Sequence record: OR992644.1
DNA from: Escherichia phage EP-B-K_E2
Direction: 5' to 3' (one strand)
DNA length: 43,553 nucleotides
In this document: positions 1 through 43,553 of the stretch, piece after piece
How the letters are laid out: each line of letters begins with the position of its first letter
How positions within the stretch are numbered: the stretch's first letter is position 1
Translations under genes and position numbers: made by a program
The notes under the pieces: generated by a model
What the model was told of the DNA's origin: nothing
What the model saw: only the letters and a program-made list of their open reading frames with translations
Databases searched by the model: none

Positions 1-1
1 C

Positions 2-364
2 ACAAACGGTGAAAATCTTGGTTTCGGTTTCTGTGCCGAAGTTGGGGGGTTTATAAACTGCGAACGGTCGCACGCCCTCGGAAATCAGGTAGCTGGGTTT
101 TACGCGCTTAGCAATGGGAGTATGTGGGCGCACGCGTGTGTATCTAACAACAATATAGGCCACGGCTTCTATGCCCTAAACGGGGGCGTGGTTGAAGGTA
201 ATGGGCTTAGTACCGCAGACGCAGATAGGTCCAACGCCTACAGTAATGGCGGATGGGGTTTTTACGCAGTAAATGGTGGGATAATGCAGGCGTGGAACTC
301 ATATTCAACCAATAATAGTCAGGGCACTTACGGGACCTCAAACGGTGGGATAATGCTTCCATAG
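2..364 (+). CDS. tailspike C-terminal segment (continuation of the CDS starting at 42150, across the circular junction)
   Basis: Frame of 42150 ORF continues through the 55-bp terminal overlap into frame 2 at window start; stop at 362-364; repeated GFYAxNGG beta-helix-like motifs. Confidence 0.65.
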   Translation, partial: TNGENLGFGFCAEVGGFINCERSHALGNQVAGFYALSNGSMWAHACVSNNNIGHGFYALNGGVVEGNGLSTADADRSNAYSNGGWGFYAVNGGIMQAWNSYSTNNSQGTYGTSNGGIMLP

Positions 365-370
365 GTTGAA

Positions 371-394
371 GGCCCCAAACGGGGCCTTTTCTTT
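371..394 (+). terminator. rho-independent terminator after tailspike
   Basis: GC stem ggcccc-aaac-ggggcc followed by ttttcttt. Confidence 0.6.
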
Positions 395-596
395 ACTCTT
401 CTGATAACTTCTCAAGTACAAACGCCAGTTGCGCATTAGCGGCGTCTCTTTGCTGGCGTAGTCGTAGAACCTCCTCCTCGAGTTCCTTGATACGTTTTAT
501 TTCTCGCTTTAACTGCATAGCAAGAAGTTGCTCGCGGGCGTTAAGAGCGTCTTTTATCAATTCGTTGCAAGCGTCAATATCGAACTCATTACTCAT
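393..596 (-). CDS. hypothetical coiled-coil protein
   Basis: 67-aa ORF, heptad-like charged sequence, last gene of minus-strand operon. Confidence 0.5.
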   Translation of the reverse strand: MSNEFDIDACNELIKDALNAREQLLAMQLKREIKRIKELEEEVLRLRQQRDAANAQLAFVLEKLSEE

Positions 597-2017
597 TTCT
601 TACCTCGTCTCTTCATGTAGTTAAGCAACTCTTCCTGTACAGATTTCTTCTCGTCTGTACGCGCAGCAACAACCTCATCCAGCGTGTCTTTAGCTACGAT
701 ATGGTAGAGGAACACCGGGCGCTCGTGGCCCGCCTGTTTCTGGCGTACCGGGCCGATGCGCTCAACGACCTGCAAATAGTGCTCAAGGTTCCAGCCCTGC
801 GAAATAAACGCCAGATGGTGACCGCCGTCCTGTAAATTCAAACCATGCCCGGCTGACGCAGGATGTACGCATAGGATTTCGATTTCGCCACGGTTCCACG
901 CTTCCATCTGCTTATTACCCTTAGCGCCTTTTGCAAACGCCTGTGCCTGCGGGAAACGTTTCAGGATGCGTTCCAGTTCGTGCTTGAACTGATAAGCCAC
1001 AAGCAGCGGTGCACCCTGTAACTCCTCAACAATCGACCCCAGCGCATCCAGTTTCGTGTCGTGCACTTTCTCCCAGTCTTTGGTTGCTTCGCCGTCTGGC
1101 CCCGACACATACACGGCGCCGGATGCAATCTGGAGGCACTTCGACGTCTTCGCCGCCGCGTTAGCGGCTTCAACTTCTCCGCTCTCCAGTTCCGCGAATA
1201 ACTTCTCCTCCATATCGATGTACGCCTGACGCGCTTTCTTAGGCAGGTCGATTTCAACCGGTACAATAATCGGCGCTTCACAACCAAACCACTCGGCAGC
1301 GTCAATCGTGAGACTAATGTCTTTCATCTTCTGATGAATCTCAGTATCCGCACCCGGGCGGGCGTGATATTCACGCGCCATAGCCGACTTACCTTTCTGC
1401 ACTGAGTTAAACCAGCGGTCGGTGAATGCCGTGTACGATGAACCGAGGCGCTCTCCTGCGTCGATAAACCAGTTCTGGCCCCACAAGTCCTTGAGGCCGT
1501 TAGGTGATGGTGTACCAGTCAGGTTGATGAAACGCTTAACTTTACCGAATGCCACTTTGCTGAGCGCCTTCGCTCGCTTGCTCCCACCCGAACAGCTGCG
1601 GAAAGATTTTAGCTTCGTGCTTTCATCGGCAACGATAACCGTGAAAGGCCAGTCGTCTTTGCCGTAGTAGTCAATCAGCCATTCGATAACTTCGTAGTTA
1701 GTGCACACCACGTTAGCATCTGACTCCAGCGCCGCGATGCGGCGCTTCTCCGAACCAGTTGCATCTACGACACGCAGACAAGGGAATTGCCATTTCTCTT
1801 GTTCAGCGGGCCACGTACCGGACGCAACACGTAACGGGGCAAGGATTAACACGCGGTCCTCTTCCGTAAGCTGCCCGTTGCGGAACAGGCGGTTGAGCAC
1901 CCACATAGTGGAGGAGGTTTTACCTCCCCCCATTCCGCACCAGATATTACAGCGCGGGTGTTGCAGCATGAACGAAGTCATGAGCTTCTGGTACTCGCGC
2001 CTTTGAAACTTACTCAT
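593..2017 (-). CDS. SNF2/DEAD-like superfamily 2 DNA helicase
   Basis: Walker A GMGGGKTS, DExx-like VADES, helicase C-terminal region; 474 aa. Confidence 0.75.
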   Translation of the reverse strand: MSKFQRREYQKLMTSFMLQHPRCNIWCGMGGGKTSSTMWVLNRLFRNGQLTEEDRVLILAPLRVASGTWPAEQEKWQFPCLRVVDATGSEKRRIAALESDANVVCTNYEVIEWLIDYYGKDDWPFTVIVADESTKLKSFRSCSGGSKRAKALSKVAFGKVKRFINLTGTPSPNGLKDLWGQNWFIDAGERLGSSYTAFTDRWFNSVQKGKSAMAREYHARPGADTEIHQKMKDISLTIDAAEWFGCEAPIIVPVEIDLPKKARQAYIDMEEKLFAELESGEVEAANAAAKTSKCLQIASGAVYVSGPDGEATKDWEKVHDTKLDALGSIVEELQGAPLLVAYQFKHELERILKRFPQAQAFAKGAKGNKQMEAWNRGEIEILCVHPASAGHGLNLQDGGHHLAFISQGWNLEHYLQVVERIGPVRQKQAGHERPVFLYHIVAKDTLDEVVAARTDEKKSVQEELLNYMKRRGKK

Positions 2018-2939
2018 TTACCGCCCCCATGAATGCCTTTATAAATTCAGCGGCTACTTGCGGGACGATGGCATTGCCATAACCGCGCAATCGTCCCACT
2101 CTGGCGGGTACCCCATTAGCCAGCGGGAATGTGCCGGGTTCAACTGGCCTGAATTTTCCATCCCGGCATCCGAGCCAGTCAGTATCTGACCAGAAGCCGT
2201 GATGCGGATTGGCCGCGATATTTTCAGTCCCTGCTCCGTTGAGTAGTCCAGCCTGCTGAATGTCCTGTCCTTCCCGTCCTTGCGAATAACTGTCTCTCCG
2301 CTCCCTCTGTAATCGTTCGCGGTCGGCGTCACCCATGCCGCCATCGCAGCGGCCCATCCCAGTTTGTTCGGTTTCGTCCTGCCGTCTGTGCTGCGCATGT
2401 TCACGTCGTTTGTTATCAGTGATACCGCCGGTGTGGGCCAGTCTGTGCGCGCCGAAGAACAGCCTGTCGCGTTTGTGCGGTGCGCCGACGCTACAAGCTG
2501 GGAGTACGGCAAACCCGACGGCGTAGTCTTCTCCTTCCAGGTGAGTTTGTAAATCGCACATCCACGATTTTGCAATTGCTGGCGCAACTTGTTCCCCAAA
2601 GATGACTGGAGGACGGCACTCGCTGATGAGGTCAAGGAAGACTGGAGCGAGGTGTCTCGGGTCGAACTGTCCGAGTTGTTTTCCTGCCGCGCTAAACGGT
2701 TGGCAAGGCGGGCTTCCCGTCCAGAGAGGCGTATCTTCCGAAACTCCCGCAAGTCTGAGCGCGAGAGACCAGCCGCCGATACCAGCGAAAAAATGACACT
2801 GGGTGAACCCGTCAAGGTCTTCTGGTCTAACTTCAGTAATGCTTCTTTCATCTACAACTCCAAAAGGTATGTGGCCCTGTTTTATCAACTCGCGCAGCCA
2901 CGCGGTTGCGCCTTTATCCCACTCGTTGTAATAGTTCAT
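2010..2939 (-). CDS. DNA (cytosine-5)-methyltransferase
   Basis: Motif I FFAGIGG, motif IV GSPPCQPFSAAGK (PCQ), motif VIII RDRLFFG, C-terminal GNAIVP. Confidence 0.75.
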   Translation of the reverse strand: MNYYNEWDKGATAWLRELIKQGHIPFGVVDERSITEVRPEDLDGFTQCHFFAGIGGWSLALRLAGVSEDTPLWTGSPPCQPFSAAGKQLGQFDPRHLAPVFLDLISECRPPVIFGEQVAPAIAKSWMCDLQTHLEGEDYAVGFAVLPACSVGAPHKRDRLFFGAHRLAHTGGITDNKRREHAQHRRQDETEQTGMGRCDGGMGDADRERLQRERRDSYSQGREGQDIQQAGLLNGAGTENIAANPHHGFWSDTDWLGCRDGKFRPVEPGTFPLANGVPARVGRLRGYGNAIVPQVAAEFIKAFMGAVNE

Positions 2940-3127
2940 TTTGCCACCAAAACTAGCTCTTTACGCCCGAACGCCGTAACGTTACCGGTTACATCTTCGA
3001 TAACCAGTTTACCGTTTGACTCGACGAACACAGTATCAACGGCAACAGGCTGGCGGGTCTTAACGTTGAAAATCATGTCGCCAGGTACGATGTCACGTGC
3101 TGGCTTGCGGTCATATTCGTGTTTCAT
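2936..3127 (-). CDS. hypothetical protein
   Basis: 63-aa ORF tightly coupled to upstream genes, promoter immediately upstream. Confidence 0.45.
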   Translation of the reverse strand: MKHEYDRKPARDIVPGDMIFNVKTRQPVAVDTVFVESNGKLVIEDVTGNVTAFGRKELVLVAK

Positions 3128-3157
3128 TTCTCAATTCCTTATATTGTTGGTGTATGG

Positions 3158-3445
3158 CTAACTATAATAGTTCGCTATTAGGTCGTCAACCTGTTTAAAC
3201 GAACCAACGACAAAAACATTTGCACCGCGTTTACGCATCCGCTCATGCTCACGTAACTGGTGCGGGTCAGGCTTCGTGTTTTCGTCTTTCTTAACCTCGA
3301 CGAACCAGACGATGCCGCCGGGGAGAATTACCAGCAGGTCAGGGGCGCCGGAGCGCCCCTCGTACGAAAGTTTACGAACGAGGCCGCCAATGGCCTCGAA
3401 TTGCTCTTTTGCGTATTTCTGTACGCGGCCCTCTTTAGTCGCCAT
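3158..3445 (-). CDS. VRR-NUC domain nuclease (PD-(D/E)XK)
   Basis: GAPDLLVILPGG...VEVK motif typical of VRR-NUC. Confidence 0.7.
   Translation of the reverse strand: MATKEGRVQKYAKEQFEAIGGLVRKLSYEGRSGAPDLLVILPGGIVWFVEVKKDENTKPDPHQLREHERMRKRGANVFVVGSFKQVDDLIANYYS
3161..3189 (-). promoter_or_regulatory. sigma70-like promoter TTGACG-N17-TATAGT with AATAG-N4-CTATT dyad
   Basis: Read on minus strand; same architecture as 7070-7098 and 9383-9411. Confidence 0.6.
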
Positions 3446-3941
3446 GGTTGCAAAACTCTCCGTGCAGTTTTGCCCTAAATTCTCTCAGCGATTCGTCTGC
3501 TTCATTTAGGTTCTGGAAATACCCAATCTGGTGGCGTGTACCTTTAAAACCAACGCGGGCACACCAAGCATTATGGTGCTTACTCCAGTTAACCCCTTTC
3601 ACCCCGCTGGTGTTTGTAACTGGGGTCTTGCGGTTATGGTTCTGTTGAAATTCATCCGCAAGCCGTAGGTTACAAATCCGATTATCGTCCCGTATGCCGT
3701 TAATATGGTCTATTTGCTTAGTTGGCATCTCTCCGTACACCCACCACCACGCCAGCCTGTGTGCGCGGTAATACACCCTATTCCATCCTAACAATATGTA
3801 CCCTTTACGGTCCTTGTATGTAACAACATCTCCGGGTTTCGCGGTCTGGCATCTGTGCTTGACCCATTTAAATATCCCGGTATCTGGGTCGTATGACAGA
3901 AAATCTTTTATATCGTCACTTGGTGCTTTCATAATACACAC
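3435..3941 (-). CDS. HNH homing-type endonuclease with AP2-like DNA-binding domain
   Basis: HRLAWWWVYGEMPTKQIDHINGIRDDNRICNLRL HNH motif; C-terminal GVKGVNW...YFQNLNEA AP2-like. Confidence 0.65.
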   Translation of the reverse strand: MCIMKAPSDDIKDFLSYDPDTGIFKWVKHRCQTAKPGDVVTYKDRKGYILLGWNRVYYRAHRLAWWWVYGEMPTKQIDHINGIRDDNRICNLRLADEFQQNHNRKTPVTNTSGVKGVNWSKHHNAWCARVGFKGTRHQIGYFQNLNEADESLREFRAKLHGEFCNHGD

Positions 3942-4135
3942 CCCTCACGTTTCGTATGCTCAATACCGCAGCGCGGACAGATTCGGCAGTCTTCCTCATA
4001 AAACCAGTAAATTTTCATTCCAGCACCCACAGATAAATTGCGATGAACATACCCAATACGGCTACCATCATGCCGTATTACCCCTCGTGACAGTAGACAC
4101 CGGCGGCGAATCCCGCCAGTACCGCAATAATCAGT

Positions 4136-6316
4136 TTACTTAGCATAGCGCTTCATCTCCGCACCTTCCGCTACAAGAGGGAACCCCTCTGCCCACTCTG
4201 GTAATTCGCACATCAACCGTTCAAGCTCTGCGACATTGTATTCCGGTAAATCTGGCGTCTCGCAGATAATCTCATCGTGAACATGAAGCACAATTGGGTA
4301 GCCGTTTGCTTCGACGTTAAGCAGGGCATTAGCCAGCAAATCACGGCACAGCGCCTGAGTGCAGTTTTCCACCAGTTTACCGGAGTAGGTATACTGGAAG
4401 CCCCACTGCCTGGTTAACTGGTTTTCGCCCTGGTACTTGATGCGCACGTTAGTAGACACCTTCCCGTCTTCGTCTGTCTCTTTTGATACACTTAAACCAA
4501 CGCCCGGGTAAGACATAACGCGGCCCGACGGCAACGTCATGCGCAACCACCAGCCCGCGACTTTGTTGCCGTTGGTGTCTGTTTCTACGTTACGCGAAAA
4601 CTTAACGCCCCGCGGCCCTGCGGTGAACTCTTTACCTGGGTTGCGGATAGCCGCCATAGCTGCATCTTCAATATCTCGCCAGAAAGCTACTGTTTCCGGG
4701 TGAGACTCGCGCCACATGCGCTTGATAGCGTCACAGGTACGCCACACTTTCTTATCAAGAATATATGATGGTCGGTCATCCTTTTCACCTGGACGTGGTG
4801 GTCGCTTGGCTTCCTGAATACGCGCCCACTCATATCCACGTGCGGTAGCAGCCCAGATGTGGTCGGGGAAAGTCCCATCCATTGTTTTTGCCATATCAAC
4901 CAGGTCAAGGCCAAGGTTCTTGGCGAACTGTACGAATGCGCCGACGCCGCCCGCATAGCCAAGCCCAAGTTCGCAGGCCTTACCAATCTGGCGCAAATCT
5001 TTACGTTCTTTCTTAATGTAATCTGGGTCCATGCCGAACATCTTACCTGCGGTTACGCAGTAAATATCCAGTCCGGCGCGGAACGTATCTAGCGCGGTTT
5101 CTTCGCCTGCCAGCCACGCTAAACCACGGCCTTCGACGTTTGAGTAATCGGCGACGACAAACTTATGCCCCACTTCCGGTATGATGCAGCTACGTACCGT
5201 CGATGCCGTTAGCTTGGCTACATCAAAACGGCGGTGTGCCCGGCCTTTAAGTAACGCTGAAATGCCTTTATCCAATTCATCATCGTGATAGTACCCGCGC
5301 GCCAGGTTCTGCGGCTGGAAGCCTTTACCTGCAAACCGTAACGTACGCTTGGCCCCACCGTACTGGATGCAACCACGGCGTCGGTCGTCAGACGAGCGGC
5401 CCAACAGCAGCGGGTTATATTTCGTTGACGCGGTGGACGCGGCCCCGAGGCGCATTTCGATAATTGTGCGTGCGTCGTCCGGTAAATCATCGTCCGCCAG
5501 CAGGTCGTTAAGCGTCGACTTCTGTGCGTTGTGTATGCGGTGTGCAGGGGAGAGTTCACGAAGAATCGGCAGAAAGTCCTTACCAGTAAGCGAGCCGCCG
5601 TATTTGCGTTGGGCTTCCTCCTGTAACTGCGCTTTGTGTTTCTCCACGGCTTCAATAGCGGCTTCCGCCAGTGCAACGTCAACCTTAAACCCGCGGTCGT
5701 TGATTAACTGGTCCAGTTCCAGTACACGGTCTTCGAACTCAGAGTTACCCCAACGCGGCAGCTTATGGAAGACTTCACGCATCGCAGTGATGTCGCTCAC
5801 GGCGTACTTGATGAACAGCGCCCACTCGTCCGGGTGTGTTTCTGCGGTGTAGCGGCGGATTTTGTAATTCTTCGGTGTCGGTTTAGAGAAACGCTGAATC
5901 AGCGCCTTGCCGCGTTTATCTTTTGCATTGTCAGCAGACACGCCGAGCACTTCACACAGCGCATCAAGTGAACCCGGCAGCGCGTGACGAAACGCCCAAA
6001 TCATCGTATCAATGGTGTTGCTTACGGGAATATCAAAGCCCCAGCAGTGTTTCATGATGGGCCTATCGAAAAGTCCACCGTTGTGCCACACCATCTTAAT
6101 GCGGCTGTTTGGCTTCACCAGACGGCGCAGAGCACGGTGCAAATCTCCTGGCATGTCGCTGCCGTCAGTGCAATCCCATACACGTACTGGCTCGTCGTCA
6201 AAAGAGTATGTACAGATAAGCACTTCGGTTGACGGATGCTCGGCGTAAGCGTAAGAACCGACTTTCTTCAAATCGGCTTCGGAGAATGTTTCAAAGTCTA
6301 AGAACAGGTAACTCAT
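4136..6316 (-). CDS. family A DNA polymerase with 3'-5' exonuclease domain
   Basis: Exo motif LFLDFETFS; pol motif A DYSNVEGR, motif B RQIGKACELGLGYAGG, motif C VLHVHDEI. Confidence 0.85.
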   Translation of the reverse strand: MSYLFLDFETFSEADLKKVGSYAYAEHPSTEVLICTYSFDDEPVRVWDCTDGSDMPGDLHRALRRLVKPNSRIKMVWHNGGLFDRPIMKHCWGFDIPVSNTIDTMIWAFRHALPGSLDALCEVLGVSADNAKDKRGKALIQRFSKPTPKNYKIRRYTAETHPDEWALFIKYAVSDITAMREVFHKLPRWGNSEFEDRVLELDQLINDRGFKVDVALAEAAIEAVEKHKAQLQEEAQRKYGGSLTGKDFLPILRELSPAHRIHNAQKSTLNDLLADDDLPDDARTIIEMRLGAASTASTKYNPLLLGRSSDDRRRGCIQYGGAKRTLRFAGKGFQPQNLARGYYHDDELDKGISALLKGRAHRRFDVAKLTASTVRSCIIPEVGHKFVVADYSNVEGRGLAWLAGEETALDTFRAGLDIYCVTAGKMFGMDPDYIKKERKDLRQIGKACELGLGYAGGVGAFVQFAKNLGLDLVDMAKTMDGTFPDHIWAATARGYEWARIQEAKRPPRPGEKDDRPSYILDKKVWRTCDAIKRMWRESHPETVAFWRDIEDAAMAAIRNPGKEFTAGPRGVKFSRNVETDTNGNKVAGWWLRMTLPSGRVMSYPGVGLSVSKETDEDGKVSTNVRIKYQGENQLTRQWGFQYTYSGKLVENCTQALCRDLLANALLNVEANGYPIVLHVHDEIICETPDLPEYNVAELERLMCELPEWAEGFPLVAEGAEMKRYAK

Positions 6317-6375
6317 TATTTTCGACCCTTAGTAAAAAGGCCCAATGAAGGGCCTTAGTTAAATTGATTCAGATA

Positions 6376-7002
6376 TTAGCGACGGCGACGTTCGCGGCGC
6401 GGTGATCCATCTTCTTCGTCGTCTTCCAGGTCATCGACGCTTGCGGCGACTTTAGAGCCACCAAACGCTTTACCTTCCCCGACGTACTTAATCGCCAGCA
6501 GGTTAACACCGAGAACTTTATATTTCTGGCTGAACCAGATTTCGACGCTTACGTTAGCAACGCAGCCACTGTAAACCTGTTCGCCTTCAATCTGTTCACC
6601 GTCTACGTTGAAGTCCTGCTCTACCTGGGTCTCACCTTTTTTAGAGGTTACAATCAGTGGCTGTTTCTGTGCCTTCGCTTTGAAGTAGAAGCCTTCCGGG
6701 AAGTCTTCAAACGGATTGTCGCGCTCAGCAATGTCTTTAATCGCGCATTTATCCATGTGCTTACCTTCGCCATAGTTGGACTTCATCCACTTCTCGGCGG
6801 CGGCTGCACCTAACGCTTCTTCAACTACAGCGTAAACATTGTCGTAGAGTGCATCGATTTGGGCATGGTCAGACGGCAGGATAATAGTTGCGCTGTACTG
6901 GCCTTTAGTGATTGAACCATCATCGTTTTCACGGTCTTTTTCGCGTTCAAATACGTTAACCCATGCAGTGTTTACTTTACGCAGATTTAATTTCAGTCCC
7001 AT
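6376..7002 (-). CDS. DUF2815-like protein (possible ssDNA-binding protein)
   Basis: 208 aa, acidic C-terminal region, position between polymerase and DUF2800-like nuclease. Confidence 0.45.
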   Translation of the reverse strand: MGLKLNLRKVNTAWVNVFEREKDRENDDGSITKGQYSATIILPSDHAQIDALYDNVYAVVEEALGAAAAEKWMKSNYGEGKHMDKCAIKDIAERDNPFEDFPEGFYFKAKAQKQPLIVTSKKGETQVEQDFNVDGEQIEGEQVYSGCVANVSVEIWFSQKYKVLGVNLLAIKYVGEGKAFGGSKVAASVDDLEDDEEDGSPRRERRRR

Positions 7003-7069
7003 CTTGATTTCTCGCTTTTCAGTTTATATTTCAAAGTTTACTCCGGGAACTGCCCGGCCAGTGATTAGA

Positions 7070-7098
7070 ACTATAATAGCTAACTATTCAGGTGTCAA
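7070..7098 (-). promoter_or_regulatory. sigma70-like promoter TTGACA-N17-TATAGT with AATAG-N4-CTATT dyad
   Basis: Read on minus strand upstream of 6376-7002. Confidence 0.6.
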
Positions 7099-7129
7099 CC
7101 CTTCCAGCCAGTTATTTTCTCAACTATAG

Positions 7130-7360
7130 TTAGGTATAGTTAGGCCACTTCAAATTACGAACCCACTCAACTTCTTTGGCGTACACCAAATCCTCTAGCT
7201 CTATTTTCCTGCACTTGAACGCGGTATACGCGAAAAACGGAAGAAGCATTATGACAAGCGGCAATATTAGCGCGTGATAAGTTAAAAACGCCACAAAACC
7301 GCCAATTACTCTGAACATTTTACGAATCATTCTAAATCCTCCTCTGTTACCTGATTCCAC
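7130..7360 (-). CDS. small membrane protein
   Basis: 76 aa with hydrophobic stretch VIGGFVAFLTYHALILPLVIMLLPFFAY. Confidence 0.45.
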   Translation of the reverse strand: MESGNRGGFRMIRKMFRVIGGFVAFLTYHALILPLVIMLLPFFAYTAFKCRKIELEDLVYAKEVEWVRNLKWPNYT

Positions 7361-8583
7361 TCAGGACGTTTGTCGTCTGCCGTTGCGACACATGGTGCGC
7401 CCGGCTTACGGGTAATGAAGTCTTTCAGTTCTTCTTCCGGTATGACTTTAACAGCTTCGGTAGGCGTCATGAGCACTTCTTTAGTCAGCTTGTCGCCGTA
7501 GAGTTCTGTTACTTTCTCCGCGTCTTTCCACGCACGATTACCCGGGCGGCCTTCAACCAGTTTGTACCCTGGCACTTTCTTACCGGAATGCAACACGGCC
7601 GCCATCGCTTTCTCGACCTTATCGATGTGCTGGCGCAACAACGGCAACTTCTCATACTCGGCGACGAGTTGCTCCGGCGTTAGTTCTAGTGCAAAGTCGT
7701 CTTCAAGTTCTTCCGCCAGTACAGAATTAACCGTCTTTGTACGCGCGGCGCATTGTTCAGAGAACCTACACCACTGACAACCATCTACCGACGGCTTAAA
7801 GTCCGACGCTTTCAGGTTCTTCTTACCGCGGAAGTACGCATCTAGCGCTAACAGCGCGCGTTTCTGTGCGAACTTGGCGAACAGTTCCAGCCCTTCAACC
7901 GGGATGTCCCACTCCGACGCACCGCCAGCGTACGGCTGGAAGATAACCAGACGAACGGTTGTTATGTTATAACGTCTCTTAAGTCTGCGATAAACACCGA
8001 GAGCGTAAAGCATAAGCTGCTTGTTTTCTTTCGCTTCGACACGATGCCGCCCTGTTTTAAGGTCGCCGATAATGAGCATGTGCTCGTCGGTGTTTGTCAG
8101 TTCCTGAACGGCAACAAGGTCTGCGGTTCCGAACGTCTCAACGCCTTCATACCCCGGATGCAATACCTCAGTAAGATTTACGCGCATCTCCAGCTTAGCG
8201 AAAGTAGCCACGTCGATAATCGGTTTGCAGTAGTCGGTGTACTTGCGCACCTGCTCAATCATGTCCGCCGTAATCAGTACAGCGCCTTTCATAGGACTGA
8301 TTAGCGCCTTAATCTGGCCTTTGCCCTCATCCAGAACATAAGCACCGACTTCACGCTCTAACGGTAGCGCAGTTCCGCGAATATAAGCGTTGAGATGGAC
8401 CTCAGCTATAGTGTGGCACGCGGTCCCTGTAACGGCAGCTTTACCAGATGTGTTAGGAATATCTTTTTCACAGGCCAGTGATGCAGCACAACTCAGCCAC
8501 TTTTTAGCGCCTGACGGTGACAGTAAGGCATGTACATCATTATTGCCGCCGCGTTCTTTAAGAATCATACCCTGTTCTCCCAC
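7327..8583 (-). CDS. DUF2800-like PD-(D/E)XK nuclease (RecB/Cas4-like, Cys cluster)
   Basis: N-terminal HALLSPSGAKKW signature, C-terminal CQWCRF...C cysteine cluster. Confidence 0.6.
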   Translation of the reverse strand: MGEQGMILKERGGNNDVHALLSPSGAKKWLSCAASLACEKDIPNTSGKAAVTGTACHTIAEVHLNAYIRGTALPLEREVGAYVLDEGKGQIKALISPMKGAVLITADMIEQVRKYTDYCKPIIDVATFAKLEMRVNLTEVLHPGYEGVETFGTADLVAVQELTNTDEHMLIIGDLKTGRHRVEAKENKQLMLYALGVYRRLKRRYNITTVRLVIFQPYAGGASEWDIPVEGLELFAKFAQKRALLALDAYFRGKKNLKASDFKPSVDGCQWCRFSEQCAARTKTVNSVLAEELEDDFALELTPEQLVAEYEKLPLLRQHIDKVEKAMAAVLHSGKKVPGYKLVEGRPGNRAWKDAEKVTELYGDKLTKEVLMTPTEAVKVIPEEELKDFITRKPGAPCVATADDKRPEWNQVTEEDLE

Positions 8584-8837
8584 TGGTCAATTAAATGTCG
8601 CGTCTTGTGATGGCAATGCATAGCCCAGCCATACATCGACTCGAAGACATAAAAGTCAGGCTTGGCGAAAGTCGTACGCTTAATATGCGACACGTGGCGG
8701 CCTATGTCTTTAGGCCGTGGCACTTTGCCTAAGTACGCCATCTCTTCCATCTGGTGTGCACCGGACGGCGCGCGCAATAACCATAGCGCCTCTGTGTTAT
8801 CCCGCCTGTCAACGGCGCGGTATAGTTGGTAAATCAT
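8565..8837 (-). CDS. hypothetical protein
   Basis: 90-aa ORF in operon context. Confidence 0.4.
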   Translation of the reverse strand: MIYQLYRAVDRRDNTEALWLLRAPSGAHQMEEMAYLGKVPRPKDIGRHVSHIKRTTFAKPDFYVFESMYGWAMHCHHKTRHLIDQWENRV

Positions 8838-8880
8838 AATTCCGACCCTCAGTTAAAGCGGCCCGAAGGCCGCGGGATAG

Positions 8881-9351
8881 TTATTCTTCTTCAAAATACT
8901 TGTTCTTGATTGCTGTCAGGCGTTCCAGGTATTCGGCCAGGTCTTCGTCTTTAATCTCGGCAATCTTCATCTTCTTACCGGTGAACTCTTCCAGCAGTTC
9001 ATCGGAATCATCGCACGCGGCATCGCTAGGACCTTCGTTAATTGCGTCATCGATAGCCTGAATCTGGTCACGCAGAGACTGGTAATCGACTTCTTCTTTC
9101 TCTTCTTCCGGCTCTGGCGTCGGCTCCTCTACTTTAGCTTTACGCGGCTTGCGTTTCGGCTTCTCTTCTTCTGCAGGTTTAATGTCAACGACGTCTTCAC
9201 CTTCGACTGGGATTTCTTTTGTTGCTTCTTTCGCAACAGTGGTCTCGATTGTTGCGGTTTCAGCAACGACTACTTGTTTCACACTGTTCGCAGCAATCAG
9301 TTCATGTGCAACTACGAAACGTTCCAGTAATTTTAAGAATTGGTCTAACAT
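8881..9351 (-). CDS. hypothetical acidic protein
   Basis: 156 aa, Glu/Asp-rich, first gene downstream of promoter 9383-9411. Confidence 0.5.
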   Translation of the reverse strand: MLDQFLKLLERFVVAHELIAANSVKQVVVAETATIETTVAKEATKEIPVEGEDVVDIKPAEEEKPKRKPRKAKVEEPTPEPEEEKEEVDYQSLRDQIQAIDDAINEGPSDAACDDSDELLEEFTGKKMKIAEIKDEDLAEYLERLTAIKNKYFEEE

Positions 9352-9382
9352 TTGTTTCTCTCCTCTCGTTTGGTATGGGCTA

Positions 9383-9411
9383 ACTATAATAGCGAACTAT
9401 TCACATGTCAA
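9383..9411 (-). promoter_or_regulatory. sigma70-like promoter TTGACA-N17-TATAGT with AATAG-N4-CTATT dyad
   Basis: Read on minus strand; divergent from HTH gene at 9476. Confidence 0.6.
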
Positions 9412-9475
9412 TGGGCTTTTCTAAAATAATTAATATGGTACTATTCACATATCAACTAACTAAGGAGTAATTGAC

Positions 9476-9691
9476 ATGCAACCATCTGAACTAGGCATCC
9501 GTGTAGAACAACGCCGCAAAGAACTTGGAATCTCCCAGCGCCGTCTGGCTGTACTAACCGGCGTTTCCCAGGGTGCAATTAACCAGCTGGCCCTTGGGGT
9601 AACTCAGGATGTCCGCCCGGCAACGCTGTTTAAACTGGCGGAAGTGCTGCAAGTAGACGCCAAGTGGCTGGCGTTCGGTGAAGGGGCTTAA
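9476..9691 (+). CDS. XRE-family helix-turn-helix transcriptional regulator (Cro/CI-like)
   Basis: ISQRRLAVLTGVSQGAINQL HTH; SD taaggag 8 nt upstream; divergent from early promoter. Confidence 0.75.
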   Translation: MQPSELGIRVEQRRKELGISQRRLAVLTGVSQGAINQLALGVTQDVRPATLFKLAEVLQVDAKWLAFGEGA

Positions 9692-9708
9692 CGCCCCTTT
9701 CTTTTTAC

Positions 9709-11994
9709 CTATTCCAAATCCTCCTCTGTCACCACCAGCATTTCATTCGGTTCGTATATTGTCTTCGGTCTTAATCTGTCACCCATCTTTTCCGGTATCC
9801 GGTATGTGCCCGGCATAACTTCACCGTTAATATCACACCCAAGCATCAACTCCCCGTCTTTCAGCATCTTCTCAAGATGATGGTTGGTGATGGCGTGGTC
9901 ACCCGAGTTCGCTACTATCTGTCGTTGGGTAAAACCGCGTCCGGTGTCGTCAGACTGTTGCAGGTCTTCCAGCGCGGCGAGTATTGATTCCTTACGCCCT
10001 TCATCCTTCCCACGTTTCACAGCATTCTTTACGTTTTCTTTACCTTCCTTTGTCAGCCCTTCTTCCCGCTCCTTCTCCTCGTCAGTCTTGAACGGCTCGA
10101 ATCCCCACGGCATCAGCACAAGCGCCTTGTGCGGTTCCGGCAGGTCGAGGTTTACGATTGTGCCGTATTCCTCTGTGCTACCGAGGAACTCAACCGCACG
10201 GTACTCTTTCGGTGGTGGCGCTTCACGGAACTGTACCGACTCCAGCACCATGCCAACCGTCTTCTGTTGAGGCCCATGCTTAAATTTAGAGTGGTATACG
10301 TTTATCTGACGGTCAGTGGCGCGTTCGATTGTCAGTTCCACGTCGACGCCCGCATACAGCGCCCCACTACCGCGGGCTTTCTTTCCACCCTTCGGTGTAT
10401 GGTGGACGACGCCCACCGCGGCTTTAGTCGCATCACGTACTTCTTTCAGGATGGCGATAACTTTACCCATACCGATTGCCGTTGATGAGCTGTTCTCGTC
10501 GAACTTATCAATCGTCAGGGCCAGGGTCTGGTTAAGGGTGTCGAACGCGACCATGCCGATAGGTTCATCGCCCGCAGTTTCGCGCATTAACTTAATCAGG
10601 CTTTTAAGTTTGCCGACTTCGCCCATGTCGATGACGTGTACATAATCTTTACCCTCTGCGCCGTATTTAGCCGCGAGCGCGTCAATACGTGTACGTGTGG
10701 CTGCGCCCCCCTCACCGTCGATATAGAAGTGGTGGCAACGCTGGGTGTCAGCGCCTGCAAACCGGTATCCCGCCGCGCTAAGGTACATCATACCCAGCGT
10801 ATAGAATGATTTGTACGTGCCTGATTCCCCAACAATATCCCAGATACAATCCGACGGCATATACCCCTCAACGACGAAATCAGCCTTTACCGGTTCCGGT
10901 AACTCGTCCTCCTCTGAGTCCTCATCACCATCTTCCAGGTCGTCGAGGCTGCATGAGACATATTCACGTGCACCCCAGCCGATAGCCTCGGCGACTTCAC
11001 TGAATGGCAGCCCGGTCGCATCGCACGCGTATCTCCACACCTCTTTCGGCGACATGCCTTCGGTTGCCGTAATGTCGGTGTCGTGAATCATGGTTACGTT
11101 AGGCGCTTCGTAGCCCTCACGCGGGAAACACAGCAGGAAGTCATCCGGGCGAGGGGTCGGGTCGCTGTAGTTCTCTGCGTGTTCTGGTGTAGCTGGCATC
11201 TTAAGGCCGCGGGGCGTCATGATGCCGCCATACTCAAACGCCAGCGCCTCGAACGCGTCTGTAAACGCGGTGCGCAGTTCTTCCGGTATCTGGTAATCCG
11301 ATGCGCTGCTCACATCGTAATCCGGGATGCCTTCCAGTAACTCGTCCGGGTCAATCAGGTCGTTGCGACGCGACCAGATAACGGTAGAGCCGACCGGCGG
11401 CAGGTACATCGGCTGCGAAAGAGTGAACCCGCTGCGGTCCGCACCCATGCCTTTGAAGAAGTGCTCAAGCAATCCATGACGAACACGGATTATGTCACCA
11501 CCTTCAACCGGTCGGCCCAGGGGCATAACGACGCGAAAGCGCGGTGACTCATCGGTATGGGATGCCGTGGTATAGAGGCACATGGCCTGACGGCTGCGCT
11601 TAACCAGTCGCACCGCTTCCTGATACTCTTCCGGCGTTGTGCTGTCGAAGTCCAGATATGCCAGCGACGATTTGCTTACAGACGCGTCACAGCGATAAAA
11701 GAAGCCTTTACGCGCTTGCTTAAAGTCCCCGGTTTCCGGGTCTTTTACGGTGCTGTGTGTTGAGTCGCACGCGGCTGTGATATAGCCGGGCGCGGTCTTC
11801 GGGTTAACCCCATCACGAACAGCATCGAGCGGCCGGATTAACTCTTTCAGGTCGTCCAGTGTTGCCGTGTGTGTGGTTCTGACGTTTATATCCTTTTTCT
11901 CTGCTCGCGCGTTGCGACGAGACCACGAGTAGGATAAAATTACATCGGACATGTTGTATATTCCTTCAGCAAGTAATTTGGCCTCGGCGTTCAC
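9709..11994 (-). CDS. DNA primase / replicative helicase (primase domain plus RecA-like ATPase)
   Basis: 761 aa; Walker A-like VGESGTYKS in C-terminal half; size and position in replication module. Confidence 0.65.
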   Translation of the reverse strand: MNAEAKLLAEGIYNMSDVILSYSWSRRNARAEKKDINVRTTHTATLDDLKELIRPLDAVRDGVNPKTAPGYITAACDSTHSTVKDPETGDFKQARKGFFYRCDASVSKSSLAYLDFDSTTPEEYQEAVRLVKRSRQAMCLYTTASHTDESPRFRVVMPLGRPVEGGDIIRVRHGLLEHFFKGMGADRSGFTLSQPMYLPPVGSTVIWSRRNDLIDPDELLEGIPDYDVSSASDYQIPEELRTAFTDAFEALAFEYGGIMTPRGLKMPATPEHAENYSDPTPRPDDFLLCFPREGYEAPNVTMIHDTDITATEGMSPKEVWRYACDATGLPFSEVAEAIGWGAREYVSCSLDDLEDGDEDSEEDELPEPVKADFVVEGYMPSDCIWDIVGESGTYKSFYTLGMMYLSAAGYRFAGADTQRCHHFYIDGEGGAATRTRIDALAAKYGAEGKDYVHVIDMGEVGKLKSLIKLMRETAGDEPIGMVAFDTLNQTLALTIDKFDENSSSTAIGMGKVIAILKEVRDATKAAVGVVHHTPKGGKKARGSGALYAGVDVELTIERATDRQINVYHSKFKHGPQQKTVGMVLESVQFREAPPPKEYRAVEFLGSTEEYGTIVNLDLPEPHKALVLMPWGFEPFKTDEEKEREEGLTKEGKENVKNAVKRGKDEGRKESILAALEDLQQSDDTGRGFTQRQIVANSGDHAITNHHLEKMLKDGELMLGCDINGEVMPGTYRIPEKMGDRLRPKTIYEPNEMLVVTEEDLE

Positions 11995-12011
11995 CGCGTC
12001 GGGGCTTTCTT

Positions 12012-12245
12012 TTATTCCAGGTCCTCTAAAGTAGCGGTCATTCCGCGAACTTCAGCAACGGCACTATATTTCCCGCCAACATTTTTCACGACACCGGATT
12101 TAACCAGCACCTTCAACGACCCTTCAATAACGGCGGAACTATAGTACTTAAAATAACTACGGCGCAAGTCCATAACGCTGCACGACCCTTTTTTACGTGT
12201 TAATGAGACGACCGCCGTAAATACGCGTGACTGGAACTCAGTCAT
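12012..12245 (-). CDS. hypothetical protein (possible winged-helix)
   Basis: 77-aa ORF coupled to 12242-12445. Confidence 0.4.
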   Translation of the reverse strand: MTEFQSRVFTAVVSLTRKKGSCSVMDLRRSYFKYYSSAVIEGSLKVLVKSGVVKNVGGKYSAVAEVRGMTATLEDLE

Positions 12246-12445
12246 TTCACGTTCTCCTTAATCCACGCTTCCACTTTCTCCCGGTCAAACGTACCTGGCT
12301 GCCGGCGGCCCATAATGCGAATACAACAATCCGGGAACTTCCCGCTCTTTAACCAGTTATTCAGCGTGCGACGAGTAACCCCGATACGCTCAGCTACTTC
12401 ATTCTGCGTCATTCTCAACCCCTCATTATCAGTTAACGGAACCAA
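12242..12445 (-). CDS. small HTH DNA-binding protein (AlpA/excisionase-like fold)
   Basis: MTQNEVAERIGVTRRTLNNWLKSGKFP HTH; first gene of minus-strand arm. Confidence 0.6.
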   Translation of the reverse strand: MVPLTDNEGLRMTQNEVAERIGVTRRTLNNWLKSGKFPDCCIRIMGRRQPGTFDREKVEAWIKENVK

Positions 12446-12843
12446 GTATACATTGCGAATAATGGGAAATCAAACATAATCGCACCTATTGACATTATGA
12501 AAATCTTCGTTTAAGGTGCTTCTATATCTTAGTTACTTTGATTCCTGTTCACCTTGTAAGAATGTTTAACCCGTGCGTCAAGCAAAGGGTTAAACACAGG
12601 CTTACTGAACACGAGAATTATCGTAACTTTCCTTCCTAAGTATCTCCGGTTGCCCTGGGCAAGCTCTATTCTCACCGGCAGCATATCTCTTAAGTATCTG
12701 ATTTTCTTAATGTGCCGTAGATTCGCAACCGTAAAAATGTAACGATTATCGGGCAGGCTTAAGGCCTGCCCTTTAGTTACCAAGTAATAAGAATAAAGGC
12801 ACAACCTTCCCTAAAGAATCACAACGGCAACGTAACTATTCTC

Positions 12844-12872
12844 TTGCACACCCCAACATAATAGGTTACTAT
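12844..12872 (+). promoter_or_regulatory. sigma70-like promoter TTGCAC-N17-TACTAT with AATAG-N4-CTATT dyad
   Basis: Nearly identical 35-bp element to 25844-25872 and 35034-35062 (opposite strand). Confidence 0.6.
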
Positions 12873-12907
12873 TCACTTATCGAAACGAGACAGAGGAGCG
12901 AGGGGTT

Positions 12908-13093
12908 ATGTTTAAGAAGGGTCAGTTGGTTAAAGTAAACGATTACGGTTATTACGGTGCTATCGAACGAATTTCAAATAAGGTTAACGGGATGTACTAC
13001 ATCCGTACACCTAACCAGCGTTTCGGTAAGTGGTGCTTCGGGGACGAGATAAAACTCATCGGCAACAATTTTAAATTCAAAGGGGTGAAGTGA
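12908..13093 (+). CDS. hypothetical protein
   Basis: 61 aa, SD gaggagcgagggg upstream. Confidence 0.45.
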   Translation: MFKKGQLVKVNDYGYYGAIERISNKVNGMYYIRTPNQRFGKWCFGDEIKLIGNNFKFKGVK

Positions 13094-13389
13094 TGGAAGA
13101 ATTACCTCAATGCGAACGCCAGTTCATTAGCGGGTTTATCCCAGTAAATAATTTCAACATTTCTGATTTACTGGAACTAAGAGAAAATGGTGCTTTGTGG
13201 GTATGTAACGCCCGGGATGTAACAAAGGCCCGGGTATGGAATTTTAGCCGGCTGCGTCGCCCTAATAAGTCAGGGGCTGGCGCCGTGACAATGGATTTGT
13301 TACAGCGCAAAGGTAAGCTGTTTATACGAACGGCATCGAATCATGATGCTCGTGCCGACGACTCTGAGGGAGGTTGCCGTGTTAAGTAA
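13090..13389 (+). CDS. hypothetical protein
   Basis: 99 aa, ATGA overlap with previous gene. Confidence 0.45.
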   Translation: MMEELPQCERQFISGFIPVNNFNISDLLELRENGALWVCNARDVTKARVWNFSRLRRPNKSGAGAVTMDLLQRKGKLFIRTASNHDARADDSEGGCRVK

Positions 13390-13422
13390 TATTTTAACCG
13401 TTTATGTGGTGCGGGGGTTGGT

Positions 13423-13566
13423 ATGAGAGAAGCATTTGAACGGTGGGCCATCGTCGAGGGTTTGCCGATTAACAAGGGTTCGAAGAAAGAGTACCTTAAC
13501 GTTAAGACGCGTCTCGCGTGGCGGGCGTGGAAAGCTGGTGTGCAAGCTGTGATGAATACGAGGTGA
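13423..13566 (+). CDS. hypothetical small protein (47 aa, not in ORF track)
   Basis: ATG with gggggttgg SD-like upstream; fills gap between flanking genes. Confidence 0.3.
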   Translation: MREAFERWAIVEGLPINKGSKKEYLNVKTRLAWRAWKAGVQAVMNTR

Positions 13567-13569
13567 GAT

Positions 13570-13749
13570 ATGAGTAAGTGGGTTGAGTGCAGTGAGCAGA
13601 TGCCTAAATATGGGGAGTATGTCATTGTCTATGTCCGCGCCGGGTACTGCTATATAGCAAGATACAACGGTGACTTTGTCTGTGATGAATATGTTAAGTG
13701 TGCCGGGGTGACCCACTGGATGTCGTTACCCGAGCCGCCGGAAGTGTGA
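13570..13749 (+). CDS. DUF551-like small protein (59 aa, not in ORF track)
   Basis: MSKWVECSEQMP...HWMSLPEPP pattern typical of DUF551; SD aggtgag. Confidence 0.4.
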   Translation: MSKWVECSEQMPKYGEYVIVYVRAGYCYIARYNGDFVCDEYVKCAGVTHWMSLPEPPEV

Positions 13750-13782
13750 TGTTCAATAGTTTGGGATTTTACTGAGTGACTT

Positions 13783-13820
13783 ACGCTGCTACACAGCAGC
13801 GTATCATTTTTCTCATTTTT
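13783..13820 (+). terminator. rho-independent terminator
   Basis: Stem acgctgct/agcagcgt, loop acac, followed by T-rich run. Confidence 0.55.
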
Positions 13821-13873
13821 GTTCTATTTCACCAAATGCAACAATCGAAGCGACTATTGCAGGAGATGCAACA

Positions 13874-14047
13874 ATGATTACTAAAGAACAGGCTGAACGA
13901 CTAATCGCGTTAATCGACACAATGATGGATGTAAAAACCGATTTAGCACCGGCAACAGAGGAATCCGCTACCTGGTCGCTTGAAGAAAGAGAAGCAGAAG
14001 CGGAACGGGGTTTACTGGCGTTCATCGATTCAATAACACACCAATAA
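13874..14047 (+). CDS. hypothetical small protein (57 aa, not in ORF track)
   Basis: SD aggaga 7 nt upstream of ATG. Confidence 0.35.
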   Translation: MITKEQAERLIALIDTMMDVKTDLAPATEESATWSLEEREAEAERGLLAFIDSITHQ

Positions 14048-14054
14048 AATTTAC

Positions 14055-14083
14055 TTGCACACTGGGATAGAATAGACTACTAT
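14055..14083 (+). promoter_or_regulatory. sigma70-like promoter TTGCAC-N17-TACTAT with AATAG-N4-CTATT dyad
   Basis: Upstream of 14114 gene. Confidence 0.6.
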
Positions 14084-14113
14084 TCATTTACACAGACGAT
14101 AGGAGAGACAGAG

Positions 14114-14332
14114 ATGTTCCTGGAATGCAAATCCTACGATGGTTACTGGGCGCTGGCTAAAAACGACCTGTACCACATCAAAGAAGACAGCGACGAGAGT
14201 CGATGCTACATAATAGACGACAACGGCACTGAACTTGACGTCTATTACACCGGGTATGGTCGATGGGCGTTATCCGCAGACGATGCCTTTGTGTTTGAAG
14301 AATATAACGGGGAGGAACCGGATGATGAGTAA
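14114..14332 (+). CDS. hypothetical acidic protein
   Basis: 72 aa, SD aggagag upstream. Confidence 0.5.
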   Translation: MFLECKSYDGYWALAKNDLYHIKEDSDESRCYIIDDNGTELDVYYTGYGRWALSADDAFVFEEYNGEEPDDE

Positions 14333-15035
14333 CAAAAACGAAGTATTCGAGTACCTGATTAACCAACTACGGCAGCAGTTACAAGTCGTAGATGTAATGG
14401 GTGAAATCGAACGGTGGAGTATTGACCGTAGTATTGCCGGACGAGGTAACTATACCGACGAGGAAAACGCCATAATTGATGCTTACATCGGCCTGGAGCA
14501 CAACCCGTACAAGCAACAGTGCGAAGACCTGGCGCGTGAGGTGCAGTCACTTAAGAATCAGTTACGTGATGCGTCGGCGCAGATTAAGGAGTTGCAGGAA
14601 GACAACATTGAGAAATCCAGGCACATATCACATCTGGCGGGGCAATCGTCGGCGTATTGCAATGACGCTTTTCGCCTTCAAGCGCAAGTTGATGACCTGG
14701 TAAAACGGCTGGCTAAGGCCACTGGTGACGAGTCTGCGCAGATTAAGGAGTTGACGCTCGCGCTAGATAGTTTAGATAACGAGGTTATGTGTCTTCGTTC
14801 GATCGTTGACCTGGACCCTAAAGGCGCGATTGGGTACATCCGGCGGGCAAATAGTGCAATGACTGACACCATGCGCCGCCAATACCTTAGCAAAGCACTT
14901 GAGGAACTCGGATGTAAGGATTCGCCAGAACAATCCGGTTGCCATAAAGATGACGTGCAGGAATGCAAGCACGATTGGTACTTTTACGATAAAGGTGCTT
15001 CGATGATGTGCAAGAAATGTGGGTTAAAGAAATGA
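14322..15035 (+). CDS. hypothetical coiled-coil protein with C-terminal Cys cluster
   Basis: Start moved to ATG with SD ggagg; internal repeat SAQIKEL x2; C-terminal CxxxxxxC...CxxC. Confidence 0.5.
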   Translation: MMSNKNEVFEYLINQLRQQLQVVDVMGEIERWSIDRSIAGRGNYTDEENAIIDAYIGLEHNPYKQQCEDLAREVQSLKNQLRDASAQIKELQEDNIEKSRHISHLAGQSSAYCNDAFRLQAQVDDLVKRLAKATGDESAQIKELTLALDSLDNEVMCLRSIVDLDPKGAIGYIRRANSAMTDTMRRQYLSKALEELGCKDSPEQSGCHKDDVQECKHDWYFYDKGASMMCKKCGLKK

Positions 15036-15235
15036 CCAGCATCTTATTTATATGGGTGCTGTCCGCAGGCCAGATGCAACTGACGGCATCAGAAACGTTT
15101 TACTCGATGGAGGCGTGCCAGTCAGCGGCACGCGCCGCGGAGAACGCGCACTTTCTGTTTCAGGGTGACAAGCCCAACGATTCAGAGGTACGCGCTATCT
15201 GCTCACCTAAGCGACTTGGCAAACAGGAGAAGTGA
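15032..15235 (+). CDS. small protein with N-terminal hydrophobic (signal-like) segment
   Basis: ATGA overlap; MTSILFIWVLSAGQ hydrophobic N-terminus. Confidence 0.4.
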   Translation: MTSILFIWVLSAGQMQLTASETFYSMEACQSAARAAENAHFLFQGDKPNDSEVRAICSPKRLGKQEK

Positions 15236-15237
15236 TT

Positions 15238-15378
15238 ATGGTGCAGAGATACGATTTAGTAGGGGATATGGGCGGTAACTGCAACCTGAATGAAGCGCGA
15301 ATGGAAAAATCTGATGACGGGATATATGTTTACTATCGCGAGCAAATTAATAACGCAGGCTTAAAGGTGAAGAAATGA
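15238..15378 (+). CDS. hypothetical small protein (46 aa, not in ORF track)
   Basis: SD aggaga upstream of ATG. Confidence 0.3.
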   Translation: MVQRYDLVGDMGGNCNLNEARMEKSDDGIYVYYREQINNAGLKVKK

Positions 15379-15459
15379 TTATCCAGTTAAACGACATTAT
15401 GAAAGCAGACATCATTCAGCTTGAAGATTACGGTATGCAACTCGCGGAGATTGAGGAAC

Positions 15460-15753
15460 ATGAGTCTCGCAACTGACATCCTGAAACGAAGCGGCCTTGC
15501 GCCGCTGTCGCCGAGAGTTAAAACACAGATATACAAGCGTCGGGGTAACGCGCTGTACCCAGAGATTCAGGCCAGGCGCAAAGCTATCCGCGCCTGTGGA
15601 TTCCAGAACGGGAAGGCCGTGAATCTCGGTGAGTTCAAGACAAAGGAACGTGCCGCTATTGCTAATCGGTTATTTAATTACTGGAAATCGCTGGGATACG
15701 ATGATATTCCGACGAAACCACAGAGACGACAATACATCTGGAGACATAAATAA
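15460..15753 (+). CDS. hypothetical basic protein
   Basis: ORF-track ORF 15421-15753 trimmed to first ATG. Confidence 0.45.
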   Translation: MSLATDILKRSGLAPLSPRVKTQIYKRRGNALYPEIQARRKAIRACGFQNGKAVNLGEFKTKERAAIANRLFNYWKSLGYDDIPTKPQRRQYIWRHK

Positions 15754-15783
15754 ACTGTTATTAGGATAATTCTTACCCGTGGT

Positions 15784-15823
15784 ATCCTCCAGTTACTGCA
15801 TACTTAATACGCACCTGGAGGAT
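15784..15823 (+). promoter_or_regulatory. RNA hairpin sequestering the holin Shine-Dalgarno
   Basis: Perfect 9-bp inverted repeat atcctccag / ctggaggat; right arm contains GGAGG 7 nt before TTG start at 15829. Confidence 0.5.
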
Positions 15824-15828
15824 TCACC

Positions 15829-16137
15829 TTGGATAAATTTACTGAAACAGTGACAGGCTGGCTTCTGGCCGCCGCACTAGCCGGCGGGGTCATCGGGCTA
15901 CGACAACATAAGTCCGTTATTTCTGGCCCCATCGACGGCTTCTGCTTTATCGCAACTGGCTTTACTTGCGCCGTATTTGGTGCACCTCTCGCAGCGCAAT
16001 GGTTCGGCATTACTGGGGAGCGTGAAATTGCTGGCCTGGGATTCATCATTGCCATTCTCTGGATGCCTATCTATTCCCGCCTCTCCGGTATCGTCGCCGG
16101 AGAATACATCTCACGTCGAGGAGGCCCGGATGAATGA
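15829..16137 (+). CDS. putative holin (three predicted TM segments, TTG start)
   Basis: Three hydrophobic segments, charged C-terminus, directly upstream of endolysin. Confidence 0.55.
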   Translation: MDKFTETVTGWLLAAALAGGVIGLRQHKSVISGPIDGFCFIATGFTCAVFGAPLAAQWFGITGEREIAGLGFIIAILWMPIYSRLSGIVAGEYISRRGGPDE

Positions 16138-16402
16138 GCTATTCTGGTTCGGCGGTATGCTGGCAATCGGGGGCACATCGCTGTTTAACGTGTACCATCC
16201 CAGTGTGGATGACGGATTATTCGGGCGTGTACTCTATATCCTGACTGCTATTGTCTGCGCTGCCGGGTGTATCCACCTGTTACAAGGCAGCATGTCACCA
16301 ACGCTGCCTGAGACATTAATCACATTAGTTGCGCTGCGTCAGATTCGTCAGGCGTGGCTGTCATACGGAGGACATAAGCGTGTCTCGAAATATTTCAGAT
16401 AA
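16130..16402 (+). CDS. small membrane protein (second holin or antiholin-like)
   Basis: 90 aa, two hydrophobic segments, overlaps holin and endolysin. Confidence 0.4.
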   Translation: MNELFWFGGMLAIGGTSLFNVYHPSVDDGLFGRVLYILTAIVCAAGCIHLLQGSMSPTLPETLITLVALRQIRQAWLSYGGHKRVSKYFR

Positions 16403-16868
16403 TGGGTTGCATTTTACTGCTGCGTTTGAGGGATTCCGCGGAACTGCGTATCGCGCGACACCGAATGAGAAGTACCTGACTATAGGCTACGGTCACTACG
16501 GGCCAGACGTAACACCAGGTAAGACCATCACACCGGGACAGGGCCTCCTGTTACTGAATCGTGATATGGCTAAGGCCGTAGCTGCGGTTGATGCAGCAGC
16601 ACACCATTCACTGACACAGGCACAGTTCGACGCTGTGTGTGACCTGGTCTATAACGCAGGTGCGGGCGTGATTTCGGCTACTATCGGAACCGGTAAGGCG
16701 CTGCGTTCTGGCGATATTGCGACGCTGCGTGCCAAGCTGGCGCTGTTCATCAACCAGAACGGCAAACCGTTACTTGGCCTGCGCCGCCGTACCGCAGGTC
16801 GTCTGGCGCTGTTCGATGGTAAACCGTGGCAGGAGGCGGAGGCTATCGGGCGCGCGGTGAAAGGTTGA
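16380..16868 (+). CDS. endolysin, phage lysozyme (GH24-like)
   Basis: GLHFTAAFEGFRGTAYRATPNEKYLTIGYGH lysozyme signature; GTG start with SD ggagg. Confidence 0.75.
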   Translation: MSRNISDNGLHFTAAFEGFRGTAYRATPNEKYLTIGYGHYGPDVTPGKTITPGQGLLLLNRDMAKAVAAVDAAAHHSLTQAQFDAVCDLVYNAGAGVISATIGTGKALRSGDIATLRAKLALFINQNGKPLLGLRRRTAGRLALFDGKPWQEAEAIGRAVKG

Positions 16869-16934
16869 CACCTGATACCAATCCGACGATACTTAAATCA
16901 CCTCCTGTTCCATCCCTCTACTCTCCAGTTTTAT

Positions 16935-16964
16935 CCCGGCCCTGACCCAGCCGGGATTTTTTTT
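16935..16964 (+). terminator. rho-independent terminator after lysis genes
   Basis: cccggc-cctgaccca-gccggg stem followed by 8 T. Confidence 0.7.
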
Positions 16965-16986
16965 ATCTATTTTCTGCAATGACTAG

Positions 16987-17015
16987 TTGACTATTATCTA
17001 TGACCCTATTATATT
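16987..17015 (+). promoter_or_regulatory. sigma70-like promoter TTGACT-N17-TATATT
   Basis: Upstream of small-gene block beginning 17049; contains CTATT repeats. Confidence 0.55.
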
Positions 17016-17048
17016 TACTCCATCGACAACGAGAACGGAGTAGGGAAG

Positions 17049-17261
17049 ATGAAATTATATTTAGTAGAAGCCGGCTGGTGTGATTACGACCAATACGATT
17101 CTTTTGTGGTGTGGGCTAAGTCGCCAGAAGAAGCCTTGTGTCTGGTTCGCGCTAAGGACGACCCAATAACCATGAATAACTTCGACGATAACGTAAAAGT
17201 TACCGAAATCAAGAGACCAAAAGAAAGCGGTATCGTACTTGGCTCATTCAACGCGGGGTAA
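17049..17261 (+). CDS. hypothetical protein
   Basis: 70 aa, SD ggagtaggg. Confidence 0.45.
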   Translation: MKLYLVEAGWCDYDQYDSFVVWAKSPEEALCLVRAKDDPITMNNFDDNVKVTEIKRPKESGIVLGSFNAG

Positions 17262-17267
17262 GCAGAA

Positions 17268-17417
17268 ATGAAAATCACAGATATTGAAGCATTCGAAGAC
17301 GCACAACTGATGGCACGTATTGCCGTTAGTAACCTGGGTGGAAGCATTCCCGCGGATTCGTTCTGGGCAGCGGCGATGCAGGCACTTAAAGCAGCTTATG
17401 CAGGAGACAAGAAATGA
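17268..17417 (+). CDS. hypothetical small protein (49 aa, not in ORF track)
   Basis: MKITDIEAFEDAQL...KAAYAGDKK; truncated paralog at 17608. Confidence 0.35.
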   Translation: MKITDIEAFEDAQLMARIAVSNLGGSIPADSFWAAAMQALKAAYAGDKK

Positions 17418-17611
17418 AGCGTTACCAGAAGAAAACGGTAGAGAAGTTCATGGCATACCTTAATGAGATGGGTCTCTCTGTTTACGGGCCGAGTATGACG
17501 CCGGATGGGGAAGAAACGGGCGCACTAATGGATTATGACGTGGACACGATATTGGCCCGCCGTAAATATATCACTAAAGGCAATTTACGTAAGTTTGAGG
17601 GTTACGAATGA
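17414..17611 (+). CDS. hypothetical protein
   Basis: 65 aa, ATGA overlap. Confidence 0.45.
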   Translation: MKRYQKKTVEKFMAYLNEMGLSVYGPSMTPDGEETGALMDYDVDTILARRKYITKGNLRKFEGYE

Positions 17612-17679
17612 AAACCACAGATACCGAAGCATTCAAAAACGAGCAACTGAAAGCAGCCTATGCAGGAGAGAAGAAATGA
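17608..17679 (+). pseudogene. internally deleted copy of the 17268-17417 gene (23 codons)
   Basis: MKTTDTEAFKNEQLKAAYAGEKK matches N- and C-termini of 17268 product. Confidence 0.3.
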
Positions 17680-17837
17680 GCGAAAAAGAGCAAATAACCC
17701 ACCCACCATTACGTATAGGCCGTAAAGTCAGTCACACACCGTTCCCGACACGAGAGGAACTGATGAAACGCAACAGTTTTCCGGGGCCGGACAAGGACAA
17801 GTATATCAATCGCATGTGGGGAGAGCGTAAAGAATGA
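17676..17837 (+). CDS. hypothetical small protein (53 aa)
   Basis: ATGA overlap with preceding ORF. Confidence 0.35.
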   Translation: MSEKEQITHPPLRIGRKVSHTPFPTREELMKRNSFPGPDKDKYINRMWGERKE

Positions 17838-18070
17838 CTGACCGAGAATATGAAAAGATGATGGTAGAGGCCGCCGACGGCGGCGTAGACATCGGGCACG
17901 TGATGCGCGTCCTGAATACTAAAATTGCGGTAGCGGAGCAAATGGTAGAGTCGCTTTATGAGACTCGCCGTGAGCTGATTAACCGCTTCAACCTAAATAA
18001 GGGGCGCACTATTTCTGACGATTTCGATGGGGATTACCGAAATGGCGATTTTTATGAGGGAGCCGAATAA
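17834..18070 (+). CDS. hypothetical protein
   Basis: 78 aa, overlapping stop/start. Confidence 0.45.
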   Translation: MTDREYEKMMVEAADGGVDIGHVMRVLNTKIAVAEQMVESLYETRRELINRFNLNKGRTISDDFDGDYRNGDFYEGAE

Positions 18071-18375
18071 TGCCTAAAATCACAATAGCATCGCTCGAGC
18101 GCCGTATTCTGGTGCTTGAGTCAGAGAAACAGACGTTAGGCGGGCAACTGTCGATTAACGGTGAGTTTCAACTGGAGGCGTTTAAGCAGTTACTGGCTAT
18201 TAAGACGCAAGAACCGAACGTGTACGCTGGGTTGTTCGTAGGTGAGAGTGGCTCGTCACAGGCCTACTACACCACGGCAAACGGGGCCTTAAAGAATGGG
18301 GCCTTAAAGAACGGGGCCGACGTAATAATCCCGCTGTATGACAATGTAGTCGGACCAGAAGATGAAAGCGCCTGA
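18070..18375 (+). CDS. hypothetical protein (EFQLEAF motif family)
   Basis: 101 aa; shares NxEFQLEA[FY]xxLLA motif with 18910 product; NGALKNGALKNGA repeat. Confidence 0.45.
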   Translation: MPKITIASLERRILVLESEKQTLGGQLSINGEFQLEAFKQLLAIKTQEPNVYAGLFVGESGSSQAYYTTANGALKNGALKNGADVIIPLYDNVVGPEDESA

Positions 18376-18544
18376 ACCGGTAGTAATTGATGGCGTCCTG
18401 TGGAAACCTTACTCGGTTAACCACATCGACGCCGATGGGAAGAAGTTCAGCTTCTACATTTTTGCAATTAGCCGTGAGCACGCCGCTTGTGTGGTAGACG
18501 ATATACGAGAAACGGCGTGGCTTGGTGATGAGATAGTGGGGTGA
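18362..18544 (+). CDS. hypothetical protein
   Basis: 60 aa in tightly packed operon. Confidence 0.4.
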   Translation: MKAPEPVVIDGVLWKPYSVNHIDADGKKFSFYIFAISREHAACVVDDIRETAWLGDEIVG

Positions 18545-18732
18545 ATATGTTCAGTGACATCAACGCAGCAATAGAAGAAGCAATCTGGCGTCGTTACAAC
18601 GGTGAGCAACAGCGGCACTTCTGCCTGGTGCAACGCGGTAACATGGTTGCCGTAGTGCAGGACCGCGATAACAAATATCCGAATGCGATGTGGACAACGA
18701 GAGGGTTTAAAAATGCTAGTAAGAATCGATAA
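18541..18732 (+). CDS. hypothetical protein
   Basis: 63 aa. Confidence 0.4.
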   Translation: MNMFSDINAAIEEAIWRRYNGEQQRHFCLVQRGNMVAVVQDRDNKYPNAMWTTRGFKNASKNR

Positions 18733-18913
18733 GCTGGAACCGGGTATGAAAGTGGTATCTAAGAATGGGACACGCACAATAACCGGACTTAAAAGCATGA
18801 AGCAGATGCCGAATGGCCGTGTAGTGTACGCGTGGTTTGCTACGAAGTCGCACCCACGACATGCGAGAACCATAGTAGGATGTGGAGATGTCGTGATTGA
18901 GGTGGTGGAATGA
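18713..18913 (+). CDS. hypothetical protein
   Basis: ORF-track ORF trimmed to ATG at 18713. Confidence 0.4.
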   Translation: MLVRIDKLEPGMKVVSKNGTRTITGLKSMKQMPNGRVVYAWFATKSHPRHARTIVGCGDVVIEVVE

Positions 18914-19131
18914 GCAGAGTAGGTAAAGAGACATTGCGCCAACAGATAGACCGCCTGGCGTCTAAAGGTAGCCCAGAGTTAGGGCTTGGCATGACACTGA
19001 ACGAAGAGTTCCAGTTAGAGGCATATCGGATGTTACTGGCAAAACTTAGCACGTGCCGAAACTGTAACCATGAAACAACAGTAGAGGATATCGAATACAA
19101 TCAATGTGGTTTTTGCGGGTGTGATTTATGA
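18910..19131 (+). CDS. hypothetical protein with C-terminal zinc-ribbon-like Cys cluster (EFQLEAY motif family)
   Basis: CRNCNHE...CGFCGC; N-terminal motif paralogous to 18070 product. Confidence 0.45.
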   Translation: MSRVGKETLRQQIDRLASKGSPELGLGMTLNEEFQLEAYRMLLAKLSTCRNCNHETTVEDIEYNQCGFCGCDL

Positions 19132-19364
19132 TTACCAGCATTCCGAATCTGATTAAAGAATACGGCACGATGGCTGAGACATGCCGACAAACCGGCATCA
19201 ACGAAATGACGATTGCGAAGTACAGCAAAGACGTGAATTGTGAGCGCCATGTAATTTATAACAACCGTCTTATGACGCATGTTAAGACAAGCCCGGTGTT
19301 ATTCACGCGCCGGGGTATCACTAAAACCGAGCAACGTATTGCTAAAGAGGAGAGTGGGGAATGA
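19128..19364 (+). CDS. hypothetical protein, possible HTH
   Basis: MAETCRQTGINEMTIAKYS resembles an HTH. Confidence 0.4.
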   Translation: MITSIPNLIKEYGTMAETCRQTGINEMTIAKYSKDVNCERHVIYNNRLMTHVKTSPVLFTRRGITKTEQRIAKEESGE

Positions 19365-19540
19365 TTATCTTAGAATTACTTAGCAACATCGGTTACGTGG
19401 TGTTTTGGTTCGCGTTTTTAATGGCTTTCTGGACTAAGCCAGAAACATTTACCAACCTACCAAGATACATCTGGTGGCCTATGTTTTTCGGGCTAGTGGC
19501 GTCTGGTGTCGCGGACGCCATGTTGAGATTCTTAAAATGA
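19361..19540 (+). CDS. small membrane protein (59 aa, not in ORF track)
   Basis: Two hydrophobic segments; ATGA overlaps both sides. Confidence 0.35.
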   Translation: MIILELLSNIGYVVFWFAFLMAFWTKPETFTNLPRYIWWPMFFGLVASGVADAMLRFLK

Positions 19541-19638
19541 AACTGTTAATCATCCCTAACTCATGGGCGATTGCCGTAGCTAACGACCATTACGGCGGCG
19601 ATGGTAAAAGAGCACCACGACACAGCCTATACAACTGA
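19537..19638 (+). CDS. hypothetical small ORF (33 aa)
   Basis: ATGA-coupled to previous gene, ends just before terminator. Confidence 0.25.
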   Translation: MKLLIIPNSWAIAVANDHYGGDGKRAPRHSLYN

Positions 19639-19642
19639 TGCA

Positions 19643-19665
19643 AGCCCTCTACGGAGGGCTTTTCT
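19643..19665 (+). terminator. rho-independent terminator
   Basis: agccctc-tacg-gagggct followed by tttt. Confidence 0.6.
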
Positions 19666-19759
19666 GTACATCCAGCCCAATCCCCTTATATAATCCCTTT
19701 AGACGCGTAGGGCGCGTCTGGTGCGCTCTGATGGTCAGACGCATATGCAAGGGGATTCT

Positions 19760-20269
19760 ATGAAGCTGAAACTCAAGCAGCCATCGCCAGAGGTGGTGCA
19801 AGCTGCGCATGAAGAAGCTGTTAGCGCAAACCGTCGCCGTAAACGACCGCGCGGTAAACAGAGCCTTTATCAATCATCCCGTAATTCCGCTGCGCTGTGG
19901 GACCCGGACTATTGCGACGAATTGATTCGTTTCTTCGACCGCACGTCGTGGGAGCTTGTGCCTACGTCCAAAGGTGACGAACGCCCGCTGATTCAGGATA
20001 AACCGCCATCACTGGCACGCTTCGCCTTACACATCGGCGTCACTATCCCGATTATTAAGCTGTGGCTGCGCGAGATTCCCGCATTTGCAGAAGCCTGGGA
20101 GACGGCGCAGGCGCTGGAAGAGGCGTATTTCACTGAGACTGGCGCCGCGGGCATCTCCGCGACGTTCGCTGCCGCTAAGCTGGGGCTGAATAAGAAAGAT
20201 GAGCCTGAGAACGATAGCAGCACATCGCAGAACATCACAGTAGTGATAAAGAAAGATACTGGAGAGTAG
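19760..20269 (+). CDS. terminase small subunit
   Basis: Position immediately upstream of large terminase, basic N-terminus, size about 170 aa; SD aagggga. Confidence 0.55.
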   Translation: MKLKLKQPSPEVVQAAHEEAVSANRRRKRPRGKQSLYQSSRNSAALWDPDYCDELIRFFDRTSWELVPTSKGDERPLIQDKPPSLARFALHIGVTIPIIKLWLREIPAFAEAWETAQALEEAYFTETGAAGISATFAAAKLGLNKKDEPENDSSTSQNITVVIKKDTGE

Positions 20270-20327
20270 TAGACGGGCTAGATAAACGATGCTAGTATCA
20301 ACCCATCCATTGAAGTGGGTTGATACT

Positions 20328-21125
20328 ATGAATTACGAAAAGATATACGAAAGCTTTATATCTCGTTGCAGGTCGCTGCCACACCGGGGCTACGCCGAAA
20401 GACACCACATACTGCCGCGGTCCTTAGGCGGGGATGACTCCCCCGAGAATCTTATTGATTTATCCGCAAGAGAACATTTCTTCGCGCATCTCCTTCTGGC
20501 AAAAATCCACGGCGGCAACATGTGGGCCGCTCTGGCATACATGTCAAGAGGCGGCACTAAGTCAAGCAAACTACATAAATGCACATCCCGTCAGTATGAG
20601 TTTATAAAGCGTAAAGACGCTGAATGGCGTAGCTTGGCGTACCGTGGGGATAAAAACCCGTTCTACGGGAAAACGCATTCACCACAAGCCCTGGCGAAAA
20701 TGCGCAAACCTAGAGTCAATAAAGAGAGACTTTTTGGGCGGGCGGTGCCGGGTGTCGGGGCTATCATATCGTTTGTGCAGACATATAGACCCCGTGCGGT
20801 AGAAATAGATACTACGGTTAGAGACCGAATTGATAGTTGGTTCGCGGTGGACGAAGAACTGCGGCAGCTTAATGTATTCCTCGCCCGTAGCCAAGGGCAG
20901 AAAGCGCTCAATCGAGACCACCACGGCGAAAAGAACCCAAACTACGGCAATGGGAAAGCCATATCCGGCGAAAAGAACCCGATGTTCGGTAAGAAACACA
21001 GCGAAAGCACCAGGGCTAAAATTGCGGAGAAAATGAAACGCACTATGGTGTGCCCGCACTGCGGCAAAGAATCTAACATAGCAAACGCACATAGGTGGCA
21101 CTTTGACAACTGCAAACACAAATGA
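20328..21125 (+). CDS. HNH homing-type endonuclease with NUMOD3-like repeats
   Basis: HHILPRSLGGDDSPENLIDLSAREH HNH motif; repeated KNPxYGK motifs. Confidence 0.7.
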   Translation: MNYEKIYESFISRCRSLPHRGYAERHHILPRSLGGDDSPENLIDLSAREHFFAHLLLAKIHGGNMWAALAYMSRGGTKSSKLHKCTSRQYEFIKRKDAEWRSLAYRGDKNPFYGKTHSPQALAKMRKPRVNKERLFGRAVPGVGAIISFVQTYRPRAVEIDTTVRDRIDSWFAVDEELRQLNVFLARSQGQKALNRDHHGEKNPNYGNGKAISGEKNPMFGKKHSESTRAKIAEKMKRTMVCPHCGKESNIANAHRWHFDNCKHK

Positions 21126-22359
21126 GAAAGAGATGTTGCTTCTCCCGCACCAATACGAACTATTGGCTGATACCACGACAAAGATAATCGGGCTGTGTTC
21201 CGGATTCGGGGGCGGTAAAACGTACAGCGCCGCGCGTAAAGCGGTGCATCTGGCTCTTCTTAACCCAGGTGTAGACGGAATAATAACAGAGCCGACGTTT
21301 CCTCTGTTAGTGCAGGTTATGTTTCCAGAACTTATGGCGGCGCTGGACTTCTTCGGCGTCAAATACAAGTTCAACAAGGTTGAGTCTATTTTTTATTGCG
21401 ACATAAACGGGCAAACAACCCGTATTATTTGCGGAAGTATGGAGAACTATCAGCGACTTATCGGGATAAACGCCGCGTGGTGCGTGTGCGACGAGTTTGA
21501 TACCGCTAAGCAAGAAACCGCTTATGCCGCGTACATGAAGCTGCTAGGCCGCCTTCGTAGGGGTAATGTGCGCCAGTTGGTGATAGTGTCTACCCCTGAG
21601 GGTTTCAGGGCGATGTACCAGATATTCGTAACCGAAGCCGATGCCAGCAAACGGCTAATACGTGCGAAGACAACCGATAACTACCACTTACCAGCGGACT
21701 ACGTAGAGTCAATGCGCAGCCAGTACCCTGAGCAACTCATAAACGCCTATCTGAATGGCGAGTTCGTAAACCTTACATCTGGAGTTGTATATTATGGCTA
21801 TCAACGAGGTAAATGCGAATCCAACGAAACTATTAAACCGGGTGAACCTCTATACATTGGGCAGGATTTTAACGTCGGCAAAATGGCGTCGTGCGTTTAT
21901 GTAAAACGCGGTGCTGATTTTCATGCGGTAGCCGAGTTGGTCGACCTTTTTGATACCCCTGATGTAGTTCGCGTTATCAAGGAGCGGTGGGCCGGGCATC
22001 ACATAATTATGTACCCAGACGCCAGTGGTCGTAATCGTAAAAGCAACTCCGCTTCCACATCTGACATAGCTATCCTGGAGCAAGCAGGATTTGAGATTAG
22101 AGCTAAATCAAAAAATCCACCTGTGAAAGACCGTGTCGCCGCGAGTAACGCCGCGTTTGAAAAAGGTAGAGTCTTTATTAACTCGAAGGCTTGCCCTGCA
22201 ACGGCGCGAGGATTAGAGCAGCAAGCCTATGATAAAAACGGTGAGCCAGAGAAAAACGGCGTAATCGACCATATGGTTGACGCAGCTACATACTTGATCG
22301 CTTACGAGATGCCAGTAGCTAAACCTGTCATTAATATACCGGTTACTTTCGCGCTATAA
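21103..22359 (+). CDS. terminase large subunit
   Basis: Walker A-like GFGGGKTYSA, 418 aa, followed by portal. Confidence 0.8.
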   Translation: MTTANTNEKEMLLLPHQYELLADTTTKIIGLCSGFGGGKTYSAARKAVHLALLNPGVDGIITEPTFPLLVQVMFPELMAALDFFGVKYKFNKVESIFYCDINGQTTRIICGSMENYQRLIGINAAWCVCDEFDTAKQETAYAAYMKLLGRLRRGNVRQLVIVSTPEGFRAMYQIFVTEADASKRLIRAKTTDNYHLPADYVESMRSQYPEQLINAYLNGEFVNLTSGVVYYGYQRGKCESNETIKPGEPLYIGQDFNVGKMASCVYVKRGADFHAVAELVDLFDTPDVVRVIKERWAGHHIIMYPDASGRNRKSNSASTSDIAILEQAGFEIRAKSKNPPVKDRVAASNAAFEKGRVFINSKACPATARGLEQQAYDKNGEPEKNGVIDHMVDAATYLIAYEMPVAKPVINIPVTFAL

Positions 22360-22507
22360 CGTATGTGTGTTAGCATTTAAAAAGCTGCTTAATTGCGGCT
22401 TTTGTTGTTGGTGATATTTCTTACTGCGACCATCGTGTGATACCCTGTCCACACTAGGTGGGCTAATTCTTGCGCCCCGCTACAGCAAACACGAGGGCCA
22501 ACTAACA

Positions 22508-23983
22508 ATGTTAACTATGAACGGTCAGAATCAGGGTGTTAAGACAAAACACCGGGAATGGCTGCATCACTTTAGTAAATGGCAGAAGGTCCGCCACGCT
22601 CTGGAAGGCGACCTTATCCGCTATCTTCGCAACGTCGGGAAGAACGAACCTGACCCAACGTACGCGGCCCAACGGCAAGAAGAATATGAGAACGGTGCTA
22701 TCTGCTACAACTTCACCAAGCGTACTCTGGCGGGAATGGTCGGTTCAGTGATGCGCAAAGACCCTGAGCAGATTATTCCGCCTGAACTGGAATACCTGTT
22801 ACGCAATGCTGATGGTTCTGGTGTTGGCCTGTGGCAGCACGCGCAGGACACGCTGATGGAGATTGACTCAGTAGGCCGTGGTGGGTTGCTGGTTGATGCC
22901 CCAGAGACAGCTGCGGCAACGGCGGCAGAGCAGAACGCAGGATTATTAAACCCGGTCATCGCATTCTACACCGCGGAGAACATCATCAACTGGCGACTGA
23001 CCCGCATCGGTTCCGTTAACCGCGTGACTATGGTCGTGTTGCGGGAGGTATGGGAATACTCGGAACCGGGCGCAGAGTTCGAAACAAAGTTCGGGGAGCA
23101 ATACCGAGTCCTTGACCTGATTGACGGTCGCTACCGCCAGCGCATTTACCGCTTCGATGCCGAAGGTGGCGCACAGGATGAAGTAATCGAAATATTCCCG
23201 GAACTAGGCGAACAGTTGCGCGGAAAAATCCCGTTCACGTTCATTGGCGCAAGCAACAACGATGCGACCATCGACGATGCGCCTTTGCTGCCGTTGGCTG
23301 AGCTTAATATCGGGCATTTCCGCAACAGTGCAGACAATGAGGAGTCCAGCTTCGTTGTAGGCCAGCCCACGCTGTTCATCGCCCCTGGTGAGAACATGAG
23401 CATGGAGCAGTGGAAAGAAGCCAACCCGCACGGCGTGCGCATGGGGTCGCGCTCGGGCCATAACATCGGTTACGGCGGCAATGCGTTTCTGGTTCAGGCG
23501 GGAGAGAACAACCTCGCCAAACAGAACATGCTGGATAAAGAGAATCAGGCCATCCAGATTGGCGCGCAGCTTATCACCCCGACGCAGCAAATCACCGCGG
23601 AATCGGCCCGTCTGCAACGTGGAGCGGATACGTCTGTTATGGCGACAATTGCCCGTAACGTAAGCATGGCGTACACCGATGCGTTGCGCTGGGTGGCGGC
23701 GATGCTAGGGTTGCGCGAAGACACAGAGATTGAATTCAAGCTGAATATGGAGTTCTTCCTGCAACCGATGACCGCCCAGGACCGTGCTCAGTGGATGGCC
23801 GATATTAACGCGGGCCTGTTACCGGCTACTGCCTACTACGCGGCATTGCGCAAGGCTGGGGTGACTGACTGGACCGACGAGGACATTCAGAACGCTATCG
23901 AGGATGCACCTCTGCCGTTGGTTACACAGACTACCGGGGAGATTCCGTCTACAGCGCAGCAGGATGAAGAGGCGAAGCAATGA
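22508..23983 (+). CDS. portal protein
   Basis: 491 aa, position between large terminase and head morphogenesis gene. Confidence 0.7.
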   Translation: MLTMNGQNQGVKTKHREWLHHFSKWQKVRHALEGDLIRYLRNVGKNEPDPTYAAQRQEEYENGAICYNFTKRTLAGMVGSVMRKDPEQIIPPELEYLLRNADGSGVGLWQHAQDTLMEIDSVGRGGLLVDAPETAAATAAEQNAGLLNPVIAFYTAENIINWRLTRIGSVNRVTMVVLREVWEYSEPGAEFETKFGEQYRVLDLIDGRYRQRIYRFDAEGGAQDEVIEIFPELGEQLRGKIPFTFIGASNNDATIDDAPLLPLAELNIGHFRNSADNEESSFVVGQPTLFIAPGENMSMEQWKEANPHGVRMGSRSGHNIGYGGNAFLVQAGENNLAKQNMLDKENQAIQIGAQLITPTQQITAESARLQRGADTSVMATIARNVSMAYTDALRWVAAMLGLREDTEIEFKLNMEFFLQPMTAQDRAQWMADINAGLLPATAYYAALRKAGVTDWTDEDIQNAIEDAPLPLVTQTTGEIPSTAQQDEEAKQ

Positions 23984-25035
23984 GCCAGCTATCACAGATG
24001 ATTATCAGCCATCAAATATGGCTACAGAGACTCGGAACGCAAACAGCGTCGCTGTCCATCCCCTTCGTCAATAAGATGCGGGCTGAGGTGCGCGACGCGG
24101 TGCTTAAGTTCGGTGACGACGCGCGAACAGTGAAGAAGCTGAATAAAATGCTGGCAAGCCTGGATGGCGTGCTGGACGACGTCACCGGAGACTGGAAGAG
24201 CACGATAGAGAAGAGCCTGCGCGAGATTGCCGACTACGAGAATAAGTGGTTTATCCATACGTTGGAGGCCAACACGAAGCCGAAAACGTTCATTACTGGA
24301 CCTACGGCAGAAGAACTGTGGTCGCGTATCAAGTTCGCACCACTGGCGCTGGGTAACGCACCTGTTGGCGTTATGGACCTGATGTCCGGTTGGGCGCAGA
24401 CTGAGCGTAACCGCCTTGTGCGTGGCGTACAGACCGGCTTTGTGCAGGGACAGACAACCCGCCAGATTGTCTCTGCCGTTGCGGGCCCTGGCGGCCTGGC
24501 TGATATCTCTGAGCGCAACGTAATGACGGTAGTCCGAACAGCAGTGAGCCACGTATCGAACACGGCGCGAGATTCTGTGTACGTCAGCAACAGCGATATT
24601 GTGCGCAAATATCAGTGGGTATCTACGCTCGACAGCCGCACTTCGACTGTATGTAAGTCGCGCGACGGCCAGAAATATGACGTAGGTAGAGGGCCTATGC
24701 CCCCCGCACACCCAAACTGTCGCAGTACCACTATCCCAGTAATCGAAGATGACTTCCTGGACTTTCTCGACGAGGGGGCTAAGCGGGCGGCTAAGGGTGC
24801 AGACGGGGGTACTCAGGTAAGCGCAGACACCACCTATTACGAGTTCCTGAAACAACAACCGGCGTGGTTTCAGGACCAGGCGCTCGGCCCGGTGCGCGGT
24901 AAGATTTTCCGTAACAGCGGTATATCGCCGGAAGAGTTTCGCGTAATATCTGTAGATGGTTTCGGGAATCCGCTCACGCTTAAGCAGATGGCGGAACTCG
25001 ATAAACGTGTTGCCGATTATCTGAAAGGGGAATAA
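23980..25035 (+). CDS. head morphogenesis / minor capsid protein (SPP1 gp7 / Mu F-like)
   Basis: 351 aa directly after portal with overlapping stop/start. Confidence 0.6.
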   Translation: MSQLSQMIISHQIWLQRLGTQTASLSIPFVNKMRAEVRDAVLKFGDDARTVKKLNKMLASLDGVLDDVTGDWKSTIEKSLREIADYENKWFIHTLEANTKPKTFITGPTAEELWSRIKFAPLALGNAPVGVMDLMSGWAQTERNRLVRGVQTGFVQGQTTRQIVSAVAGPGGLADISERNVMTVVRTAVSHVSNTARDSVYVSNSDIVRKYQWVSTLDSRTSTVCKSRDGQKYDVGRGPMPPAHPNCRSTTIPVIEDDFLDFLDEGAKRAAKGADGGTQVSADTTYYEFLKQQPAWFQDQALGPVRGKIFRNSGISPEEFRVISVDGFGNPLTLKQMAELDKRVADYLKGE

Positions 25036-25496
25036 TGATGGGCTTTTTCAAAGTAACTGATGTGCCGTCGCGTCGCGTAGTCCAGTACGCCCGTGTGTCT
25101 GGCTCCGGCGAGAACGTGGTATTTATTGAGGACGAAAGTGTACTTGGTACACCTGTAGACGACATGCCGTTTGCCGATAAAACAGGCATTGCGCTGCCAG
25201 CGGCGGGTATGCTTTACGAGATTCCGTATCTGGCTGATGCGGGTGATGTGTATTTCTCTGTGCAACCGAAAGACGCTGAACTTGCGGACGGCAGCGCAAA
25301 TATCACTGTCGAAGTTAAGGCGGGCAAAGCTCCGTATTCACTTACCTGGTACAAGGACGGTAAGGAAGTGGTGAACGCCCCCGAGGAGGCTATGTCTCTG
25401 AGGGTTAACGCGGTCGGTGAATACTTCGTTAAAGTCGCCGATGCCGACGGCGTAGAGGCGGTAAGCAAAGCGGCGAAGGTTACTAAGCCAGAATGA
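25035..25496 (+). CDS. Ig-like domain protein (possible capsid decoration)
   Basis: C-terminal YSLTWYKDGKEV Ig-like strand motif shared with 29159 product. Confidence 0.45.
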   Translation: MMGFFKVTDVPSRRVVQYARVSGSGENVVFIEDESVLGTPVDDMPFADKTGIALPAAGMLYEIPYLADAGDVYFSVQPKDAELADGSANITVEVKAGKAPYSLTWYKDGKEVVNAPEEAMSLRVNAVGEYFVKVADADGVEAVSKAAKVTKPE

Positions 25497-25500
25497 TAGA

Positions 25501-25529
25501 AGGCCCTGAAAGGGCCTTATTTTTTTTTA
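25501..25529 (+). terminator. rho-independent terminator
   Basis: aggccct-gaa-agggcct followed by 9 T. Confidence 0.7.
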
Positions 25530-25808
25530 TACAAATACGAATCCATCGCTGGTAGAGGTGTATCGGGTGGCGCCGTTTTTCGTTTCAGGCCAACAGATAT
25601 ATGAGCGACCATGATACTCTATCCACCAAAGTTCTACATCGGCACCTTCATTAGGTCGCGTCAACCACCCGTGGTGCAGCCAATACTTGCGCCCTATTTT
25701 AAATATGCCTTCTTCGCCTGAAGGCCTGCAACAGGCGACGCACTCTACTTGAATACCATCAACCTGCACACATGTCATATGTAAATTACTGTTTGAGTAT
25801 TTAGCCAT
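25527..25808 (-). CDS. reverse-oriented orphan gene, Cys-rich hypothetical protein
   Basis: 93-aa ORF with own promoter (25844-25872) and SD aaggaa; opposite to flanking structural genes. Confidence 0.55.
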   Translation of the reverse strand: MAKYSNSNLHMTCVQVDGIQVECVACCRPSGEEGIFKIGRKYWLHHGWLTRPNEGADVELWWIEYHGRSYICWPETKNGATRYTSTSDGFVFV

Positions 25809-25843
25809 TTCTAAATTCCTTATCTCTCGTTTCGATGTAATGA

Positions 25844-25872
25844 ATAGTACCCTATTATGCTGGTGTGTGCAA
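25844..25872 (-). promoter_or_regulatory. sigma70-like promoter TTGCAC-N17-TACTAT with dyad (minus strand)
   Basis: Near-identical to 12844-12872 element. Confidence 0.6.
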
Positions 25873-25926
25873 ACTATTTATTTACATATTCCAGTTATTC
25901 CGCTCAATTGTAAATGTTGGAATAAA

Positions 25927-25967
25927 CTATTCGAATAGTTGACTTTTCACTAAAAATGTGATAAGCT
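25927..25967 (+). promoter_or_regulatory. palindrome CTATTCGAATAG abutting a TTGACT -35 and extended -10-like TGaTAAGCT
   Basis: Perfect 12-bp palindrome at 25927-25938; promoter-like spacing 17. Confidence 0.45.
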
Positions 25968-26143
25968 CCACCTGAGCTTGTGAAGTATGAACAAGCGACC
26001 GCGGCGCGGGCAGGTAACGGAGCGGGACGTAAGTCATGAGTGTAGTTACGCTGACGCGTTCGGAAGGGCCATACTCTATTGCTTGTGTAAAAAGTAACTG
26101 GTTTACTGAGATTACGCCGTTTCTATGTTTAAATGATAAGGAC

Positions 26144-26171
26144 TAGCGCCCCGCTTTAAGGCGGGGCTTTA
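26144..26171 (+). promoter_or_regulatory. GC-rich hairpin in leader upstream of spanin genes (possible attenuator)
   Basis: gccccgc-tttaag-gcggggc followed by tttactt. Confidence 0.4.
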
Positions 26172-26191
26172 CTTATCGAGAAAGGAGAAAC

Positions 26192-26578
26192 ATGAATCTT
26201 AAAGCAACTGTCGTAGCAGGAGCATGTTTCATCATCCTGGCTTACGCGCACGGCATCTACCAGTATCGCAGCGGCTGGAACGAAGGCCGGGTGAATCTCG
26301 TTTCGCAGCAACATCAGAAAGCACAGGCGGAGCTAGCGAAGAAAACACAACGGCAGCAGCAGGATGAATCAAAGGCCGCAGCCGCCGACAACGAAGGCAA
26401 GACGAAATCAGAGGTGATTACCCGTGAAGTCGTTAAGTACATTAAAACGCCTGGCCGCAGCGTGTGCACTTTCGACGATGCTCGCGTCCTGCTCAAGTCC
26501 CGCGCCGTCGCCAACGCCAATTCCATCCCCGGATACGACAATGATGCAGCCTCCGTGCAAACTGGCGGCGCCAAGTAG
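26192..26578 (+). CDS. i-spanin (Rz-like)
   Basis: N-terminal TM helix, Gln/Ala/Lys-rich periplasmic region, overlapping lipoprotein gene in +1 frame. Confidence 0.6.
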   Translation: MNLKATVVAGACFIILAYAHGIYQYRSGWNEGRVNLVSQQHQKAQAELAKKTQRQQQDESKAAAADNEGKTKSEVITREVVKYIKTPGRSVCTFDDARVLLKSRAVANANSIPGYDNDAASVQTGGAK

Positions 26579-26690
26579 CGACGCCGACGAGGATTTGGCT
26601 ATCGACGTTCAGAACGCCGAATGTGCACGGCAACTGAGACTGAAAGTGTTCATGCTGCAGGACTGGGTACGGAATGTGATGGCGGAATAA
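26424..26690 (+). CDS. o-spanin (Rz1-like outer-membrane lipoprotein), GTG start
   Basis: Signal peptide with lipobox LASC, Pro-rich mature region, overlapped architecture with i-spanin. Confidence 0.6.
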   Translation: MKSLSTLKRLAAACALSTMLASCSSPAPSPTPIPSPDTTMMQPPCKLAAPSSDADEDLAIDVQNAECARQLRLKVFMLQDWVRNVMAE

Positions 26691-26691
26691 G

Positions 26692-26715
26692 AAAAGCCCC
26701 TTATGGGGCTTTGTT
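26692..26715. terminator. bidirectional rho-independent terminator
   Basis: aagcccc-ttat-ggggctt flanked by A-run upstream and T-rich downstream. Confidence 0.55.
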
Positions 26716-26718
26716 GCG

Positions 26719-26883
26719 TTAAAAGTTTCCGTATACAAAATTACGTTTTCTGGTTCTCAATGGGACCCATGCAGGTATGTTATCATTGTGGACGAAATGT
26801 TCCTCATAGAAGAAAACCTTTTTGGTATTGCTGGACCAATGGTCCATTTTTAAAATTCTTCTTGCTTTTGCGTTTCTGGTCAT
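26719..26883 (-). CDS. reverse-oriented small ORF (54 aa, not in ORF track)
   Basis: Strong SD acaggaggg 7 nt upstream of ATG; convergent with spanins; shares bidirectional terminator. Confidence 0.4.
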   Translation of the reverse strand: MTRNAKARRILKMDHWSSNTKKVFFYEEHFVHNDNIPAWVPLRTRKRNFVYGNF

Positions 26884-26910
26884 TCTTATGCCCTCCTGTT
26901 TAAGTTACCT

Positions 26911-26932
26911 CCTATAATAGCACCCTATTATA
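26911..26932. promoter_or_regulatory. AATAG-N4-CTATT dyad element with TATAAT/TATTAT boxes (strand ambiguous)
   Basis: ctataatagcaccctattatat matches the dyad family at 25844 and 35034. Confidence 0.45.
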
Positions 26933-27033
26933 TTGGTGTCTATAGGGGTGGTTGCCTTCTGATGTGGAATAATTTATTCTTGACATGTAAATCCGGGTGG
27001 CCCGGGTTCCAACGTCCAGGGGACATACTGACT

Positions 27034-27735
27034 ATGAATCTTTTTTTACGCTATCCGTTCCAGGAAGAAGCTGGGGCAGAAGATAAAGCGGGTGGCGGTG
27101 ATGCACCGAAAATGTTCACCGCTGAAGAAGTTCAGGCGCTGATTGAGAAAGAAGTCGCCGGGCTTAAGGCCAATCAGGAAGCGTTGCTCGCGGAGAAGAA
27201 AGAAGCCGCTCGCAAAGCAAAAGAGGCCGAAGAAGAACGGCAGCGCGCCCACCAGGAGGCGTTAAAAGCCGCCGGTAAGATGGACGAGTTCGAAAAGACG
27301 ATTCGTAGCCAGTATGACCCGGTGTTAGCCGAGAAAGATGGTCGCATCTCCAAAATGGCAGAGCGCATCCTCGGCAGCGAACGTAAAGCGGTGTTAGGCT
27401 CTTTCGCGGGCGACTTTATCACCCCTGAAGCAGTAGACATTCTTGCACCGTTCGTTAAGACTGAGTTCGAAGGTGACGATGTGGTTACTAAGTTTGTCGG
27501 CGCAGACGGCAACGTAATCACGACTGACCCGGAACAGTTCCGCAAATACCTACGTGAACACAAAGCGTTTTCGCATTTGATTAAAGCAAATGCAGCTTCC
27601 GGCGGCGGGGCTTCCGGTGGCAAAGGCGGCGGGGCCGCACCAGCGTTTAAAGACATGAGTGAAGCGGAGCGTTTAGCTCTGTACAAATCGAACCCTGCCG
27701 AATTTGAACGGCAACTTAAAGCCCTGAGGAAATAA
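27034..27735 (+). CDS. scaffolding protein
   Basis: Ala/Glu/Lys-rich coiled coil, immediately upstream of major capsid gene. Confidence 0.6.
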   Translation: MNLFLRYPFQEEAGAEDKAGGGDAPKMFTAEEVQALIEKEVAGLKANQEALLAEKKEAARKAKEAEEERQRAHQEALKAAGKMDEFEKTIRSQYDPVLAEKDGRISKMAERILGSERKAVLGSFAGDFITPEAVDILAPFVKTEFEGDDVVTKFVGADGNVITTDPEQFRKYLREHKAFSHLIKANAASGGGASGGKGGGAAPAFKDMSEAERLALYKSNPAEFERQLKALRK

Positions 27736-27737
27736 TA

Positions 27738-28787
27738 ATGGCAATTACCACTATCGGCGATATCGTAACTGGCAACATCCCGGTCCTGGCGTCTTATATG
27801 ACCGAGGACCCGGTAGAAAAAACCGCGTTCTTCCAGTCCGGTATTCTGACCCCGACTCCGTACGCTGCCGAGATCGCTCGCGGCCCGTCCAACATCGCCA
27901 ACATTCCTTTCTGGAAAGCGATTGATACTTCTATTGAGCCTAACTACTCGAACGATGTGTATCAGGATATCGCTACCCCACGTAATGTGCAGACCGGCGA
28001 GATGATGGCCCGCGTTGCCTACCTGAACGAAGGCTTTGGCCAGGCAGACCTGACGGTTGAACTGACCAGTCAGAATCCGCTGCAATCCGTGGCTTCTCGC
28101 TTGGATAACTTCTGGCAGCGCCAGGCACAACGCCGTCTGATTGCTACCGCTCTCGGTCTGTACAATGACAACGTAGCCGCTACCGATGCTTACCACGAGC
28201 AGAACGACATGGTTATCGACGTGTCCGCTACTCTGGGCTTCGACGCAGGCGCATTCATCGACGCTACCCAGACTATGGGTGACGCCCTGATGGGCAACGG
28301 TGGTGAAGTGCTGGGCGCCATCGCGATGCACAGCTTCGTTTATGCGCAGGCACGTAAGCAGCAGCTTATTGACTTCATTAAAGACGCTGACAACGACACC
28401 CTGTTCGCCACCTACCAGGGTTATCGTGTGATTGTTGACGACAGCATGACCGTAGTCGGTACTGGCGGTGGCCGTAAGTTCATCTCTATCATCTTCGGTA
28501 ACGGCGCTATCGGTTACGGCGAGGGCAACCCGTCCAACCCGCTGGAATATGAACGCGAACCGTCTCGCGGTAACGGTGGTGGCGTCGAAACCCTGTGGAC
28601 TCGTAAGACCTGGCTGCTGCACCCACTGGGCTACAGCTTCACCAGCGCAGTAATCACCGGTAACGGCACCGAGACTGTCGCACGTTCTGCTTCCTGGCAG
28701 GACCTGGCGAACGCCTCCAACTGGAACCGTGTGGTTGATCGTAAGCACGTACCTATTGCCTTCCTGGTAACTGGTGTCGGTGCTTAA
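27738..28787 (+). CDS. major capsid protein
   Basis: 349 aa after scaffold gene, followed by strong terminator. Confidence 0.7.
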   Translation: MAITTIGDIVTGNIPVLASYMTEDPVEKTAFFQSGILTPTPYAAEIARGPSNIANIPFWKAIDTSIEPNYSNDVYQDIATPRNVQTGEMMARVAYLNEGFGQADLTVELTSQNPLQSVASRLDNFWQRQAQRRLIATALGLYNDNVAATDAYHEQNDMVIDVSATLGFDAGAFIDATQTMGDALMGNGGEVLGAIAMHSFVYAQARKQQLIDFIKDADNDTLFATYQGYRVIVDDSMTVVGTGGGRKFISIIFGNGAIGYGEGNPSNPLEYEREPSRGNGGGVETLWTRKTWLLHPLGYSFTSAVITGNGTETVARSASWQDLANASNWNRVVDRKHVPIAFLVTGVGA

Positions 28788-28803
28788 GGTTAAGCTATAA
28801 TCG

Positions 28804-28830
28804 AGAGGGACTTCGGTCCCTCTTTTCATT
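28804..28830 (+). terminator. rho-independent terminator with UUCG tetraloop
   Basis: agagggac-ttcg-gtccctct followed by tttcatt. Confidence 0.7.
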
Positions 28831-28846
28831 TACTAAGAGGTAAATT

Positions 28847-29146
28847 ATGGTTAAGACCGGAAAAGGCTTACCGCGCAGCCTTCAGAATGTCGATTTCGGC
28901 GACTTTGATATCCCTGTCACGCCTGCTACTACCAGCGTGGTTGGTGGGGTTAAAAAGTCAGCTACTGTAGCCGCACCAGCGGCCATTACCGCTGGCGAAG
29001 GAGCGCAGTCTGCTGATGCTCCAACTAAGACAGAGTTCGATGCCCTTGTAGCAGAGTACAACAGACTCCGAACTGATGTTACCGCGCTGCGCACTACCGT
29101 AGCAAATCTGTTGACTGCGCTTAAAAACGCAGGAACCGTAAGCTAA
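28847..29146 (+). CDS. hypothetical structural protein
   Basis: 99 aa, SD taagaggtaa upstream. Confidence 0.5.
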   Translation: MVKTGKGLPRSLQNVDFGDFDIPVTPATTSVVGGVKKSATVAAPAAITAGEGAQSADAPTKTEFDALVAEYNRLRTDVTALRTTVANLLTALKNAGTVS

Positions 29147-29158
29147 AGGAGCTTAAAA

Positions 29159-29509
29159 ATGGTTGATGTAATCAAACGTCGTATTACCGGTGTTTCTGAT
29201 GATTCTCCTGCCGATGGTCAGGTTGAAATCGATATGGCAAATATCTCGCCGGCATCTTTTTCTACCGCGCTGAACGCTACCACAGCAGTTACAGCCGGGC
29301 AGACTATGACACTGACCGTAGTTGTTACTGGTGGTCTGGGGCCGTATTCCTACCAGTGGTACAAAGATAACAACGCCATCGCCGGGGCTACCGCAGCTAC
29401 CTACGCTAAAGCGTCAACCACTACCGCAGATTCTGGTACGTATAAAGTGGTTGTTCACGATGTGTATGGTAATATTATCTCCAGCAGCACTGTAGCGACT
29501 GTATCTTAA
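29159..29509 (+). CDS. Ig-like domain protein (possible decoration protein)
   Basis: YSYQWYKDNNAIAG...GTYKVVVHD Ig-like motif. Confidence 0.5.
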   Translation: MVDVIKRRITGVSDDSPADGQVEIDMANISPASFSTALNATTAVTAGQTMTLTVVVTGGLGPYSYQWYKDNNAIAGATAATYAKASTTTADSGTYKVVVHDVYGNIISSSTVATVS

Positions 29510-29545
29510 TATGGCGGCCCTTCGGGGCCGTAATAAGGAAAGACC

Positions 29546-29725
29546 ATGGCAGATAATTACGTAATCCGCGAAAAGTACACCCACGTTGATGTTGTTGACG
29601 GTCAGGTGATGCCGGTCCGCGGTGTTGTAGAGGCGGATGAACTGGTTACAACCCAACCGGACAACGAAGAAGCGCACAACAACGGCGGTGGTGCTAAGCG
29701 TCGTCGCCGTAAGTCAGAGGAATAA
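29546..29725 (+). CDS. hypothetical small protein (59 aa, not in ORF track)
   Basis: SD aaggaaag upstream; basic C-terminus. Confidence 0.35.
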   Translation: MADNYVIREKYTHVDVVDGQVMPVRGVVEADELVTTQPDNEEAHNNGGGAKRRRRKSEE

Positions 29726-29728
29726 TTT

Positions 29729-30241
29729 ATGCCGCTAATCGTGGAAACTGGGGTGATCGTCCCGAATGCCGACAGTTACGTTAGTCTGGCTGACGCCCGC
29801 GCGTTAGCGGCTAATTATGGCCTGGAGCTGCCGGAAGACGATACTGCCGCCGAAGTTGCCTTACGCAACGGTGCTACTTATGTTGGGCTGGCAGAACCGC
29901 AGATGTGTGGCCGTCGCGTATCCGCTGAACAGTCTCTGGCGTTCCCCCGCACTGGCGTTACGTTGAATGGTTTCCTCGTAGCTAACAATGCCATTCCGAA
30001 ACAGGTAATTCTTGCGCAGGTAATCGCCTCTGCTACATATGGCGCGGGTACTGAGGTTCGTGCTAACTCTGACGGTCGCTCTGTGCAGACTGAGCGTGTA
30101 GAAGGAGCGGTAACGGTGACGTACTTCAACAACGGCAGCAGTGGCGCCACGACTGCGATTACCGCCGCTGACGACGCCTTACGCCCGTTACTGTGCGGTG
30201 GTCTTAACAATGGCTTCTCGTTTAACGTGTACCGGGGTTAA
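29729..30241 (+). CDS. putative head-tail connector/adaptor protein
   Basis: Position after capsid genes; 170 aa. Confidence 0.4.
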   Translation: MPLIVETGVIVPNADSYVSLADARALAANYGLELPEDDTAAEVALRNGATYVGLAEPQMCGRRVSAEQSLAFPRTGVTLNGFLVANNAIPKQVILAQVIASATYGAGTEVRANSDGRSVQTERVEGAVTVTYFNNGSSGATTAITAADDALRPLLCGGLNNGFSFNVYRG

Positions 30242-30243
30242 AA

Positions 30244-30858
30244 ATGGCGAAGACTAAAACAGAGATATTTACGCTAATCGGTTCAGAGCTACCCGATAAC
30301 ACGAACGGACTTATCACACCAGCGAAGTTACGCGGGGTGTTAACACAGATGGCGGACTCACCTATCTACGCCACTCCCGGTGTTAAAGAGGTTGAAGTTC
30401 TCCGCGCGGTGTCGGCTGACGCCCAAGCGCCTACCGCGGTAGATACGGCATTGCAGTTATCGTTTGGCTCCGCTCAGGGAAGTGCATCCGACCCAGTAAT
30501 GATTAATGCTGCGGGGCTGGTTACGTTCAACACTGCGGGTAACTACGCCGTTCGCATCAAGTTACAAGCGGGTCGCACAGGCGCTAGTGGGACCTCTATC
30601 CTTTTATCGCGCATTCTGGTTAATGGCGCACAATACGGCTCGCCCGCTGCCACAAAACTGGTAAGCGCGGACACCACAATTCCTATTGAGTCCCGCGTTG
30701 TTATTAACCCAACCGCAGGACAGACGTTTGCCGTTCAGATTATGCGGGATAGCGCCGGGAGTAACTTCGGTGGCGTATACCCTCAAGCGGCTACCGTAAC
30801 CGCATGGGGGACCGCACCATCCGCGCTACTGGTTATTTCGAGACTGGAGGCCGCGTAA
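30244..30858 (+). CDS. hypothetical structural protein
   Basis: 204 aa in head-tail joining region. Confidence 0.45.
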   Translation: MAKTKTEIFTLIGSELPDNTNGLITPAKLRGVLTQMADSPIYATPGVKEVEVLRAVSADAQAPTAVDTALQLSFGSAQGSASDPVMINAAGLVTFNTAGNYAVRIKLQAGRTGASGTSILLSRILVNGAQYGSPAATKLVSADTTIPIESRVVINPTAGQTFAVQIMRDSAGSNFGGVYPQAATVTAWGTAPSALLVISRLEAA

Positions 30859-31217
30859 TGGGCACCGCTTTCAGTAGACGTATGCAAGGTGTGGGCACGC
30901 GCCTGCTAACCAAATTCGGCAGCACGGTATCCCTGGTTCGCGCTGGCTCTAAAGTATGGGACGAAGTCCTCGGGGAATACGTCTGGTCCGCCGACGAAGT
31001 GTTGCCGTTGAAGGCTGTTCCGGTTCCGGTAAACGCTGGACTGGTGAACGGTACGACGATTCAGGCGGGAGACATGATTGTTAAAGCGGATTGCAGTGTC
31101 GTACCAAAAATGGAAGACAAGGTGCAATTCGGCGGCGAGCAATGGTCTGTCGTAGCTATCGAGAAGAAGATGGTTAACGACGATGTCGTGGCATACTTTA
31201 TTCAGGTGCGCAAATGA
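30858..31217 (+). CDS. putative head closure / neck protein
   Basis: ORF trimmed to ATG with SD ggagg; position. Confidence 0.4.
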   Translation: MGTAFSRRMQGVGTRLLTKFGSTVSLVRAGSKVWDEVLGEYVWSADEVLPLKAVPVPVNAGLVNGTTIQAGDMIVKADCSVVPKMEDKVQFGGEQWSVVAIEKKMVNDDVVAYFIQVRK

Positions 31218-31612
31218 CACCATTTGAACAGTCTATTCAGAATTTTATAAAGAAGGCCAAAAAGAACCCTGAACTGGTGGTTCGCCAGGTCACGATTAAA
31301 TTATATTCTCAGATTATAATGGCAAGTCCCGTTGACACGGGTAGATTCAGGATGAATTGGCAGGTCAGTAATAACAAGCCAGCAACGGGTGTTTTAATAG
31401 CAGACGATCCTTCCGGGAGCAGAGCTATAGGTCGGATGACAAATTACGTTATATCATCTCCTGAGTGGGAAAATTTCTGTTTTACAAATAATTTGCCATA
31501 TGCGGAAAGGTTAGAATATGGGTACTCACAACAAGCACCTCAAGGCATGGTCCGTGTGACTGTCGCCAGATTTCAACGTCTACTCAACGAAGCTGCGGCG
31601 AGGGCAGATTGA
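31214..31612 (+). CDS. HK97 gp10-like tail/neck component
   Basis: SPVDTGRFRMNW motif resembling HK97 gp10 family. Confidence 0.45.
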   Translation: MTPFEQSIQNFIKKAKKNPELVVRQVTIKLYSQIIMASPVDTGRFRMNWQVSNNKPATGVLIADDPSGSRAIGRMTNYVISSPEWENFCFTNNLPYAERLEYGYSQQAPQGMVRVTVARFQRLLNEAAARAD

Positions 31613-32025
31613 TGGGCTATTTCGAGGACTTAACAAAAGCGTTCGATGTGCCGCTGGTAGCCTTCGGAACCGCCAACGGCATCAAGGTTGCGCTTGAAAA
31701 CATCGACGCGCCGACGTCAACAGATACGCCGTATCTGGCTAGTTACATGTTGCTGGCGGATACGGAACAGGCGGATTTGTTCTTCACAGAACAACGCTCT
31801 GGTATTTATCAGGTTGACATTAACTACGCATCGGTGAAAGGTAGCGCGCCAATCAATAAAATGGCAGACTTACTTAACACGGCGTTTAAAGCAGGTAAGT
31901 CATTTTCACGTAACGACATCTGCGCCGAGGTTCAATCGGTTAGCCTGGGGCCGCTGATTGTAGAAAACGGATGGGCCAAACGGCCATTGTCAATTAACTT
32001 TATTGCATTCACCAAGAGGCTGTGA
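31609..32025 (+). CDS. putative tail terminator/completion protein
   Basis: Position immediately upstream of major tail protein. Confidence 0.4.
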   Translation: MMGYFEDLTKAFDVPLVAFGTANGIKVALENIDAPTSTDTPYLASYMLLADTEQADLFFTEQRSGIYQVDINYASVKGSAPINKMADLLNTAFKAGKSFSRNDICAEVQSVSLGPLIVENGWAKRPLSINFIAFTKRL

Positions 32026-33194
32026 ATATGGCTACAACTCCTTTTAAGGGCGCGAATACCGCGCAATTCTATGTGGCGGAAACTACCCCGGGCGTAACAC
32101 CTACTAACCCGGTCTGGTCGCCGTTGCGTAACACCGGCGGTGTCCCCGCTGTAACCCGCGATGCGCTGACTTCTAACGAACTGGACGGCAGCCGAGAAAC
32201 CACATCCATTCGCACCGGTAACAAACAGGTAAGCGGGGAGTATGCCATCGAACTTAGCTCACGTAGCCAGGATGATTTCCTTGCGGGTGCTATGACTTCT
32301 ACGTGGCAGGATGGGGTAGAGATTACGGGTGCCAAAATTACGGTCGCCCCAGCAGGTAAAACATTCACCCGCGCTGCCGGTAGCTTCATTACTGACGGTG
32401 TAGAAGTTGGCGACCTGATTGCGTTCACCGACTTAACCGGCGACAACGCAAAACCGTTTATCGTGACCGCGGTTTCTGCTCTTGTAGTTACGGGTTCGGG
32501 CATTCAGCACACGCTGACCGCAGAGACTGTAACCACCAACGCTAAAACTGGCGATAAACTGGAAACCAGCAACACATGTAAGACGTTCTCCATCCTGACA
32601 TGGTTCAAAGGCCAGTGCGGAAACCCGGACGCGTACATGTTGACCAAAGGCGTGGAAATCTCTGGCTTCACCATTGAACAGGCGGTGAACGCAATGGTAA
32701 CTGGCAGCTTCCCGTTCATCGGCCTGAGCCAGGAGATTCTTACCGCACCGCCGTCTGGCTCTAATTTCTCTCAGGTGACGTTCACCGATGAGCCGTTCTC
32801 TTCTGTAGATGTGTCTGTGCTCGACGGTTCTACACCGTTGCGTTGCGACACACTTACCATCACCAACGACAACGGCGCTTCCGCACAGTTTGAACTAGGG
32901 AACAGTAGCGTTGCATTCGTGGAACGTGGCCGCGCGGCTAACACCTTCTCTATCTCCGGCAAGCTGTACGACATGGCGATGATTCAGAAGTTTATCAACG
33001 AACAGCAGGTGGAGATTAACTCTATTCTGGCGGGGGTAAACGGGGCTATGTCTTTCAGTTTGAAACGTGCCGAACTTACGGCGGTTACACCAGAGATTGG
33101 CGGGCCTGAGTCAATCACTCAGTCTATTGAAGGCCAGGCTACGGGCAACCAGTACCAGTCGTCTATTGTTATCCAGCGTATCACCTACGCATAA
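32022..33194 (+). CDS. major tail protein
   Basis: 390 aa, upstream of chaperone and tape measure, followed by strong terminator. Confidence 0.55.
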   Translation: MNMATTPFKGANTAQFYVAETTPGVTPTNPVWSPLRNTGGVPAVTRDALTSNELDGSRETTSIRTGNKQVSGEYAIELSSRSQDDFLAGAMTSTWQDGVEITGAKITVAPAGKTFTRAAGSFITDGVEVGDLIAFTDLTGDNAKPFIVTAVSALVVTGSGIQHTLTAETVTTNAKTGDKLETSNTCKTFSILTWFKGQCGNPDAYMLTKGVEISGFTIEQAVNAMVTGSFPFIGLSQEILTAPPSGSNFSQVTFTDEPFSSVDVSVLDGSTPLRCDTLTITNDNGASAQFELGNSSVAFVERGRAANTFSISGKLYDMAMIQKFINEQQVEINSILAGVNGAMSFSLKRAELTAVTPEIGGPESITQSIEGQATGNQYQSSIVIQRITYA

Positions 33195-33195
33195 A

Positions 33196-33226
33196 ACTAA
33201 GGCCCCTTTCGGGGCCTTTTTTTTCT
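33196..33226. terminator. bidirectional rho-independent terminator
   Basis: aaggcccc-tttc-ggggcctt with A-run upstream and 8 T downstream. Confidence 0.7.
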
Positions 33227-33456
33227 TACTCGTCAATATTGCTTCGATACTCCCGTAACTTCTCCAGACTTTCAATTGCTTCCGCTAAGTCTGTTCCGGT
33301 GTCCTTGTGCCCGCGCAAGCCCATACACAATAGCTTCTTCAATGCATGCTGTAACGCCGGGTCGCGGATGTCGAAGGCGCGTAGCACATCATAAACGTCT
33401 ACTGTCATAGTGCTGCCGTGAGTGTTTGTCATGGTGCGGTTGTATTTATTTGTCAC
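33226..33456 (-). CDS. DUF3310-like small protein
   Basis: DVYDVLRAF...ALKKLLCMGLRGHKD...LAEAIESLEKL resembles DUF3310 signature. Confidence 0.45.
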   Translation of the reverse strand: MTNKYNRTMTNTHGSTMTVDVYDVLRAFDIRDPALQHALKKLLCMGLRGHKDTGTDLAEAIESLEKLREYRSNIDE

Positions 33457-33642
33457 TGTTAACTCTCTTAAATCGGGCTATGCCTGACTCGTTAATGTTG
33501 CCTATTTCAAAGAAGCTGCGATATTTAGGCTAATACATTCTTACGTCGCCATTCTCTAGGGTTATTCCTTCATATACAGCACCTACTTAGAACCCATTTT
33601 TCTCTGCGTACGGACTCACATCGGTGCATTCATACATGTCTC

Positions 33643-34773
33643 TCATCCCAGCATCTCCGGTGAAATAGTTAAACGTGCAACCTCGCCATATTCGGCGCTA
33701 TAAGTAATTACATTTGCACTACGGCCCGACATCCACCCTCCGCGGGAAGCATATGCATCTTTCGCCGCCAGGGTTCGGTGCTGCTCGACAATCATGTTAC
33801 GGCTTTCTACGATTTTCTGATGGTGCAGGTGGCCTACGTGGGCGTAGCTGTACTCGCTTTCGCCAAACGCTTTGCGGAACTTAGCTATCATAATTGGTTC
33901 GACCACCTCAAACCGACATTTATGGCCATGTGTAAAGAACAGAGTCGTTTTGCCGTGTTGTACCATCTTGTACACATCCGGCGACGTATCGACGAACACA
34001 CGAGGCTCATTGTCGTACAGCGTACTGAACATCTCAGCCAGCCAAATCATTCCGCTTTCGTCGTGGTTCCCTTGCACTATAAGCAAACGAACATTTCTAT
34101 GCTTAACAAGTGCCATATCTACAACACGGCGTACCATACGAATCATGTAGCGGACCAGTTTCTGATAGCGCGTGTCAGCGTCAAGGACATGACCACTAGT
34201 TGGCGTAACGGCATCCAGGCTATCGAAGTGCGCGAAGTCGCCTAGCAGGTTAATAACTCCAGTTCCTGCATCCGGTGCTTTCTGAAACGCCGCGTCGAAC
34301 CAGCGGGAGAACAGGTCTTCCGCAATCTTCATGTCCCAGTCGTCGCCGCTCTCGTCGGCCCAGGCCAGCATACCGAGATGAAAATCAGATACCGTGTAAA
34401 GATTGAGTAGCTTGTCGTCGCGTTTGGCGCGTGCTGCTTTAACAGGGGCGACTGGCGTAATCTCTGATTTCATTCCTTCGATTACGGCTTTCATCAACTC
34501 GACCTGACGTTCGGCATCGGTGTCTGTCTTAACCCATTGCAACTTAGTGTTGCCGAACTCGTCCACCAGTGACGACGTTCCTTTAATCTTGTAGCCGTCT
34601 GGTACTAGATGGCTAACGTCACGCCCGTGGCCTACGCCTTTTTTCGCCAGCTTCGCTTTACGGATACGAATAACGCGGTCTGAGATGCCGTATTTACGGG
34701 CGATATCTATATTCTTCATCCCGGCGTTCAATTCTTCCTGTAACTGTTCGTCGGTTATTTTCTTCTGGGCCAT
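33643..34773 (-). CDS. HTH domain fused to calcineurin-like metallophosphoesterase
   Basis: N-terminal HTH IDIARKYGISDRVIRIRKAKL; motifs SDFHLG, GDFAHFD, VQGNHDE, THGH, VGHLHH; start set to ATG with SD gaggaag. Confidence 0.7.
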   Translation of the reverse strand: MAQKKITDEQLQEELNAGMKNIDIARKYGISDRVIRIRKAKLAKKGVGHGRDVSHLVPDGYKIKGTSSLVDEFGNTKLQWVKTDTDAERQVELMKAVIEGMKSEITPVAPVKAARAKRDDKLLNLYTVSDFHLGMLAWADESGDDWDMKIAEDLFSRWFDAAFQKAPDAGTGVINLLGDFAHFDSLDAVTPTSGHVLDADTRYQKLVRYMIRMVRRVVDMALVKHRNVRLLIVQGNHDESGMIWLAEMFSTLYDNEPRVFVDTSPDVYKMVQHGKTTLFFTHGHKCRFEVVEPIMIAKFRKAFGESEYSYAHVGHLHHQKIVESRNMIVEQHRTLAAKDAYASRGGWMSGRSANVITYSAEYGEVARLTISPEMLG

Positions 34774-34811
34774 GCTTACTTCCTCGTGTTTAGGATTTGT
34801 CTTATAGTAGC

Positions 34812-35003
34812 CTACTTCTCTTTCACGTTCGAGTTGCAAGCCCAGATTAAAATAAATACCCACGGCAGCAGAACCCAGCCAAGAAACAGATTAGCCATGA
34901 ATATCGCCAACTTCGCTTTATGGTTACGGAAGTACGCAACCAGGAAAGGCGCGAAATAAGCGAGCAGTGCAAACAGAATTAAGGAAACTGGTAAACTGGA
35001 CAT
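34812..35003 (-). CDS. small membrane protein (alternative start 35018)
   Basis: Two hydrophobic helices; SD aagggg 6 nt before second ATG; directly downstream of promoter 35034-35062. Confidence 0.5.
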   Translation of the reverse strand: MSSLPVSLILFALLAYFAPFLVAYFRNHKAKLAIFMANLFLGWVLLPWVFILIWACNSNVKEK

Positions 35004-35033
35004 TTTAAACCCCTTCATTGTTGGTGTAAGTGA

Positions 35034-35062
35034 ATAGTACCCTATTATATTGGGGTACGCAA
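35034..35062 (-). promoter_or_regulatory. sigma70-like promoter TTGCGT-N17-TACTAT with dyad (minus strand)
   Basis: Near-identical to 12844-12872 and 25844-25872 elements. Confidence 0.6.
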
Positions 35063-35169
35063 GTAATGTGATAGAATAATTTTGCGCCTAGTGTCGCACA
35101 CGAAAAGCGGGTGGTTCCCGTCTGGCGCATTTCCCTTAACCTGTAACCTCTTAACCAAAGGATTAAAGA

Positions 35170-35586
35170 ATGAAACTTTCTGATTTTTATTTCGAAGAGA
35201 AAGCACTGGTAGGCAAGAAGATGCCGATTCTCCTGCCAAATGGTGAAGACTCAGGGGAATGGCTTAATGTTGTAAATCCGGATGCGGATGCCGCCGTTAA
35301 AGCGGGGCGTGCTTTCATTATCGCGTACCGTCGCGGACTGGCGCGTTTCGAAGAACTGGAAAAAACCGCTAAAGCCTCCGGCGACTATACAGAATACAAC
35401 CTGGCGGTTAACGAACTGGCGGAAGACCTCAACCGGCAACTTGCGGCAGAAGTCGTAAACGGCTGGAGCTTTGACGAGCCTTTCTCTAAGGAAGCGTTTA
35501 ACAAGTTGCTCGACCAGTTCAAGGCATTAGGCACACAGGTAGCCGCGTTCCATAACGCTGAGCGCAAAGCATTACAGGAAAAGTAG
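35170..35586 (+). CDS. tail assembly chaperone (G-like)
   Basis: 138 aa immediately upstream of tape measure with overlapping downstream frame. Confidence 0.6.
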   Translation: MKLSDFYFEEKALVGKKMPILLPNGEDSGEWLNVVNPDADAAVKAGRAFIIAYRRGLARFEELEKTAKASGDYTEYNLAVNELAEDLNRQLAAEVVNGWSFDEPFSKEAFNKLLDQFKALGTQVAAFHNAERKALQEK

Positions 35587-35618
35587 ACGCGCTGTACAGG
35601 TTCGCCACCTACGAGTTT

Positions 35619-35951
35619 GTGGATAAGCATAAAATCAGAGAGTTTGATTCTATAGCTGACGGACACGAGCAGGCGCTTATCGCGATGGGTGTAATCGATA
35701 AGAAAAAACGTGCAGCGCGACGGGGTGGGCCGGAATGTCCGCCCCTTTTTATATCCACCTTTGAGACGTATTGCGACATTAAGTTTACGCGACACGTGCG
35801 CGAGGACGCTGTAGTATTGTTTGCAAGAGAATCCGTTACGTGGCAAGACCTGAAAGCCTATCTCGACGTTACGAAAAAACAGCTTAGCCTGTTCGAGATA
35901 GACATTATCATGGGCTTAGAAGCAATCTTTGAAGGTAGAAACCATGGCTGA
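35619..35951 (+). CDS. tail assembly chaperone extension (T-like), probably expressed by -1 frameshift; frame open from 35562
   Basis: No SD before GTG; frame-0 ORF overlaps end of 35170 gene around GGAAAAG at 35577-35583. Confidence 0.45.
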   Translation: MDKHKIREFDSIADGHEQALIAMGVIDKKKRAARRGGPECPPLFISTFETYCDIKFTRHVREDAVVLFARESVTWQDLKAYLDVTKKQLSLFEIDIIMGLEAIFEGRNHG

Positions 35952-38217
35952 TATCGCTAGCTTGATAGTACGAGTATCCGCAACCGGCGTCGATAAAGTC
36001 ACATCACAACTGAACGGGCTTACTAAAGCCGCAGGCGCTGCGGCTGCCGCCGTTGTCAGCCTGGAAACCGCTAAGCAGGTGTTCAGTGCGCTGGTGGACT
36101 CCCAGCGAAACTTCGATAAGCTGAACTCCGGCCTAATCACAATGACCGGGAGTGCTGAGAACGCGGCTAAGGCTTTCAGCGTCCTGCAACAGTTCGCAAA
36201 AGAAACCCCGTATGGCCTCAATCAGGCGGTCGAGGGCTTCACTAAACTTGTAGCTCTTGGTCTTAACCCCAGCAAAGAGGCGTTAATCTCCTACGGCAAC
36301 ACCGCCGCTGCGATGGGCAAAGACCTTAATCAGATGATTGAGGCTGTGGCGGACGCCAGTACATTTGAGTTTGAGCGACTGAAAGAGTTTGGTATCAAGT
36401 CGTCACAGCAGGCGGATACAGTGTCGTTCACGTTCCGCGGTGTTACCACCACGGTTAAGAAGAACTCCGAAGAGATTCAGAAATACCTTCTGAATATTGG
36501 TAACACTGATTTCGCCGGAGCGATGGAAACGCGTTCGAAAACCCTTGACGGGCAGTTATCCAGCCTCGCGGACTCCTTTGACGGCCTTGTACTTGCGGTG
36601 GCGCAATCAGGTTTCGGCGACGCCGTAGGTGAGCAAGCTGCGAGGGCGGAAGATGCTATCACGGCGCTTACTGATGCCATCGCGTCTAATGAGATAGCAG
36701 CCACGCTCCAGGATTGGGTAACACTGTTCAATGAATCGTTCAAGTTTATCTCTGATGCCTTGAACGACCTGGCATACGATACCGAGGACAAATCCGTGGA
36801 TATGTCCGACTCGCTGGGGGGTATACCGGACGCTATCCGTGAGTGGTTGCCCGACATTCAGCAGACATTCCACGAGGTTATTGCGTGGTTCCAGCGCATT
36901 GACGATTATGCCGTAGCGTTAGGCCAGACCCTTGCCGACGTGTTTGACCCGAGCAAAACGGCGGCGCTTACATTTAAAAACCTTACCGCAGAGGCTGATG
37001 CCGCATACGATGCCAGCATAAAACGGGCGGAGGCCGAGTCGCAGGCCATTACCAACAGGTCTAAGCAGCGTAAGAAAGAAATTGAGGAACAACGCAAGCA
37101 GTATGATGAGCGCAAGAAGCAAGAGATTGACTTAGCCAGCCTTGTTAATAAAAAGGGCGGAACTGGTGGAACGGGGGAAACCGACGATAAAGCAGCAAAA
37201 GCCGCCGCCAAGAAAGCAGAGCAATTGCGCAAACAGGCGCAAGATTACCTCGACACTTTGGCCCGTCAGAACAACGACGAGTTAAAAGCTATTGACGCGC
37301 AGGAACAGCAGAAACTGGCTAAAGCGAAAGAGTTCTACAGCCAGGGCGCACTGTCACTGAAAGAATACGAACAAGCTAAAACAGCTATCGTCCTCGAAGC
37401 CGGACAAAAACGGCAAGATGAACTGGATAAACGCCAGAAAGAAGCCCTGGAAAAGCAGCAGAAAGGCGACGACTTCATGGCTCAGATTATGGGCCAGAAC
37501 GCTACTGAGCTTGAGCTTCTCGACATCCAGGAACAGCAGAAACTGGCGGTAGCGGATAAGTACCGCGAGCAGGGTTTGATTAGCGAGAAGCAGTATCAGG
37601 CCGCGCTTAACGCCATCAACGAGCAATACGCCACCAAGCGTGCTGATGCAACGGCAACGGCCTTTGGTAACATGGCCTCAAACATCGGGTCTGCGTTGGG
37701 TGAGGCTTCTGGCGCGTACAAGGCATTCGCTATCGTACAGGCCACCATAGCCACGTACACCGCGGCTATCGAGGCGTACAAGTCCACGGCGGCTATCCCC
37801 ATAGTCGGCCCGTTCCTGGCCCCTGTAGCCGCTGCCGCTGCCGTTGGTGCAGGTATGGCTCAGGTTTCCGCTATCAGGTCAGCACGTGAACAAGGTGGTC
37901 AGTTATCCGCGGGGCAGGCTTCTACTATAGCAGAACGCGGAAAACCAGAAGTTATCATGCCTGCCGGGGCATCGCGTGTGCGCACCGCACAGCAGATGAA
38001 AGAAATTATGGGCCAAAACGGGTCTTCTTCCGGCCCGTCCAATGTTACTATCGTAAACAACACGAGTTCTCAAATCGGCAACGTATCCACCGAGCAAGAT
38101 GATGAAGGCCGTTTGCGTATCATCATCGAGGAGCAAGTGGCAGCCTCTTTGCAGAACAGCAACAGTAAGATTAGCAAGGCCCGCAAGGCCACAAGAAATG
38201 CGCCGGGGTTTAAATAA
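35944..38217 (+). CDS. tail tape measure protein
   Basis: 758 aa, Ala/Gln-rich coiled coil, internal repeats, position. Confidence 0.8.
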   Translation: MADIASLIVRVSATGVDKVTSQLNGLTKAAGAAAAAVVSLETAKQVFSALVDSQRNFDKLNSGLITMTGSAENAAKAFSVLQQFAKETPYGLNQAVEGFTKLVALGLNPSKEALISYGNTAAAMGKDLNQMIEAVADASTFEFERLKEFGIKSSQQADTVSFTFRGVTTTVKKNSEEIQKYLLNIGNTDFAGAMETRSKTLDGQLSSLADSFDGLVLAVAQSGFGDAVGEQAARAEDAITALTDAIASNEIAATLQDWVTLFNESFKFISDALNDLAYDTEDKSVDMSDSLGGIPDAIREWLPDIQQTFHEVIAWFQRIDDYAVALGQTLADVFDPSKTAALTFKNLTAEADAAYDASIKRAEAESQAITNRSKQRKKEIEEQRKQYDERKKQEIDLASLVNKKGGTGGTGETDDKAAKAAAKKAEQLRKQAQDYLDTLARQNNDELKAIDAQEQQKLAKAKEFYSQGALSLKEYEQAKTAIVLEAGQKRQDELDKRQKEALEKQQKGDDFMAQIMGQNATELELLDIQEQQKLAVADKYREQGLISEKQYQAALNAINEQYATKRADATATAFGNMASNIGSALGEASGAYKAFAIVQATIATYTAAIEAYKSTAAIPIVGPFLAPVAAAAAVGAGMAQVSAIRSAREQGGQLSAGQASTIAERGKPEVIMPAGASRVRTAQQMKEIMGQNGSSSGPSNVTIVNNTSSQIGNVSTEQDDEGRLRIIIEEQVAASLQNSNSKISKARKATRNAPGFK
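37300..37547 (+). repeat. in-frame direct repeat inside tape measure gene
   Basis: Exact 20-mer caggaacagcagaaactggc at 37300 and 37528 (228 bp apart); protein repeat IDAQEQQKLA / LDIQEQQKLA. Confidence 0.7.
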
Positions 38218-38717
38218 TGAGCGACTTATATTTCCCACGTAGCCTTAAGCCGGTGGTATCGAAAGGCTACTCAATGACCAGACGCAACAACGTCTGGAGT
38301 GTCGATTTAGCAGGTGGTGGTGTGCGCCAGGGCCGTGACACGTATTACGACGTGTTCCCGATAAGCGTAACCCTGATTACATCGGCACTAGGGCGGCAGG
38401 CGTTTCTGTCGTTCCTTGAGAAAGTCGATGGCGGTGCGTCAAGTTTCTGGATGGCGCACGACTTCGGCATGGGCATCGAGGATTACCAGGTAACAATCAC
38501 GTCCACCATCGCGGAGTCAACCGAAGACGGCATTAACTGGACAATTACCTTCACGGCAACCGCCGAGAAATCACCGTTCCAGGATGAAGATAACCAGTGC
38601 CTTGTTAACAATCTACCAGATTTGTATGGTTGCTATGGCGACGGGCTGGGATGTTTCCTTAAAGCCTACGGAACCGCGCAATCAACGTTTCCACGAATTT
38701 GGGACCCGATGCAATGA
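38217..38717 (+). CDS. minor tail protein (distal tail, lambda M-like position)
   Basis: 166 aa immediately after tape measure. Confidence 0.45.
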   Translation: MSDLYFPRSLKPVVSKGYSMTRRNNVWSVDLAGGGVRQGRDTYYDVFPISVTLITSALGRQAFLSFLEKVDGGASSFWMAHDFGMGIEDYQVTITSTIAESTEDGINWTITFTATAEKSPFQDEDNQCLVNNLPDLYGCYGDGLGCFLKAYGTAQSTFPRIWDPMQ

Positions 38718-39229
38718 GTCAGGAATCAGTAGAAGCAGCCTATCGCCGTAAGCTGGCCTCAAATCCCGACGGCGAGATGGACTACATCACGTTGCAAATC
38801 AGCCACCCGTTACTATCGAAGACGTACTATCTTGTGCGCGGGCTACAGGAACTTACGGCAACACTGGAGACGGGTGAAACTATAACCTTCGAACCCACCC
38901 CGATGGAAGCGTCGGGGGCCTCTAACAACAGCGATATGGACCAGACGACGACGTTTACTTTACCGGATATTCTCAACCAACTGGACGATGAGATGGATAA
39001 AATCCCGATGAGTAACACCGAGTTGCCGAAATTCGTCTTCCGCCGTTACGTCAGCACCGACCTGTCTTATCCCGCTGATGGCCCGGTCGTGTACGAGTTG
39101 CAGGCCATCAACCAGGAAAAGGGCGAGTTCTCCGCGGATGTCGGTACACCTATGCTGAACCAACGAAGCACTGGTATACTGATGACACCTAAAGAGATAC
39201 CGTTATTACGCGGGCTGTTGACCACATGA
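38714..39229 (+). CDS. minor tail protein (lambda L-like position)
   Basis: ORF trimmed to ATG 38714; position. Confidence 0.45.
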   Translation: MSQESVEAAYRRKLASNPDGEMDYITLQISHPLLSKTYYLVRGLQELTATLETGETITFEPTPMEASGASNNSDMDQTTTFTLPDILNQLDDEMDKIPMSNTELPKFVFRRYVSTDLSYPADGPVVYELQAINQEKGEFSADVGTPMLNQRSTGILMTPKEIPLLRGLLTT

Positions 39230-39591
39230 ATATTAACGACTACACGGGCATACCGTACGACTTTCGTAAACGTAATTGCTGGCATCACGTGCGCATTGTC
39301 CGCGCGGATGCCGGGTTAGAGACGCCAGCGTTCGACGTCACAAGCCCAACGGCAATTAATGAAGCGTTCGACGAAGGCCACCGCAACACGAAGGGGCTTA
39401 CGAAAATTGATAAGCCTGAAAACTTCTGTGCGGTGCTTATGGGGTATCGCCGTGGGGGTCGCATCGTGTGGCACGCAGGAGTTTACTTCAATGGTATGGT
39501 GAGTCATTGCGAGCTTGCGTCCCGTCAGGTACGGCTTGACAGGCTGGCGGACCTCAGAGACACGTACACGGAGATTGAATTTTGGCGATAA
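39226..39591 (+). CDS. NlpC/P60-family tail protein (lambda K-like position)
   Basis: Candidate catalytic Cys in RNCWHHV and His in VWHAGVY. Confidence 0.5.
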   Translation: MNINDYTGIPYDFRKRNCWHHVRIVRADAGLETPAFDVTSPTAINEAFDEGHRNTKGLTKIDKPENFCAVLMGYRRGGRIVWHAGVYFNGMVSHCELASRQVRLDRLADLRDTYTEIEFWR

Positions 39592-42137
39592 TCCTGCACT
39601 ACACGCGAAACGCTGAAGGCGCTTTCGACCGTACAAAACACGTCGGGATGCCGATGGAGTTTGTCGTTAACCGTATCCCGGACGGCGTGCCGGTGCGCGT
39701 CTATCTCGGTGAGATTGGTGATGATACCGACGTAACTGACGACTTCGACGCGCTTAAAGATGAAGACGCTGTGTACCACATTATTGAGGGCGCTGGTGGT
39801 GGGATAGGTAACGCTATTGGGAAGGTATTCGGCTTTATCCTTAAGCCAATCGCTAAGTTGTTCGGGCTTAACACCGCGGCTAACGCTAATTATTCAGCAA
39901 CCAACAATCAGACAACGTCACCGAACAACAGCCTTACCGACCGCTCCAACAAGCCGCGACCTTACGAGCGCTCTTATGACATATGCGGTACTGTGCAGAC
40001 AATCCCTAATGACCTGATGCAGACGTATAAGGCGTTCAACTCAACTGGTGCTTTGCTGGAGTATTCATACTACGACGCCGGGCGCGGGCATCTGCATATC
40101 GAAGCGGATGGTGTCACAGAAGGTGATACCCAGATTAGCGGTATTACCGGCTCCTCTGTTGCTGTGTACGCCCCATACACTTCACCAAACAACACAACTA
40201 CACCGCAGTTACAGATCGGCGACGTTATAAACCAAAAATTATACATTACTTTTATGAACGATGATGTTGACGGTGTTGTGCTTAAGGCACCTAACGATTT
40301 AGGCGTAGTTTTTGACGGTGAAACGGCATTCGTATCCGTCTCGGGCAACACCGGCACCCTAACCGAAACTTCGTCGGCGGTAGATTTCAGTGAAGACATA
40401 TCCGTAGGTGACATCGTAGTTTGCAGCCCTATGTGGACGACAAACGACGTGTCTCTTACTGGTCATTACCGGGTTTTAGACGTATCAGAAAACACGGTTA
40501 CTCTAAATATTACAGGGCGCGAATCCGACTGGAACGCCGCCGTAGGGTATGCCATTCGGGGGAACGACGCAGAGAACTCTATGCGCCCGCAGGACACATA
40601 CAACAAGTCGCTAACCGACTGGTACTACATCACCAGAGGAAGTGTTGACCGTGTCCTGGCTAACTTCGCCGGCGCTAATGGTATGTACCGCTACAACGGC
40701 AGCTATAGCACTGCAAGCGCCACGATAGAGCTGCAATTTCAAGCGGTAAACGAACAAAGACAGCCGATTGGCGATATTTACACGACACGGGTTGTAGTAA
40801 CTGGTCGCAACACCGATTACACTGGAACAAGCGCCTACGGCTACCTTCCAATGGCAAGCAGGGTCCGCGTAAGAGCTAGACGGGTTAGCAACTCTGATAA
40901 AGATTTCGACGGTACGGTAAGTGACGAGATAACGTTCATCAACCTGTACGGGCAGTCTCTGGATACAACCCCCCACTACGGTAACAGAACTACGGTACAT
41001 TGCGCCCGTAAACAGACCCCGCGAGCCGCCAGTATCGACAACCCGGAACTGCGCATGATTGCAACCGAGATGTGTTACAAATACCTCGGTAATGGTGTAT
41101 TCGATACGGTAATGACTCCGAACACGCAGGCGGTGCAGTCACTAATCAGACTGGCTCGGGACCCTGCGGTTGGCAATCTGGAACTGACAACGGCAAACAT
41201 GGACAAGTTACTTGCTGTGCAGGAAGAGATTGAGTCCTATTTCGGAAGTGAATTAGCGGGTCAGTTCTGTTACACGTTCGACGACTACGACACCACGATG
41301 CAGGACATCGTTCAGACTATAGCTGAAGCCGTGTTCTGTACCGCGTACCGTAAAGGCGCGGATATTATGCTGAGATTCGACCGTCCTGTTGCTGGGCCTG
41401 AAATGGTGTTCACCCACCGCAGTAAGACGACCGGTACAGAGAAATGGTCCCGCACGTTCAACGATTCGACAACCTACGATAGTCTGTCGTTCTCGTACAT
41501 CGACCCGGATACTAACGTACAGGAAACGATTTATATCCCGGAAGAACTCGGAGCAAACACCGAGGAGTACGAATCTAAGGGCGTGCGCAACTATCAGCAA
41601 GCGTACTGGCTGGCGTGGCGTCGCTATCAGCGCAACGCGTTAAGTAAAGTTGTCGTAGAGTTCGAAGCCACCGAAGAAGGCGCTCTCGCTACTCCCGGCG
41701 GCGTAATCAGCGTGGTTAAAGGCTCGCGTATCGCGCCGCAGGATGGCTATGTTGTTGCCGTTAATGGGCTTACACTTACACTATCCCAGCCTGTTACGTT
41801 TACTCCTGGCGATGACCACTCCATCATTCTTAAGAAGCGCGATGGCTCGGTGCAGAGTATCTCTGTTATCAAAGGAAGCCACGACCGAGAAGTGATTATG
41901 CTCTCCGCACCTGAGGAGGCAATTTACACAGGGAATAGCGCACTAAAAACTGAGTTTTCATTCGGCAACGAAGCAAGGCATAATGCCCAGAAGATAGTTG
42001 TTTCTTCAATCGACCCGGGCGACGACCGCACGGTCAAGATTACGGGTTACAACTATGACGACGGATTCTACAAATACGACGGCGTCGCACCTTTAGGTCG
42101 CGGTTTCTCCGACGGATTCAGCAATGGTTTTAATTAA
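39582..42137 (+). CDS. tail tip / central fiber protein (lambda J-like host specificity protein)
   Basis: 851 aa, last large tail gene before tailspike. Confidence 0.6.
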   Translation: MAIILHYTRNAEGAFDRTKHVGMPMEFVVNRIPDGVPVRVYLGEIGDDTDVTDDFDALKDEDAVYHIIEGAGGGIGNAIGKVFGFILKPIAKLFGLNTAANANYSATNNQTTSPNNSLTDRSNKPRPYERSYDICGTVQTIPNDLMQTYKAFNSTGALLEYSYYDAGRGHLHIEADGVTEGDTQISGITGSSVAVYAPYTSPNNTTTPQLQIGDVINQKLYITFMNDDVDGVVLKAPNDLGVVFDGETAFVSVSGNTGTLTETSSAVDFSEDISVGDIVVCSPMWTTNDVSLTGHYRVLDVSENTVTLNITGRESDWNAAVGYAIRGNDAENSMRPQDTYNKSLTDWYYITRGSVDRVLANFAGANGMYRYNGSYSTASATIELQFQAVNEQRQPIGDIYTTRVVVTGRNTDYTGTSAYGYLPMASRVRVRARRVSNSDKDFDGTVSDEITFINLYGQSLDTTPHYGNRTTVHCARKQTPRAASIDNPELRMIATEMCYKYLGNGVFDTVMTPNTQAVQSLIRLARDPAVGNLELTTANMDKLLAVQEEIESYFGSELAGQFCYTFDDYDTTMQDIVQTIAEAVFCTAYRKGADIMLRFDRPVAGPEMVFTHRSKTTGTEKWSRTFNDSTTYDSLSFSYIDPDTNVQETIYIPEELGANTEEYESKGVRNYQQAYWLAWRRYQRNALSKVVVEFEATEEGALATPGGVISVVKGSRIAPQDGYVVAVNGLTLTLSQPVTFTPGDDHSIILKKRDGSVQSISVIKGSHDREVIMLSAPEEAIYTGNSALKTEFSFGNEARHNAQKIVVSSIDPGDDRTVKITGYNYDDGFYKYDGVAPLGRGFSDGFSNGFN

Positions 42138-42149
42138 AGAGGACTCTAT

Positions 42150-43553
42150 ATGTCAAGCGGATGCGGTGACGTTTTAAGCCTGGCGGATTTACAGATTGCG
42201 AAGAAGCACCAGCTTTTCGAGGCTGAGGTTATCACAGGCAAATCAGGCGGCGTATCAACTGGTACTGATATTGATCACGCAACCAACGCTGTTACTGGGC
42301 AAGTGCAGAAAACAATGCCAGCCATTTTGAGAGATGTAGGATTTGAACCGGCGGCGTTCGATTTTTACACTGGAGGTACTCTTAGCGTGACTGACCGTAA
42401 TAAGGCGGTGTTATGGCCTTTAGGTTCTGGCGGAGATGGTGCGTGGTATAATTGGGAGGGCGCTTTGCCGAAAGTGGTCCCCGCTGCGTCTACTCCTGCT
42501 ACCACCGGGGGCATCGCCGCTGGTGCGTGGAAGCTAACTATGGACCCTACATTACGCAGTGACCTGACTAATGTGGAGTCAGACCTGGCCGAACTTAATT
42601 CCGATTTTGAAGCGTATAAGACATCACTGGCATCTGCAAACAGTGGCCTCCTGGTTGATGATAGCAACATAAAAGTCCAGGGCGACTTTAACAACACCGT
42701 AATCCGCACTCAGCACTCAAAAAATAATGACACACCAACCGTAAAAGATTTTGGTGCAATAGGCGACGGCGTAACCGACGATACTGCGGCACTCCATGCC
42801 GCGTTTGCCTCCGGTGTGTACTATTTCCCTCACGGCTTATATAAGACTACTACCGCATCGACGATATCACAGTTAGCCAAATCCGACGGCCCGGGTGTGA
42901 TAACGTTTAACGGGGTTAACTTCCCTGCGTCGCGCACGGTTGATAATGCTGTGTATCTTGTGTCGGTTCCTGAAATGTTCCCTACTATCCAGGCGGCCCT
43001 TGACTTCTTCAGTTTTAAACGTGCAGCTAATAACGCGTGGTTTCGCATTCAGGTCGATAATGGGGTGTACCAGGTTAAAAACATTCGTTCCAGGGTAAAA
43101 GACTGGCACGCCTTGCAAATTATAGGTAATGAGTCAAACCCTCTGGACTGTCAATTACAAGTAGACACTACTGACAACGGGTGTGGTTTTATTTTTGAAG
43201 ATGGGTTTGGGGCCGCGGTTATAAACGGCTTCCATATTTTCGGTGTAGGAGGATGGTCATCTAAGGGTGTATGGGCTAATCAAAGTTACGGAGCCGCTAT
43301 TCGTGTTATAGGGTCAGGTTCTAAGGTATCAACAGGAACCGCCATTCGTACGGAAAGAATATATTACGGATTCCAGGCGTTGTACGGCGGCACTATCAAC
43401 TGTCAGGGGACTACCGCCGTTCAGGCAGGGGACTGCGGATACCATGCATATGCTGCGACGATTAATGCTTACGGATGCACCGCACAGGACTGTGCGCACA
43501 CAAACGGTGAAAATCTTGGTTTCGGTTTCTGTGCCGAAGTTGGGGGGTTTATA
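42150..43553 (+). CDS. tailspike with pectate-lyase-like beta-helix (N-terminal part; continues at 2-364)
   Basis: SD aaagagga; KDFGAIGDGVTDDTAALHAAFASG pectate-lyase-type motif; no stop before window end; total 571 codons if circular. Confidence 0.7.
   Translation, partial: MSSGCGDVLSLADLQIAKKHQLFEAEVITGKSGGVSTGTDIDHATNAVTGQVQKTMPAILRDVGFEPAAFDFYTGGTLSVTDRNKAVLWPLGSGGDGAWYNWEGALPKVVPAASTPATTGGIAAGAWKLTMDPTLRSDLTNVESDLAELNSDFEAYKTSLASANSGLLVDDSNIKVQGDFNNTVIRTQHSKNNDTPTVKDFGAIGDGVTDDTAALHAAFASGVYYFPHGLYKTTTASTISQLAKSDGPGVITFNGVNFPASRTVDNAVYLVSVPEMFPTIQAALDFFSFKRAANNAWFRIQVDNGVYQVKNIRSRVKDWHALQIIGNESNPLDCQLQVDTTDNGCGFIFEDGFGAAVINGFHIFGVGGWSSKGVWANQSYGAAIRVIGSGSKVSTGTAIRTERIYYGFQALYGGTINCQGTTAVQAGDCGYHAYAATINAYGCTAQDCAHTNGENLGFGFCAEVGGFI
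43499..43553. repeat. 55-bp terminal redundancy identical to 1-55
   Basis: Exact identity; lies inside tailspike coding frame, consistent with circular-contig overlap. Confidence 0.9.

What the first reader, a model, noticed from the sequence alone, without database searches (positions are those of the whole stretch)
15784..15831. Hairpin occluding the ribosome-binding site of a TTG-initiated holin
A perfect 9-bp inverted repeat (atcctccag at 15784-15792, ctggaggat at 15815-15823, 22-nt loop) places the GGAGG Shine-Dalgarno of the putative holin inside the 3' arm, and the holin begins with the weak start codon TTG at 15829. A weak start plus a sequestered SD is a known way to throttle holin translation and set lysis timing. 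The left arm (CCTCC) is an anti-SD-like sequence.
Basis: seen in the sequence. Interest (0 to 1): 0.55.

Follow-up and report, generated by a model that had tools for sequence, protein, structure and literature searches.

The report
Hairpin hiding a phage holin's ribosome site
A conserved RNA hairpin buries the ribosome-binding site of the first lysis gene of a K1G-like coliphage, and it probably silences transcripts that read in from upstream genes, much as phage T4 does for its lysozyme, so it is a new example of a known trick.

Summary
The arms ATCCTCCAG (15784-15792) and CTGGAGGAT (15815-15823) form a perfect 9-bp hairpin. GGAGG (15817-15821) lies in the 3' arm, 7 nt before TTG 15829, the start of the first gene of a holin-holin-endolysin cassette in a Kagunavirus genome.

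A 9-bp inverted repeat alone is not significant, since about 5 are expected per shuffled window. The context is. This is the most occluded of 68 Shine-Dalgarno (SD)-led starts. 15783-15854 has no common polymorphism in 62 haplotypes. Arm substitutions are mostly wobble-compatible.

Homologous holins in Dhillonvirus and KW1E-like phages carry different hairpins at the same place. Those hairpins are canonical intrinsic terminators, again with the SD-like run in the 3' arm.

In every lineage a -10 box abuts or overlaps the 5' arm: TGnTATCCT here, TGATATAGT in Dhillonvirus, TTGACC-17-TACTAT in KW1E. Predicted starts therefore leave 0-3 nt of that arm.

Best reading (about 0.5): the hairpin silences, and in sister genera terminates, read-through from the upstream operon, while the cassette's own transcripts lack the 5' arm. 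This resembles T4 gene e.

No transcript data exist, and within-genus covariation is not significant. This is a known kind of regulation in a new setting.

The parts
15780..15788 (+). Extended -10-like promoter box TGGTATCCT (TG-n-TATCCT), overlapping the 5' arm. The predicted +1 is near A15795.
   Evidence: TG, T15783 and ATCCT are invariant in 62 haplotypes, while the 'n' position 15782 is G in 35 and C in 27. The box is kept in the 68%-identity lineage L060 (ATGGTATCCT). The equivalent boxes are TGATATAGT in Dhillonvirus and TTGACC-17-TACTAT in KW1E. This is inferred, not mapped.
15784..15792 (+). 5' arm of the hairpin, AUCCUCCAG (anti-SD mimic CCUCC).
   Evidence: The variants are A15791G (G.U) and, in L060, C15790U plus A15791G (U.G and G.U).
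15793..15814 (+). 22-nt A/U-rich loop. If the promoter is real, this is also the 5' end of the cassette's own transcript.
   Evidence: Nearly invariant within Kagunavirus. It is replaced in L060 by a 15-nt sequence that extends the stem, and altered in the L026 and L030 types so that the stem grows to 10 and 13-14 bp.
15815..15823 (+). 3' arm CUGGAGGAU, containing the Shine-Dalgarno GGAGG (15817-15821).
   Evidence: P(paired) is about 1.0 for every SD base.
15829..16137 (+). First lysis gene: 102 aa, TTG start, three predicted transmembrane segments (holin or antiholin).
   Evidence: phrog_2359 'holin', E = 3.5e-29. Annotated in relatives. Homologues.
15783..15854 (+). Nucleotide-level conserved core: the -10 box, the hairpin, the SD, the start codon and the first 8 codons.
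   Evidence: No common polymorphism in 62 haplotypes. Nucleotide diversity (pi) is 0-0.003, against 0.06-0.2 in the flanking coding sequence.
16130..16402 (+). Second small membrane protein: 90 aa, ATG start, own GGAGG at 16120-16124. It overlaps the first gene by 8 nt.
   Evidence: phrog_2508 'holin', E = 3.8e-34; sequence.
16380..16868 (+). Endolysin: 162 aa, GTG start, GGAGG at 16367-16371.
   Evidence: PF00959 Phage_lysozyme, E = 3.8e-26; phrog_7.
16933..16964 (+). Intrinsic terminator that closes the lysis cassette: ATCCCGGC, 9-nt loop, GCCGGGAT, then T7.
   Evidence: Read. The same element is listed as terminator T21 in the fBC-Eco01 supplement.
15460..15753 (+). Last gene of the upstream operon (97 aa, phrog_9632, function unknown). 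Its transcripts would read into the hairpin.
   Evidence: The scan lists no terminator between it and the holin.

Best explanation
The hairpin is a real cis-acting mRNA structure that acts as an insulator at the 5' border of the lysis cassette.

Transcripts that read in from the upstream operon (13874-15753) contain both arms. They fold, bury GGAGG, and cannot initiate translation at TTG 15829. In the sister lineages, the same hairpin followed by a U-tract also terminates such transcripts.

The cassette's own promoter is a weak extended -10 box, TG-n-TATCCT, whose hexamer is part of the DNA that encodes the 5' arm. It starts transcription near A15795. Those mRNAs lack the 5' arm and have an open SD. 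Their output is limited only by promoter strength and the weak TTG codon.

Holin dosage, and hence lysis timing, would then depend on the cassette's own promoter and start codon rather than on upstream transcription. This is the logic of T4 gene e, soc, 49 and I-TevI.

Shown in silico: the hairpin, SD occlusion, conservation, and the promoter-box geometry in all lineages examined (four kinds of hairpin). Inferred: promoter activity, the transcription start site, the existence of read-through, and the effect on translation.
For: Hairpin and occlusion: rank 1 of 68; P(unpaired) of the SD is 0.001 with the 5' arm and about 0.3 for transcripts starting at 15793-15797.

Selection: searches show the conserved core 15783-15854.

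An RNA-level rather than DNA-level constraint: the 5'-arm changes are transitions that give G.U or U.G only in the + strand RNA. Loop changes lengthen the stem in the L026 and L030 types and in L060.

Cross-lineage evidence: HK578/Dhillonvirus, L117 and KW1E_UTAR holin homologues (32-48% identity) have different stems at the same position. The SD-like GGGA, GGGG or GGGGA is fully paired, and the 3' arm ends 5-8 nt before ATG. Relative to the window, KW1E changes both sides of three pairs (U-A to C-G, C-G to G-C, G-C to A-U). Dhillonvirus removes 2 nt from both arms. These comparisons were read from the sequences.

Promoter: TG and T15783 lie outside the helix yet are invariant, whereas the 'n' at 15782 is polymorphic at 27 of 62. 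The scanning tool places TTGACC-17-TACTAT ending at base 676 and the terminator hairpin starting at base 677 in KW1E. The predicted +1 leaves 0-3 nt of the 5' arm in every lineage.

Context: no terminator is found between the upstream operon and the holin in the window, and a strong terminator follows the endolysin.

Precedent: in T4 gene e, early read-through transcripts sequester the RBS and lysozyme synthesis falls about 100-fold, while late promoters located in the 5' strand of the structure give translatable mRNA (PMC3014915).
Against: There is no transcript-start or expression data for any of these phages. Two genome papers predicted neither a promoter nor a terminator in this spacer.

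TATCCT matches the -10 consensus at only 4 of 6 positions, and the -35 region is poor (ATTAGG or TATTAG). The tool's own promoter scan does not call it. Five of its six bases are dictated anyway by pairing with AGGAU, so only TG and T15783 are independent evidence.

A sigma-70-type promoter gives no obvious temporal control, unlike T4 late promoters.

The hairpin silences only the first gene. The second membrane protein and the endolysin have their own GGAGG and could still be made from read-through RNA.

Within Kagunavirus the formal covariation test is uninformative: 7 of 9 pairs never vary, no pair changes on both sides, and the shuffles do as well. One metagenomic haplotype has T15816C, which gives an A.C mismatch.

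The cross-genus 'compensations' assume positional homology of the arms.
Confidence: 0.5

Rival explanations
1. Standing translational throttle. All holin mRNA contains the hairpin, either because it starts upstream (for example at the GATAAT -10-like box 15765-15770) or because it is read-through only. Rare opening of the stem, perhaps helped by 30S standby binding on the 22-nt A/U-rich loop, combines with the weak TTG to keep holin synthesis low and delay lysis.
For: The hairpin, SD occlusion and TTG start are confirmed. The tool lists GAGACA-18-GATAAT at 15741-15770, which would place the whole hairpin at the 5' end of the mRNA. The lambda S gene uses an upstream stem-loop to control ribosome access to its SD, and altering S translation signals shifts lysis time (bioRxiv 10.1101/2025.05.14.654169). 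The loop is nearly invariant within the genus, as expected if it has a role in the RNA.
Against: Opening costs about 14-18 kcal/mol, which predicts near-complete silencing rather than tuning. The GATAAT box and its -35 are not conserved: the -35 is absent where the upstream gene is HslV-like, the box is GATACC in L060, and it is absent in Dhillonvirus and KW1E. This model does not explain the conserved TG-n-T outside the stem. In Dhillonvirus and KW1E the hairpin plus U-tract would terminate such transcripts before the gene.
Confidence: 0.25
2. The hairpin is mainly a transcription terminator or attenuator that separates the upstream operon from the lysis cassette. The SD lies in the 3' arm only because the spacer is short. 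In Kagunavirus the element has decayed (large loop, interrupted U-tract), and any effect on translation is incidental.
For: The homologous elements in HK578, L117 and KW1E meet the tool's terminator criteria: 8-12 bp stem, 6-7 nt loop, T5-T8 tail. L060 has a 12-bp stem, a 9-nt loop and a UUUAUUUU tail. Most Kagunavirus relatives have 5 T in the 8 nt after the stem (TTCATCTT).
Against: In the window the loop is 22 nt and the tail is TTCACCTT, and the scan does not call a terminator. The stem is nevertheless under the strongest nucleotide conservation of the region. A decaying terminator would not keep a perfect anti-SD:SD duplex in 61 of 62 haplotypes. Termination alone does not explain why the 3' arm always ends 5-8 nt before the start codon and always carries the purine run.
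Confidence: 0.12
3. The inverted repeat is a DNA-level operator bound by a dimeric regulator, not an RNA structure.
For: It is a perfect palindromic pair of arms next to a putative promoter. The genome uses another palindromic motif repeatedly.
Against: Arm spacing varies among lineages: 22, 15, 14 and 6-7 nt. Arm sequences differ between genera while staying complementary. The 5'-arm substitutions C to T and A to G preserve pairing only as RNA wobble on the + strand and break the DNA palindrome. The recurrent motif AATAGTNNNCTATTAT is not present here.
Confidence: 0.04
4. Chance inverted repeat with no function.
For: About 5 such 9-bp repeats are expected per shuffled window.
Against: This is the most occluded SD of 68. 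It lies in the most conserved stretch of the locus. An equivalent hairpin is kept at the same place in all the holin-homologue lineages examined except Pectobacterium phage Wc4-1.
Confidence: 0.03

Closest known systems
Phage T4 gene e (lysozyme), soc, 49 and I-TevI: an RBS-sequestering hairpin in read-through transcripts, with a promoter inside the DNA that encodes the 5' strand (McPheeters et al. 1986, as reviewed in PMC3014915)
   Same: It concerns a lysis gene. The SD and start region are buried in a helix in long transcripts. A promoter element lies in or next to the 5' strand, so that its transcripts lack that strand and are translatable. The purpose is to prevent untimely lysis-gene expression from upstream transcription.
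   Different: T4 uses gp55-dependent late promoters (TATAAATA), which supply the timing. Here the boxes look like host sigma-70 extended -10 or -35/-10 promoters with no known temporal control. The gated gene is a holin-type membrane protein, not the endolysin. In the sister lineages the hairpin is also an intrinsic terminator. Nothing has been shown experimentally here.
Lambda S gene sdi upstream stem-loop and dual-start motif (summarised in bioRxiv 10.1101/2025.05.14.654169)
   Same: A stem-loop just 5' of a holin gene controls ribosome access to its SD. Holin translation efficiency sets lysis time.
   Different: The lambda structure apportions initiation between two start codons (Met1 for the antiholin, Met3 for the holin). 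Here there is a single start. The in-frame GTG at codon 8 has no SD, adds no basic residue, and is GTA in 2 of 62 haplotypes. The stem here is much more stable and covers the whole SD.
Rho-independent (intrinsic) terminators that overlap the next gene's RBS
   Same: In HK578, L117 and KW1E the element meets terminator criteria. The L060 form is close to doing so.
   Different: The window's version has a 22-nt loop and a broken U-tract, and the scan does not call it.
SD:anti-SD RNA thermometers (ROSE, fourU)
   Same: The SD is paired to an upstream anti-SD-like strand.
   Different: Thermometers rely on weak, mismatched helices that melt near 37-42 C. This is a perfect 9-bp helix with 6 G-C pairs, at -14.2 kcal/mol.

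Membership tests
cis-acting SD-sequestering mRNA hairpin | The SD (and/or start codon) is base-paired within a local helix. | tested here: met
   GGAGG 15817-15821 lies in the 3' arm, with P(paired) about 1.0.
cis-acting SD-sequestering mRNA hairpin | The structure is more stable or more occluding than background. | tested here: met
   z = -3.77. It is the least accessible SD of 68 candidate starts. The bare 9-bp repeat, however, is not rarer than chance.
cis-acting SD-sequestering mRNA hairpin | Pairing is maintained in evolution (covariation). | tested here: inconclusive
   Within Kagunavirus, 7 of 9 pairs are invariant, 2 vary by wobble, there is 1 mismatch cell, and the score is no better than the shuffles. 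Between lineages the stems differ but always pair and always hold the SD; homology of individual pairs is assumed.
cis-acting SD-sequestering mRNA hairpin | It reduces translation in vivo or in vitro. | not testable with these tools
   This needs reporter fusions or toeprinting.
T4 gene e-type transcript-origin gating | A promoter lies in or next to the DNA for the 5' strand, so its transcripts lack that strand. | tested here: inconclusive
   -10-like boxes abut or overlap the 5' arm in every lineage examined, and the predicted +1 leaves 0-3 arm bases. No transcription start site data exist.
T4 gene e-type transcript-origin gating | Longer upstream-initiated transcripts extend through the structure. 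| tested here: inconclusive
   The upstream genes are on the same strand, and the scan lists no terminator between 13803 and 15829 in the window. Transcripts were not observed.
T4 gene e-type transcript-origin gating | The internal promoter is temporally late. | not testable with these tools
   The boxes resemble sigma-70 promoters. No T4-type late motif is present and no regulator is known.
lambda S-type sdi / dual-start holin control | Two in-frame start codons separated by a basic residue, giving a holin and an antiholin. | tested here: not met
   There is a single TTG. GTG at codon 8 lacks an SD, is not kept in 2 of 62 haplotypes, and has no counterpart in the Dhillonvirus homologues.
intrinsic terminator | A G+C-rich stem, a short loop (3-8 nt) and a U-tract immediately 3'. 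| tested here: not met
   In the window the loop is 22 nt and the tail is UUCACCUU, and it is not listed by the scan. The criteria are met in HK578 and KW1E.
holin (first lysis-cassette gene) | A small membrane protein encoded next to the endolysin, with similarity to annotated holins. | tested here: met
   phrog_2359 'holin', E = 3.5e-29; it is adjacent to phrog_2508 and to a PF00959 endolysin. No Pfam family matches. Hole-forming activity and the holin versus antiholin role are untested.

The most novel reading that the evidence does not exclude
The 72-nt invariant block (15783-15854: 5' arm, 22-nt loop, SD, TTG and the first 8 codons with no synonymous change) may be more than a passive insulator. 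It could be the docking site of a trans-acting factor, either a phage protein or a host RNA-binding protein such as CsrA acting on the GGA-rich 3' arm. That factor would open or lock the hairpin at a set time, giving a regulated RNA switch that works as the lysis clock of Kagunavirus and related siphophages.
Probability: 0.1. Interest if true: 0.7.

Novelty: new member of a known kind. Interest (0 to 1): 0.4.

Why it matters
Kagunavirus and Dhillonvirus phages are being characterised and collected for therapy against E. coli, and their lysis timing is unstudied. If the model is right, one short element of about 50 nt (promoter box, 5' arm, 3' arm with the SD, TTG) uncouples holin dosage from upstream transcription. 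It is also an easy handle for changing latent period or burst size.

The finding would show the T4 gene e logic recurring in unrelated siphophages that use host-type promoters. It would also show the same hairpin serving as both terminator and RBS mask. The idea can be tested directly with transcription start mapping and a few reporter fusions. It does not change the general understanding of lysis control.

Tried and rejected
- Rfam scan of 15500-16200 at permissive E-value: only a noise hit (STnc500, E = 2.3, minus strand).
- Trans-acting antisense partner: nothing longer than chance-level 9-mers is complementary to 15778-15835 anywhere in the window.
- Dual-start (lambda-like) motif: rejected.
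- RNA thermometer: rejected on stability.
- The recurrent palindrome AATAGTNNNCTATTAT, called 'phage promoters' by PHIRE in PMC9825357: it is enriched in the window but not present at this site.
- TGNTATCCTCCAG elsewhere in the window: no meaningful second copy.
- Within-genus covariation statistics: uninformative because the element hardly varies.
- Looking for more divergent lineages: the word-indexed protein search returned only 18 close relatives. The IMG/VR and metagenome scans returned the same four lineages.
- Pectobacterium phage Wc4-1 homologue (35% identity): it has no SD-containing hairpin, so the architecture is not universal in the protein family.
- Two Kagunavirus genome papers: they contain no promoter or terminator call in this spacer and no transcript data.

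Full report
WHAT THE WINDOW IS

The 1.5 kb around the finding matches 170 phage records at up to 92% identity. Nearly all are Kagunavirus, the K1G-like siphophages of Guernseyvirinae. The locus is a lysis cassette with three genes:
- a 102-aa membrane protein starting at TTG 15829 (phrog_2359 'holin');
- a 90-aa membrane protein starting at ATG 16130 (phrog_2508 'holin');
- an endolysin starting at GTG 16380 (PF00959).

GenBank relatives annotate the same three genes and the same TTG start with GGAGG as its RBS. A strong terminator at 16933-16964 closes the cassette. The upstream genes from 13874 to 15753 lie on the same strand, and the scan finds no terminator before the holin.

THE OBSERVATION

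The arms are 15784-15792 and 15815-15823, 9/9 complementary, with a 22-nt loop. GGAGG at 15817-15821 lies inside the 3' arm, 7 nt before TTG.

The isolated hairpin is -14.2 kcal/mol. The local fold is -21.5 kcal/mol with z = -3.77. With the 5' arm present the SD is unpaired with probability 0.001, and opening the initiation region costs about 18 kcal/mol.

A perfect 9-bp inverted repeat is not rare in itself, since about 5 are expected per shuffled window. Placement is what matters: among 68 SD-led ORF starts in the window, this SD is the least accessible.

CONSERVATION

I collected the locus from IMG/VR, metagenomes, GenBank phages and Logan/ENA assemblies. This gave 62 distinct 600-nt Kagunavirus haplotypes.

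Common polymorphisms occur at 15756-58, 15764, 15776 and 15782. After that there are none until 15855. Nucleotide diversity (pi) is 0-0.003 across 15789-15848, against 0.06-0.2 in the flanking coding sequence. The block is the same whether the upstream gene is phrog_9632, as here, or an HslV-like peptidase.

Arm variants are few. A15791G gives G.U. The 68%-identity lineage L060 has C15790U and A15791G, giving U.G and G.U. One contig has T15816C, an A.C mismatch. Loop changes in the L026 and L030 types and in L060 lengthen the stem to 10-14 bp.

The formal pair count within the genus is uninformative: 7 of 9 pairs never vary, and the shuffles do as well. The wobble-only changes favour an RNA structure on the + strand over a DNA palindrome.

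SISTER LINEAGES

Holin homologues at 32-48% identity occur in Dhillonvirus (HK578, Gluttony, SO-1), in a Dhillon-like contig (L117) and in phage KW1E_UTAR. Each starts with ATG at the aligned codon, and each has a different hairpin at the same place:
- HK578: AGTCCCAGTGAG-CTAAAA-CTTACTGGGACT followed by T5, then ATG;
- KW1E: TCCCCGGA-CTAACAC-TTCGGGGA followed by T8, then ATG.

The scanning tool calls both of them intrinsic terminators. In each, the purine run that serves as SD (GGGA, GGGG or GGGGA) is fully paired, and the 3' arm ends 5-8 nt before the start codon. If the positions are homologous, KW1E differs from the window on both sides of three pairs, and Dhillonvirus has lost 2 nt from both arms.

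A Pectobacterium phage homologue (35% identity) lacks the arrangement.

THE PROMOTER CLUE

In every lineage a -10-type box sits immediately 5' of the 5' arm or overlaps it:
- TG-n-TATCCT at 15780-15788 here and in L060;
- TGATATAGT in Dhillonvirus and L117;
- TTGACC-17-TACTAT in KW1E, ending one base before the hairpin.

In Kagunavirus, TG and T15783 lie outside the helix yet are invariant. The 'n' between them is the one common polymorphism, G in 35 haplotypes and C in 27. A start 7 nt after the box falls at A15795 here. It leaves 0-3 nt of the 5' arm in every lineage.

RNAs that start at 15793-15797 cannot form the hairpin, and their SD accessibility rises about 300-fold, from 0.001 to about 0.3.

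From my own knowledge, extended -10 promoters such as galP1 (TGCTATGGT) work with a poor -35 and a non-consensus hexamer of this kind.

Caveats: five of the six hexamer bases are also fixed by pairing with AGGAU, the -35 is poor, and the tool's strict scan does not call this promoter.

MECHANISM PROPOSED

Read-through RNA from the upstream operon folds and is translationally silent for the first lysis gene. In the sister lineages it is also terminated. RNA from the cassette's own weak promoter lacks the 5' arm and is translated from an open GGAGG and a weak TTG.

This is the logic documented for T4 gene e, where early read-through transcripts sequester the RBS and lysozyme synthesis falls about 100-fold. 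There, late promoters lying in the 5' strand of the structure give translatable mRNA (PMC3014915). I put this reading at about 0.5.

It remains possible at about 0.25 if the real transcription start is upstream, for example at the GATAAT box (15765-15770) listed. That box is not conserved across lineages, and a helix of 14-18 kcal/mol should almost abolish initiation rather than tune it.

A mainly terminator role (about 0.12) fits the sister lineages but not the window's 22-nt loop and broken U-tract. A DNA operator and a chance repeat are both unlikely.

WEAK POINTS

- There are no transcript data.
- A sigma-70-like promoter provides no obvious timing.
- The second membrane protein and the endolysin have their own GGAGG and would escape the block.
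- It is not known which small protein is the holin and which the antiholin.

COMPARISON AND VERDICT

The element works like an SD-sequestering leader hairpin and most resembles the T4 gene e arrangement. It is not a lambda-type dual-start system (tested, not met). In this window it is not a canonical terminator or a thermometer either.

I found no description of it in the two Kagunavirus genome papers that discuss promoters and terminators.

It is a real, conserved regulatory feature of a known kind in a new group of phages. Interest is moderate, and it is readily testable.

Noticed in passing
window 3164-3181, 7073-7088, 9386-9401, 9430-9445, 12858-12873, 14069-14084, 16982-16997, 25843-25858, 26914-26931, 35033-35048: The palindromic motif AATAGTNNNCTATTAT recurs 14 times at up to 3 mismatches, against 2.9 expected; 0 of 100 shuffles reach 14. 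It matches the consensus that PHIRE reported as 'phage promoters' in Kagunavirus fBC-Eco01 (PMC9825357). It is probably a -10-containing operator or promoter family used across the genome. The copy at 16982-16997 overlaps the promoter-like TTGACT-17-TATATT.
   Followed up: partly
window 16865-17015: Right after the endolysin stop there are two near-consensus sigma-70 promoter-like sites: TTGACA-17-GATACT at 16865-16893 and TTGACT-17-TATATT at 16987-17015. They flank the strong terminator at 16933-16964. The lysis cassette is therefore a discrete unit between two transcription boundaries.
   Followed up: partly
window about 15752-15756; relatives L007, L009, L011, L042: This is a mosaic junction. 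Relatives carry either the phrog_9632 gene or an HslV-like peptidase gene upstream, and the two types rejoin the common sequence at 'AAAC'. In the HslV type, the upstream gene's stop codon is the TAA inside the conserved GATAAT, only 13 nt before the 5' arm. A terminating ribosome might then touch the hairpin in those phages.
   Followed up: partly
window 15829-15854: The first 8 codons of the holin show almost no synonymous variation in 62 haplotypes. A small hairpin (UUACUG-AAA-CAGUGA, 15839-15853) is predicted there, and TTACTG is repeated at 15793 and 15839. The small hairpin is broken in L060, so its significance is unclear.
   Followed up: partly
window 16120-16137 and 16367-16402: All three lysis genes have GGAGG Shine-Dalgarno sequences but three different start codons (TTG, ATG, GTG). 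The genes overlap, by 8 nt and by 23 nt, which suggests possible translational coupling within the cassette.
   Followed up: no
window 15773 and 15827: This genome differs from 61 of 62 haplotypes at two sites: T15773, which breaks a TAGGA-TAAT-TCCTA palindrome found in many (not all) relatives, and C15827. With C15827, a short transcript can pair GAGG with CCUU around the start codon, which slightly lowers SD accessibility.
   Followed up: no
window 13782-13803: A strong terminator-like hairpin (TACGCTGCT-ACAC-AGCAGCGTA, then a T-rich tail) marks the 5' boundary of the operon that reads towards the holin.
   Followed up: no

Follow-up and report, generated by a model that had tools for sequence, protein, structure and literature searches.

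Fourteen open reading frames (ORF1 to ORF14; 23-101 aa) lie in a chain at 17049-19638 on the plus strand of Escherichia phage EP-B-K_E2 (OR992644.1), of which the whole 43,553-nt stretch of DNA was analysed as the window. The genome is that of a Kagunavirus (Guernseyvirinae), a virulent E. coli siphophage, and the array is located between the endolysin gene and terS, with the genes for holin, endolysin, terS, an HNH homing endonuclease and terL as its flanking genes.

Expression frame and gene junctions

The order within the unit was found to be terminator, sigma-70 promoter, 33-nt leader, 14 plus-strand ORFs and terminator, all on the plus strand. The lysis operon is ended by an intrinsic terminator at 16933-16965 (8-bp GC-rich stem, 9-nt loop and T8 run; RNA fold -13.8 kcal/mol, z -3.8), which was kept in 37/37 relatives and is the 5' insulator of the cassette. 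The sigma-70 type promoter at 16987-17015, TTGACT-17-TATATT, agreed with the consensus at 10 of the 12 positions, and its hexamers and spacing were invariant in all 37 related cassettes. The leader at 17016-17048, with the Shine-Dalgarno sequence acggagtagggaag, ends exactly at the first ATG. In every relative it was conserved as far as the start codon, while genes of at least 12 different families occupied the slot that follows. The cassette is closed by an intrinsic terminator at 19642-19667 (8-bp stem, tetraloop, TTTTCT; hairpin 19642-19661, -15.7 kcal/mol, z -3.3). Every relative retained it, and a compensatory variant of the stem, cccgc/gcggg, occurred; compensatory stem changes were found in both terminator hairpins in Jerseyvirus relatives. 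One expression frame, composed of terminator, promoter, leader with Shine-Dalgarno sequence and terminator, is common to all Kagunavirus and Jerseyvirus relatives examined.

An imperfect copy, with 3 mismatches to the phage-wide motif TGAATAGT-N3-CTATTAT, was located at 16980-17000 on the plus strand, where it overlaps the -35 hexamer of the cassette promoter. This motif was present in 8 copies across the window versus 0.08 expected, and the other copies were within the promoters of the replication and structural operons. The copy may be a site for a phage regulator, so that the promoter may be regulated rather than constitutive.

ATGA overlaps were found at 8 of the 13 ORF junctions, and the remaining five were represented by one TAATG, one GTGA or 2-nt gap, overlaps of 14 nt and 20 nt, and one 6-nt gap. 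Across 37 cassettes, the own cassette of OR992644.1 included, 4-nt overlaps accounted for 197 of 370 junctions. The first-pass annotation of about 14 tiny ORFs of 23-101 aa, tightly joined under one promoter, was reproduced in all points. The interior of the array was scanned and no promoter-like site or plus-strand terminator-like site was detected; the array is composed of promoterless mini-genes inside a fixed frame, with stop and start codons mostly overlapping as ATGA. The ORFs were regarded as real genes because strong PHROG matches were obtained for 12/14 (ORF4 weak, ORF10 none) and dN/dS was 0.07-0.37 across the cassette ORFs tested. None of the long minus-strand ORFs of the array region matched a PHROG, and the mosaic structure breaks them up; an Rfam search of the same region returned no family at threshold.

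Backbone genes, rare inserts and paralogs

ORF2, ORF5, ORF6, ORF8, ORF9, ORF12 and ORF14 constitute a recurrent backbone under purifying selection (dN/dS 0.07-0.26). ORF2 (17268-17417; 49 aa; phrog_2180, E 3e-23; dN/dS 0.17) belongs to a family found in 34/37 cassettes and in 605 phage records. ORF5 (17676-17837; 53 aa) is a basic DUF2737 protein (PF10930, 34.5 bits versus a cut-off of 25), which was present in 36/37 cassettes (dN/dS 0.24) and the homolog of which in HK022 is flanked by abc2 and ea22 in the pL operon. ORF6 (17834-18070; 78 aa; phrog_1402, E 1.4e-21), acidic and probably helical, was likewise found in 36/37 cassettes, with a variable C-terminus and a breakpoint hot spot near 18000; its residues 1-41 also matched the N-terminal part of phrog_268, the C-terminal part of which is NinH-like. 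The basic ORF9 (18547-18732; 61 aa; phrog_5407, E 4.8e-26) most likely starts at ATG 18547, not GTG 18541, because its relatives begin with MFSD, and according to the alignment with fEg-Eco06 and IMG/VR locus L030 its 3' end is longer by 20 nt because the insertion of ORF10 took away the normal ATGA stop. ORF14 (19537-19638; 33 aa; phrog_32259, E 6.5e-19; dN/dS 0.11) is the usual last cassette gene, present in 23/37 cassettes. The sole universal cassette gene (37/37; dN/dS 0.16) is ORF12 (19128-19364; 78 aa), encoding a NinH-like helix-turn-helix protein with 33% identity to lambda NinH over 51 aa (E 1e-9) and a score of 24.6 bits against PF06322, short of the 29.8-bit gathering score. NinH mimics Fis (PMC7166090), and the product of ORF12 is likely a NinH-type, Fis-like DNA-bending protein, as predicted from this similarity.

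ORF1, ORF3, ORF10 and ORF11 were rare inserts among the 37 cassettes. ORF1 (17049-17261; 70 aa; phrog_5444, E 3.5e-8), acidic with a pI of 4.5, occupies the first slot and was found only in two Kagunavirus records (93% identity), one Acinetobacter phage (35%) and L034. ORF3 (17414-17611; 65 aa; phrog_35106, E 3.8e-15) was found only in phage Schulenburg and L030, where it opens the cassette and is followed by a full-length phrog_2180 gene. ORF10 (18713-18913; 66 aa), a basic (pI 10.1) and very rare insert whose start was set to ATG 18713 because the Salmonella phage L223 homolog begins with MRVRIDRLEPG, gave no PHROG or Pfam match and only 6 clusters among 5.8 billion proteins; L223, the sole GenBank phage with this gene (77% nt identity), carries it as the first cassette gene. 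In the present array it was placed exactly at the ORF9/ORF11 junction, between ...GGGTTTAAAAATG and ...GGAATGA.

ORF7 (18070-18375; 101 aa) and ORF11 (18910-19131; 73 aa), the kinship of which had been proposed beforehand, proved to be true paralogs, with 39% identity over 44 aa (E 2e-6) and matches of both to phrog_9023 and phrog_10200. Their common part is an N-terminal module of about 45 aa (residues 1-45 of ORF7, ending in EFQLEAFKQLLA; pS 0.33, pN 0.04 in ORF7), and their C-terminal tails differ. The variable tail of ORF7, represented by at least 8 unrelated C-terminal tails among its relatives, carries a 15-nt tandem duplication at 18280-18309. In ORF11 the module is fused to a CxxC-16-CxxC zinc ribbon; the zinc-ribbon-like Cys cluster noted earlier was borne out by its conservation as CxxC...CxxC in 11/12 full-length homologs, the other one having a substitution of the first Cys, and the fifth Cys was not conserved. 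The AF2 model of ORF11 (pLDDT 80) showed two helices plus knuckles and gave no fold match against the PDB. The N-module opens 161 protein clusters of 35-308 aa, some of which carry DUF551 and some of which are labelled Eaa (temperate Klebsiella, E. coli and Salmonella phages). This helical module probably docks on a common partner, with the C-terminal domains being exchangeable.

Whole-gene exchange and the remnant ORF4

Related phages exchange the content of the 14-ORF operon one gene at a time. The array was matched by 222 phage records (Guernseyvirinae), none of which covered at least 80% of it, and among relatives no other stretch of the genome is as variable; the variability previously suspected was thus seen in the pan-genome comparison, in which the array was not invariant. 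The 37 cassettes, from 1172 to 2975 nt in length, contained about 68 ORF families, an approximate number because automated ORF chaining over-splits some cassettes (e.g. ORF1 into three pieces). Similarity endpoints (n=630, drawn from related genomes and not independent events) were within 12 nt of a junction in 67% of cases versus 14% expected, with a median distance of 4 nt. Genes enter, leave and are replaced as whole ORFs at the start/stop junctions.

ORF4 (17608-17679; 23 aa) is an in-frame remnant of a second phrog_2180 copy. Its earlier description as an internally deleted ORF2 copy was confirmed by two repeats, 17607-17655 versus 17267-17315 (82%) and 17646-17679 versus 17384-17417 (91%), and by a 78-nt in-frame internal deletion relative to ORF2, flanked by an ACTGA microhomology. 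The similarity ends exactly at the ORF borders, and each half of ORF4 had matches of about 93% in full-length alleles from other phages. The order ORF3, full-length phrog_2180 gene and DUF2737 gene was found in phage Schulenburg and L030 (with one extra ORF between in L030), and the order ORF1, ORF2 and DUF2737 gene in L034; from these gene orders, ORF4 appears to have arisen where a pair of ORF3 and an ORF2-like gene met a cassette with ORF1 and ORF2. The phrase "rapid duplication and decay" was an overstatement, since a single decayed copy was found, the ORF2 family occupied two places per record in only 6/605 records, and turnover was mostly whole-gene replacement with the genes under purifying selection.

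That ORF4 is a functional micro-protein of 23 aa, i.e. a minimised form of the ORF2 family with both conserved ends, was considered improbable. Its good Shine-Dalgarno sequence (GAGGG), ATG, reading frame and both ATGA overlaps are intact, the two ends it preserves are where the ORF2 family is most conserved, and the 33-aa ORF14 in the same operon is clearly under purifying selection; an in-frame deletion has a chance of 1 in 3, so that a functional micro-protein could remain. However, ORF4 is unique, the truncated form being absent from the related cassettes examined and its matches in 165 phage records being the ends of full-length genes; the deletion took 26 of the 49 residues, the central hydrophobic core among them, the full-length paralog ORF2 lies 190 nt upstream, and the deletion endpoints in a 5-nt direct repeat are typical of slippage. 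ORF4 retains its start, its final 9 codons and the ATGA junction into ORF5, and the retention of its 3' end is sufficiently explained because the same stretch is the ribosome-binding region of ORF5. ORF4 is best viewed as a remnant keeping this ribosome-binding region and the ATGA coupling, not a protein function.

For the expression of the cassette, a single polycistronic mRNA would be produced by host RNA polymerase, and ribosomes would be carried from gene to gene by translational coupling. The present cassette would comprise the backbone of ORF2, 5, 6, 7, 8, 9, 12 and 14 and four acquired units, namely ORF1 in the hypervariable first slot, ORF3 with a second ORF2-type gene joined behind ORF2, ORF10 inserted exactly at the ORF9/ORF11 junction and ORF11 inserted ahead of ORF12; the redundant second ORF2-type gene would then have lost 78 nt in frame between the ACTGA repeats to give ORF4. 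Exchange would occur through recombination at microhomologies of the junctions, between co-infecting relatives or with lambdoid prophages, and selection would retain the arrangements that keep coupling intact.

Putative functions and comparison with known systems

The first-pass annotation had seen in the array the traits of host-takeover and anti-defence loci of small early genes. On this reading, most products would be early inhibitors of host defence, transcription or replication under arms-race turnover. With its variable genes between conserved flanks, the array does agree with how phage accessory regions are operationally defined, and counter-defence genes are enriched in regions of this kind (bioRxiv 10.1101/2023.04.06.535777); the most variable slot, with at least 12 families, is directly behind a strong promoter, and several products (ORF1, 6, 7, 8 and 11) are small and acidic, with pI 4.5-5.0. 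Nevertheless, searches against PHROG, Pfam, NCBIfam and PADLOC matched no ORF to a characterised anti-defence, takeover or defence family, purifying selection preserves the backbone genes, and the BASEL Kagunaviruses, records of which match the array region, were reported to be highly sensitive to restriction-modification (bioRxiv 10.1101/2024.09.12.612763). Early timing can be read only from the sigma-70 promoter, whereas the NinH gene of the cassette was classed as middle, with the replication genes and outside the four early genes, in the sole published Kagunavirus time course, which is coarse and has only 57 genes annotated (PMC12645636). On balance, an anti-defence or takeover island is unlikely.

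ORF8 (18362-18544; 60 aa; phrog_10509, E 3.7e-35), an acidic backbone protein, bears on the same question, as its fEg-Eco06 homolog is annotated in GenBank as "RNA polymerase inhibitor, similar to 2LMC_A", the sole label of a takeover type there. The Gp2-like label was not supported for ORF8: no sequence or profile similarity to T7 Gp2, a host RNA polymerase inhibitor, was found (hhalign probability 0.6%, no PDB profile match), and the fold match to Gp2 was non-specific, dozens of unrelated small alpha/beta proteins matching equally well. Unlike T7 Gp2, it would serve phages with no evident RNA polymerase of their own to make such inhibition useful, so that a Gp2-type shut-off of host RNA polymerase would be expected to harm Kagunaviruses. 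ORF8 was confined to Kagunavirus (33/33 homologous clusters at least 65% identical to it; dN/dS 0.07), and its AF2 model (pLDDT 83) had a beta-beta-beta-alpha layout, for which structure comparison gave no specific structural relative.

A main role in competition between phages rather than against host defences, for instance by superinfection exclusion or by interfering with lambdoid phages that co-infect or are resident, might be suggested by ORF13 (19361-19540; 59 aa; phrog_10956, E 2.2e-17). This ORF encodes a small membrane protein (Kyte-Doolittle maximum 1.9), in which residues 2-24 form a strong transmembrane segment and another hydrophobic stretch spans residues from about 37 to 55. Many exclusion proteins are small membrane proteins. 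In addition, the recognisable cassette families are common to temperate lambdoid phages, and ORF12 would mimic Fis, which is used by lambdoid phages for site-specific recombination (PMC7166090). However, ORF13 was limited to 11/37 cassettes, the cassette ORFs had no homology to known exclusion proteins, and the reading proceeds by analogy throughout; it is regarded as very doubtful.

The 14-gene block is an ordinary mosaic accessory operon, a familiar kind of phage region with a well-documented anatomy, and it can be taken with good confidence as a non-structural accessory operon of a virulent Kagunavirus that is functionally analogous to the lambdoid nin/ea regions. The recognisable families (NinH, DUF2737 and the Eaa/DUF551-type N-module) derive from the nin and ea accessory regions of lambdoid phages. 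The cassette products are likely small modulators of DNA transactions and host physiology, putatively dispensable one by one, and it may be conjectured that some of the rare variable genes (ORF1, 3, 10 and 11) act against host defences or competing phages.

The nin region of lambda and P22 extends from ninB to ninI, is deleted by nin5 and is strongly mosaic among lambdoid phages. The array resembles it in its mostly small, putatively non-essential genes, its predicted single transcription unit, its ATGA stop/start overlaps (4-nt overlaps at 5/8 junctions in lambda nin) and its strong mosaicism among relatives, and in the presence of a NinH homolog. In contrast, nin lies between the replication genes and Q and depends on N antitermination from pR, whereas the array belongs to a virulent phage, is bounded by the lysis genes and terS, and is served by a sigma-70 promoter and flanking terminators of its own; the genes are smaller than those of nin, and the enzymes NinB, NinG and NinI are absent. 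The lambdoid pL "ea/b" region (abc2, small ORFs, ea22/Eaa, DUF551) holds the HK022 homolog of ORF5, and the long mosaic DUF551/Eaa proteins of temperate phages open with an N-module of the ORF7/ORF11 type, sharing the architecture of a conserved N-module, an "EPVAY"-type linker and swapped domains. The Kagunavirus N-module proteins are mostly short by comparison (N-module and a tail of 5-55 aa), and no recombination or anti-RecBCD genes adjoin them. The accessory regions of Silas et al. (bioRxiv 10.1101/2023.04.06.535777), the main text of which does not include Guernseyvirinae, likewise hold small function-unknown genes that are variable between conserved flanks; counter-defence genes (ocr, ral, abc2) occur in many of those regions, but none was recognisable here. 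Finally, integron arrays are similar in their single fixed promoter and their promoterless, individually exchangeable units, but attC-like repeats are absent between the genes here, most junctions having no intergenic DNA, and the examined region (15421-22359) yielded no integrase gene. Unlike in integrons, exchange in the array seems to proceed by ordinary recombination where coding sequences meet.

Organization and setting of the cassette

The small-gene block between the endolysin gene and terS (the cassette) has the anatomy of a mosaic accessory operon, in which a fixed and insulated sigma-70 frame encloses mini-genes that are presumably coupled in translation and are swapped ORF by ORF. 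According to the ORF list and sequence reading, it contains 14 consecutive plus-strand ORFs (ORF1 to ORF14) of 23-101 aa at 17049-19638. Adjacent ORFs are joined by ATGA overlaps at 8 of the 13 junctions, and the rest comprise one TAATG, one junction that reads as GTGA or as a 2-nt gap, two longer overlaps (14 and 20 nt) and a gap of 6 nt. The ORF coordinates were determined by manual reading and homology; automated chaining mis-called starts, and its later version still over-split ORF1. The starts of ORF9 and ORF10 were reset to ATG 18547 and ATG 18713, respectively, on the basis of relatives. A 100-aa ORF at 17535-17837 was rejected as a gene, since its PHROG match begins only at residue 48, and the true gene is therefore ORF5 with the start at 17676 (17676-17837). 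Antisense ORFs on the minus strand (up to 162 aa) had no PHROG match and were taken as spurious. Twelve of the 14 ORFs matched PHROG families strongly, ORF4 matched weakly and ORF10 had no match; none of the matched families has an assigned function.

The promoter at 16987-17015 (TTGACT-17-TATATT) agrees with the consensus at 10 of 12 positions, which argues that the host RNA polymerase transcribes the cassette unaided. A GC-rich hairpin followed by a T8 run (-13.8 kcal/mol, z -3.8) lies upstream of it, and a second hairpin (-15.7 kcal/mol, z -3.3) follows ORF14. Neither promoter-like sites nor plus-strand terminator-like sites were found inside the array, and the Rfam scan of the region gave sub-threshold matches only, mostly at the terminator hairpins. 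The first-pass annotation described the block accurately, and its 14 ORFs, promoter, overlaps, paralogs and decayed copy were all reproduced.

The cassette is flanked by the genes for holin (15829-16137) and endolysin (16329-16868) on one side, and by terS (19721-20269) and terL (21103-22359) on the other. An HNH-NUMOD3 homing endonuclease gene (20289-21125, plus strand) is inserted between terS and terL; of 48 related loci, a single one (L003, 79% aa identity) has it in full and another has a short fragment. The stretch between the cassette terminator and terS (19665-19720, plus strand) holds TGTACA-18-TATAAT, which resembles a promoter, as well as a perfect inverted repeat of 8 bp (agacgcg-tagg-gcgcgtct). 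Both are kept in practically every relative and may serve in the control of the late operon or in packaging. With megablast against 50,697 phage records, 17000-19700 matched 222 records, nearly all of them Escherichia and Salmonella Guernseyvirinae (Kagunavirus, Jerseyvirus). None of the 222 covered at least 80% of the region and the similarity is therefore piecewise. A 25-kb query was about 90% identical to NTEC3 and similar Kagunaviruses. Positions 1-14408 match an unannotated GenBank record, OR992643.1 (Escherichia phage EP-M-A, 24,264 nt), at 100% identity; this record apparently has no cassette.

A phage-wide motif, TGAATAGT-N3-CTATTAT-NGT, was located on the minus strand at 3161-3181, 7070-7090, 9383-9403, 12855-12875 and 14066-14086, and on the plus strand at 16980-17000, 25841-25861 and 35031-35051. 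Eight copies of TGAATAGT-N3-CTATTAT were counted in the window, where 0.08 would be expected. In three cases the motif supplies the spacer and -10 element of TTGAC(A/G) promoters of the minus-strand replication operons; four other copies precede gg(g)gtgtgcaag and have no -35 hexamer. The degenerate copy at 16980-17000 overlaps the -35 hexamer of the cassette promoter, so that regulation of this promoter is possible. The same motif was reported for fBC-Eco01 and called a 'phage RNA polymerase promoter' (PMC9825357); no phage RNA polymerase is evident, and a regulator-binding site is the more likely reading. In the sole Kagunavirus time course, a coarse one of phage K1B4, the cassette NinH gene was classed as 'middle' together with the replication genes (PMC12645636). 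Expression in the earliest temporal class would agree with the conserved near-consensus promoter, but less well with this classification and with the possible operator at the -35 hexamer.

Variation among relatives and exchange at gene junctions

For the comparison of related cassettes, 49 IMG/VR loci fetched with terS as the anchor were combined with GenBank loci, and 37 cassettes with both anchors were retained. Cassette length ranged from 1172 to 2975 nt, the 2856 nt of the window being near the upper end. The promoter hexamers and their spacing were identical in all 37, the leader was kept up to the first ATG, and the first gene behind it came from at least 12 families. Both terminators were conserved, with compensatory changes in the stems of Jerseyvirus. 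Promoter, leader and two terminators are thus constant across two genera.

Within this frame, a backbone in constant order was recognized, made up of ORF12 (37/37), ORF6 (36), ORF5 (36), ORF2 (34), ORF8 (30), the ORF7/11 family (29), ORF14 (23) and ORF9 (most cassettes). ORF1, 3, 4, 10, 11 and 13 were missing from most relatives, ORF1, ORF3, ORF10 and ORF11 being rare and ORF4 unique; these absences speak indirectly for the genes being dispensable on a permissive host. About 68 ORF families were counted in the 37 cassettes, a figure that is approximate because automatic chaining over-splits some of them. Gene content thus varies between conserved flanks (endolysin and terS), as in an accessory region, and the variability among relatives anticipated for the block was borne out by these family and length data. 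Four-nucleotide overlaps occurred at 197 of 370 junctions in the 37 cassettes. Pooled dN/dS was 0.07-0.26 for the backbone, 0.33-0.37 for ORF13 and the ORF7/11 family, and 0.11 for the 33-aa ORF14. They are real genes under purifying selection, and turnover takes place through gene replacement rather than fast sequence change.

The endpoints of nucleotide similarity to related loci fell within 12 nt of a gene junction in 67% of 630 cases, as compared with 14% expected, at a median distance of 4 nt; these endpoints are not independent events, and the pattern is nonetheless strong. Off-junction hot spots were located at the ORF4 deletion point, the ORF6 C-terminus, the end, within ORF7, of the N-terminal part common to ORF7 and ORF11 (the N-module) and the ORF9 3' end. 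The precision of exchange can be followed at ORF10 (18713-18913), whose two borders coincide with the closing ATG of ORF9 in the related locus L030 and with the ATGA that opens ORF11. Its insertion took away the normal stop of ORF9, which became longer by 20 nt. The tail of ORF11 is unrelated to the L030 tail beyond the motif YRMLL. In Bas73 (L056, 203-451) and three IMG/VR loci (L009, L013, L051), the first gene joins, in frame, the N-terminal part of a different first-slot family (MSNV...TIAITEELEAKCIA) to a complete gene of phrog_2180, the family of ORF2; recombination at junctions therefore produces fused proteins too.

The block offers a clean and well-delimited case of a small virulent phage that keeps a fixed frame and swaps whole mini-genes within it. 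In these therapeutic-candidate phages, 17016-19640 is the likeliest candidate for a dispensable and payload-tolerant engineering locus.

Duplicated genes and the shared N-terminal module

Pairwise alignment confirmed that ORF4 (17608-17679) is an internally deleted copy of the ORF2 type (ORF2, 17268-17417), with two aligned blocks of 49 nt (82%) and 34 nt (91%) separated by a 78-nt in-frame gap; the similarity does not reach past the ORF borders. Each half of ORF4 is about 93% identical to the corresponding end of complete genes of 150 nt from other Kagunaviruses, and closer to these than to ORF2 of the same genome, so ORF4 descends from a different allele and is not a recent tandem copy. In the related phage Schulenburg and in L030, the order is ORF3-homolog (ORF3, 17414-17611), full-length phrog_2180 gene and DUF2737 gene, with one extra ORF before the latter in L030; in the related locus L034 it is ORF1, ORF2 and DUF2737. 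The start of the present cassette appears to have been formed by the joining of these two heads, one of the Schulenburg/L030 type and one of the L034 type, after which 78 nt bounded by direct ACTGA repeats were deleted from the redundant second phrog_2180 copy. ORF4 has kept its start, its frame and its last nine codons, which contain the Shine-Dalgarno sequence and ATGA junction of ORF5.

ORF7 (18070-18375) and ORF11 (18910-19131), previously proposed as paralogs from a shared motif, were verified as such by alignment (39% identity over the first 44 residues, E 2e-6), and both matched phrog_9023 and phrog_10200. A 15-nt tandem duplication in ORF7 (18280-18309, plus strand) gives NGALK-NGALK, and P0067, the closest database relative, has a single copy.

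By exhaustive profile search, the N-module, roughly 45 aa in length, was detected in 161 clusters (50% identity) from virulent as well as temperate enterobacterial phages, always at residues 1-50 of proteins of 35-308 aa. In the long proteins it is combined with DUF551, with a dATP/dGTP pyrophosphohydrolase domain, or with segments of phrog_60/660/5117; these proteins come from temperate phages of Klebsiella, E. coli and Salmonella, and are annotated as DUF551 or Eaa. A search of the genes of the HK022 pL region with the N-module HMM gave no copy. Among Kagunaviruses, the protein sequence of the N-module hardly varies (pN 0.04) at normal synonymous divergence (pS 0.33), and at least eight unrelated tails are found behind it, so that it represents a constrained protein domain with exchangeable partners; constraint at the DNA level as the cause of its conservation in ORF7 was rejected on the normal pS. 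This widespread module with swapped C-termini is the most intriguing remaining point. A bolder reading would make it a docking or delivery domain that brings exchangeable effectors to one conserved host or phage target, as a polymorphic phage effector system, with the promoter-leader-ATG...ATGA...terminator frame as a dedicated integron-like platform for gene-precise cassette exchange; we consider this combined reading rather improbable.

Gene products and known systems

ORF5 scored 34.5 bits with DUF2737 (PF10930; E 1.8e-8), above the gathering cut-off of 25, and the pL operon of HK022 has a DUF2737 homolog flanked by abc2 and ea22. ORF12 scored 24.6 bits with the NinH Pfam model PF06322, below the gathering score of 29.8; it is treated as a divergent NinH homolog, because pairwise BLASTP to lambda NinH was significant (33% over 51 aa, E 1e-9). 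Lambda NinH is a Fis-like dimeric protein that binds and bends DNA (PMC7166090). The family phrog_268 (119 positions) combines an ORF6-like N-terminus (1-41; window 17834-17956) with a NinH-like ORF12 domain (44-117; window 19128-19364), and the two parts are therefore encoded as one protein in some phages. The C-terminus of ORF11 has two CxxC knuckles (CxNC, 16 residues, CGFC), kept in 11 of 12 full-length homologs, one having a substitution of the first Cys, and its AF2 model (pLDDT 80) consists of two helices and the two knuckles. By these conserved knuckles, it is a predicted zinc ribbon; a Foldseek search of the model against PDB returned nothing below E 1.9. ORF13 has a strong predicted transmembrane segment. 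PDB sequence searches with ORF1, 3, 5, 6, 8, 9, 10, 11 and 12 found no relative.

A role in host takeover or anti-defence, which the first-pass annotation had suggested for the block, was not supported, as no product was homologous to a characterised protein of either kind in Pfam, PHROGs, NCBIfam, PADLOC and PDB sequence searches; the NCBIfam and PADLOC scans of the ORFs gave noise only. Over 20 residues, ORF10 weakly resembled Avs1c, an AVAST accessory protein, in two independent libraries (NCBIfam E 0.049, PADLOC E 0.04), which is probably noise; apart from this it is an orphan, for which 5.8 billion proteins yielded only 6 clusters. The reading of ORF8 as a T7 Gp2-type inhibitor was not supported by sequence (hhalign probability 0.6%; no Gp2 in phmmer and PDB profile searches), and the GenBank label 'RNA polymerase inhibitor' should not be propagated. 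Kagunaviruses of the BASEL collection are reported to be highly sensitive to restriction-modification and to vary in sensitivity to Old (10.1101/2024.09.12.612763), and the former argues against a broad anti-restriction role of the backbone genes. As a conjecture, the takeover or anti-defence label would be most plausible for the rare inserts ORF1, 3, 10 and 11; for the backbone it is unsupported.

The cassette genes are partly drawn from the lambdoid nin and ea pool, which links the accessory genes of Kagunavirus to those of temperate lambdoid phages. As regards known systems, the cassette differs from an integron array in having no repeated inter-gene element, and no integrase gene was found in 15421-22359; most of its genes overlap and thus leave no intergenic site for attC-type elements. 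It resembles the lambda nin region in its small ORFs with ATGA overlaps (8 of 13 junctions here), including a NinH homolog (ORF12). However, the nin region of lambda lies between the replication genes and Q and is read from pR by antitermination, whereas the cassette, placed between endolysin and terS, is served by a promoter and terminators of its own.

What the first reader, a model, noticed from the sequence alone, without database searches (positions are those of the whole stretch)
25501..25872. Reverse-oriented orphan gene with its own promoter inside the head module
A 93-aa Cys-containing protein (25527-25808, minus strand) with no motif I recognise is inserted between the Ig-like gene and the spanin region. 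It has a private promoter of the conserved TTGCAC-N17-TACTAT class (25844-25872) and an SD (aaggaa). It is transcribed against the flow of the structural genes. Small early-promoter-driven orphans in this configuration are frequent carriers of anti-defence or host-takeover functions.
Basis: partly seen in the sequence, partly recalled or inferred. Interest (0 to 1): 0.6.

Follow-up and report, generated by a model that had tools for sequence, protein, structure and literature searches.

The report
Mobile accessory gene cassette, Gp54-like fold
A real but optional 93-residue phage gene, carried with its own promoter and terminator as a swappable cassette inside the head genes of an E. coli Kagunavirus, is predicted to fold like Gp54 of phage Bas11, a small protein that a bacterial immune sensor recognises; what it does is still unknown.

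Summary
ORF 25527-25808 (-), its SD, and a TTGCAC-N17-TACTAT promoter (25844-25872) are exactly as described. The ORF is a real gene: dN/dS is 0.15-0.25, and ~40%-identical homologues exist in Wifcevirus myophages.

It is not a lone oddity. It is one cargo among about 45 alternative cargo-ORF clusters (some probably spurious short ORFs) in two hot-spot slots of Kagunavirus head modules, portal|MuF and Hoc|spanin. Nearly every filled slot is bracketed by the same GC-rich hairpin and the same ~45-nt promoter/leader block. This gene family sits in either slot in different lineages, with at least two switches. That resembles recombination at shared regulatory bookends, as with T4 PeSL cassettes.

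"Early" timing and an anti-defence role remain unproven inferences.

The parts
25500..25883 (.). Whole mobile cassette (hairpin + reverse ORF + leader + promoter), defined by homology to the same cassette sitting in a different slot (portal|MuF) in phages M01, CR01 and 22664BS2
   Evidence: blastn match of window 25500-25883 at 83-94% identity, with unrelated flanks. Boundaries fall in the hairpin and just upstream of the -35.
25500..25529 (.). GC-rich hairpin AAGGCCCTGAAAGGGCCTT plus T9 run. It is the terminator of the Hoc-like gene on the + strand and a weaker terminator-like hairpin for the reverse ORF on the - strand. It forms the left 'bookend' of the cassette.
   Evidence: Terminator scan hit at 25500-25518. 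RNA fold gives -13.2 kcal/mol (+ strand, z -3.05) and -12.5 kcal/mol (- strand, z -2.2). A hairpin of the same type follows the upstream gene in nearly every filled slot examined.
25527..25808 (-). CDS of the 93-aa accessory protein. The predicted fold is a small beta-barrel like Gp54 of phage Bas11. By eye there is no signal peptide or TM segment.
25809..25843 (-). 5' leader/RBS module (TCATTACATCGAAACGAGAGATAAGGAATTTAGAA), including the SD AAGGAA at 25816-25821. The module is shared with unrelated cargos in other phages.
   Evidence: Sequence. The same leader sits in front of different cargo ORFs in L013 and L018.
25844..25872 (-). Sigma-70-like promoter TTGCAC-N17-TACTAT with a conserved spacer (..ATAATAGGG). 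It forms the right 'bookend'. It is one of 8 copies of the block in the window.
   Evidence: It equals the PHIRE 'phage promoter' consensus reported for fBC-Eco01. It is present on the minus strand of most filled slots.
25873..25990 (.). Slot-specific flank of the Hoc|spanin intergenic region. It is conserved in nearly all Kagunaviruses whatever the cargo.
   Evidence: blastn finds window ~25806-25990 in about 180 records at 88-97% identity. The flank TAACTGGAATAnGTAAATAAATAG is shared by all Hoc-slot cassettes.

Best explanation
The feature is a self-contained accessory-gene cassette in a virulent E. coli Kagunavirus. It consists of promoter, leader/RBS, a 93-aa ORF and a hairpin, and it points against the late head operon.

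Shown by comparison:
- Kagunavirus head modules have at least two insertion slots, portal|MuF and Hoc|spanin. Each is either empty or filled by a reverse-oriented cargo.
- A filled slot is nearly always bracketed by the same hairpin (AAGGCCCC-loop-GGGGCCTT) and the same ~45-nt promoter block.
- This gene family occupies either slot in different lineages.

Inferred: cargos are exchanged between slots and genomes by homologous recombination within these conserved regulatory bookends, as described for PeSL cassettes of T4-like phages.

The product is a real, selectively maintained, cytoplasmic protein. Its predicted fold is the rare six-stranded beta-barrel of Gp54 from phage Bas11.

[quoted passage not shown] It could itself be recognised by CapRel-type immune sensors. 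It is transcribed by host RNA polymerase independently of the structural operon; the timing is unknown.
For: Gene reality:
- ORF at the stated coordinates.
- dN/dS 0.15-0.25 at dS 0.5-0.7.
- 39-42% identical homologues in Wifcevirus.
- Among 1.84 billion cluster representatives, only two clusters of small homologues were found.

Accessory status:
- Absent from 39 of 39 IMG/VR relatives.
- Present in 5 of the 24 phage records matched by tblastn as Kagunavirus-type copies; the rest are Wifcevirus.
- Gp54 itself is non-essential (PMC11578894).

Slots and bookends:
- Empty slots are ~72 bp and ~345 bp; filled slots hold 46 clusters of minus-strand ORFs of at least 30 aa across 45 loci, some probably spurious.
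- Recognisable cargos include an N6_N4 DNA methylase, a Vut_1 transporter and a KilA-N protein.
- The hairpin, promoter block and two leader modules are shared by unrelated cargos and by both slots.

Slot census for this family:
- Hoc|spanin: window, L048, L051.
- portal|MuF: L001, L002, L044-46, L049, L050.
- The Hoc-slot alleles are not sister in the tree.

Promoter: 8 copies against 0.03 expected.

Fold:
- AF2 pLDDT 82, pTM 0.73, with all five models between 78.7 and 82.
- GIFKIG (34-39) lies in the long loop before the strand at 41-49, as GIFKKG (19-24) does in Gp54's beta1-beta2 loop. G24 is a CapRel contact and escape site.
Against: - Sequence-level homology to Gp54 is not supported. There is no PF25180 hit even at E<=10, no BLASTP alignment, hhalign P = 0.21, and the Gp54 HMM scores about 0 bits.
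- The fold match rests on a predicted model built from only 15 sequences in two clades. Foldseek did not recover it in the PDB or in BFVD.
- The only significant sequence similarity is to PLL-lectin propeller blades, which this explanation does not account for.
- Promoter and terminator function, timing of expression, any binding partner and any phenotype are untested.
- The minus-strand terminator lacks a clean U-tract in this window.
- The function of Gp54 itself is unknown, so the analogy does not supply a mechanism.
Confidence: 0.55

Rival explanations
1. The protein is a fragment-sized relative of PLL/PHL-type lectin beta-propellers. It carries one blade-like unit that might oligomerise into a propeller and bind a sugar or another ligand.
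For: - A profile search of 1.84 billion representatives hit multi-blade PLL-like proteins (E 4e-9 to 4e-4), and each blade matched the same query segment, residues ~22-66.
- One of these hits is 1.6e-112 to the PLL2 structure 6rfz.
- A blade HMM built independently of the ORF hits every family member in the same register.
- hhalign gives 86% probability, P 5e-6, over 24 columns. This compares with at most 1.1% for 30 column-shuffled controls and 0.7% for the reversed profile.
- The only PDB sequence hit of the family profile is PLL3, at 3e-4.
Against: - Each blade contributes only 6-15 bits, so the whole-protein E-values are inflated by repeat number. The top hit, P0006, looks like a junk tandem-repeat translation.
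- Only about 24 columns align.
- By eye there is no signal peptide, whereas the PLL-like repeats found here are attached to secreted-type hydrolases.
- 93 aa cannot make a propeller alone.
Confidence: 0.12
2. The cassette carries a cargo that excludes competing phages (superinfection exclusion) or changes host physiology in some other way, rather than countering host defence.
For: - The same promoter block drives a 68-aa protein matching the PHROG 'immunity to superinfection' (phrog_1039, 4.7e-23) in the tail-module reverse unit.
- Other slot cargos include a predicted lipoprotein and small membrane peptides. This reading is by eye from the sequences.
Against: - The 93-aa protein has no membrane segment or lipobox (read directly from the sequence). 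Classical exclusion proteins of this size class act at the envelope.
- Its only structural neighbour is a cytoplasmic protein sensed by a cytoplasmic immunity protein.
Confidence: 0.15
3. The reverse unit matters mainly as a transcription element, through antisense transcription or insulation of the late operon, or it is a selfish passenger. On this view the ORF has little function for the phage.
For: - The promoter fires into the 3' end of the Hoc gene across a hairpin that is a weak terminator on the minus strand in this window.
- The bookends are better conserved than any cargo.
- Many relatives do without any cargo in these slots.
Against: - There is clear purifying selection on the protein (dN/dS 0.15-0.25).
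- The protein is conserved at ~40% identity in Wifcevirus, which shares no flanking DNA or promoter block.
Confidence: 0.06
4. It is a structural or assembly protein of the head, as its position might suggest.
For: Its location lies between head genes.
Against: - Its orientation is opposite to the head genes, and it has a private non-late-type promoter.
- It is absent from most relatives, which have otherwise near-identical head genes.
- It occupies different slots in different phages.
- In Wifcevirus it lies in a long array of small non-structural ORFs.
Confidence: 0.03

Closest known systems
Gp54 of Escherichia phage Bas11 (PDB 9axb; Pfam PF25180 'Phage antiviral trigger protein Gp54'; Zhang et al., Nature 2024, PMC11578894)
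   Same: - Both are small, non-structural coliphage proteins annotated only as hypothetical. Gp54 was shown to be dispensable; this gene is simply absent from most relatives.
- Both have a G-I-F-K-x-G motif in the long loop before the second barrel strand.
   Different: - There is no detectable sequence homology.
- This protein is 93 aa against 66 aa, with an N-terminal extension and a longer loop at residues 50-57.
- It occurs in different phage groups: Kagunavirus and Wifcevirus, against Drexlerviridae for Gp54.
- Gp54 lies in a run of small same-strand genes, not in a reverse cassette inside the head operon.
- CapRel activation is untested here. Even close Gp54 homologues fail to trigger CapRelSJ46.
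PeSL (promoter-early stem-loop) mobile regulatory cassettes of T4-like phages (Arbiol et al. 2010, PMC2839356; Comeau et al. 2014, PMC4122927)
   Same: - Conserved sigma-70-like promoter and stem-loop terminator motifs are repeated around the genome.
- They bracket non-essential, highly variable small genes.
- Insertions, deletions and replacements between close relatives end in these motifs (abstracts).
   Different: - The phage group and the motif sequences are different (Guernseyvirinae siphoviruses).
- The units here are inserted antisense inside the late structural operon, not in hyperplastic early regions.
- Promoter and terminator activity and mini-circle formation are not demonstrated.
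Morons of lambdoid phages
   Same: A single extra gene with its own promoter and terminator is inserted between two adjacent genes of a late operon, and it is present in some relatives and absent in others.
   Different: - Morons are defined in temperate phages and are typically expressed from the prophage.
- Kagunaviruses are reported to lack lysogeny genes (fBC-Eco01 paper).
- Here the insertion sites are recurrent slots with shared bookends.
PLL/PHL lectins of Photorhabdus (seven-bladed beta-propellers; PDB 5c9o, 6rfz, 6t96, 5mxe)
   Same: A ~24-residue pattern (G..(I/V)F.(I/A)G....L.H.W.T.PN) matches the blade consensus above shuffled controls.
   Different: - There is at most one blade-equivalent, not seven.
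- The predicted fold is a barrel, not a propeller.
- The protein appears cytoplasmic.
- No sugar-binding evidence exists.

Membership tests
Gp54 family (Pfam PF25180) | Match to the PF25180 profile at or above its gathering score (27 bits) | tested here: not met
   There is no PF25180 hit for the window protein or its relatives even at E<=10, while Gp54 itself scores 116 bits. The Gp54 HMM scores about 0 bits on all 15 family members.
Gp54 family (Pfam PF25180) | Profile-profile similarity to the Gp54 alignment | tested here: not met
   hhalign of A4 against A5 gives probability 0.3%, P 0.21. The best local alignment is only the GIFKxG segment.
Gp54 family (Pfam PF25180) | Small six-stranded beta-barrel of the rare topology seen in 9axb | tested here: met
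Gp54 family (Pfam PF25180) | Long beta1-beta2 loop ending in the conserved glycine (G24) that contacts CapRelSJ46 | tested here: inconclusive
Gp54 family (Pfam PF25180) | Direct binding and activation of CapRelSJ46 | not testable with these tools
   This needs co-expression toxicity or ITC, as in PMC11578894. Even close Gp54 homologues do not activate it.
PeSL-type mobile regulatory cassettes | Conserved sigma-70-like promoter and stem-loop motifs repeated in the genome | tested here: met
   The promoter block has 8 copies against 0.03 expected. GGCCC-loop-GGGCC hairpins have 5 copies against 0.13 expected. Both motifs bracket the filled slots in about 45 loci.
PeSL-type mobile regulatory cassettes | Motifs flank non-essential variable genes, and indels or replacements between relatives end in the motifs | tested here: met
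   Slots are empty or filled, with 46 cargo-ORF clusters. Homology between the same cargo in two slots stops at the hairpin and at the -35.
PeSL-type mobile regulatory cassettes | Demonstrated promoter and terminator activity, and mini-circle formation | not testable with these tools
   This needs reporter assays and PCR across circle junctions.
PeSL-type mobile regulatory cassettes | Element of T4-like myovirus hyperplastic regions, with the PeSL consensus sequence | tested here: not met
   The host genome is a Kagunavirus (Guernseyvirinae siphovirus). The units sit inside the structural operon. It therefore works like a PeSL but is not a member.
Moron (lambdoid late-operon insertion) | Own promoter and terminator; inserted between adjacent late genes; presence/absence polymorphism | tested here: met
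   The promoter and terminator are identified by consensus and conservation only.
Moron (lambdoid late-operon insertion) | Carried by a temperate phage and expressed from the prophage | not tested
   Lysogeny genes were not searched for here. The fBC-Eco01 paper reports none in a close relative.
PLL/PHL lectin beta-propellers | Tandem array of about seven W-motif blades forming a propeller | tested here: not met
PLL/PHL lectin beta-propellers | Blade sequence motif | tested here: inconclusive
   hhalign gives 86%, P 5e-6, over 24 columns, and controls reach at most 1.1%. The match is short, and database E-values are inflated by repeats.

The most novel reading that the evidence does not exclude
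Gp54-like beta-barrels may form a broad superfamily of coliphage accessory proteins that has diverged beyond sequence recognition. On this reading they are shuffled between genomes and between slots by promoter/hairpin bookends, and they act at the phage-immunity interface. The 93-aa protein would inhibit a host defence or host factor and could in turn be a direct trigger for CapRel-type sensors. Its PLL-blade-like hairpin (residues 31-54) would be the binding surface.
Probability: 0.25. Interest if true: 0.65.

Novelty: new variant of a known kind. Interest (0 to 1): 0.45.

Why it matters
If the fold assignment is right, the rare Gp54 barrel is not confined to Drexlerviridae. Until now it was known only as a curiosity that trips the CapRelSJ46 immune sensor. 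Finding it in unrelated sipho- and myophages gives a second, very divergent family in which to search for its native function.

The slot-and-bookend architecture also gives a practical map of where Kagunaviruses keep exchangeable accessory genes. These phages are widely isolated for therapy against E. coli K1 and UPEC strains. Known cargos include DNA methylases, a putative transporter and many unknown proteins. The slots therefore point to candidate host-range and counter-defence determinants, and they are natural sites for engineering payloads.

Tried and rejected
- Pfam, PHROGs and NCBIfam scans of the ORF found nothing.
- A PDB sequence search with the shallow family profile gave only chance uL3 hits at E>1.
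- The first AF2 run on 6 near-identical sequences gave pLDDT 50 and was discarded.
- Foldseek against the PDB and BFVD found nothing with E<0.09. The afdb50 library was unavailable.
- BLASTP, hhalign and HMM comparisons with Gp54 were not significant.
- The zinc-finger or Cys-rich idea was rejected, because only C23 and C72 are conserved.
- The PLL-propeller idea was examined at length and downgraded. The reasons are repeat-inflated E-values, a spurious tandem-repeat top hit, a 24-column alignment and a non-propeller model.
- I tried to fix the temporal class of the promoter from the K1B4 RNA-seq paper. The result was contradictory (HTH gene early, superinfection-immunity gene late), and my gene mapping rests on annotation only.
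- The first literature query was too loose and returned irrelevant papers.
- The Wifcevirus homologue shares no promoter block or flanking DNA with the Kagunavirus cassette, so the route of transfer between the two phage groups is unknown.

Full report
**What is there**

The window is an E. coli Kagunavirus (Guernseyvirinae siphovirus). A 1.8-kb query around the feature matches 367 phage records, mostly Escherichia Kagunavirus and Salmonella relatives, at 90-95% identity.

The ORF at 25527..25808 on the minus strand is 93 aa, with an ATG start and a TAA stop. Its neighbours are:
- portal, 22508-23983;
- a Mu-F-like head morphogenesis protein, 23980-25035 (PF04233);
- a Hoc-like Ig decoration protein, 25035-25496 (phrog_3945);
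- i- and o-spanins, 26192-26690.

On the minus strand the sequence reads TTGCAC (25872-25867), a 17-nt spacer, TACTAT (25849-25844), a 35-nt leader carrying AAGGAA (25821-25816), and then the ATG.

**Is the promoter more than chance?**

- TTGCAC-N16-18-TACTAT occurs three times exactly, against 0.02 expected.
- Aligning the copies shows a much longer conserved block, TTGCACAC..ATAATAGGnTACTATTCAyT, each followed after 25-35 nt by an SD and a start codon.
- The core ATAATAGGGTACTATTCA, allowing up to 3 mismatches, occurs 8 times against 0.03 expected.
- This block is the reverse complement of the 'phage promoter' consensus (tgAATAGTa-ccTATTat-T, seven copies) that PHIRE found in Kagunavirus fBC-Eco01. 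One of those copies is annotated at the equivalent position.

The other copies in the window precede non-structural genes:
- small unknown ORFs at 12.9 and 14.1 kb;
- a 71-aa XRE-type HTH protein at 9476-9691;
- a reverse-oriented pair in the tail module, consisting of a 68-aa protein matching PHROG 'immunity to superinfection' and then an exonuclease.

The timing of this promoter class is unresolved. In an RNA-seq study of a related phage, the HTH gene peaks early but the superinfection-immunity gene was classed late. My mapping of those genes to the window rests on gene order and annotation, not on sequence. The label 'early promoter' is therefore unproven.

**Is it a gene?**

Yes.
- tblastn finds it at 77-89% identity in four Kagunavirus-type phages (five records).
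- It is at 38-44% identity in 19 Wifcevirus myophage records.
- In Wifcevirus phage Mansfield it sits in a long same-strand array of small ORFs.
- Between divergent Kagunavirus alleles (dS 0.5-0.7), dN/dS is 0.15-0.25.
- A filter-free HMMER scan of 1.84 billion cluster representatives found only two clusters of small homologues, one per phage group.
- Every public name is 'hypothetical protein'.
- Only C23 and C72 are conserved across both clades, so the cysteine content carries no obvious meaning.

**The cassette and its slots**

In M01, CR01 and 22664BS2 the same gene is not between Hoc and the spanins. It lies between portal and MuF. The DNA homology covers window 25500-25883 only: hairpin, ORF, leader and promoter. 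The flanks are unrelated.

I compared 39 IMG/VR relatives, several GenBank records and metagenomic contigs. Both the portal|MuF and Hoc|spanin junctions are either empty (about 72 bp and 345 bp) or filled with reverse-oriented cargo. Filled slots nearly always carry a minus-strand copy of the promoter.

The cargos fall into 46 clusters of minus-strand ORFs of at least 30 aa. The shortest are probably spurious. Three are recognisable: an N6_N4 DNA methylase, a Vut_1-type transporter and a KilA-N protein.

Nearly every filled slot, whatever its cargo, has this layout:
- the upstream gene's stop codon, followed by the hairpin AAGGCCCC-loop-GGGGCCTT;
- the cargo in reverse orientation;
- one of two recurrent leader/RBS modules;
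- the promoter block;
- slot-specific sequence starting right at the -35.

The census for this gene family is:
- Hoc|spanin in the window, in an identical 921-bp contig (L048), and in L051 (84% nt identity);
- portal|MuF in seven other loci.

The two Hoc-slot alleles are not each other's closest relatives. The window groups with the portal-slot M01 type at 95%, and L051 groups with the portal-slot L045 type at 88%. The cassette has therefore changed slot at least twice.

Portal-slot promoters always read TTGCAG. The window reads TTGCAC, a variant that in this sample occurs only among Hoc-slot promoters (these read TTGCAC, TTGCAG, TTGCGC or TTGCAT). This is consistent with a crossover inside the promoter block.

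The simplest mechanism is homologous recombination between conserved regulatory bookends. That is an inference. It is what was described for PeSL cassettes in T4-like phages.

**What the protein looks like**

Pfam, PHROGs and NCBIfam give nothing. AlphaFold on six near-identical sequences failed, with pLDDT 50. Adding the Wifcevirus clade (15 sequences) gave a consistent all-beta model with pLDDT 82 and pTM 0.73.

According to the paper that solved it, Gp54 has these properties (PMC11578894):
- It is a 66-aa, non-essential protein of unknown function.
- It forms a six-stranded beta-barrel of a topology 'very rare in nature'.
- It binds the antitoxin domain of the fused toxin-antitoxin CapRelSJ46 and activates it.
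- The authors speculate that it may inhibit another defence system.

The structure was released in 2024, which by my recollection post-dates the training data of the AlphaFold2 weights used here. If so, the agreement is not memorisation.

Both proteins carry G-I-F-K-x-G in the long loop before the second strand:
- residues 34-39 here, with G39 invariant;
- residues 19-24 in Gp54, where G24 is a CapRel contact and the G24D mutant escapes.

At the sequence level the link is not significant:
- no PF25180 hit;
- no BLASTP alignment;
- hhalign P = 0.21;
- HMM scores near zero.

Foldseek missed the match in both the PDB and BFVD. I therefore call this a Gp54-like fold, probably a remote relative, and not a member of the Pfam family.

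**An unexplained second signal**

The profile search also hit long proteins with 3-7 matched stretches each. These turned out to be PLL/PHL-type lectin propellers, often fused to secreted hydrolases.
- Each blade matches residues ~25-60 of the ORF profile at only 6-15 bits, so the whole-protein E-values are inflated by repeat number.
- The best such hit, P0006, looks like a junk tandem-repeat translation.
- A blade profile built without reference to the ORF nevertheless hits all family members in register.
- hhalign gives 86% (P 5e-6) over 24 columns, against at most 1.1% for shuffled or reversed controls.
- PLL3 is the only PDB sequence hit of the family profile.
- Gp54 itself does not share this pattern.

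The model is a barrel, not a propeller. I regard this as a real but short hairpin-level similarity of unknown meaning, and I keep an oligomeric lectin-like reading as a minor rival.

**How it most likely works**

Shown:
- It is a selectively maintained protein-coding gene.
- It lies inside a promoter-to-hairpin unit that is optional.
- The unit is interchangeable with many other cargos.
- The unit has moved between two slots.

Inferred:
- Host RNA polymerase transcribes it from the conserved block, independently of the late operon.
- The hairpin serves as a bidirectional terminator. It folds at -13.2 and -12.5 kcal/mol on the two strands, and it is weaker on the minus strand in this window.
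- The product is a cytoplasmic Gp54-like barrel that acts by binding another protein.

A counter-defence or host-takeover role is plausible, given the company it keeps and its one structural relative. I put that specific function at about 0.3.

**Verdict**

The feature is a new variant of known kinds: a moron- or PeSL-like accessory cassette that carries a remote Gp54-like protein. It is moderately interesting, mainly as a lead on the native role of the Gp54 fold and as a map of exchangeable slots in a therapeutically used phage genus.

Noticed in passing
window 26693-26942 (minus strand): There is a third reverse-oriented mini-cassette between the o-spanin and the scaffold gene. It has a promoter-block variant (TAGACA-N17-TATTAT around ATAATAGGGTGCTATTAT), the 'AACTTAAACAGGAG' leader module, a 54-aa ORF (26883..26719) and the hairpin AAAGCCCCATAAGGGGCTTT.
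   Followed up: partly
window 33201-35062: The tail module holds a reverse unit with the same architecture. It has a hairpin GGCCCCTTTCGGGGCC (33201-33216), an exonuclease (33643-34863, phrog_704), a 68-aa protein matching PHROG 'immunity to superinfection' (34812-35018), and the promoter block at 35031-35062.
   Followed up: partly
window 7073, 9386, 9430, 12858, 14069 (+); 25841, 26914, 35031 (-): The promoter block has 8 copies, and its 'spacer' (ATAATAGGG) is as conserved as the hexamers. This suggests that something more than sigma-70 -35/-10 recognition is involved, such as a regulator site or an alternative -10. The fBC-Eco01 paper attributes the motif to a phage-encoded RNA polymerase, but I did not see such a gene among the ORFs I annotated.
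   Followed up: partly
window 23980-25035, compared with L005-L046: The window's MuF-like gene is a different allele: 54-67% aa identity to most relatives and 99% to L005. It overlaps the portal stop (ATGA), so this lineage has no portal|MuF slot at all. That may be why the cassette sits in the Hoc|spanin slot here.
   Followed up: no
window 26192-26690: The Rz-like i- and o-spanin genes are embedded in the head module, between the Hoc-like gene and the scaffold and capsid genes, away from any endolysin or holin. This layout is conserved across the genus.
   Followed up: no
window 25940-25968 (+): Read by eye, a forward sigma-70-like promoter (TTGACT-N17-TAAGCT) lies back-to-back with the cassette promoter. 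It coincides with 'host promoter1' annotated in fBC-Eco01, and it precedes a conserved 36-aa ORF (25987-26097) and a terminator at 26148-26167.
   Followed up: no
L016 portal|MuF slot; L010, L014 and L015 slots: Some slot cargos look like DNA-modification functions. A 242-aa N6_N4 DNA methylase occurs in both slots. A 244-aa protein sits next to a Vut_1/YhhQ-like transporter; by eye this resembles a 7-deazaguanine (DpdA-type) module, but I did not verify that. These would be consistent with anti-restriction cargo.
   Followed up: partly
P0006 (468 aa): The top non-family hit of the profile search is a protein made of ~52-aa tandem repeats (..HWLQHGVCTRPNTHSS..). It looks like a translated satellite repeat. 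It shows how repeat number can inflate whole-sequence E-values for a short motif.
   Followed up: yes
L049 654-1223; record PQ141284.1 (fEg-Eco06): There are further plasticity points in the same module. L049 has an extra 189-aa gene between MuF and Hoc. In fEg-Eco06 the minor head protein is annotated as carrying an inserted intein.
   Followed up: no
L003 3420-3485 (Wifcevirus Mansfield): The Wifcevirus homologue has its own upstream promoter-like sequence (TTGCCT ... TGTATTATA, read by eye), but not the Kagunavirus block or hairpin. Only the coding sequence is shared between the two phage groups.
   Followed up: no

What the first reader, a model, noticed from the sequence alone, without database searches (positions are those of the whole stretch)
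25927..26191. Promoter plus roughly 220-nt untranslated leader with terminal hairpin upstream of the spanins
A palindrome CTATTCGAATAG abuts a TTGACT -35 and an extended -10-like TGaTAAGCT, followed by about 220 nt with no convincing ORF and a GC-rich hairpin (26144-26171) just before the spanin SD. This could be a regulated leader or attenuator, or a small RNA. The only reading frames are about 20 codons and lack SDs.
Basis: seen in the sequence. Interest (0 to 1): 0.45.

Follow-up and report, generated by a model that had tools for sequence, protein, structure and literature searches.

The report
Structured leader RNA before phage spanins
The interval holds a conserved promoter and a roughly 217-base non-coding, tightly folded RNA leader at the head of a phage's spanin and capsid operon; versions of it occur in nearly 500 related phage genomes, it matches no catalogued RNA family, and its last hairpin covers the start of the first gene, so it probably controls how much of that gene is made.

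Summary
The window is a complete Kagunavirus-like (Guernseyvirinae) phage genome. At 25939-25967 lies a sigma-70 promoter of the extended -10 type. Its key bases are kept in three diverged leader classes.

The roughly 217 nt before the i-spanin ATG (26192) do not code for protein. The 36-codon ORF that some GenBank records annotate is broken in 7 of 33 close variants and is absent in diverged relatives.

The leader is a structured RNA with compensatory changes:
- 5' domain: 97.6% of cells paired, and 14 of 25 pairs changed on both sides.
- 3' domain: 97.5% paired, 6 of 26 pairs.

The base of that hairpin pairs with the Shine-Dalgarno sequence, the AUG and the first codons of i-spanin. A U-rich tail follows the hairpin only in the Kagunavirus-type class.

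No Rfam family matches. My models find nothing in the lambda or HK022 antitermination regions.

Best reading: a cis-acting 5' leader that sets translation and stability. Attenuation or a separate small RNA is possible only in this class. The function has not been tested.

The parts
25887..25938 (+). Array of half-sites upstream of the promoter: TATTCC 25887-92 and 25896-901, GGAATAA 25919-25, CTATTC 25927-32 and GAATAG 25933-38. It is presumably the binding site of a regulator.
   Evidence: The array ATTCCAGTTATTCC-N17-GGAATA-N3-TATTC is conserved in classes A, B and C while the sequence further upstream differs. The half-sites are related to the genome-wide AATAG-N4-CTATT motif. Which protein binds is inferred, not shown.
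25939..25967 (+). Sigma-70 promoter of the extended -10 type: -35 TTGACT (25939-44), 17-nt spacer, TG (25959-60) and -10 TAAGCT (25962-67). The predicted transcription start is 25974/25975.
   Evidence: Read directly from the sequence. TG, T-12, A-11 and T-7 are conserved across the class A, B and C variants. PHIRE predicted a host promoter at the same place in fBC-Eco01. The start site is inferred from spacing and has not been mapped.
25976..25996 (+). P1, a hairpin at the very 5' end of the transcript: GCUUGU (25976-81) pairs with ACAAGC (25991-96).
   Evidence: It appears in the minimum-energy fold. Four of its six pairs change on both sides between classes A and B. A hairpin stands at the same place in class C (CGUUC/GAACG).
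26003..26060 (+). P3-P4, a long irregular hairpin. Lower stem 26003-08/26055-60; middle 26011-13/26051-53; upper 26014-18/26045-49; conserved internal loop; P4 26024-28/26033-37, capped by the GNRA tetraloop GUAA (26029-32).
   Evidence: Compensatory changes are counted: for example C-G to U-A at the lower stem, GUAAC/GUUAC to GGAAC/GUUCC, and GAC/GUC to UGC/GCA. The minimum-energy fold is the same structure, at 58% of the ensemble. The window's own copy has a C-to-A change at 26036 that breaks one P4 pair.
26061..26070 (+). Conserved purine-rich single-stranded motif, CGGAAGGGCC.
   Evidence: It is nearly invariant in classes A, B and C. No conserved pairing partner was found. Its role is unknown.
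26093..26107 (+). P5, a small hairpin: AGUAA-CUGGU-UUACU.
   Evidence: In the 83%-identical variants L020 and L103 the whole stem is replaced by UGAGA/UCUUA. It is predicted. The support comes from my reading of the sequences, not from a formal count.
26108..26200 (+). Long irregular hairpin of the 3' domain. The hairpin encloses the SD (AAGGAG, 26182-87) and the i-spanin AUG (26192).
   Evidence: The minimum-energy fold of 26108-26212 reproduces every helix; z = -3.14, and 0 of 200 shuffles fold as well. In Ha-He, 97.5% of cells pair across classes A and B, and 6 of 26 pairs change on both sides. RNAalifold, run independently, keeps He with 2 compensatory pairs. The outermost helix (26108-13/26195-200) is invariant in class A, so it rests on thermodynamics only.
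26168..26178 (+). U-rich tail (UUUACUUAUCG) after the GC stem, which gives the hairpin a terminator-like look.
   Evidence: The scan flags it, and ARNold flagged the same place in fBC-Eco01. The tail pairs with 26134-46 in the extended stem. No such tail is flagged in class B or C.
26192..26690 (+). Genes downstream of the leader: i-spanin (26192-26578) and the overlapping o-spanin (26424-26690). Scaffold and major capsid genes follow.
   Evidence: ORFs are listed. Relatives annotate them as i-spanin and o-spanin. A strong terminator at 25500-25518 ends the upstream operon.

Best explanation
This is the control region at the head of the phage's main structural-gene operon (spanins, scaffold, major capsid, head-tail and tail genes).

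**Transcription.** Host RNA polymerase starts at a conserved sigma-70 promoter of the extended -10 type (25939-25967). An array of TATTCC-type half-sites flanks the promoter and probably binds a regulator. The polymerase then transcribes a non-coding leader of about 217 nt.

**What the leader does.** The leader acts in cis on the message it heads.
1. The RNA begins with a hairpin (P1) within one or two bases of its 5' end. Such a hairpin is known to protect E. coli messages from 5'-end-dependent decay.
2. A long irregular hairpin capped by a GNRA loop (P3-P4) and a conserved single-stranded CGGAAGGGCC follow. Together they make a folded platform whose partner is unknown.
3. The last 90 nt or so fold into a long irregular hairpin. 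Its base pairs with the last Shine-Dalgarno bases, the AUG and the first codons of i-spanin. This should hold spanin translation down, or make it depend on something that opens or cuts the stem. RNase III is the obvious candidate, given a coaxial helix of more than 26 bp.
4. In this Kagunavirus-type version only, the GC tip of that hairpin is followed by a U-rich tail. It may therefore also stop a fraction of transcripts.

**Shown here:** promoter conservation, the absence of a conserved ORF, the helices and their compensatory changes, and the occlusion of the start site in the predicted fold.

**Inferred:** the transcription start site, stabilisation by P1, translational throttling, RNase III involvement and partial termination.
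For: - **Genome and operon context.** The window is a complete Guernseyvirinae genome. A strong terminator at 25500 ends the terminase-portal-decoration operon. The next + strand genes are the spanins, scaffold and MCP.
- **Promoter.** The promoter and the upstream half-site array are conserved in classes A, B and C, while the sequence further upstream is replaced.
- **Non-coding.** The 36-aa ORF is truncated, frameshifted or lacks its start in 7 of 33 class A variants, and it is absent from classes B to E. The ATG of the second ORF is unique to this window.
- **Constraint.** Mean pairwise identity is 0.94-0.98 in the leader against 0.79-0.96 in the spanin coding sequence.
- **5' domain structure.** In class A, 96.4% of cells are paired, and 0 of 500 shuffles reach the covariation score. 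Across A+B, 97.6% are paired, 14 of 25 pairs change on both sides, and slid controls give 27-42%. The minimum-energy fold is the same structure.
- **3' hairpin structure.** 97.5% of cells are paired, 6 of 26 pairs change on both sides, and 0 of 500 shuffles reach the score. The unbiased RNAalifold run keeps the tip with 2 compensatory pairs. The fold of 26108-26212 encloses the SD and AUG, with z = -3.14.
- **More distant relatives.** The A+B model finds classes C and D weakly (E 0.3-1.6), but at the syntenic place and on the same strand, with the same order of hairpins and the GUAA loop. The outer stem of the terminal hairpin covaries there too: GUAA/UUAC, GUAU/AUAC and GUGU/ACAC (sequences).
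- **Spread.** In the phage collection, class A is found in 183 records, class B in 269 and classes C/D in 37.
Against: - There are no expression data. The transcription start, the RNA ends, RNA stability and translation effects are all inferred.
- The covariation counts for A+B were made on alignments fitted to the model, which leans them towards the structure. Classes A and B each have low internal diversity, so many of the 'changed' cells trace back to one ancestral split.
- The helix that covers the AUG (26108-13/26195-200) is invariant in class A and shorter in class B. It therefore rests on energy alone.
- The weak A-U-rich basal helices may open easily, so occlusion could be mild.
- A 100-nt conserved 5' domain and the invariant CGGAAGGGCC are more elaborate than stabilisation or throttling needs. 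Part of the function is unexplained.
- The full-length fold is not unusually stable (z = -0.9).
Confidence: 0.55

Rival explanations
1. Transcription attenuation or antitermination module. In this reading the leader works like the lambda pR'-6S RNA-tR' unit, a nut site or an HK022 put RNA. Most transcripts would stop at the hairpin (26148-26178). A phage factor, or the folded leader itself, would make the polymerase resistant to terminators so that it reads through this site and the later ones (26693, 28803) into the capsid and tail genes.
For: The layout parallels lambda: promoter, then a roughly 200-nt leader, then a terminator-like hairpin, then lysis (spanin) genes, then structural genes. 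The hairpin is flagged as terminator-like by the scan and by ARNold in fBC-Eco01. Further + strand terminators lie inside the operon, after the spanins and after the MCP. P4 is a 5-bp stem with a GNRA loop, like boxB. A large RNA that acts as a processive antiterminator is known from conjugative plasmids (PMC8191782).
Against: The U-rich tail is present only in class A. In classes B and C the same scan flags no + strand terminator at the hairpin or between the spanins and scaffold, yet the structured leader is conserved there. The U tail is itself paired in the extended stem. No Q-like or N-like protein was seen among the 20 small proteins scanned or in the annotated relative. The sequence TGAGCT in the early transcribed region lacks the A at position 2 that a sigma-dependent pause element needs. 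The leader contains no boxA consensus. The models R2 and R3 find nothing in the lambda or HK022 regulatory regions.
Confidence: 0.17
2. A separate trans-acting small RNA of about 200 nt, running from the promoter to the hairpin. Its conserved AU-rich stretch (26108-26147) would be the seed, and its GC hairpin plus U tail would bind Hfq. It would pair with a host or phage message.
For: A promoter and a terminator-like 3' end bracket about 200 nt. The AU-rich segment before the hairpin is weakly structured on its own (z = +0.6) and almost invariant in class A. A 13-nt complement of GAUUACGCCGUUU lies inside the terminase gene.
Against: The terminator-like tail is not conserved outside class A. 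The 'seed' is paired in the long 3' hairpin. Complementary 13-mers arise in about 6% of shuffles. The E. coli genomes hold no match. The element always sits directly before the spanin ribosome-binding site, as a leader would.
Confidence: 0.08
3. A small protein gene: the 36-codon ORF 25987-26097, as annotated in several GenBank records.
For: It is annotated as 'hypothetical protein' in fBC-Eco01, phiWAO78-1 and Schulenburg. It is intact in most class A leaders.
Against: It is broken in 7 of 33 class A variants: a stop after 9 codons in 4 of them, and a frameshift, a 17-aa truncation and ATG changed to ATC in one each. No counterpart exists in classes B to E; in Shelanagig a different ORF is called. 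There is no convincing SD. The substitutions in this stretch are compensatory for RNA helices rather than sparing codons.
Confidence: 0.03
4. A DNA-level element, such as a replication origin or a packaging site, rather than an RNA.
For: A promoter followed by an AT-rich stretch recalls the primary origin of T7.
Against: Cumulative GC skew turns near 13 kb and not here. The compensatory changes preserve the pairing of one strand, including G-U pairs, which points to RNA. The models score far higher on the + strand than on the - strand: 117 against about 20 bits.
Confidence: 0.02

Closest known systems
5' leaders whose stem occludes the ribosome-binding site and is processed by RNase III (lambda N leader, T7 R0.3 site before gene 0.3, E. 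coli adhE leader)
   Same: A long irregular helix of more than 20 coaxial base pairs, with internal loops, sits immediately before the first gene of a phage operon and includes its initiation region. A long leader precedes it.
   Different: There is no sequence similarity, and cleavage has not been shown. Here a second, separate structured 5' domain and a conserved single-stranded motif are also present.
Lambda late control unit (pR', qut, 194-nt 6S RNA, tR', then S-R-Rz/Rz1)
   Same: The order of parts is the same: promoter, then about 200 nt of non-coding RNA, then a terminator-like hairpin, then lysis genes, then structural genes.
   Different: No Q gene was found and there is no convincing sigma-dependent pause element. 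The terminator-like tail is present in one class only. The leader is highly structured and covaries. The models find nothing in lambda.
HK022 put RNAs and other cis-acting RNA antiterminators (EAR, conAn2)
   Same: A folded RNA lies just downstream of a promoter, at the head of a long operon that holds internal terminators.
   Different: put is about 70 nt with two stems. No similarity was detected. In classes B and C there are no obvious terminators to overcome before the capsid gene.
5'-terminal stabilising hairpins (the ompA 5' UTR type)
   Same: A stem-loop begins within one or two nucleotides of the predicted 5' end, and this is kept in classes A, B and C.
   Different: Only P1 fits this description. 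It does not explain the remaining 190 nt.

Membership tests
Any Rfam 15 family | Score at or above the family's gathering threshold | tested here: not met
   No matches at gathering thresholds in the whole window or in nine loci of classes B to E. The best permissive match in the interval has E = 0.6, far below threshold.
Intrinsic (Rho-independent) terminator or attenuator | GC-rich stem-loop directly followed by a U-rich tract | tested here: inconclusive
   Class A: a 7-8 bp GC stem of -17.2 kcal/mol with the tail UUUACUUAU. Classes B and C: the hairpin is kept but the same scan flags no tail. Termination efficiency cannot be tested with these tools.
Intrinsic (Rho-independent) terminator or attenuator | A conserved alternative (antiterminator) pairing that competes with the terminator stem | tested here: not met
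   No conserved competitor was found. The P4 strand is partly complementary to the terminator strand, but its variants are compensated within P4 and not in the terminator.
Lambda-type Q/qut late antitermination | A Q-family antiterminator gene in the genome | tested here: not met
   No Q-like PHROG among the 20 small proteins scanned, and none annotated in the close relative Schulenburg. Not every ORF was scanned.
Lambda-type Q/qut late antitermination | A -10-like sigma-dependent pause element in the early transcribed region | tested here: not met
   The only candidate, TGAGCT (25973-78), has G where the essential A at position 2 should be. Nothing comparable is seen in classes B or C.
Lambda-type Q/qut late antitermination | Sequence or structure similarity to the pR'-6S-tR' region | tested here: not met
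   R2 and R3 give no match in lambda 33000-46500.
HK022 put RNA | Two-stem RNA of about 70 nt, similar to putL or putR | tested here: not met
   R2 gives no match in HK022 22000-40751. R3 gives one chance-level match (E = 2.4, 9.6 bits) on the wrong kind of segment. Binding to the zinc-binding domain of the beta' subunit cannot be tested.
N/nut antitermination site | boxA (CGCUCUUA / GCUCUUUA) next to a boxB hairpin, and an N-like arginine-rich protein | tested here: not met
   P4 resembles boxB (a 5-bp stem with a GNRA loop), but GCUCUU does not occur in 25975-26191. No N-like protein was seen.
RNase III processing site | About two turns (20 bp or more) of coaxial double-stranded RNA, internal loops allowed | tested here: met
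   The 3' hairpin has 26 pairs in Ha-He plus up to 8 more at its base. P3-P4 has 19 to 22 pairs. This is a structural criterion only.
RNase III processing site | Cleavage by RNase III in vivo or in vitro | not testable with these tools
   Needs an rnc-mutant host or an in vitro cleavage assay.
Protein-coding gene (annotated 36-aa hypothetical protein) | Reading frame kept intact among relatives | tested here: not met
   Broken in 7 of 33 class A variants and absent in classes B to E.
Hfq-type trans-acting small RNA | A discrete transcript ending at a terminator with a U tail, and an accessible conserved seed | tested here: inconclusive
   The U tail is present in class A only. The candidate seed is paired in the long hairpin. 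Transcript ends cannot be tested here.

The most novel reading that the evidence does not exclude
The 5' domain would be a new class of phage regulatory RNA. It comprises P1, the GNRA-capped P3-P4 hairpin with its conserved internal loop, and the invariant CGGAAGGGCC. In this reading it binds RNA polymerase, or a phage or host factor, and so sets the timing or processivity of late transcription across the Guernseyvirinae. It would be a put-like or riboregulator-like device unrelated in sequence to any known one.
Probability: 0.12. Interest if true: 0.75.

Novelty: new variant of a known kind. Interest (0 to 1): 0.45.

Why it matters
Guernseyvirinae (Kagunavirus, Jerseyvirus, Cornellvirus) are among the phages most often isolated against E. 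coli and Salmonella and are widely proposed for therapy and biocontrol. How they regulate their late genes is essentially unstudied.

This leader is present in roughly 490 deposited genomes. There it is either left unannotated or mis-annotated as a small protein. It is more conserved than the genes next to it and has no Rfam family.

Defining it has three practical uses:
- It corrects an annotation error.
- It provides a seed for a new RNA family.
- It gives a concrete handle (promoter, upstream operator array, structured leader) for experiments on late-gene timing and on how spanin output is kept low at the head of a highly expressed capsid operon.

Tried and rejected
- **Known RNA families.** Rfam found nothing at gathering or permissive thresholds, and no tRNA or tmRNA was found.
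- **Coding potential.** The ORFs are not conserved.
- **Whole-leader folding energy.** It is not significant on either strand (z = -0.9 and -0.6). Only the separate domains and the comparative data are informative.
- **A local P2 hairpin in classes A and B (CCGC-GGN-GCGG).** I rejected it in favour of the P3 lower stem. Position 26005 (C or U) covaries with 26058 (G or A), which only P3 explains.
- **A conserved partner for CGGAAGGGCC.** None is consistent across the classes.
- **Antisense targets in the phage genome.** Two 13-mers were found, close to chance.
- **Host origin or host targets.** E. coli genomes hold no match.
- **Replication origin.** GC skew gives no signal here.
- **Homology to lambda nut, lambda pR'-6S or HK022 put.** None was found.
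- **Extending the models.** They did not reach relatives with about 50% MCP identity from soil metagenomes. Loci that lack spanins before the scaffold gene (L062, L069) have small ORFs there instead and told me nothing.
- **Literature.** I found no transcript map for this subfamily. The one RNA-seq paper on a Kagunavirus (PMC12645636) reports gene-level classes only.
- **A second promoter at TGaTAAGGA (26134-42).** I rejected it because the hexamer lacks the T at its last position.

Full report
**Setting.** The window is a complete, circularly permuted phage genome: bases 1-55 repeat at 43499-43553. The finding's region is 94-96% identical to Kagunavirus phages, which belong to the Guernseyvirinae. 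Early and replication genes lie on the minus strand (about 0.6-14 kb). Lysis, packaging and structural genes lie on the plus strand.

A strong terminator at 25500-25518 closes the terminase-portal-head-decoration block. A 93-codon minus-strand gene follows (25808 to 25527). It matches no family, and its slot holds other genes in relatives. The interval under study comes next. After it lie i-spanin (26192-26578), the overlapping o-spanin (26424-26690), and the scaffold, major capsid, connector and tail genes. The interval therefore heads the main structural operon and not only the spanins.

**Check of the observation.**
- The palindrome CTATTCGAATAG lies at 25927-25938.
- The -35 TTGACT is at 25939-25944. 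A 17-nt spacer, TG at 25959-25960 and the -10 TAAGCT at 25962-25967 follow.
- The GC hairpin lies at 26148-26167, with an energy of -17.2 kcal/mol and z = -3.6. The scan flags it as terminator-like.

The palindrome on its own is no more than chance. It is, however, built from the half-sites CTATTC and GAATAG. The related motif AATAG-N4-CTATT occurs 11 times against 1.17 expected, always in promoter-like intergenic spots. Two of those sites flank a Cro-like helix-turn-helix gene at 9476-9691, which is the likely binder. One copy with a single mismatch (25934-25947) overlaps the -35 hexamer.

One point needs correcting. The plus strand carries two 36-codon ATG ORFs (25987-26097 and 26036-26146), not only frames of about 20 codons. 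The first is annotated as a hypothetical protein in several GenBank records.

**Relatives.** I collected loci in four ways: through the capsid protein in viral contigs, through spanins, through a capsid alignment in metagenomes, and from annotated phage records. The region before i-spanin falls into recognisable classes:
- Class A: Kagunavirus and some Jerseyvirus, including this window. It includes 83%-identical variants such as L020 and L103.
- Class B: most Jerseyvirus, for example Shelanagig.
- Class C: phiEap-2 and the Cornellvirus type.
- Classes D and E: more distant relatives.

In the phage collection, class A is found in 183 records, class B in 269, and the C/D type in 37. It is usually unannotated.

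**Promoter.** TGnTAnnnT is kept in all 40 class A upstream variants and in classes B (TACGCT) and C (TAACCT, TACCCT). The -35 varies a little: TTGACT, TAGACT or TGGACT. Upstream, the array (T)ATTCCAGTTATTCC-N17-GGAATA-N3-TATTC is conserved in A, B and C. Conservation starts exactly there, even where the neighbouring gene is replaced by a terminator. The transcription start (25974/25975) is inferred from spacing.

**Not a protein gene.** The 36-codon ORF is intact in most class A leaders but broken in 7 of 33 distinct variants. In four of them a stop follows 9 codons. One has a frameshift, one stops after 17 codons, and one has ATG changed to ATC. The ORF has no counterpart in the other classes. 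The ATG of the second ORF exists only in this window, where all the others have CTG. That same C-to-A change weakens one RNA helix, P4.

**Constraint.** Among 48 distinct class A regions, mean pairwise identity is 0.94-0.98 across the leader and 0.79-0.96 across the spanin coding sequence.

**Structure of the 5' domain (25976-26070).** This domain has three parts:
- P1, a hairpin that begins one or two bases after the predicted start.
- P3-P4, a long irregular hairpin with a conserved internal loop and a GUAA tetraloop.
- A single-stranded CGGAAGGGCC.

The minimum-energy fold gives this same structure at 58% of the ensemble. On class A alone, 96.4% of cells pair, 4 pairs change on both sides, and no shuffle out of 500 reaches the covariation score. 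A covariance model built from class A finds class B at E of about 1e-6 to 1e-4. On the joint alignment, 97.6% of cells pair, 14 of 25 pairs change on both sides, and slid controls give 27-42%.

Two caveats apply. That alignment is fitted to the model. Much of the signal also comes from the single split between A and B. Independent events do exist within class A, in L009, L020 and L001.

The A+B model finds classes C and D only weakly (E 0.3-1.6). The matches are nevertheless at the syntenic place, on the same strand, with the same order of hairpins and the same GGCC-GUAA-GGCC tip. GNRA loops recur across the classes: GUAA, GCAA and GAAA.

**Structure of the 3' domain.** RNAalifold on A+B keeps only the GC hairpin, with two compensatory pairs. 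Inspection showed that the flanks also pair, and with different sequences in the two classes. In class A, UGAUAAG pairs with CUUAUCG, UAG with UUA, and GUUUCU with AGAAAC. In class B, UAUACG pairs with CGUAUA, UUAA with UUAG, and GUAU with AUAC.

A model of this extended stem finds class B at E of about 3e-6. On the resulting alignment 97.5% of cells pair, 6 of 26 pairs change on both sides, and no shuffle out of 500 reaches the score. In classes C and D the outer stem also covaries: GUAA/UUAC, GUAU/AUAC and GUGU/ACAC (sequences).

Folding 26108-26212 reproduces every helix and adds GAGAUU (26108-13) pairing with AAUCUU (26195-200), with z = -3.14. That stem encloses the last Shine-Dalgarno bases, the AUG and codons 2-3 of i-spanin. 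The outermost helix is invariant in class A, so only energy supports it.

**Terminator or not.** The U-rich tail exists in class A (ARNold flagged the same place in fBC-Eco01). In classes B and C the same scan flags no terminator at the hairpin or between the spanins and scaffold, yet the structured leader is conserved there. In class A the tail is itself paired within the extended stem. The function shared by the family is therefore unlikely to be termination or its relief. Partial termination in this class remains possible.

**Comparison with known systems.** No Rfam family matches, at curated or permissive thresholds, in any class. My models find nothing in lambda (nutL, nutR, pR'-6S-tR') or in HK022 (the put and Q regions). 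No Q-like or N-like protein appears among the 20 small proteins scanned or in the annotated relative. E. coli genomes hold no similar sequence. GC skew gives no sign of a replication origin. I found no transcript map for this subfamily in the literature.

**Mechanism.**
- Best supported: a cis-acting 5' leader. P1 at the 5' end is the classic arrangement for protection from 5'-end-dependent decay; this rests on established knowledge of E. coli mRNA decay. The 3' stem occludes the i-spanin initiation region. It should throttle translation or make it depend on opening or cleavage. Its coaxial helix of more than 26 bp meets the structural criterion for an RNase III substrate, as in the lambda N leader and the T7 R0.3 site.
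- A plausible rationale: spanins are needed in small amounts, yet here they sit first in a message made in bulk for capsid proteins.
- Unexplained: the role of the P3-P4 hairpin and of CGGAAGGGCC. No conserved partner was found for the motif. This leaves room for a more novel function.

**Verdict.** The element is a conserved structured RNA supported by compensatory changes, with no catalogued family. I rate it a new variant of a known kind (a cis-regulatory phage leader). Its mechanism is inferred, not demonstrated.

Noticed in passing
window 3166, 7075, 9388, 9432, 12860, 14071, 16982, 25843, 25934, 26916, 35033: The palindrome AATAG-N4-CTATT occurs 11 times (at most 1 mismatch) against 1.17 expected. 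Every copy lies in a promoter-like intergenic spot, mostly across the spacer and -10 of minus-strand promoters. Two copies flank the Cro-like HTH gene at 9476-9691, so they are probably its operators.
   Followed up: partly
window 1-55 and 43499-43553: An exact 55-bp terminal repeat. The window is a circular assembly of a 43,498-bp genome with a k-mer overlap.
   Followed up: yes
window 26693-26945, minus strand: A small self-contained minus-strand unit lies between the spanins and the scaffold gene. It has a promoter (26942 to 26914, TAGACA-17-TATTAT with TG), a 54-codon ORF (26883 to 26719) with no PHROG match, and a bidirectional terminator (26693-26712). It is transcribed against the late operon.
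   Followed up: partly
window 25527-25808, minus strand: A 93-codon ORF with its own operator-bearing promoter (25841-25872) and no PHROG match. In relatives the same slot holds a sliding-clamp fragment, a DNA methyltransferase or nothing, so it is a variable 'moron' slot.
   Followed up: partly
window 26036: This genome alone has A where relatives have C (GUCA instead of GUCC). The change breaks one pair of helix P4 and creates the ATG of the spurious ORF 26036-26146.
   Followed up: yes
window 22253-22265 and 35296-35308: Two 13-nt stretches on plus-strand messages are complementary to the leader: one to GAUUACGCCGUUU and one to the 5' strand of the hairpin. Matches of this length arise in about 6% of shuffles.
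   Followed up: partly
window 17384-17417 and 17646-17679: A 34-nt direct repeat (91% identical) that ends in AGGAGA-N6-ATGA. It looks like duplicated ribosome-binding and start regions of small neighbouring ORFs.
   Followed up: no
window 20289-22359: Two overlapping long plus-strand ORFs (278 and 418 codons) lie where relatives have a single large terminase gene. This may be an inserted or fused endonuclease, or an alternative start. I did not examine it.
   Followed up: no

What the first reader, a model, noticed from the sequence alone, without database searches (positions are those of the whole stretch)
26192..26690. Overlapped spanin pair located 10 kb away from holin and endolysin
The i-spanin-like ORF (N-terminal TM, periplasmic coiled region) overlaps in the +1 frame a lipoprotein ORF with signal peptide, lipobox LASC and Pro-rich body that extends past the first gene's stop (overlapped Rz/Rz1 architecture). 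Holin and endolysin sit at 15829-16868, so the lysis functions are split between two distant transcription units, with the spanins inside the head module behind a long structured leader.
Basis: partly seen in the sequence, partly recalled or inferred. Interest (0 to 1): 0.45.

Follow-up and report, generated by a model that had tools for sequence, protein, structure and literature searches.

The report
Known Jersey-type overlapped spanin gene pair
This is the ordinary, already catalogued outer-membrane-disrupting "spanin" gene pair of Kagunavirus/Jerseyvirus phages, sitting where it always sits in this phage group (between head genes, about 9 kb from holin and endolysin). The only apparently undescribed part is the conserved, folded RNA leader in front of it.

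Summary
ORF 26192-26578 (128 aa, N-terminal TM helix) and the +1-frame ORF 26424-26690 (88 aa, GTG start, lipobox LASC, Cys23) overlap by 155 nt. They match PHROG Rz-like spanin families. All 58 related loci keep the signal peptide, lipobox, two periplasmic Cys and a non-Asp +2 residue.

The window is a Kagunavirus (Guernseyvirinae) genome. This is the "Jersey" overlapped spanin family of Kongari et al. 2018 (155-bp overlap, o-spanin Cys45/Cys67). The Schulenberg genome announcement already notes that it is separate from holin/antiholin/endolysin. The main finding is therefore already known.

The "long structured leader" also holds. A promoter-like TTGACT-17-TAAGCT (25939-25967) precedes about 218 nt of non-coding sequence. 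This stretch is 95-98% identical across genera while flanking genes are 60-90% identical. Its helices show compensatory changes (92.8% of cells paired versus 34-50% in slid controls). It ends in a GC hairpin just before the spanin ribosome-binding site.

A paralogous copy of its 5' domain heads the early rightward operon, which includes holin and endolysin, in the relatives Schulenburg and Golestan. No copy was found there in this window. Rfam has no match. The leader's function is unknown; my guesses are a stabilising/translation-tuning leader or an antitermination-type leader.

The parts
26192..26578 (+). i-spanin (Rz-like), 128 aa; N-terminal TM helix around residues 5-23, one periplasmic Cys (C92)
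   Evidence: ORF. phrog_2536 at 2.5e-54. The 19-residue Kyte-Doolittle mean is 1.72 starting at residue 5. One periplasmic Cys in 58 of 58 loci. Single-sequence AF2 gives helix 3-84 and helix 94-107, with low confidence after residue 60.
26424..26690 (+). o-spanin (Rz1-like) outer-membrane lipoprotein precursor, 88 aa, GTG start, +1 frame; lipobox LASC, Cys23, Ser at +2, Cys45 and Cys67
   Evidence: ORF. phrog_1267 at 5.9e-18 and phrog_5672 at 5.7e-29. Lipobox conserved in 58 of 58 loci. Cys45/Cys67 and the 155-bp overlap match the Jersey family description in PMC6139136.
26184..26187 (+). GGAG Shine-Dalgarno of the i-spanin
   Evidence: Sequence; AAAGGRG is conserved in leader types A and B.
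26411..26414 (+). GAGG Shine-Dalgarno of the o-spanin, inside the i-spanin ORF
   Evidence: Sequence.
25939..25967 (+). Sigma-70-like promoter of the spanin unit: TTGACT, 17 nt, TAAGCT. An upstream conserved block (TATTCCAGTTATTCC ... GGAATAAACTATTC) spans 25887-25932.
   Evidence: Read from the sequence; conserved in leader types A, B and C. The same promoter heads the second RNA copy in Schulenburg and Golestan. The consensus scanner did not list it, so this is an inference.
25974..26191 (+). Conserved non-coding structured leader (about 218 nt from the predicted start site to the i-spanin ATG)
   Evidence: 95-98% identical to Jerseyvirus relatives, against 60-90% for the flanking genes. On alignment A2, 92.8% of cells are paired versus 34-50% in slid controls, with covariation score 0.268 versus at most 0.052. 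No Rfam match. The 36-aa ORF 26036-26146 is not conserved.
25976..25996 (+). 5' hairpin of the leader (GCUUGU / ACAAGC)
   Evidence: Single-sequence folds. The equivalent hairpin ACGCU/AGCGU occurs in type B. The hairpin is identical in the early-region copy of Schulenburg and Golestan.
25999..26063 (+). Long irregular hairpin topped by a GUAA (GNRA) tetraloop hairpin (26023-26038), followed by the invariant motif GGAAGGGCC (26062-26070)
   Evidence: Helices 3 and 5, with compensatory pairs at alignment columns 40/95, 58/74, 61/71 and 62/70. Covariance model R1 hits 25997-26084 at 106.8 bits.
26148..26167 (+). GC-rich terminator-like hairpin (GCCCCGC/GCGGGGC) followed by UUUACUUAUC, 16 nt before the SD
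   Evidence: Terminator scan. Compensatory changes C-G to G-C and U-A at columns 190/201. The U-tract is not conserved in types B and C.
26171..26180 (+). 3' strand ACUUAUCGAG, which can pair either with the leader 5' end (25977-25986) or with UGAUAAG (26134-26140)
   Evidence: Helix 2 is 99% paired with 2 compensated pairs. The alternative pairing appears in the MFE folds and was checked by eye after a 1-nt register shift. Only two lineages inform this.
26693..26712 (.). Bidirectional terminator-like hairpin directly after the o-spanin stop
   Evidence: A terminator is annotated at the same place in Ent1.
25500..25518 (+). Strong terminator-like hairpin plus T9 after the Hoc-like gene, separating the upstream head genes from the spanin unit
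   Evidence: Terminators are annotated at the same place in Ent1, fBC-Eco01 and Schulenburg.
15829..16137 (+). Holin (TTG start), phrog_2359
16130..16402 (+). Second holin/antiholin (ATG 16130, SD GGAGG 16120-16124), phrog_2508
   Evidence: The Schulenburg record calls the pair holin/antiholin.
16380..16868 (+). Endolysin, Phage_lysozyme PF00959 (likely GTG start 16380 after GGAGGA; the mechanical ORF starts at 16329)

Best explanation
The two ORFs are a two-component spanin of the 'Jersey' overlapped family, in a Kagunavirus (Guernseyvirinae) genome.

The i-spanin is anchored in the inner membrane by its N-terminal helix and reaches into the periplasm as a largely helical rod. The o-spanin is made from a GTG inside the i-spanin gene in the +1 frame and exported. 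It is lipidated on Cys23 and sorted to the outer membrane, because residue +2 is Ser, not Asp. By analogy with lambda Rz/Rz1 and T4 PseT.3/PseT.2, the two bind through their C-termini and are covalently stabilised by intermolecular disulfides (one periplasmic Cys in the i-spanin, Cys45 and Cys67 in the o-spanin). They fuse or disrupt the outer membrane once holin and endolysin have removed the peptidoglycan.

In this phage group the pair is not in the lysis cassette. It sits in a conserved slot between the head-morphogenesis/Hoc-like genes and the scaffold/major-capsid genes. There it forms a compact unit of its own: a sigma-70-like promoter, a conserved folded leader of about 218 nt, the spanin genes, and a terminator.

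Shown here: ORFs, frames, motifs, family membership, conservation, gene context, and conservation with covariation of the leader. Inferred: membrane topology, lipidation, complex formation, the lysis role, promoter and terminator activity, and any regulatory role of the leader.
For: - ORFs and frames.
- PHROG Rz-like spanin hits for both proteins.
- 94-96% nucleotide identity to Kagunavirus genomes whose homologues are annotated spanin/o-spanin.
- 58 of 58 loci keep the TM helix, signal peptide, lipobox and non-Asp +2 residue, and 57 of 58 were called with two periplasmic Cys; 42 of 58 have a 155-nt overlap.
- AF2 gives a long N-terminal helix.
- Kongari et al. 2018 (PMC6139136) list K1G, K1H, K1ind1-3, Jersey and others as the 27-member 'Jersey' overlapped family, with a 155-bp overlap and conserved o-spanin Cys45/Cys67. 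These are exactly the positions in the 88-aa product here.
- PMC6763661 and PMC7203180 record the separation from holin/endolysin.
- The slot is conserved in Jerseyvirus, phiEap-2, TS6 and Dhillonvirus HK578. In Klebsiella phage VLCpiS13d, endolysin, holin and spanin follow head morphogenesis after three reverse-strand ORFs, but no scaffold or capsid gene appears in the next 3 kb.
- Terminator-like hairpins bracket the unit.
- Leader conservation and covariation.
Against: - Nothing contradicts the spanin assignment.
- There are no functional data for this family in the sources read; Kongari's Jersey analysis is bioinformatic.
- Pfam has no hit for either protein.
- The AF2 model is low-confidence beyond residue 60.
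- The consensus scanner did not call the promoter.
- The GC hairpin could stop most transcripts before the spanins, so how the genes are actually expressed is unknown.
- The extreme conservation of leader type A could partly reflect recent recombinational spread rather than constraint.
Confidence: 0.9

Rival explanations
1. The o-spanin is the short 48-aa ATG-start product (MMQPPCK...), as annotated in many GenBank and RefSeq records. On this view the upstream +1-frame stretch with the 'lipobox' is chance.
For: Schulenburg, Golestan RefSeq, fEg-Eco06, phiWAO78-1, skrot and fBC-Eco01 all annotate a 126-147-nt o-spanin. PHROG phrog_5672 is a 47-position profile built from such fragments.
Against: The short product has no signal peptide or lipobox, so it cannot be an outer-membrane lipoprotein. 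The upstream part is an open frame with a start codon at the homologous place (GTG in 42 loci, ATG in 16), a K/R-rich n-region, a hydrophobic core and a lipobox Cys in 58 of 58 loci, despite sequence divergence. phrog_1267 matches residues 8-87. Kongari et al. use the long form (155-bp overlap, Cys45/Cys67).
Confidence: 0.03
2. The conserved region upstream is not a spanin leader. It is an independent small RNA gene (promoter, about 200-nt RNA, terminator) that merely lies next to the spanins; the spanins are expressed some other way.
For: It has its own sigma-70-like promoter and a terminator-like GC hairpin with UUUACUU. It is more conserved than the spanin genes and is uncoupled from their divergence: L044, L003 and L055 have divergent spanins but a 96-97% identical leader. 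A paralogous copy with the same promoter sits in the early region of Schulenburg and Golestan, away from any spanin gene.
Against: The U-tract after the hairpin is not conserved in types B and C. The strand between the hairpin and the SD takes part in conserved, compensated pairing with the RNA's 5' end, which ties the structure to the ribosome-binding region. An upstream terminator at 25500-25518 and a reverse-strand ORF leave no other obvious promoter for the spanins. In every Guernseyvirinae locus examined the element directly abuts the spanin start codon.
Confidence: 0.2
3. The leader region is protein-coding: the 36-aa ORF 26036-26146 annotated as 'hypothetical protein' in several relatives.
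For: The ORF is present in the window and is annotated in phiWAO78-1, fEg-Eco06, fBC-Eco01 and Schulenburg.
Against: The window's ATG is a minority variant: the consensus is CTG, with 5 of 41 type-A sequences differing from the consensus at that column. Single-nucleotide indels occur inside the ORF in L004, L016, L026 and L027. It is absent from types B and C. Near-total identity at all codon positions, together with compensatory stem changes, fits RNA rather than protein.
Confidence: 0.02
4. The high identity of the leader across genera reflects recent horizontal exchange of a mosaic module, not functional constraint. On this view the 'structure' is incidental.
For: Two sharply different leader types (about 60% identity) coexist within Jerseyvirus. 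Type A is shared between Kagunavirus and some Jerseyvirus genomes at 95-98%. Guernseyvirinae are mosaic, with homing endonucleases.
Against: Types A, B and C keep the same architecture with compensatory changes. Within type A, the variants L012 and L033 change both sides of stems. The boundary of conservation falls at the spanin ATG in the four GenBank relatives compared by sliding identity, L001, L002, L003 and L005.
Confidence: 0.15

Closest known systems
'Jersey' overlapped two-component spanin family (Kongari et al. 2018, PMC6139136): Jersey, SETP3, SE2, K1G, K1H, K1ind1-3 and others
   Same: Same family. The 128-aa i-spanin and ~87-88-aa o-spanin have a +1-frame overlap of 155 bp and o-spanin Cys45/Cys67. 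i-spanin identity to Kagunavirus relatives is 89-97%.
   Different: Nothing essential. The window's o-spanin ends ...DWVRNVMAE instead of ...DYVRNILE, next to a window-specific insertion.
Phage lambda Rz/Rz1
   Same: A type II inner-membrane protein plus a small Pro-rich outer-membrane lipoprotein, encoded in overlapping frames. Periplasmic cysteines are available for intermolecular disulfides. The inferred role is outer-membrane disruption as the last step of lysis (established knowledge; PMC6139136).
   Different: In lambda, Rz1 is fully embedded in Rz and the pair is the last part of the S-R-Rz/Rz1 cassette on the pR' late transcript. Here the o-spanin extends 112 nt past the i-spanin stop, and the pair is 9.3 kb from holin/endolysin. 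There is no detectable Pfam-level similarity.
Phage T4 pseT.3/pseT.2 spanins
   Same: [quoted passage not shown] 8 legend).
   Different: The T4 genes have the 'separated' architecture and belong to a different sequence family.
Escherichia phage Schulenberg/Schulenburg (MK931438; PMC6763661) and VB_EcoS-Golestan (PMC7203180)
   Same: Same genus and same layout. [quoted passage not shown]
   Different: These two genomes carry a second copy of the leader's promoter and 5' RNA domain in the early region; the window has one. Their records annotate the truncated o-spanin.
Promoter-proximal leader/terminator modules of lambdoid phages: lambda pR'-6S RNA-tR' ahead of S, R, Rz/Rz1, and HK022 putL/putR RNAs. 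This is a resemblance from my own knowledge and was not tested.
   Same: A sigma-70-type promoter is followed at once by stem-loops and then a terminator-like hairpin about 200 nt downstream, ahead of lysis and morphogenesis genes. Two copies sit at the starts of two rightward units in Schulenburg and Golestan.
   Different: There is no sequence similarity, no identified Q/N-like factor, and no evidence of antitermination. The U-tract is poorly conserved.

Membership tests
Two-component spanin (i-spanin + o-spanin) | i-spanin: a single N-terminal transmembrane domain (type II, N-in/C-out) | tested here: met
   Residues 5-23 (ATVVAGACFIILAYAHGIY) have a mean Kyte-Doolittle value of 1.72. AF2 places a helix from residue 3. 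The TM helix is present in all 58 loci. Topology itself is inferred.
Two-component spanin (i-spanin + o-spanin) | i-spanin periplasmic domain is mostly alpha-helical / coiled coil with a hinge | tested here: inconclusive
   Single-sequence AF2 gives helix 3-84 and helix 94-107, but pLDDT is below 55 after residue 60. Kongari et al. predict two helices joined by a linker with beta-strands for this subfamily.
Two-component spanin (i-spanin + o-spanin) | o-spanin: SPase II signal peptide with a lipobox Cys | tested here: met
   MKSLSTLKRLAAACALSTMLAS|C; a lipobox-type motif is present in 58 of 58 loci. No dedicated LipoP/SignalP tool was available; a regular expression and conservation were used instead.
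Two-component spanin (i-spanin + o-spanin) | Outer-membrane sorting: no Asp at position +2 of the mature lipoprotein | tested here: met
   +2 is Ser in the window. Across the 58 loci it is S, Q, N, A, G, R or P, and never D.
Two-component spanin (i-spanin + o-spanin) | Small, Pro-rich mature o-spanin and periplasmic Cys in both subunits | tested here: met
   The mature o-spanin is 66 aa with 9 Pro and 2 Cys; the i-spanin has 1 periplasmic Cys. The Cys counts hold in 57 of 58 (o-spanin) and 58 of 58 (i-spanin) loci.
Two-component spanin (i-spanin + o-spanin) | Adjacent, overlapping or embedded gene architecture | tested here: met
   Overlapped, +1 frame, 155 nt.
Two-component spanin (i-spanin + o-spanin) | Required for outer-membrane disruption (spherical-cell arrest of mutants in Mg2+; complements lambda Rz/Rz1) | not testable with these tools
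   Needs genetics and microscopy.
Two-component spanin (i-spanin + o-spanin) | C-terminal interaction between the i- and o-spanin periplasmic domains | not tested
   No complex prediction or experiment was done.
'Jersey' overlapped spanin family (Kongari 2018) | Sequence membership, 155-bp overlap, o-spanin Cys at positions 45 and 67 | tested here: met
   phrog_2536 at 2.5e-54 and phrog_1267 at 5.9e-18. i-spanin identity to Kagunavirus relatives is 89-97%, and listed members K1H and K1G carry the same leader-spanin locus. Overlap is 155 nt and Cys45/Cys67 were counted in the 88-aa product.
Canonical contiguous lysis cassette (holin-endolysin-spanin) | Spanin genes directly adjacent to holin/endolysin | tested here: not met
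   9,324 nt and at least 15 ORFs lie between them. No lipobox/TM pair follows the endolysin.
Known RNA families (Rfam 15), for the leader | A covariance-model match at or near the gathering score | tested here: not met
   Only sub-threshold chance hits were returned: ncS025 at 21 bits on the minus strand and Trp_leader at 25 bits elsewhere. No tRNA or tmRNA was found.
Processive-antitermination leader (lambda Q/qut-tR', HK022 put, nut) | Promoter-proximal RNA or DNA element that makes RNA polymerase read through downstream terminators | not testable with these tools
   Only the layout is compatible. No factor, no read-through data and no sequence similarity were established.

The most novel reading that the evidence does not exclude
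The ~218-nt leader is a new family of promoter-proximal regulatory RNA in Guernseyvirinae. Its 5' domain (two stem-loops plus the GGAAGGGCC motif) is found with its own promoter both ahead of the spanin/late-structural genes and, in Schulenburg and Golestan, ahead of the early rightward operon that includes holin and endolysin. It would act in cis, either as a put/nut/Q-type antitermination signal or as a switch between two alternative pairings of the strand next to the ribosome-binding site. In those relatives it could carry polymerase through the terminator-like hairpins and so coordinate the two physically separated halves of the lysis system; in this window only the spanin unit carries it.
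Probability: 0.2. Interest if true: 0.55.

Novelty: already known. Interest (0 to 1): 0.2.

Why it matters
The spanin pair itself adds nothing new. It is a textbook member of a catalogued family in a well-sampled phage genus, and its separation from holin and endolysin has been remarked on in print.

Two practical points follow from this check.

First, most GenBank and RefSeq records of this phage group annotate a truncated o-spanin that lacks the signal peptide and lipobox. Annotation pipelines and PHROG phrog_5672 propagate this error. The GTG/ATG start 155 nt inside the i-spanin gene is the right one.

Second, the non-coding leader in front of the spanins is the most conserved stretch of the neighbourhood. 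It has covariation-supported structure, no Rfam family, and a paralogue at the head of the early rightward operon in some relatives. If it proves to be regulatory, it would be a rare case of dedicated RNA-level control of spanin or late-gene expression in a virulent siphophage group widely used for phage therapy and biocontrol.

Tried and rejected
- **Rfam.** Searches at E<=1 on the leader and on leader types B and C gave no credible family.
- **ARAGORN.** No tRNA or tmRNA in the window. The 'tRNA-Ser' annotated near the element in phage ER22 lies on the opposite strand over the Hoc-like gene's terminator, not in the leader.
- **Pfam.** No hit for either spanin.
- **IMG/VR scan with the 15-mer TATTCCAGTTATTCC.** It returned at least 120 mostly unrelated contigs (chance matches), so it was uninformative.
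- **Paper search for Guernseyvirinae and RNA terms.** The search was badly posed (min_terms 2) and returned irrelevant papers. The 'Jerseyvirinae' search found no paper discussing the leader, and the Anany et al. proposal paper was not among the listed hits.
- **My first guess for the middle helix** (alignment columns 47-52 with 79-84) was mis-registered: only 65% of cells paired.
- **The extended terminal-hairpin alternative** scored 70% in the MAFFT register. It only works in type B after a 1-nt shift that I checked by eye, so the 'two alternative pairings' idea rests on thin evidence.
- **A shared regulatory motif upstream of the holin cassette.** None was found.
- **A second copy of the leader's 5' domain in the window.** None was found, even with filters off.
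- **PHROG search of the small ORFs in and near the window-specific insertion, and of the reverse ORF 25527-25808.** No hits.
Full report
**What is there.** The window contains ORF 26192-26578 (+, ATG, 128 aa) and, in the +1 frame, ORF 26424-26690 (+, GTG, 88 aa). They share 155 nt, and the second runs 112 nt past the first stop.

The first protein begins with a hydrophobic stretch at residues 5-23 (Kyte-Doolittle mean 1.72). A single-sequence AlphaFold model makes residues 3-84 one long helix and 94-107 a second; confidence is acceptable only for the first 60 residues.

The second protein starts MKSLSTLKRLAAACALSTMLAS-C, which is a basic n-region, a hydrophobic core and the lipobox LASC. Ser follows at +2, then a 66-residue mature part with nine prolines and two more cysteines. 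A GAGG lies 9 nt before the GTG and a GGAG lies 4 nt before the i-spanin ATG.

**More than chance.** I collected 57 further loci: GenBank Kagunavirus and Jerseyvirus records, phiEap-2, TS6 and 47 IMG/VR contigs. In all 58, the +1 frame carries the following:
- a start codon at the homologous place (GTG in 42, ATG in 16);
- a signal-like N-terminus and a lipobox-type motif (LSAC, LASC, LNGC, LSGC, ITGC and others);
- a non-Asp +2 residue, two periplasmic Cys (57 of 58 as called by the script) and a mature length of 64-72 residues (64-66 in 57 of 58).

All 58 i-spanins keep one periplasmic Cys. The signal peptides differ strongly between Kagunavirus and Jerseyvirus while their properties are kept. 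That is the signature of selection on a lipoprotein precursor.

**Identity.** The DNA is 94-96% identical to Kagunavirus genomes (Golestan, fEg-Eco06, phiWAO78-1, RP180 and others). PHROG assigns both proteins to 'Rz-like spanin' families: phrog_2536 at 2.5e-54, and phrog_1267 at 5.9e-18. Pfam has nothing.

Kongari et al. 2018 (PMC6139136) list Jersey, SETP3, SE2, K1G, K1H, K1ind1-3 and others as the 27-member 'Jersey' family, the largest in their overlapped class. They describe a 155-bp overlap and invariant o-spanin Cys45 and Cys67. Those are exactly the overlap and the cysteine positions of the 88-aa product here. The pair is therefore a member of a catalogued family.

**The split from holin and endolysin.** PHROG and Pfam confirm the other lysis genes:
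- a holin at 15829-16137;
- a second holin/antiholin at 16130-16402;
- a Phage_lysozyme endolysin ending at 16868, with a likely GTG start at 16380.

No TM/lipoprotein pair follows the endolysin. Between it and the spanins lie small ORFs, terminase small subunit, a homing endonuclease, terminase large subunit, portal, head morphogenesis and a Hoc-like protein. Scaffold and major head protein follow the spanins.

The same layout is annotated in Golestan (holins ORF66/67, endolysin ORF68, spanins ORF7/8; PMC7203180) and in Schulenburg. [quoted passage not shown] T4 is an older precedent for unlinked spanins. The arrangement is real but not new.

**The slot is old.** The position between head morphogenesis/Hoc-like and scaffold holds the spanins in Jerseyvirus, in phiEap-2 and TS6 and in Dhillonvirus HK578, where the spanin gene overlaps the end of the head-morphogenesis gene with no leader. 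In Klebsiella phage VLCpiS13d, whose i-spanin is a distant relative (32% identity), endolysin, holin and spanin lie together about 1.5 kb downstream of head morphogenesis, after three reverse-strand ORFs; no scaffold gene appears in the next 3 kb. One reading is that the spanins stayed in an ancestral lysis slot while holin and endolysin are elsewhere in Guernseyvirinae. This is an inference only.

**Transcription-unit question.**
- A strong terminator-like hairpin with a T9 run follows the Hoc-like gene (25500-25518).
- A variable reverse-strand ORF (25527-25808, no PHROG hit) comes next.
- A bidirectional terminator-like hairpin follows the o-spanin stop (26693-26712).
- Upstream of the spanins I read TTGACT, 17 nt, TAAGCT at 25939-25967. 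The consensus scanner missed it, but it is conserved in all leader types.

The pair therefore looks like a self-contained unit. There are no expression data.

**The leader.** Sliding identity against two Jerseyvirus and two Kagunavirus relatives shows 25880-26180 at 92-100%. Flanking coding sequence is 60-90% against the Jerseyviruses, and the first 100 nt of the i-spanin gene drop to 68%. About 210 phage records carry this 'type A' leader at 95-99%.

Other Jerseyviruses (Ent1, ER22, GRNsp50) have a 'type B' leader in the same Hoc-like-to-spanin interval (about 317 nt in those phages) but only about 60% identical. phiEap-2 and TS6 have a 'type C' leader.

The 36-aa ORF annotated here in several records is not conserved. 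The window's ATG (26036) is a minority C-to-A variant, and single-nucleotide indels occur inside the ORF.

On a 26-sequence alignment of types A and B, RNAalifold and explicit pair counting support four elements:
- a long hairpin (25999-26063) capped by a GUAA tetraloop hairpin;
- the GC hairpin 26148-26167;
- a closing helix between the RNA's 5' end (25977-25986) and the strand just 5' of the SD (26171-26180);
- nine pairs with changes on both sides.

Overall 92.8% of cells pair, against 34-50% when partners are slid, and the covariation score is 0.268 against at most 0.052. Caveats apply: most of the covariation comes from two lineages (A versus B), plus the type-A variants L012 and L033. 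The 5' hairpin (25976-25996) and an extended terminal stem (26134-26140 with 26171-26177) are alternatives to the closing helix. The same two 3'-strand substitutions are compensated in both partners. That is suggestive of a switch but thin. Rfam has no match.

**A second copy.** A covariance model of the 5' domain (R1) finds the window's element at 107 bits. It also finds a second hit at 35 bits (E about 1e-6) in Schulenburg at 37936-38024 and in Golestan at the equivalent place. These copies have the same TTGACT-17-TAAGCT promoter, an identical 5' hairpin, the same basal stem and a different apical part. They lie in the divergent early control region, upstream of the rightward operon that includes holin and endolysin.

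The window has no second R1 hit, even with filters off. Its equivalent region (12480-12910) does have an analogous layout: TTGACA, about 250 nt of non-coding sequence, and a GC hairpin followed by TTTAGTTACC. The element is thus a promoter-proximal RNA module, not something specific to spanins.

The layout recalls lambda pR'-6S-tR' ahead of S, R, Rz/Rz1, and HK022 putL/putR. That is a resemblance from my own knowledge, not a test.

**Most likely mechanism.** The proteins work as a standard two-component spanin (confidence 0.9). The leader most likely acts in cis on the spanin mRNA, through stability, translation initiation or read-through of the hairpin. An independent sRNA (0.2) and a purely mosaic, non-functional explanation (0.15) remain open.

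**Annotation point.** Most public records, including RefSeq Golestan and the Schulenburg record, annotate a 42-48-aa o-spanin starting at an internal ATG (MMQPPCK... in the Kagunavirus records) without signal or lipobox. PHROG phrog_5672 is built from such fragments. The long form is the correct one.

**Verdict.** The novelty of the finding as given is 'already known'. Interest is low (0.2), lifted slightly by the undescribed conserved leader.

Noticed in passing
window 25880-26191: The non-coding stretch before the i-spanin is the most conserved ~300 bp of the neighbourhood: 92-100% identical to four Kagunavirus and Jerseyvirus relatives, and 95-98% over 25980-26179. It has covariation-supported helices and no Rfam family. 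Three leader types (A, B, C) exist across Guernseyvirinae.
   Followed up: yes
L182 (Schulenburg MK931438) 37879-38030; L183 (Golestan) 1604-1750: A second, paralogous copy of the leader's promoter and 5' RNA domain (35 bits, E about 1e-6). It lies in the early control region, upstream of the rightward operon that includes holin and endolysin. It is absent from the window.
   Followed up: partly
window 12480-12910: The early rightward control region has an analogous layout: TTGACA at 12489, about 250 nt of non-coding sequence, the hairpin GGGCAGGC-TTAA-GGCCTGCCC followed by TTTAGTTACC (12751-12780), then a motif promoter and ATG 12909. This resembles the spanin leader's terminal hairpin and tail.
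   Followed up: no
window 26690-26945: An insertion of about 265 bp between the o-spanin stop and the scaffold promoter, absent from four close relatives. Its core has no match in the phage collection. It carries a minus-strand promoter-like site TAGACA-17-TATTAT (26942-26914), an orphan 54-aa ORF (26883-26719, minus strand) with no PHROG hit, and shares the 26693-26712 hairpin as its terminator. It looks like a small moron.
   Followed up: partly
window 26660-26690: The window's o-spanin C-terminus reads ...QDWVRNVMAE, whereas nearly all relatives end ...Q(D/E)Y(V/I)RNILE (a few end ...RNIME). The difference abuts the insertion.
   Followed up: no
window 12850-12866 (-), 25850-25866 (+), 26923-26939 (+), 35040-35056 (+): The 17-nt motif CCCTATTATNNTGGTGT occurs four times, against 0.1 expected. 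Read on the opposite strand, each copy lies just upstream of a gene transcribed away from it, so it is probably a class of promoters for divergent or moron genes. The same sequence recurs at other positions in related phages.
   Followed up: partly
window 25919-25944 and 26966-26985: The spanin-leader promoter and the scaffold-gene promoter both have GGAATAAnnTATTC just upstream of a TTGAC(T/A) -35 element, with TGTAAAT nearby. This may be a shared regulator site. A third match at 29719 is just an SD and start codon.
   Followed up: partly
window 26036: The window carries a C-to-A variant that breaks a G-C pair in the GUAA-tetraloop hairpin. It also creates the ATG of the spurious 36-aa ORF 26036-26146; the consensus of 41 type-A leaders is C.
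   Followed up: yes
GenBank/RefSeq relatives (L001, L002, L003, L004, L005, L181, L182): The o-spanin is systematically mis-annotated as a 42-48-aa ATG-start fragment lacking the signal peptide and lipobox. PHROG phrog_5672 (47 positions) reflects this truncation.
   Followed up: yes
L044 (IMGVR_UViG_3300045988_013393) and L059 (TS6): L044 combines a 97%-identical type-A leader with a divergent, TS6-like spanin pair: a 118-aa i-spanin, an ITGC lipobox and only 8-14 nt of overlap ('separated' architecture). The leader and the spanin genes therefore reassort independently.
   Followed up: partly
L057 (Klebsiella phage VLCpiS13d) 2338-3372; L056 (HK578) 3336-3665: In VLCpiS13d, endolysin, holin and spanin lie together downstream of head morphogenesis, after three reverse-strand ORFs. 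In HK578 the spanin gene overlaps the end of the head-morphogenesis gene with no leader.
   Followed up: partly
window 20289-21125: A homing-endonuclease ORF (phrog_655, 2e-59) sits between the terminase small subunit (19721-20269) and the terminase large subunit ORF (21103-22359).
   Followed up: no
L183 (Golestan) 1800-1830: A simple (CACT)n-type repeat, CACTCACTCACTCACTCACTCACTC, lies inside the early-region copy of the leader. It is shorter in Schulenburg.
   Followed up: no
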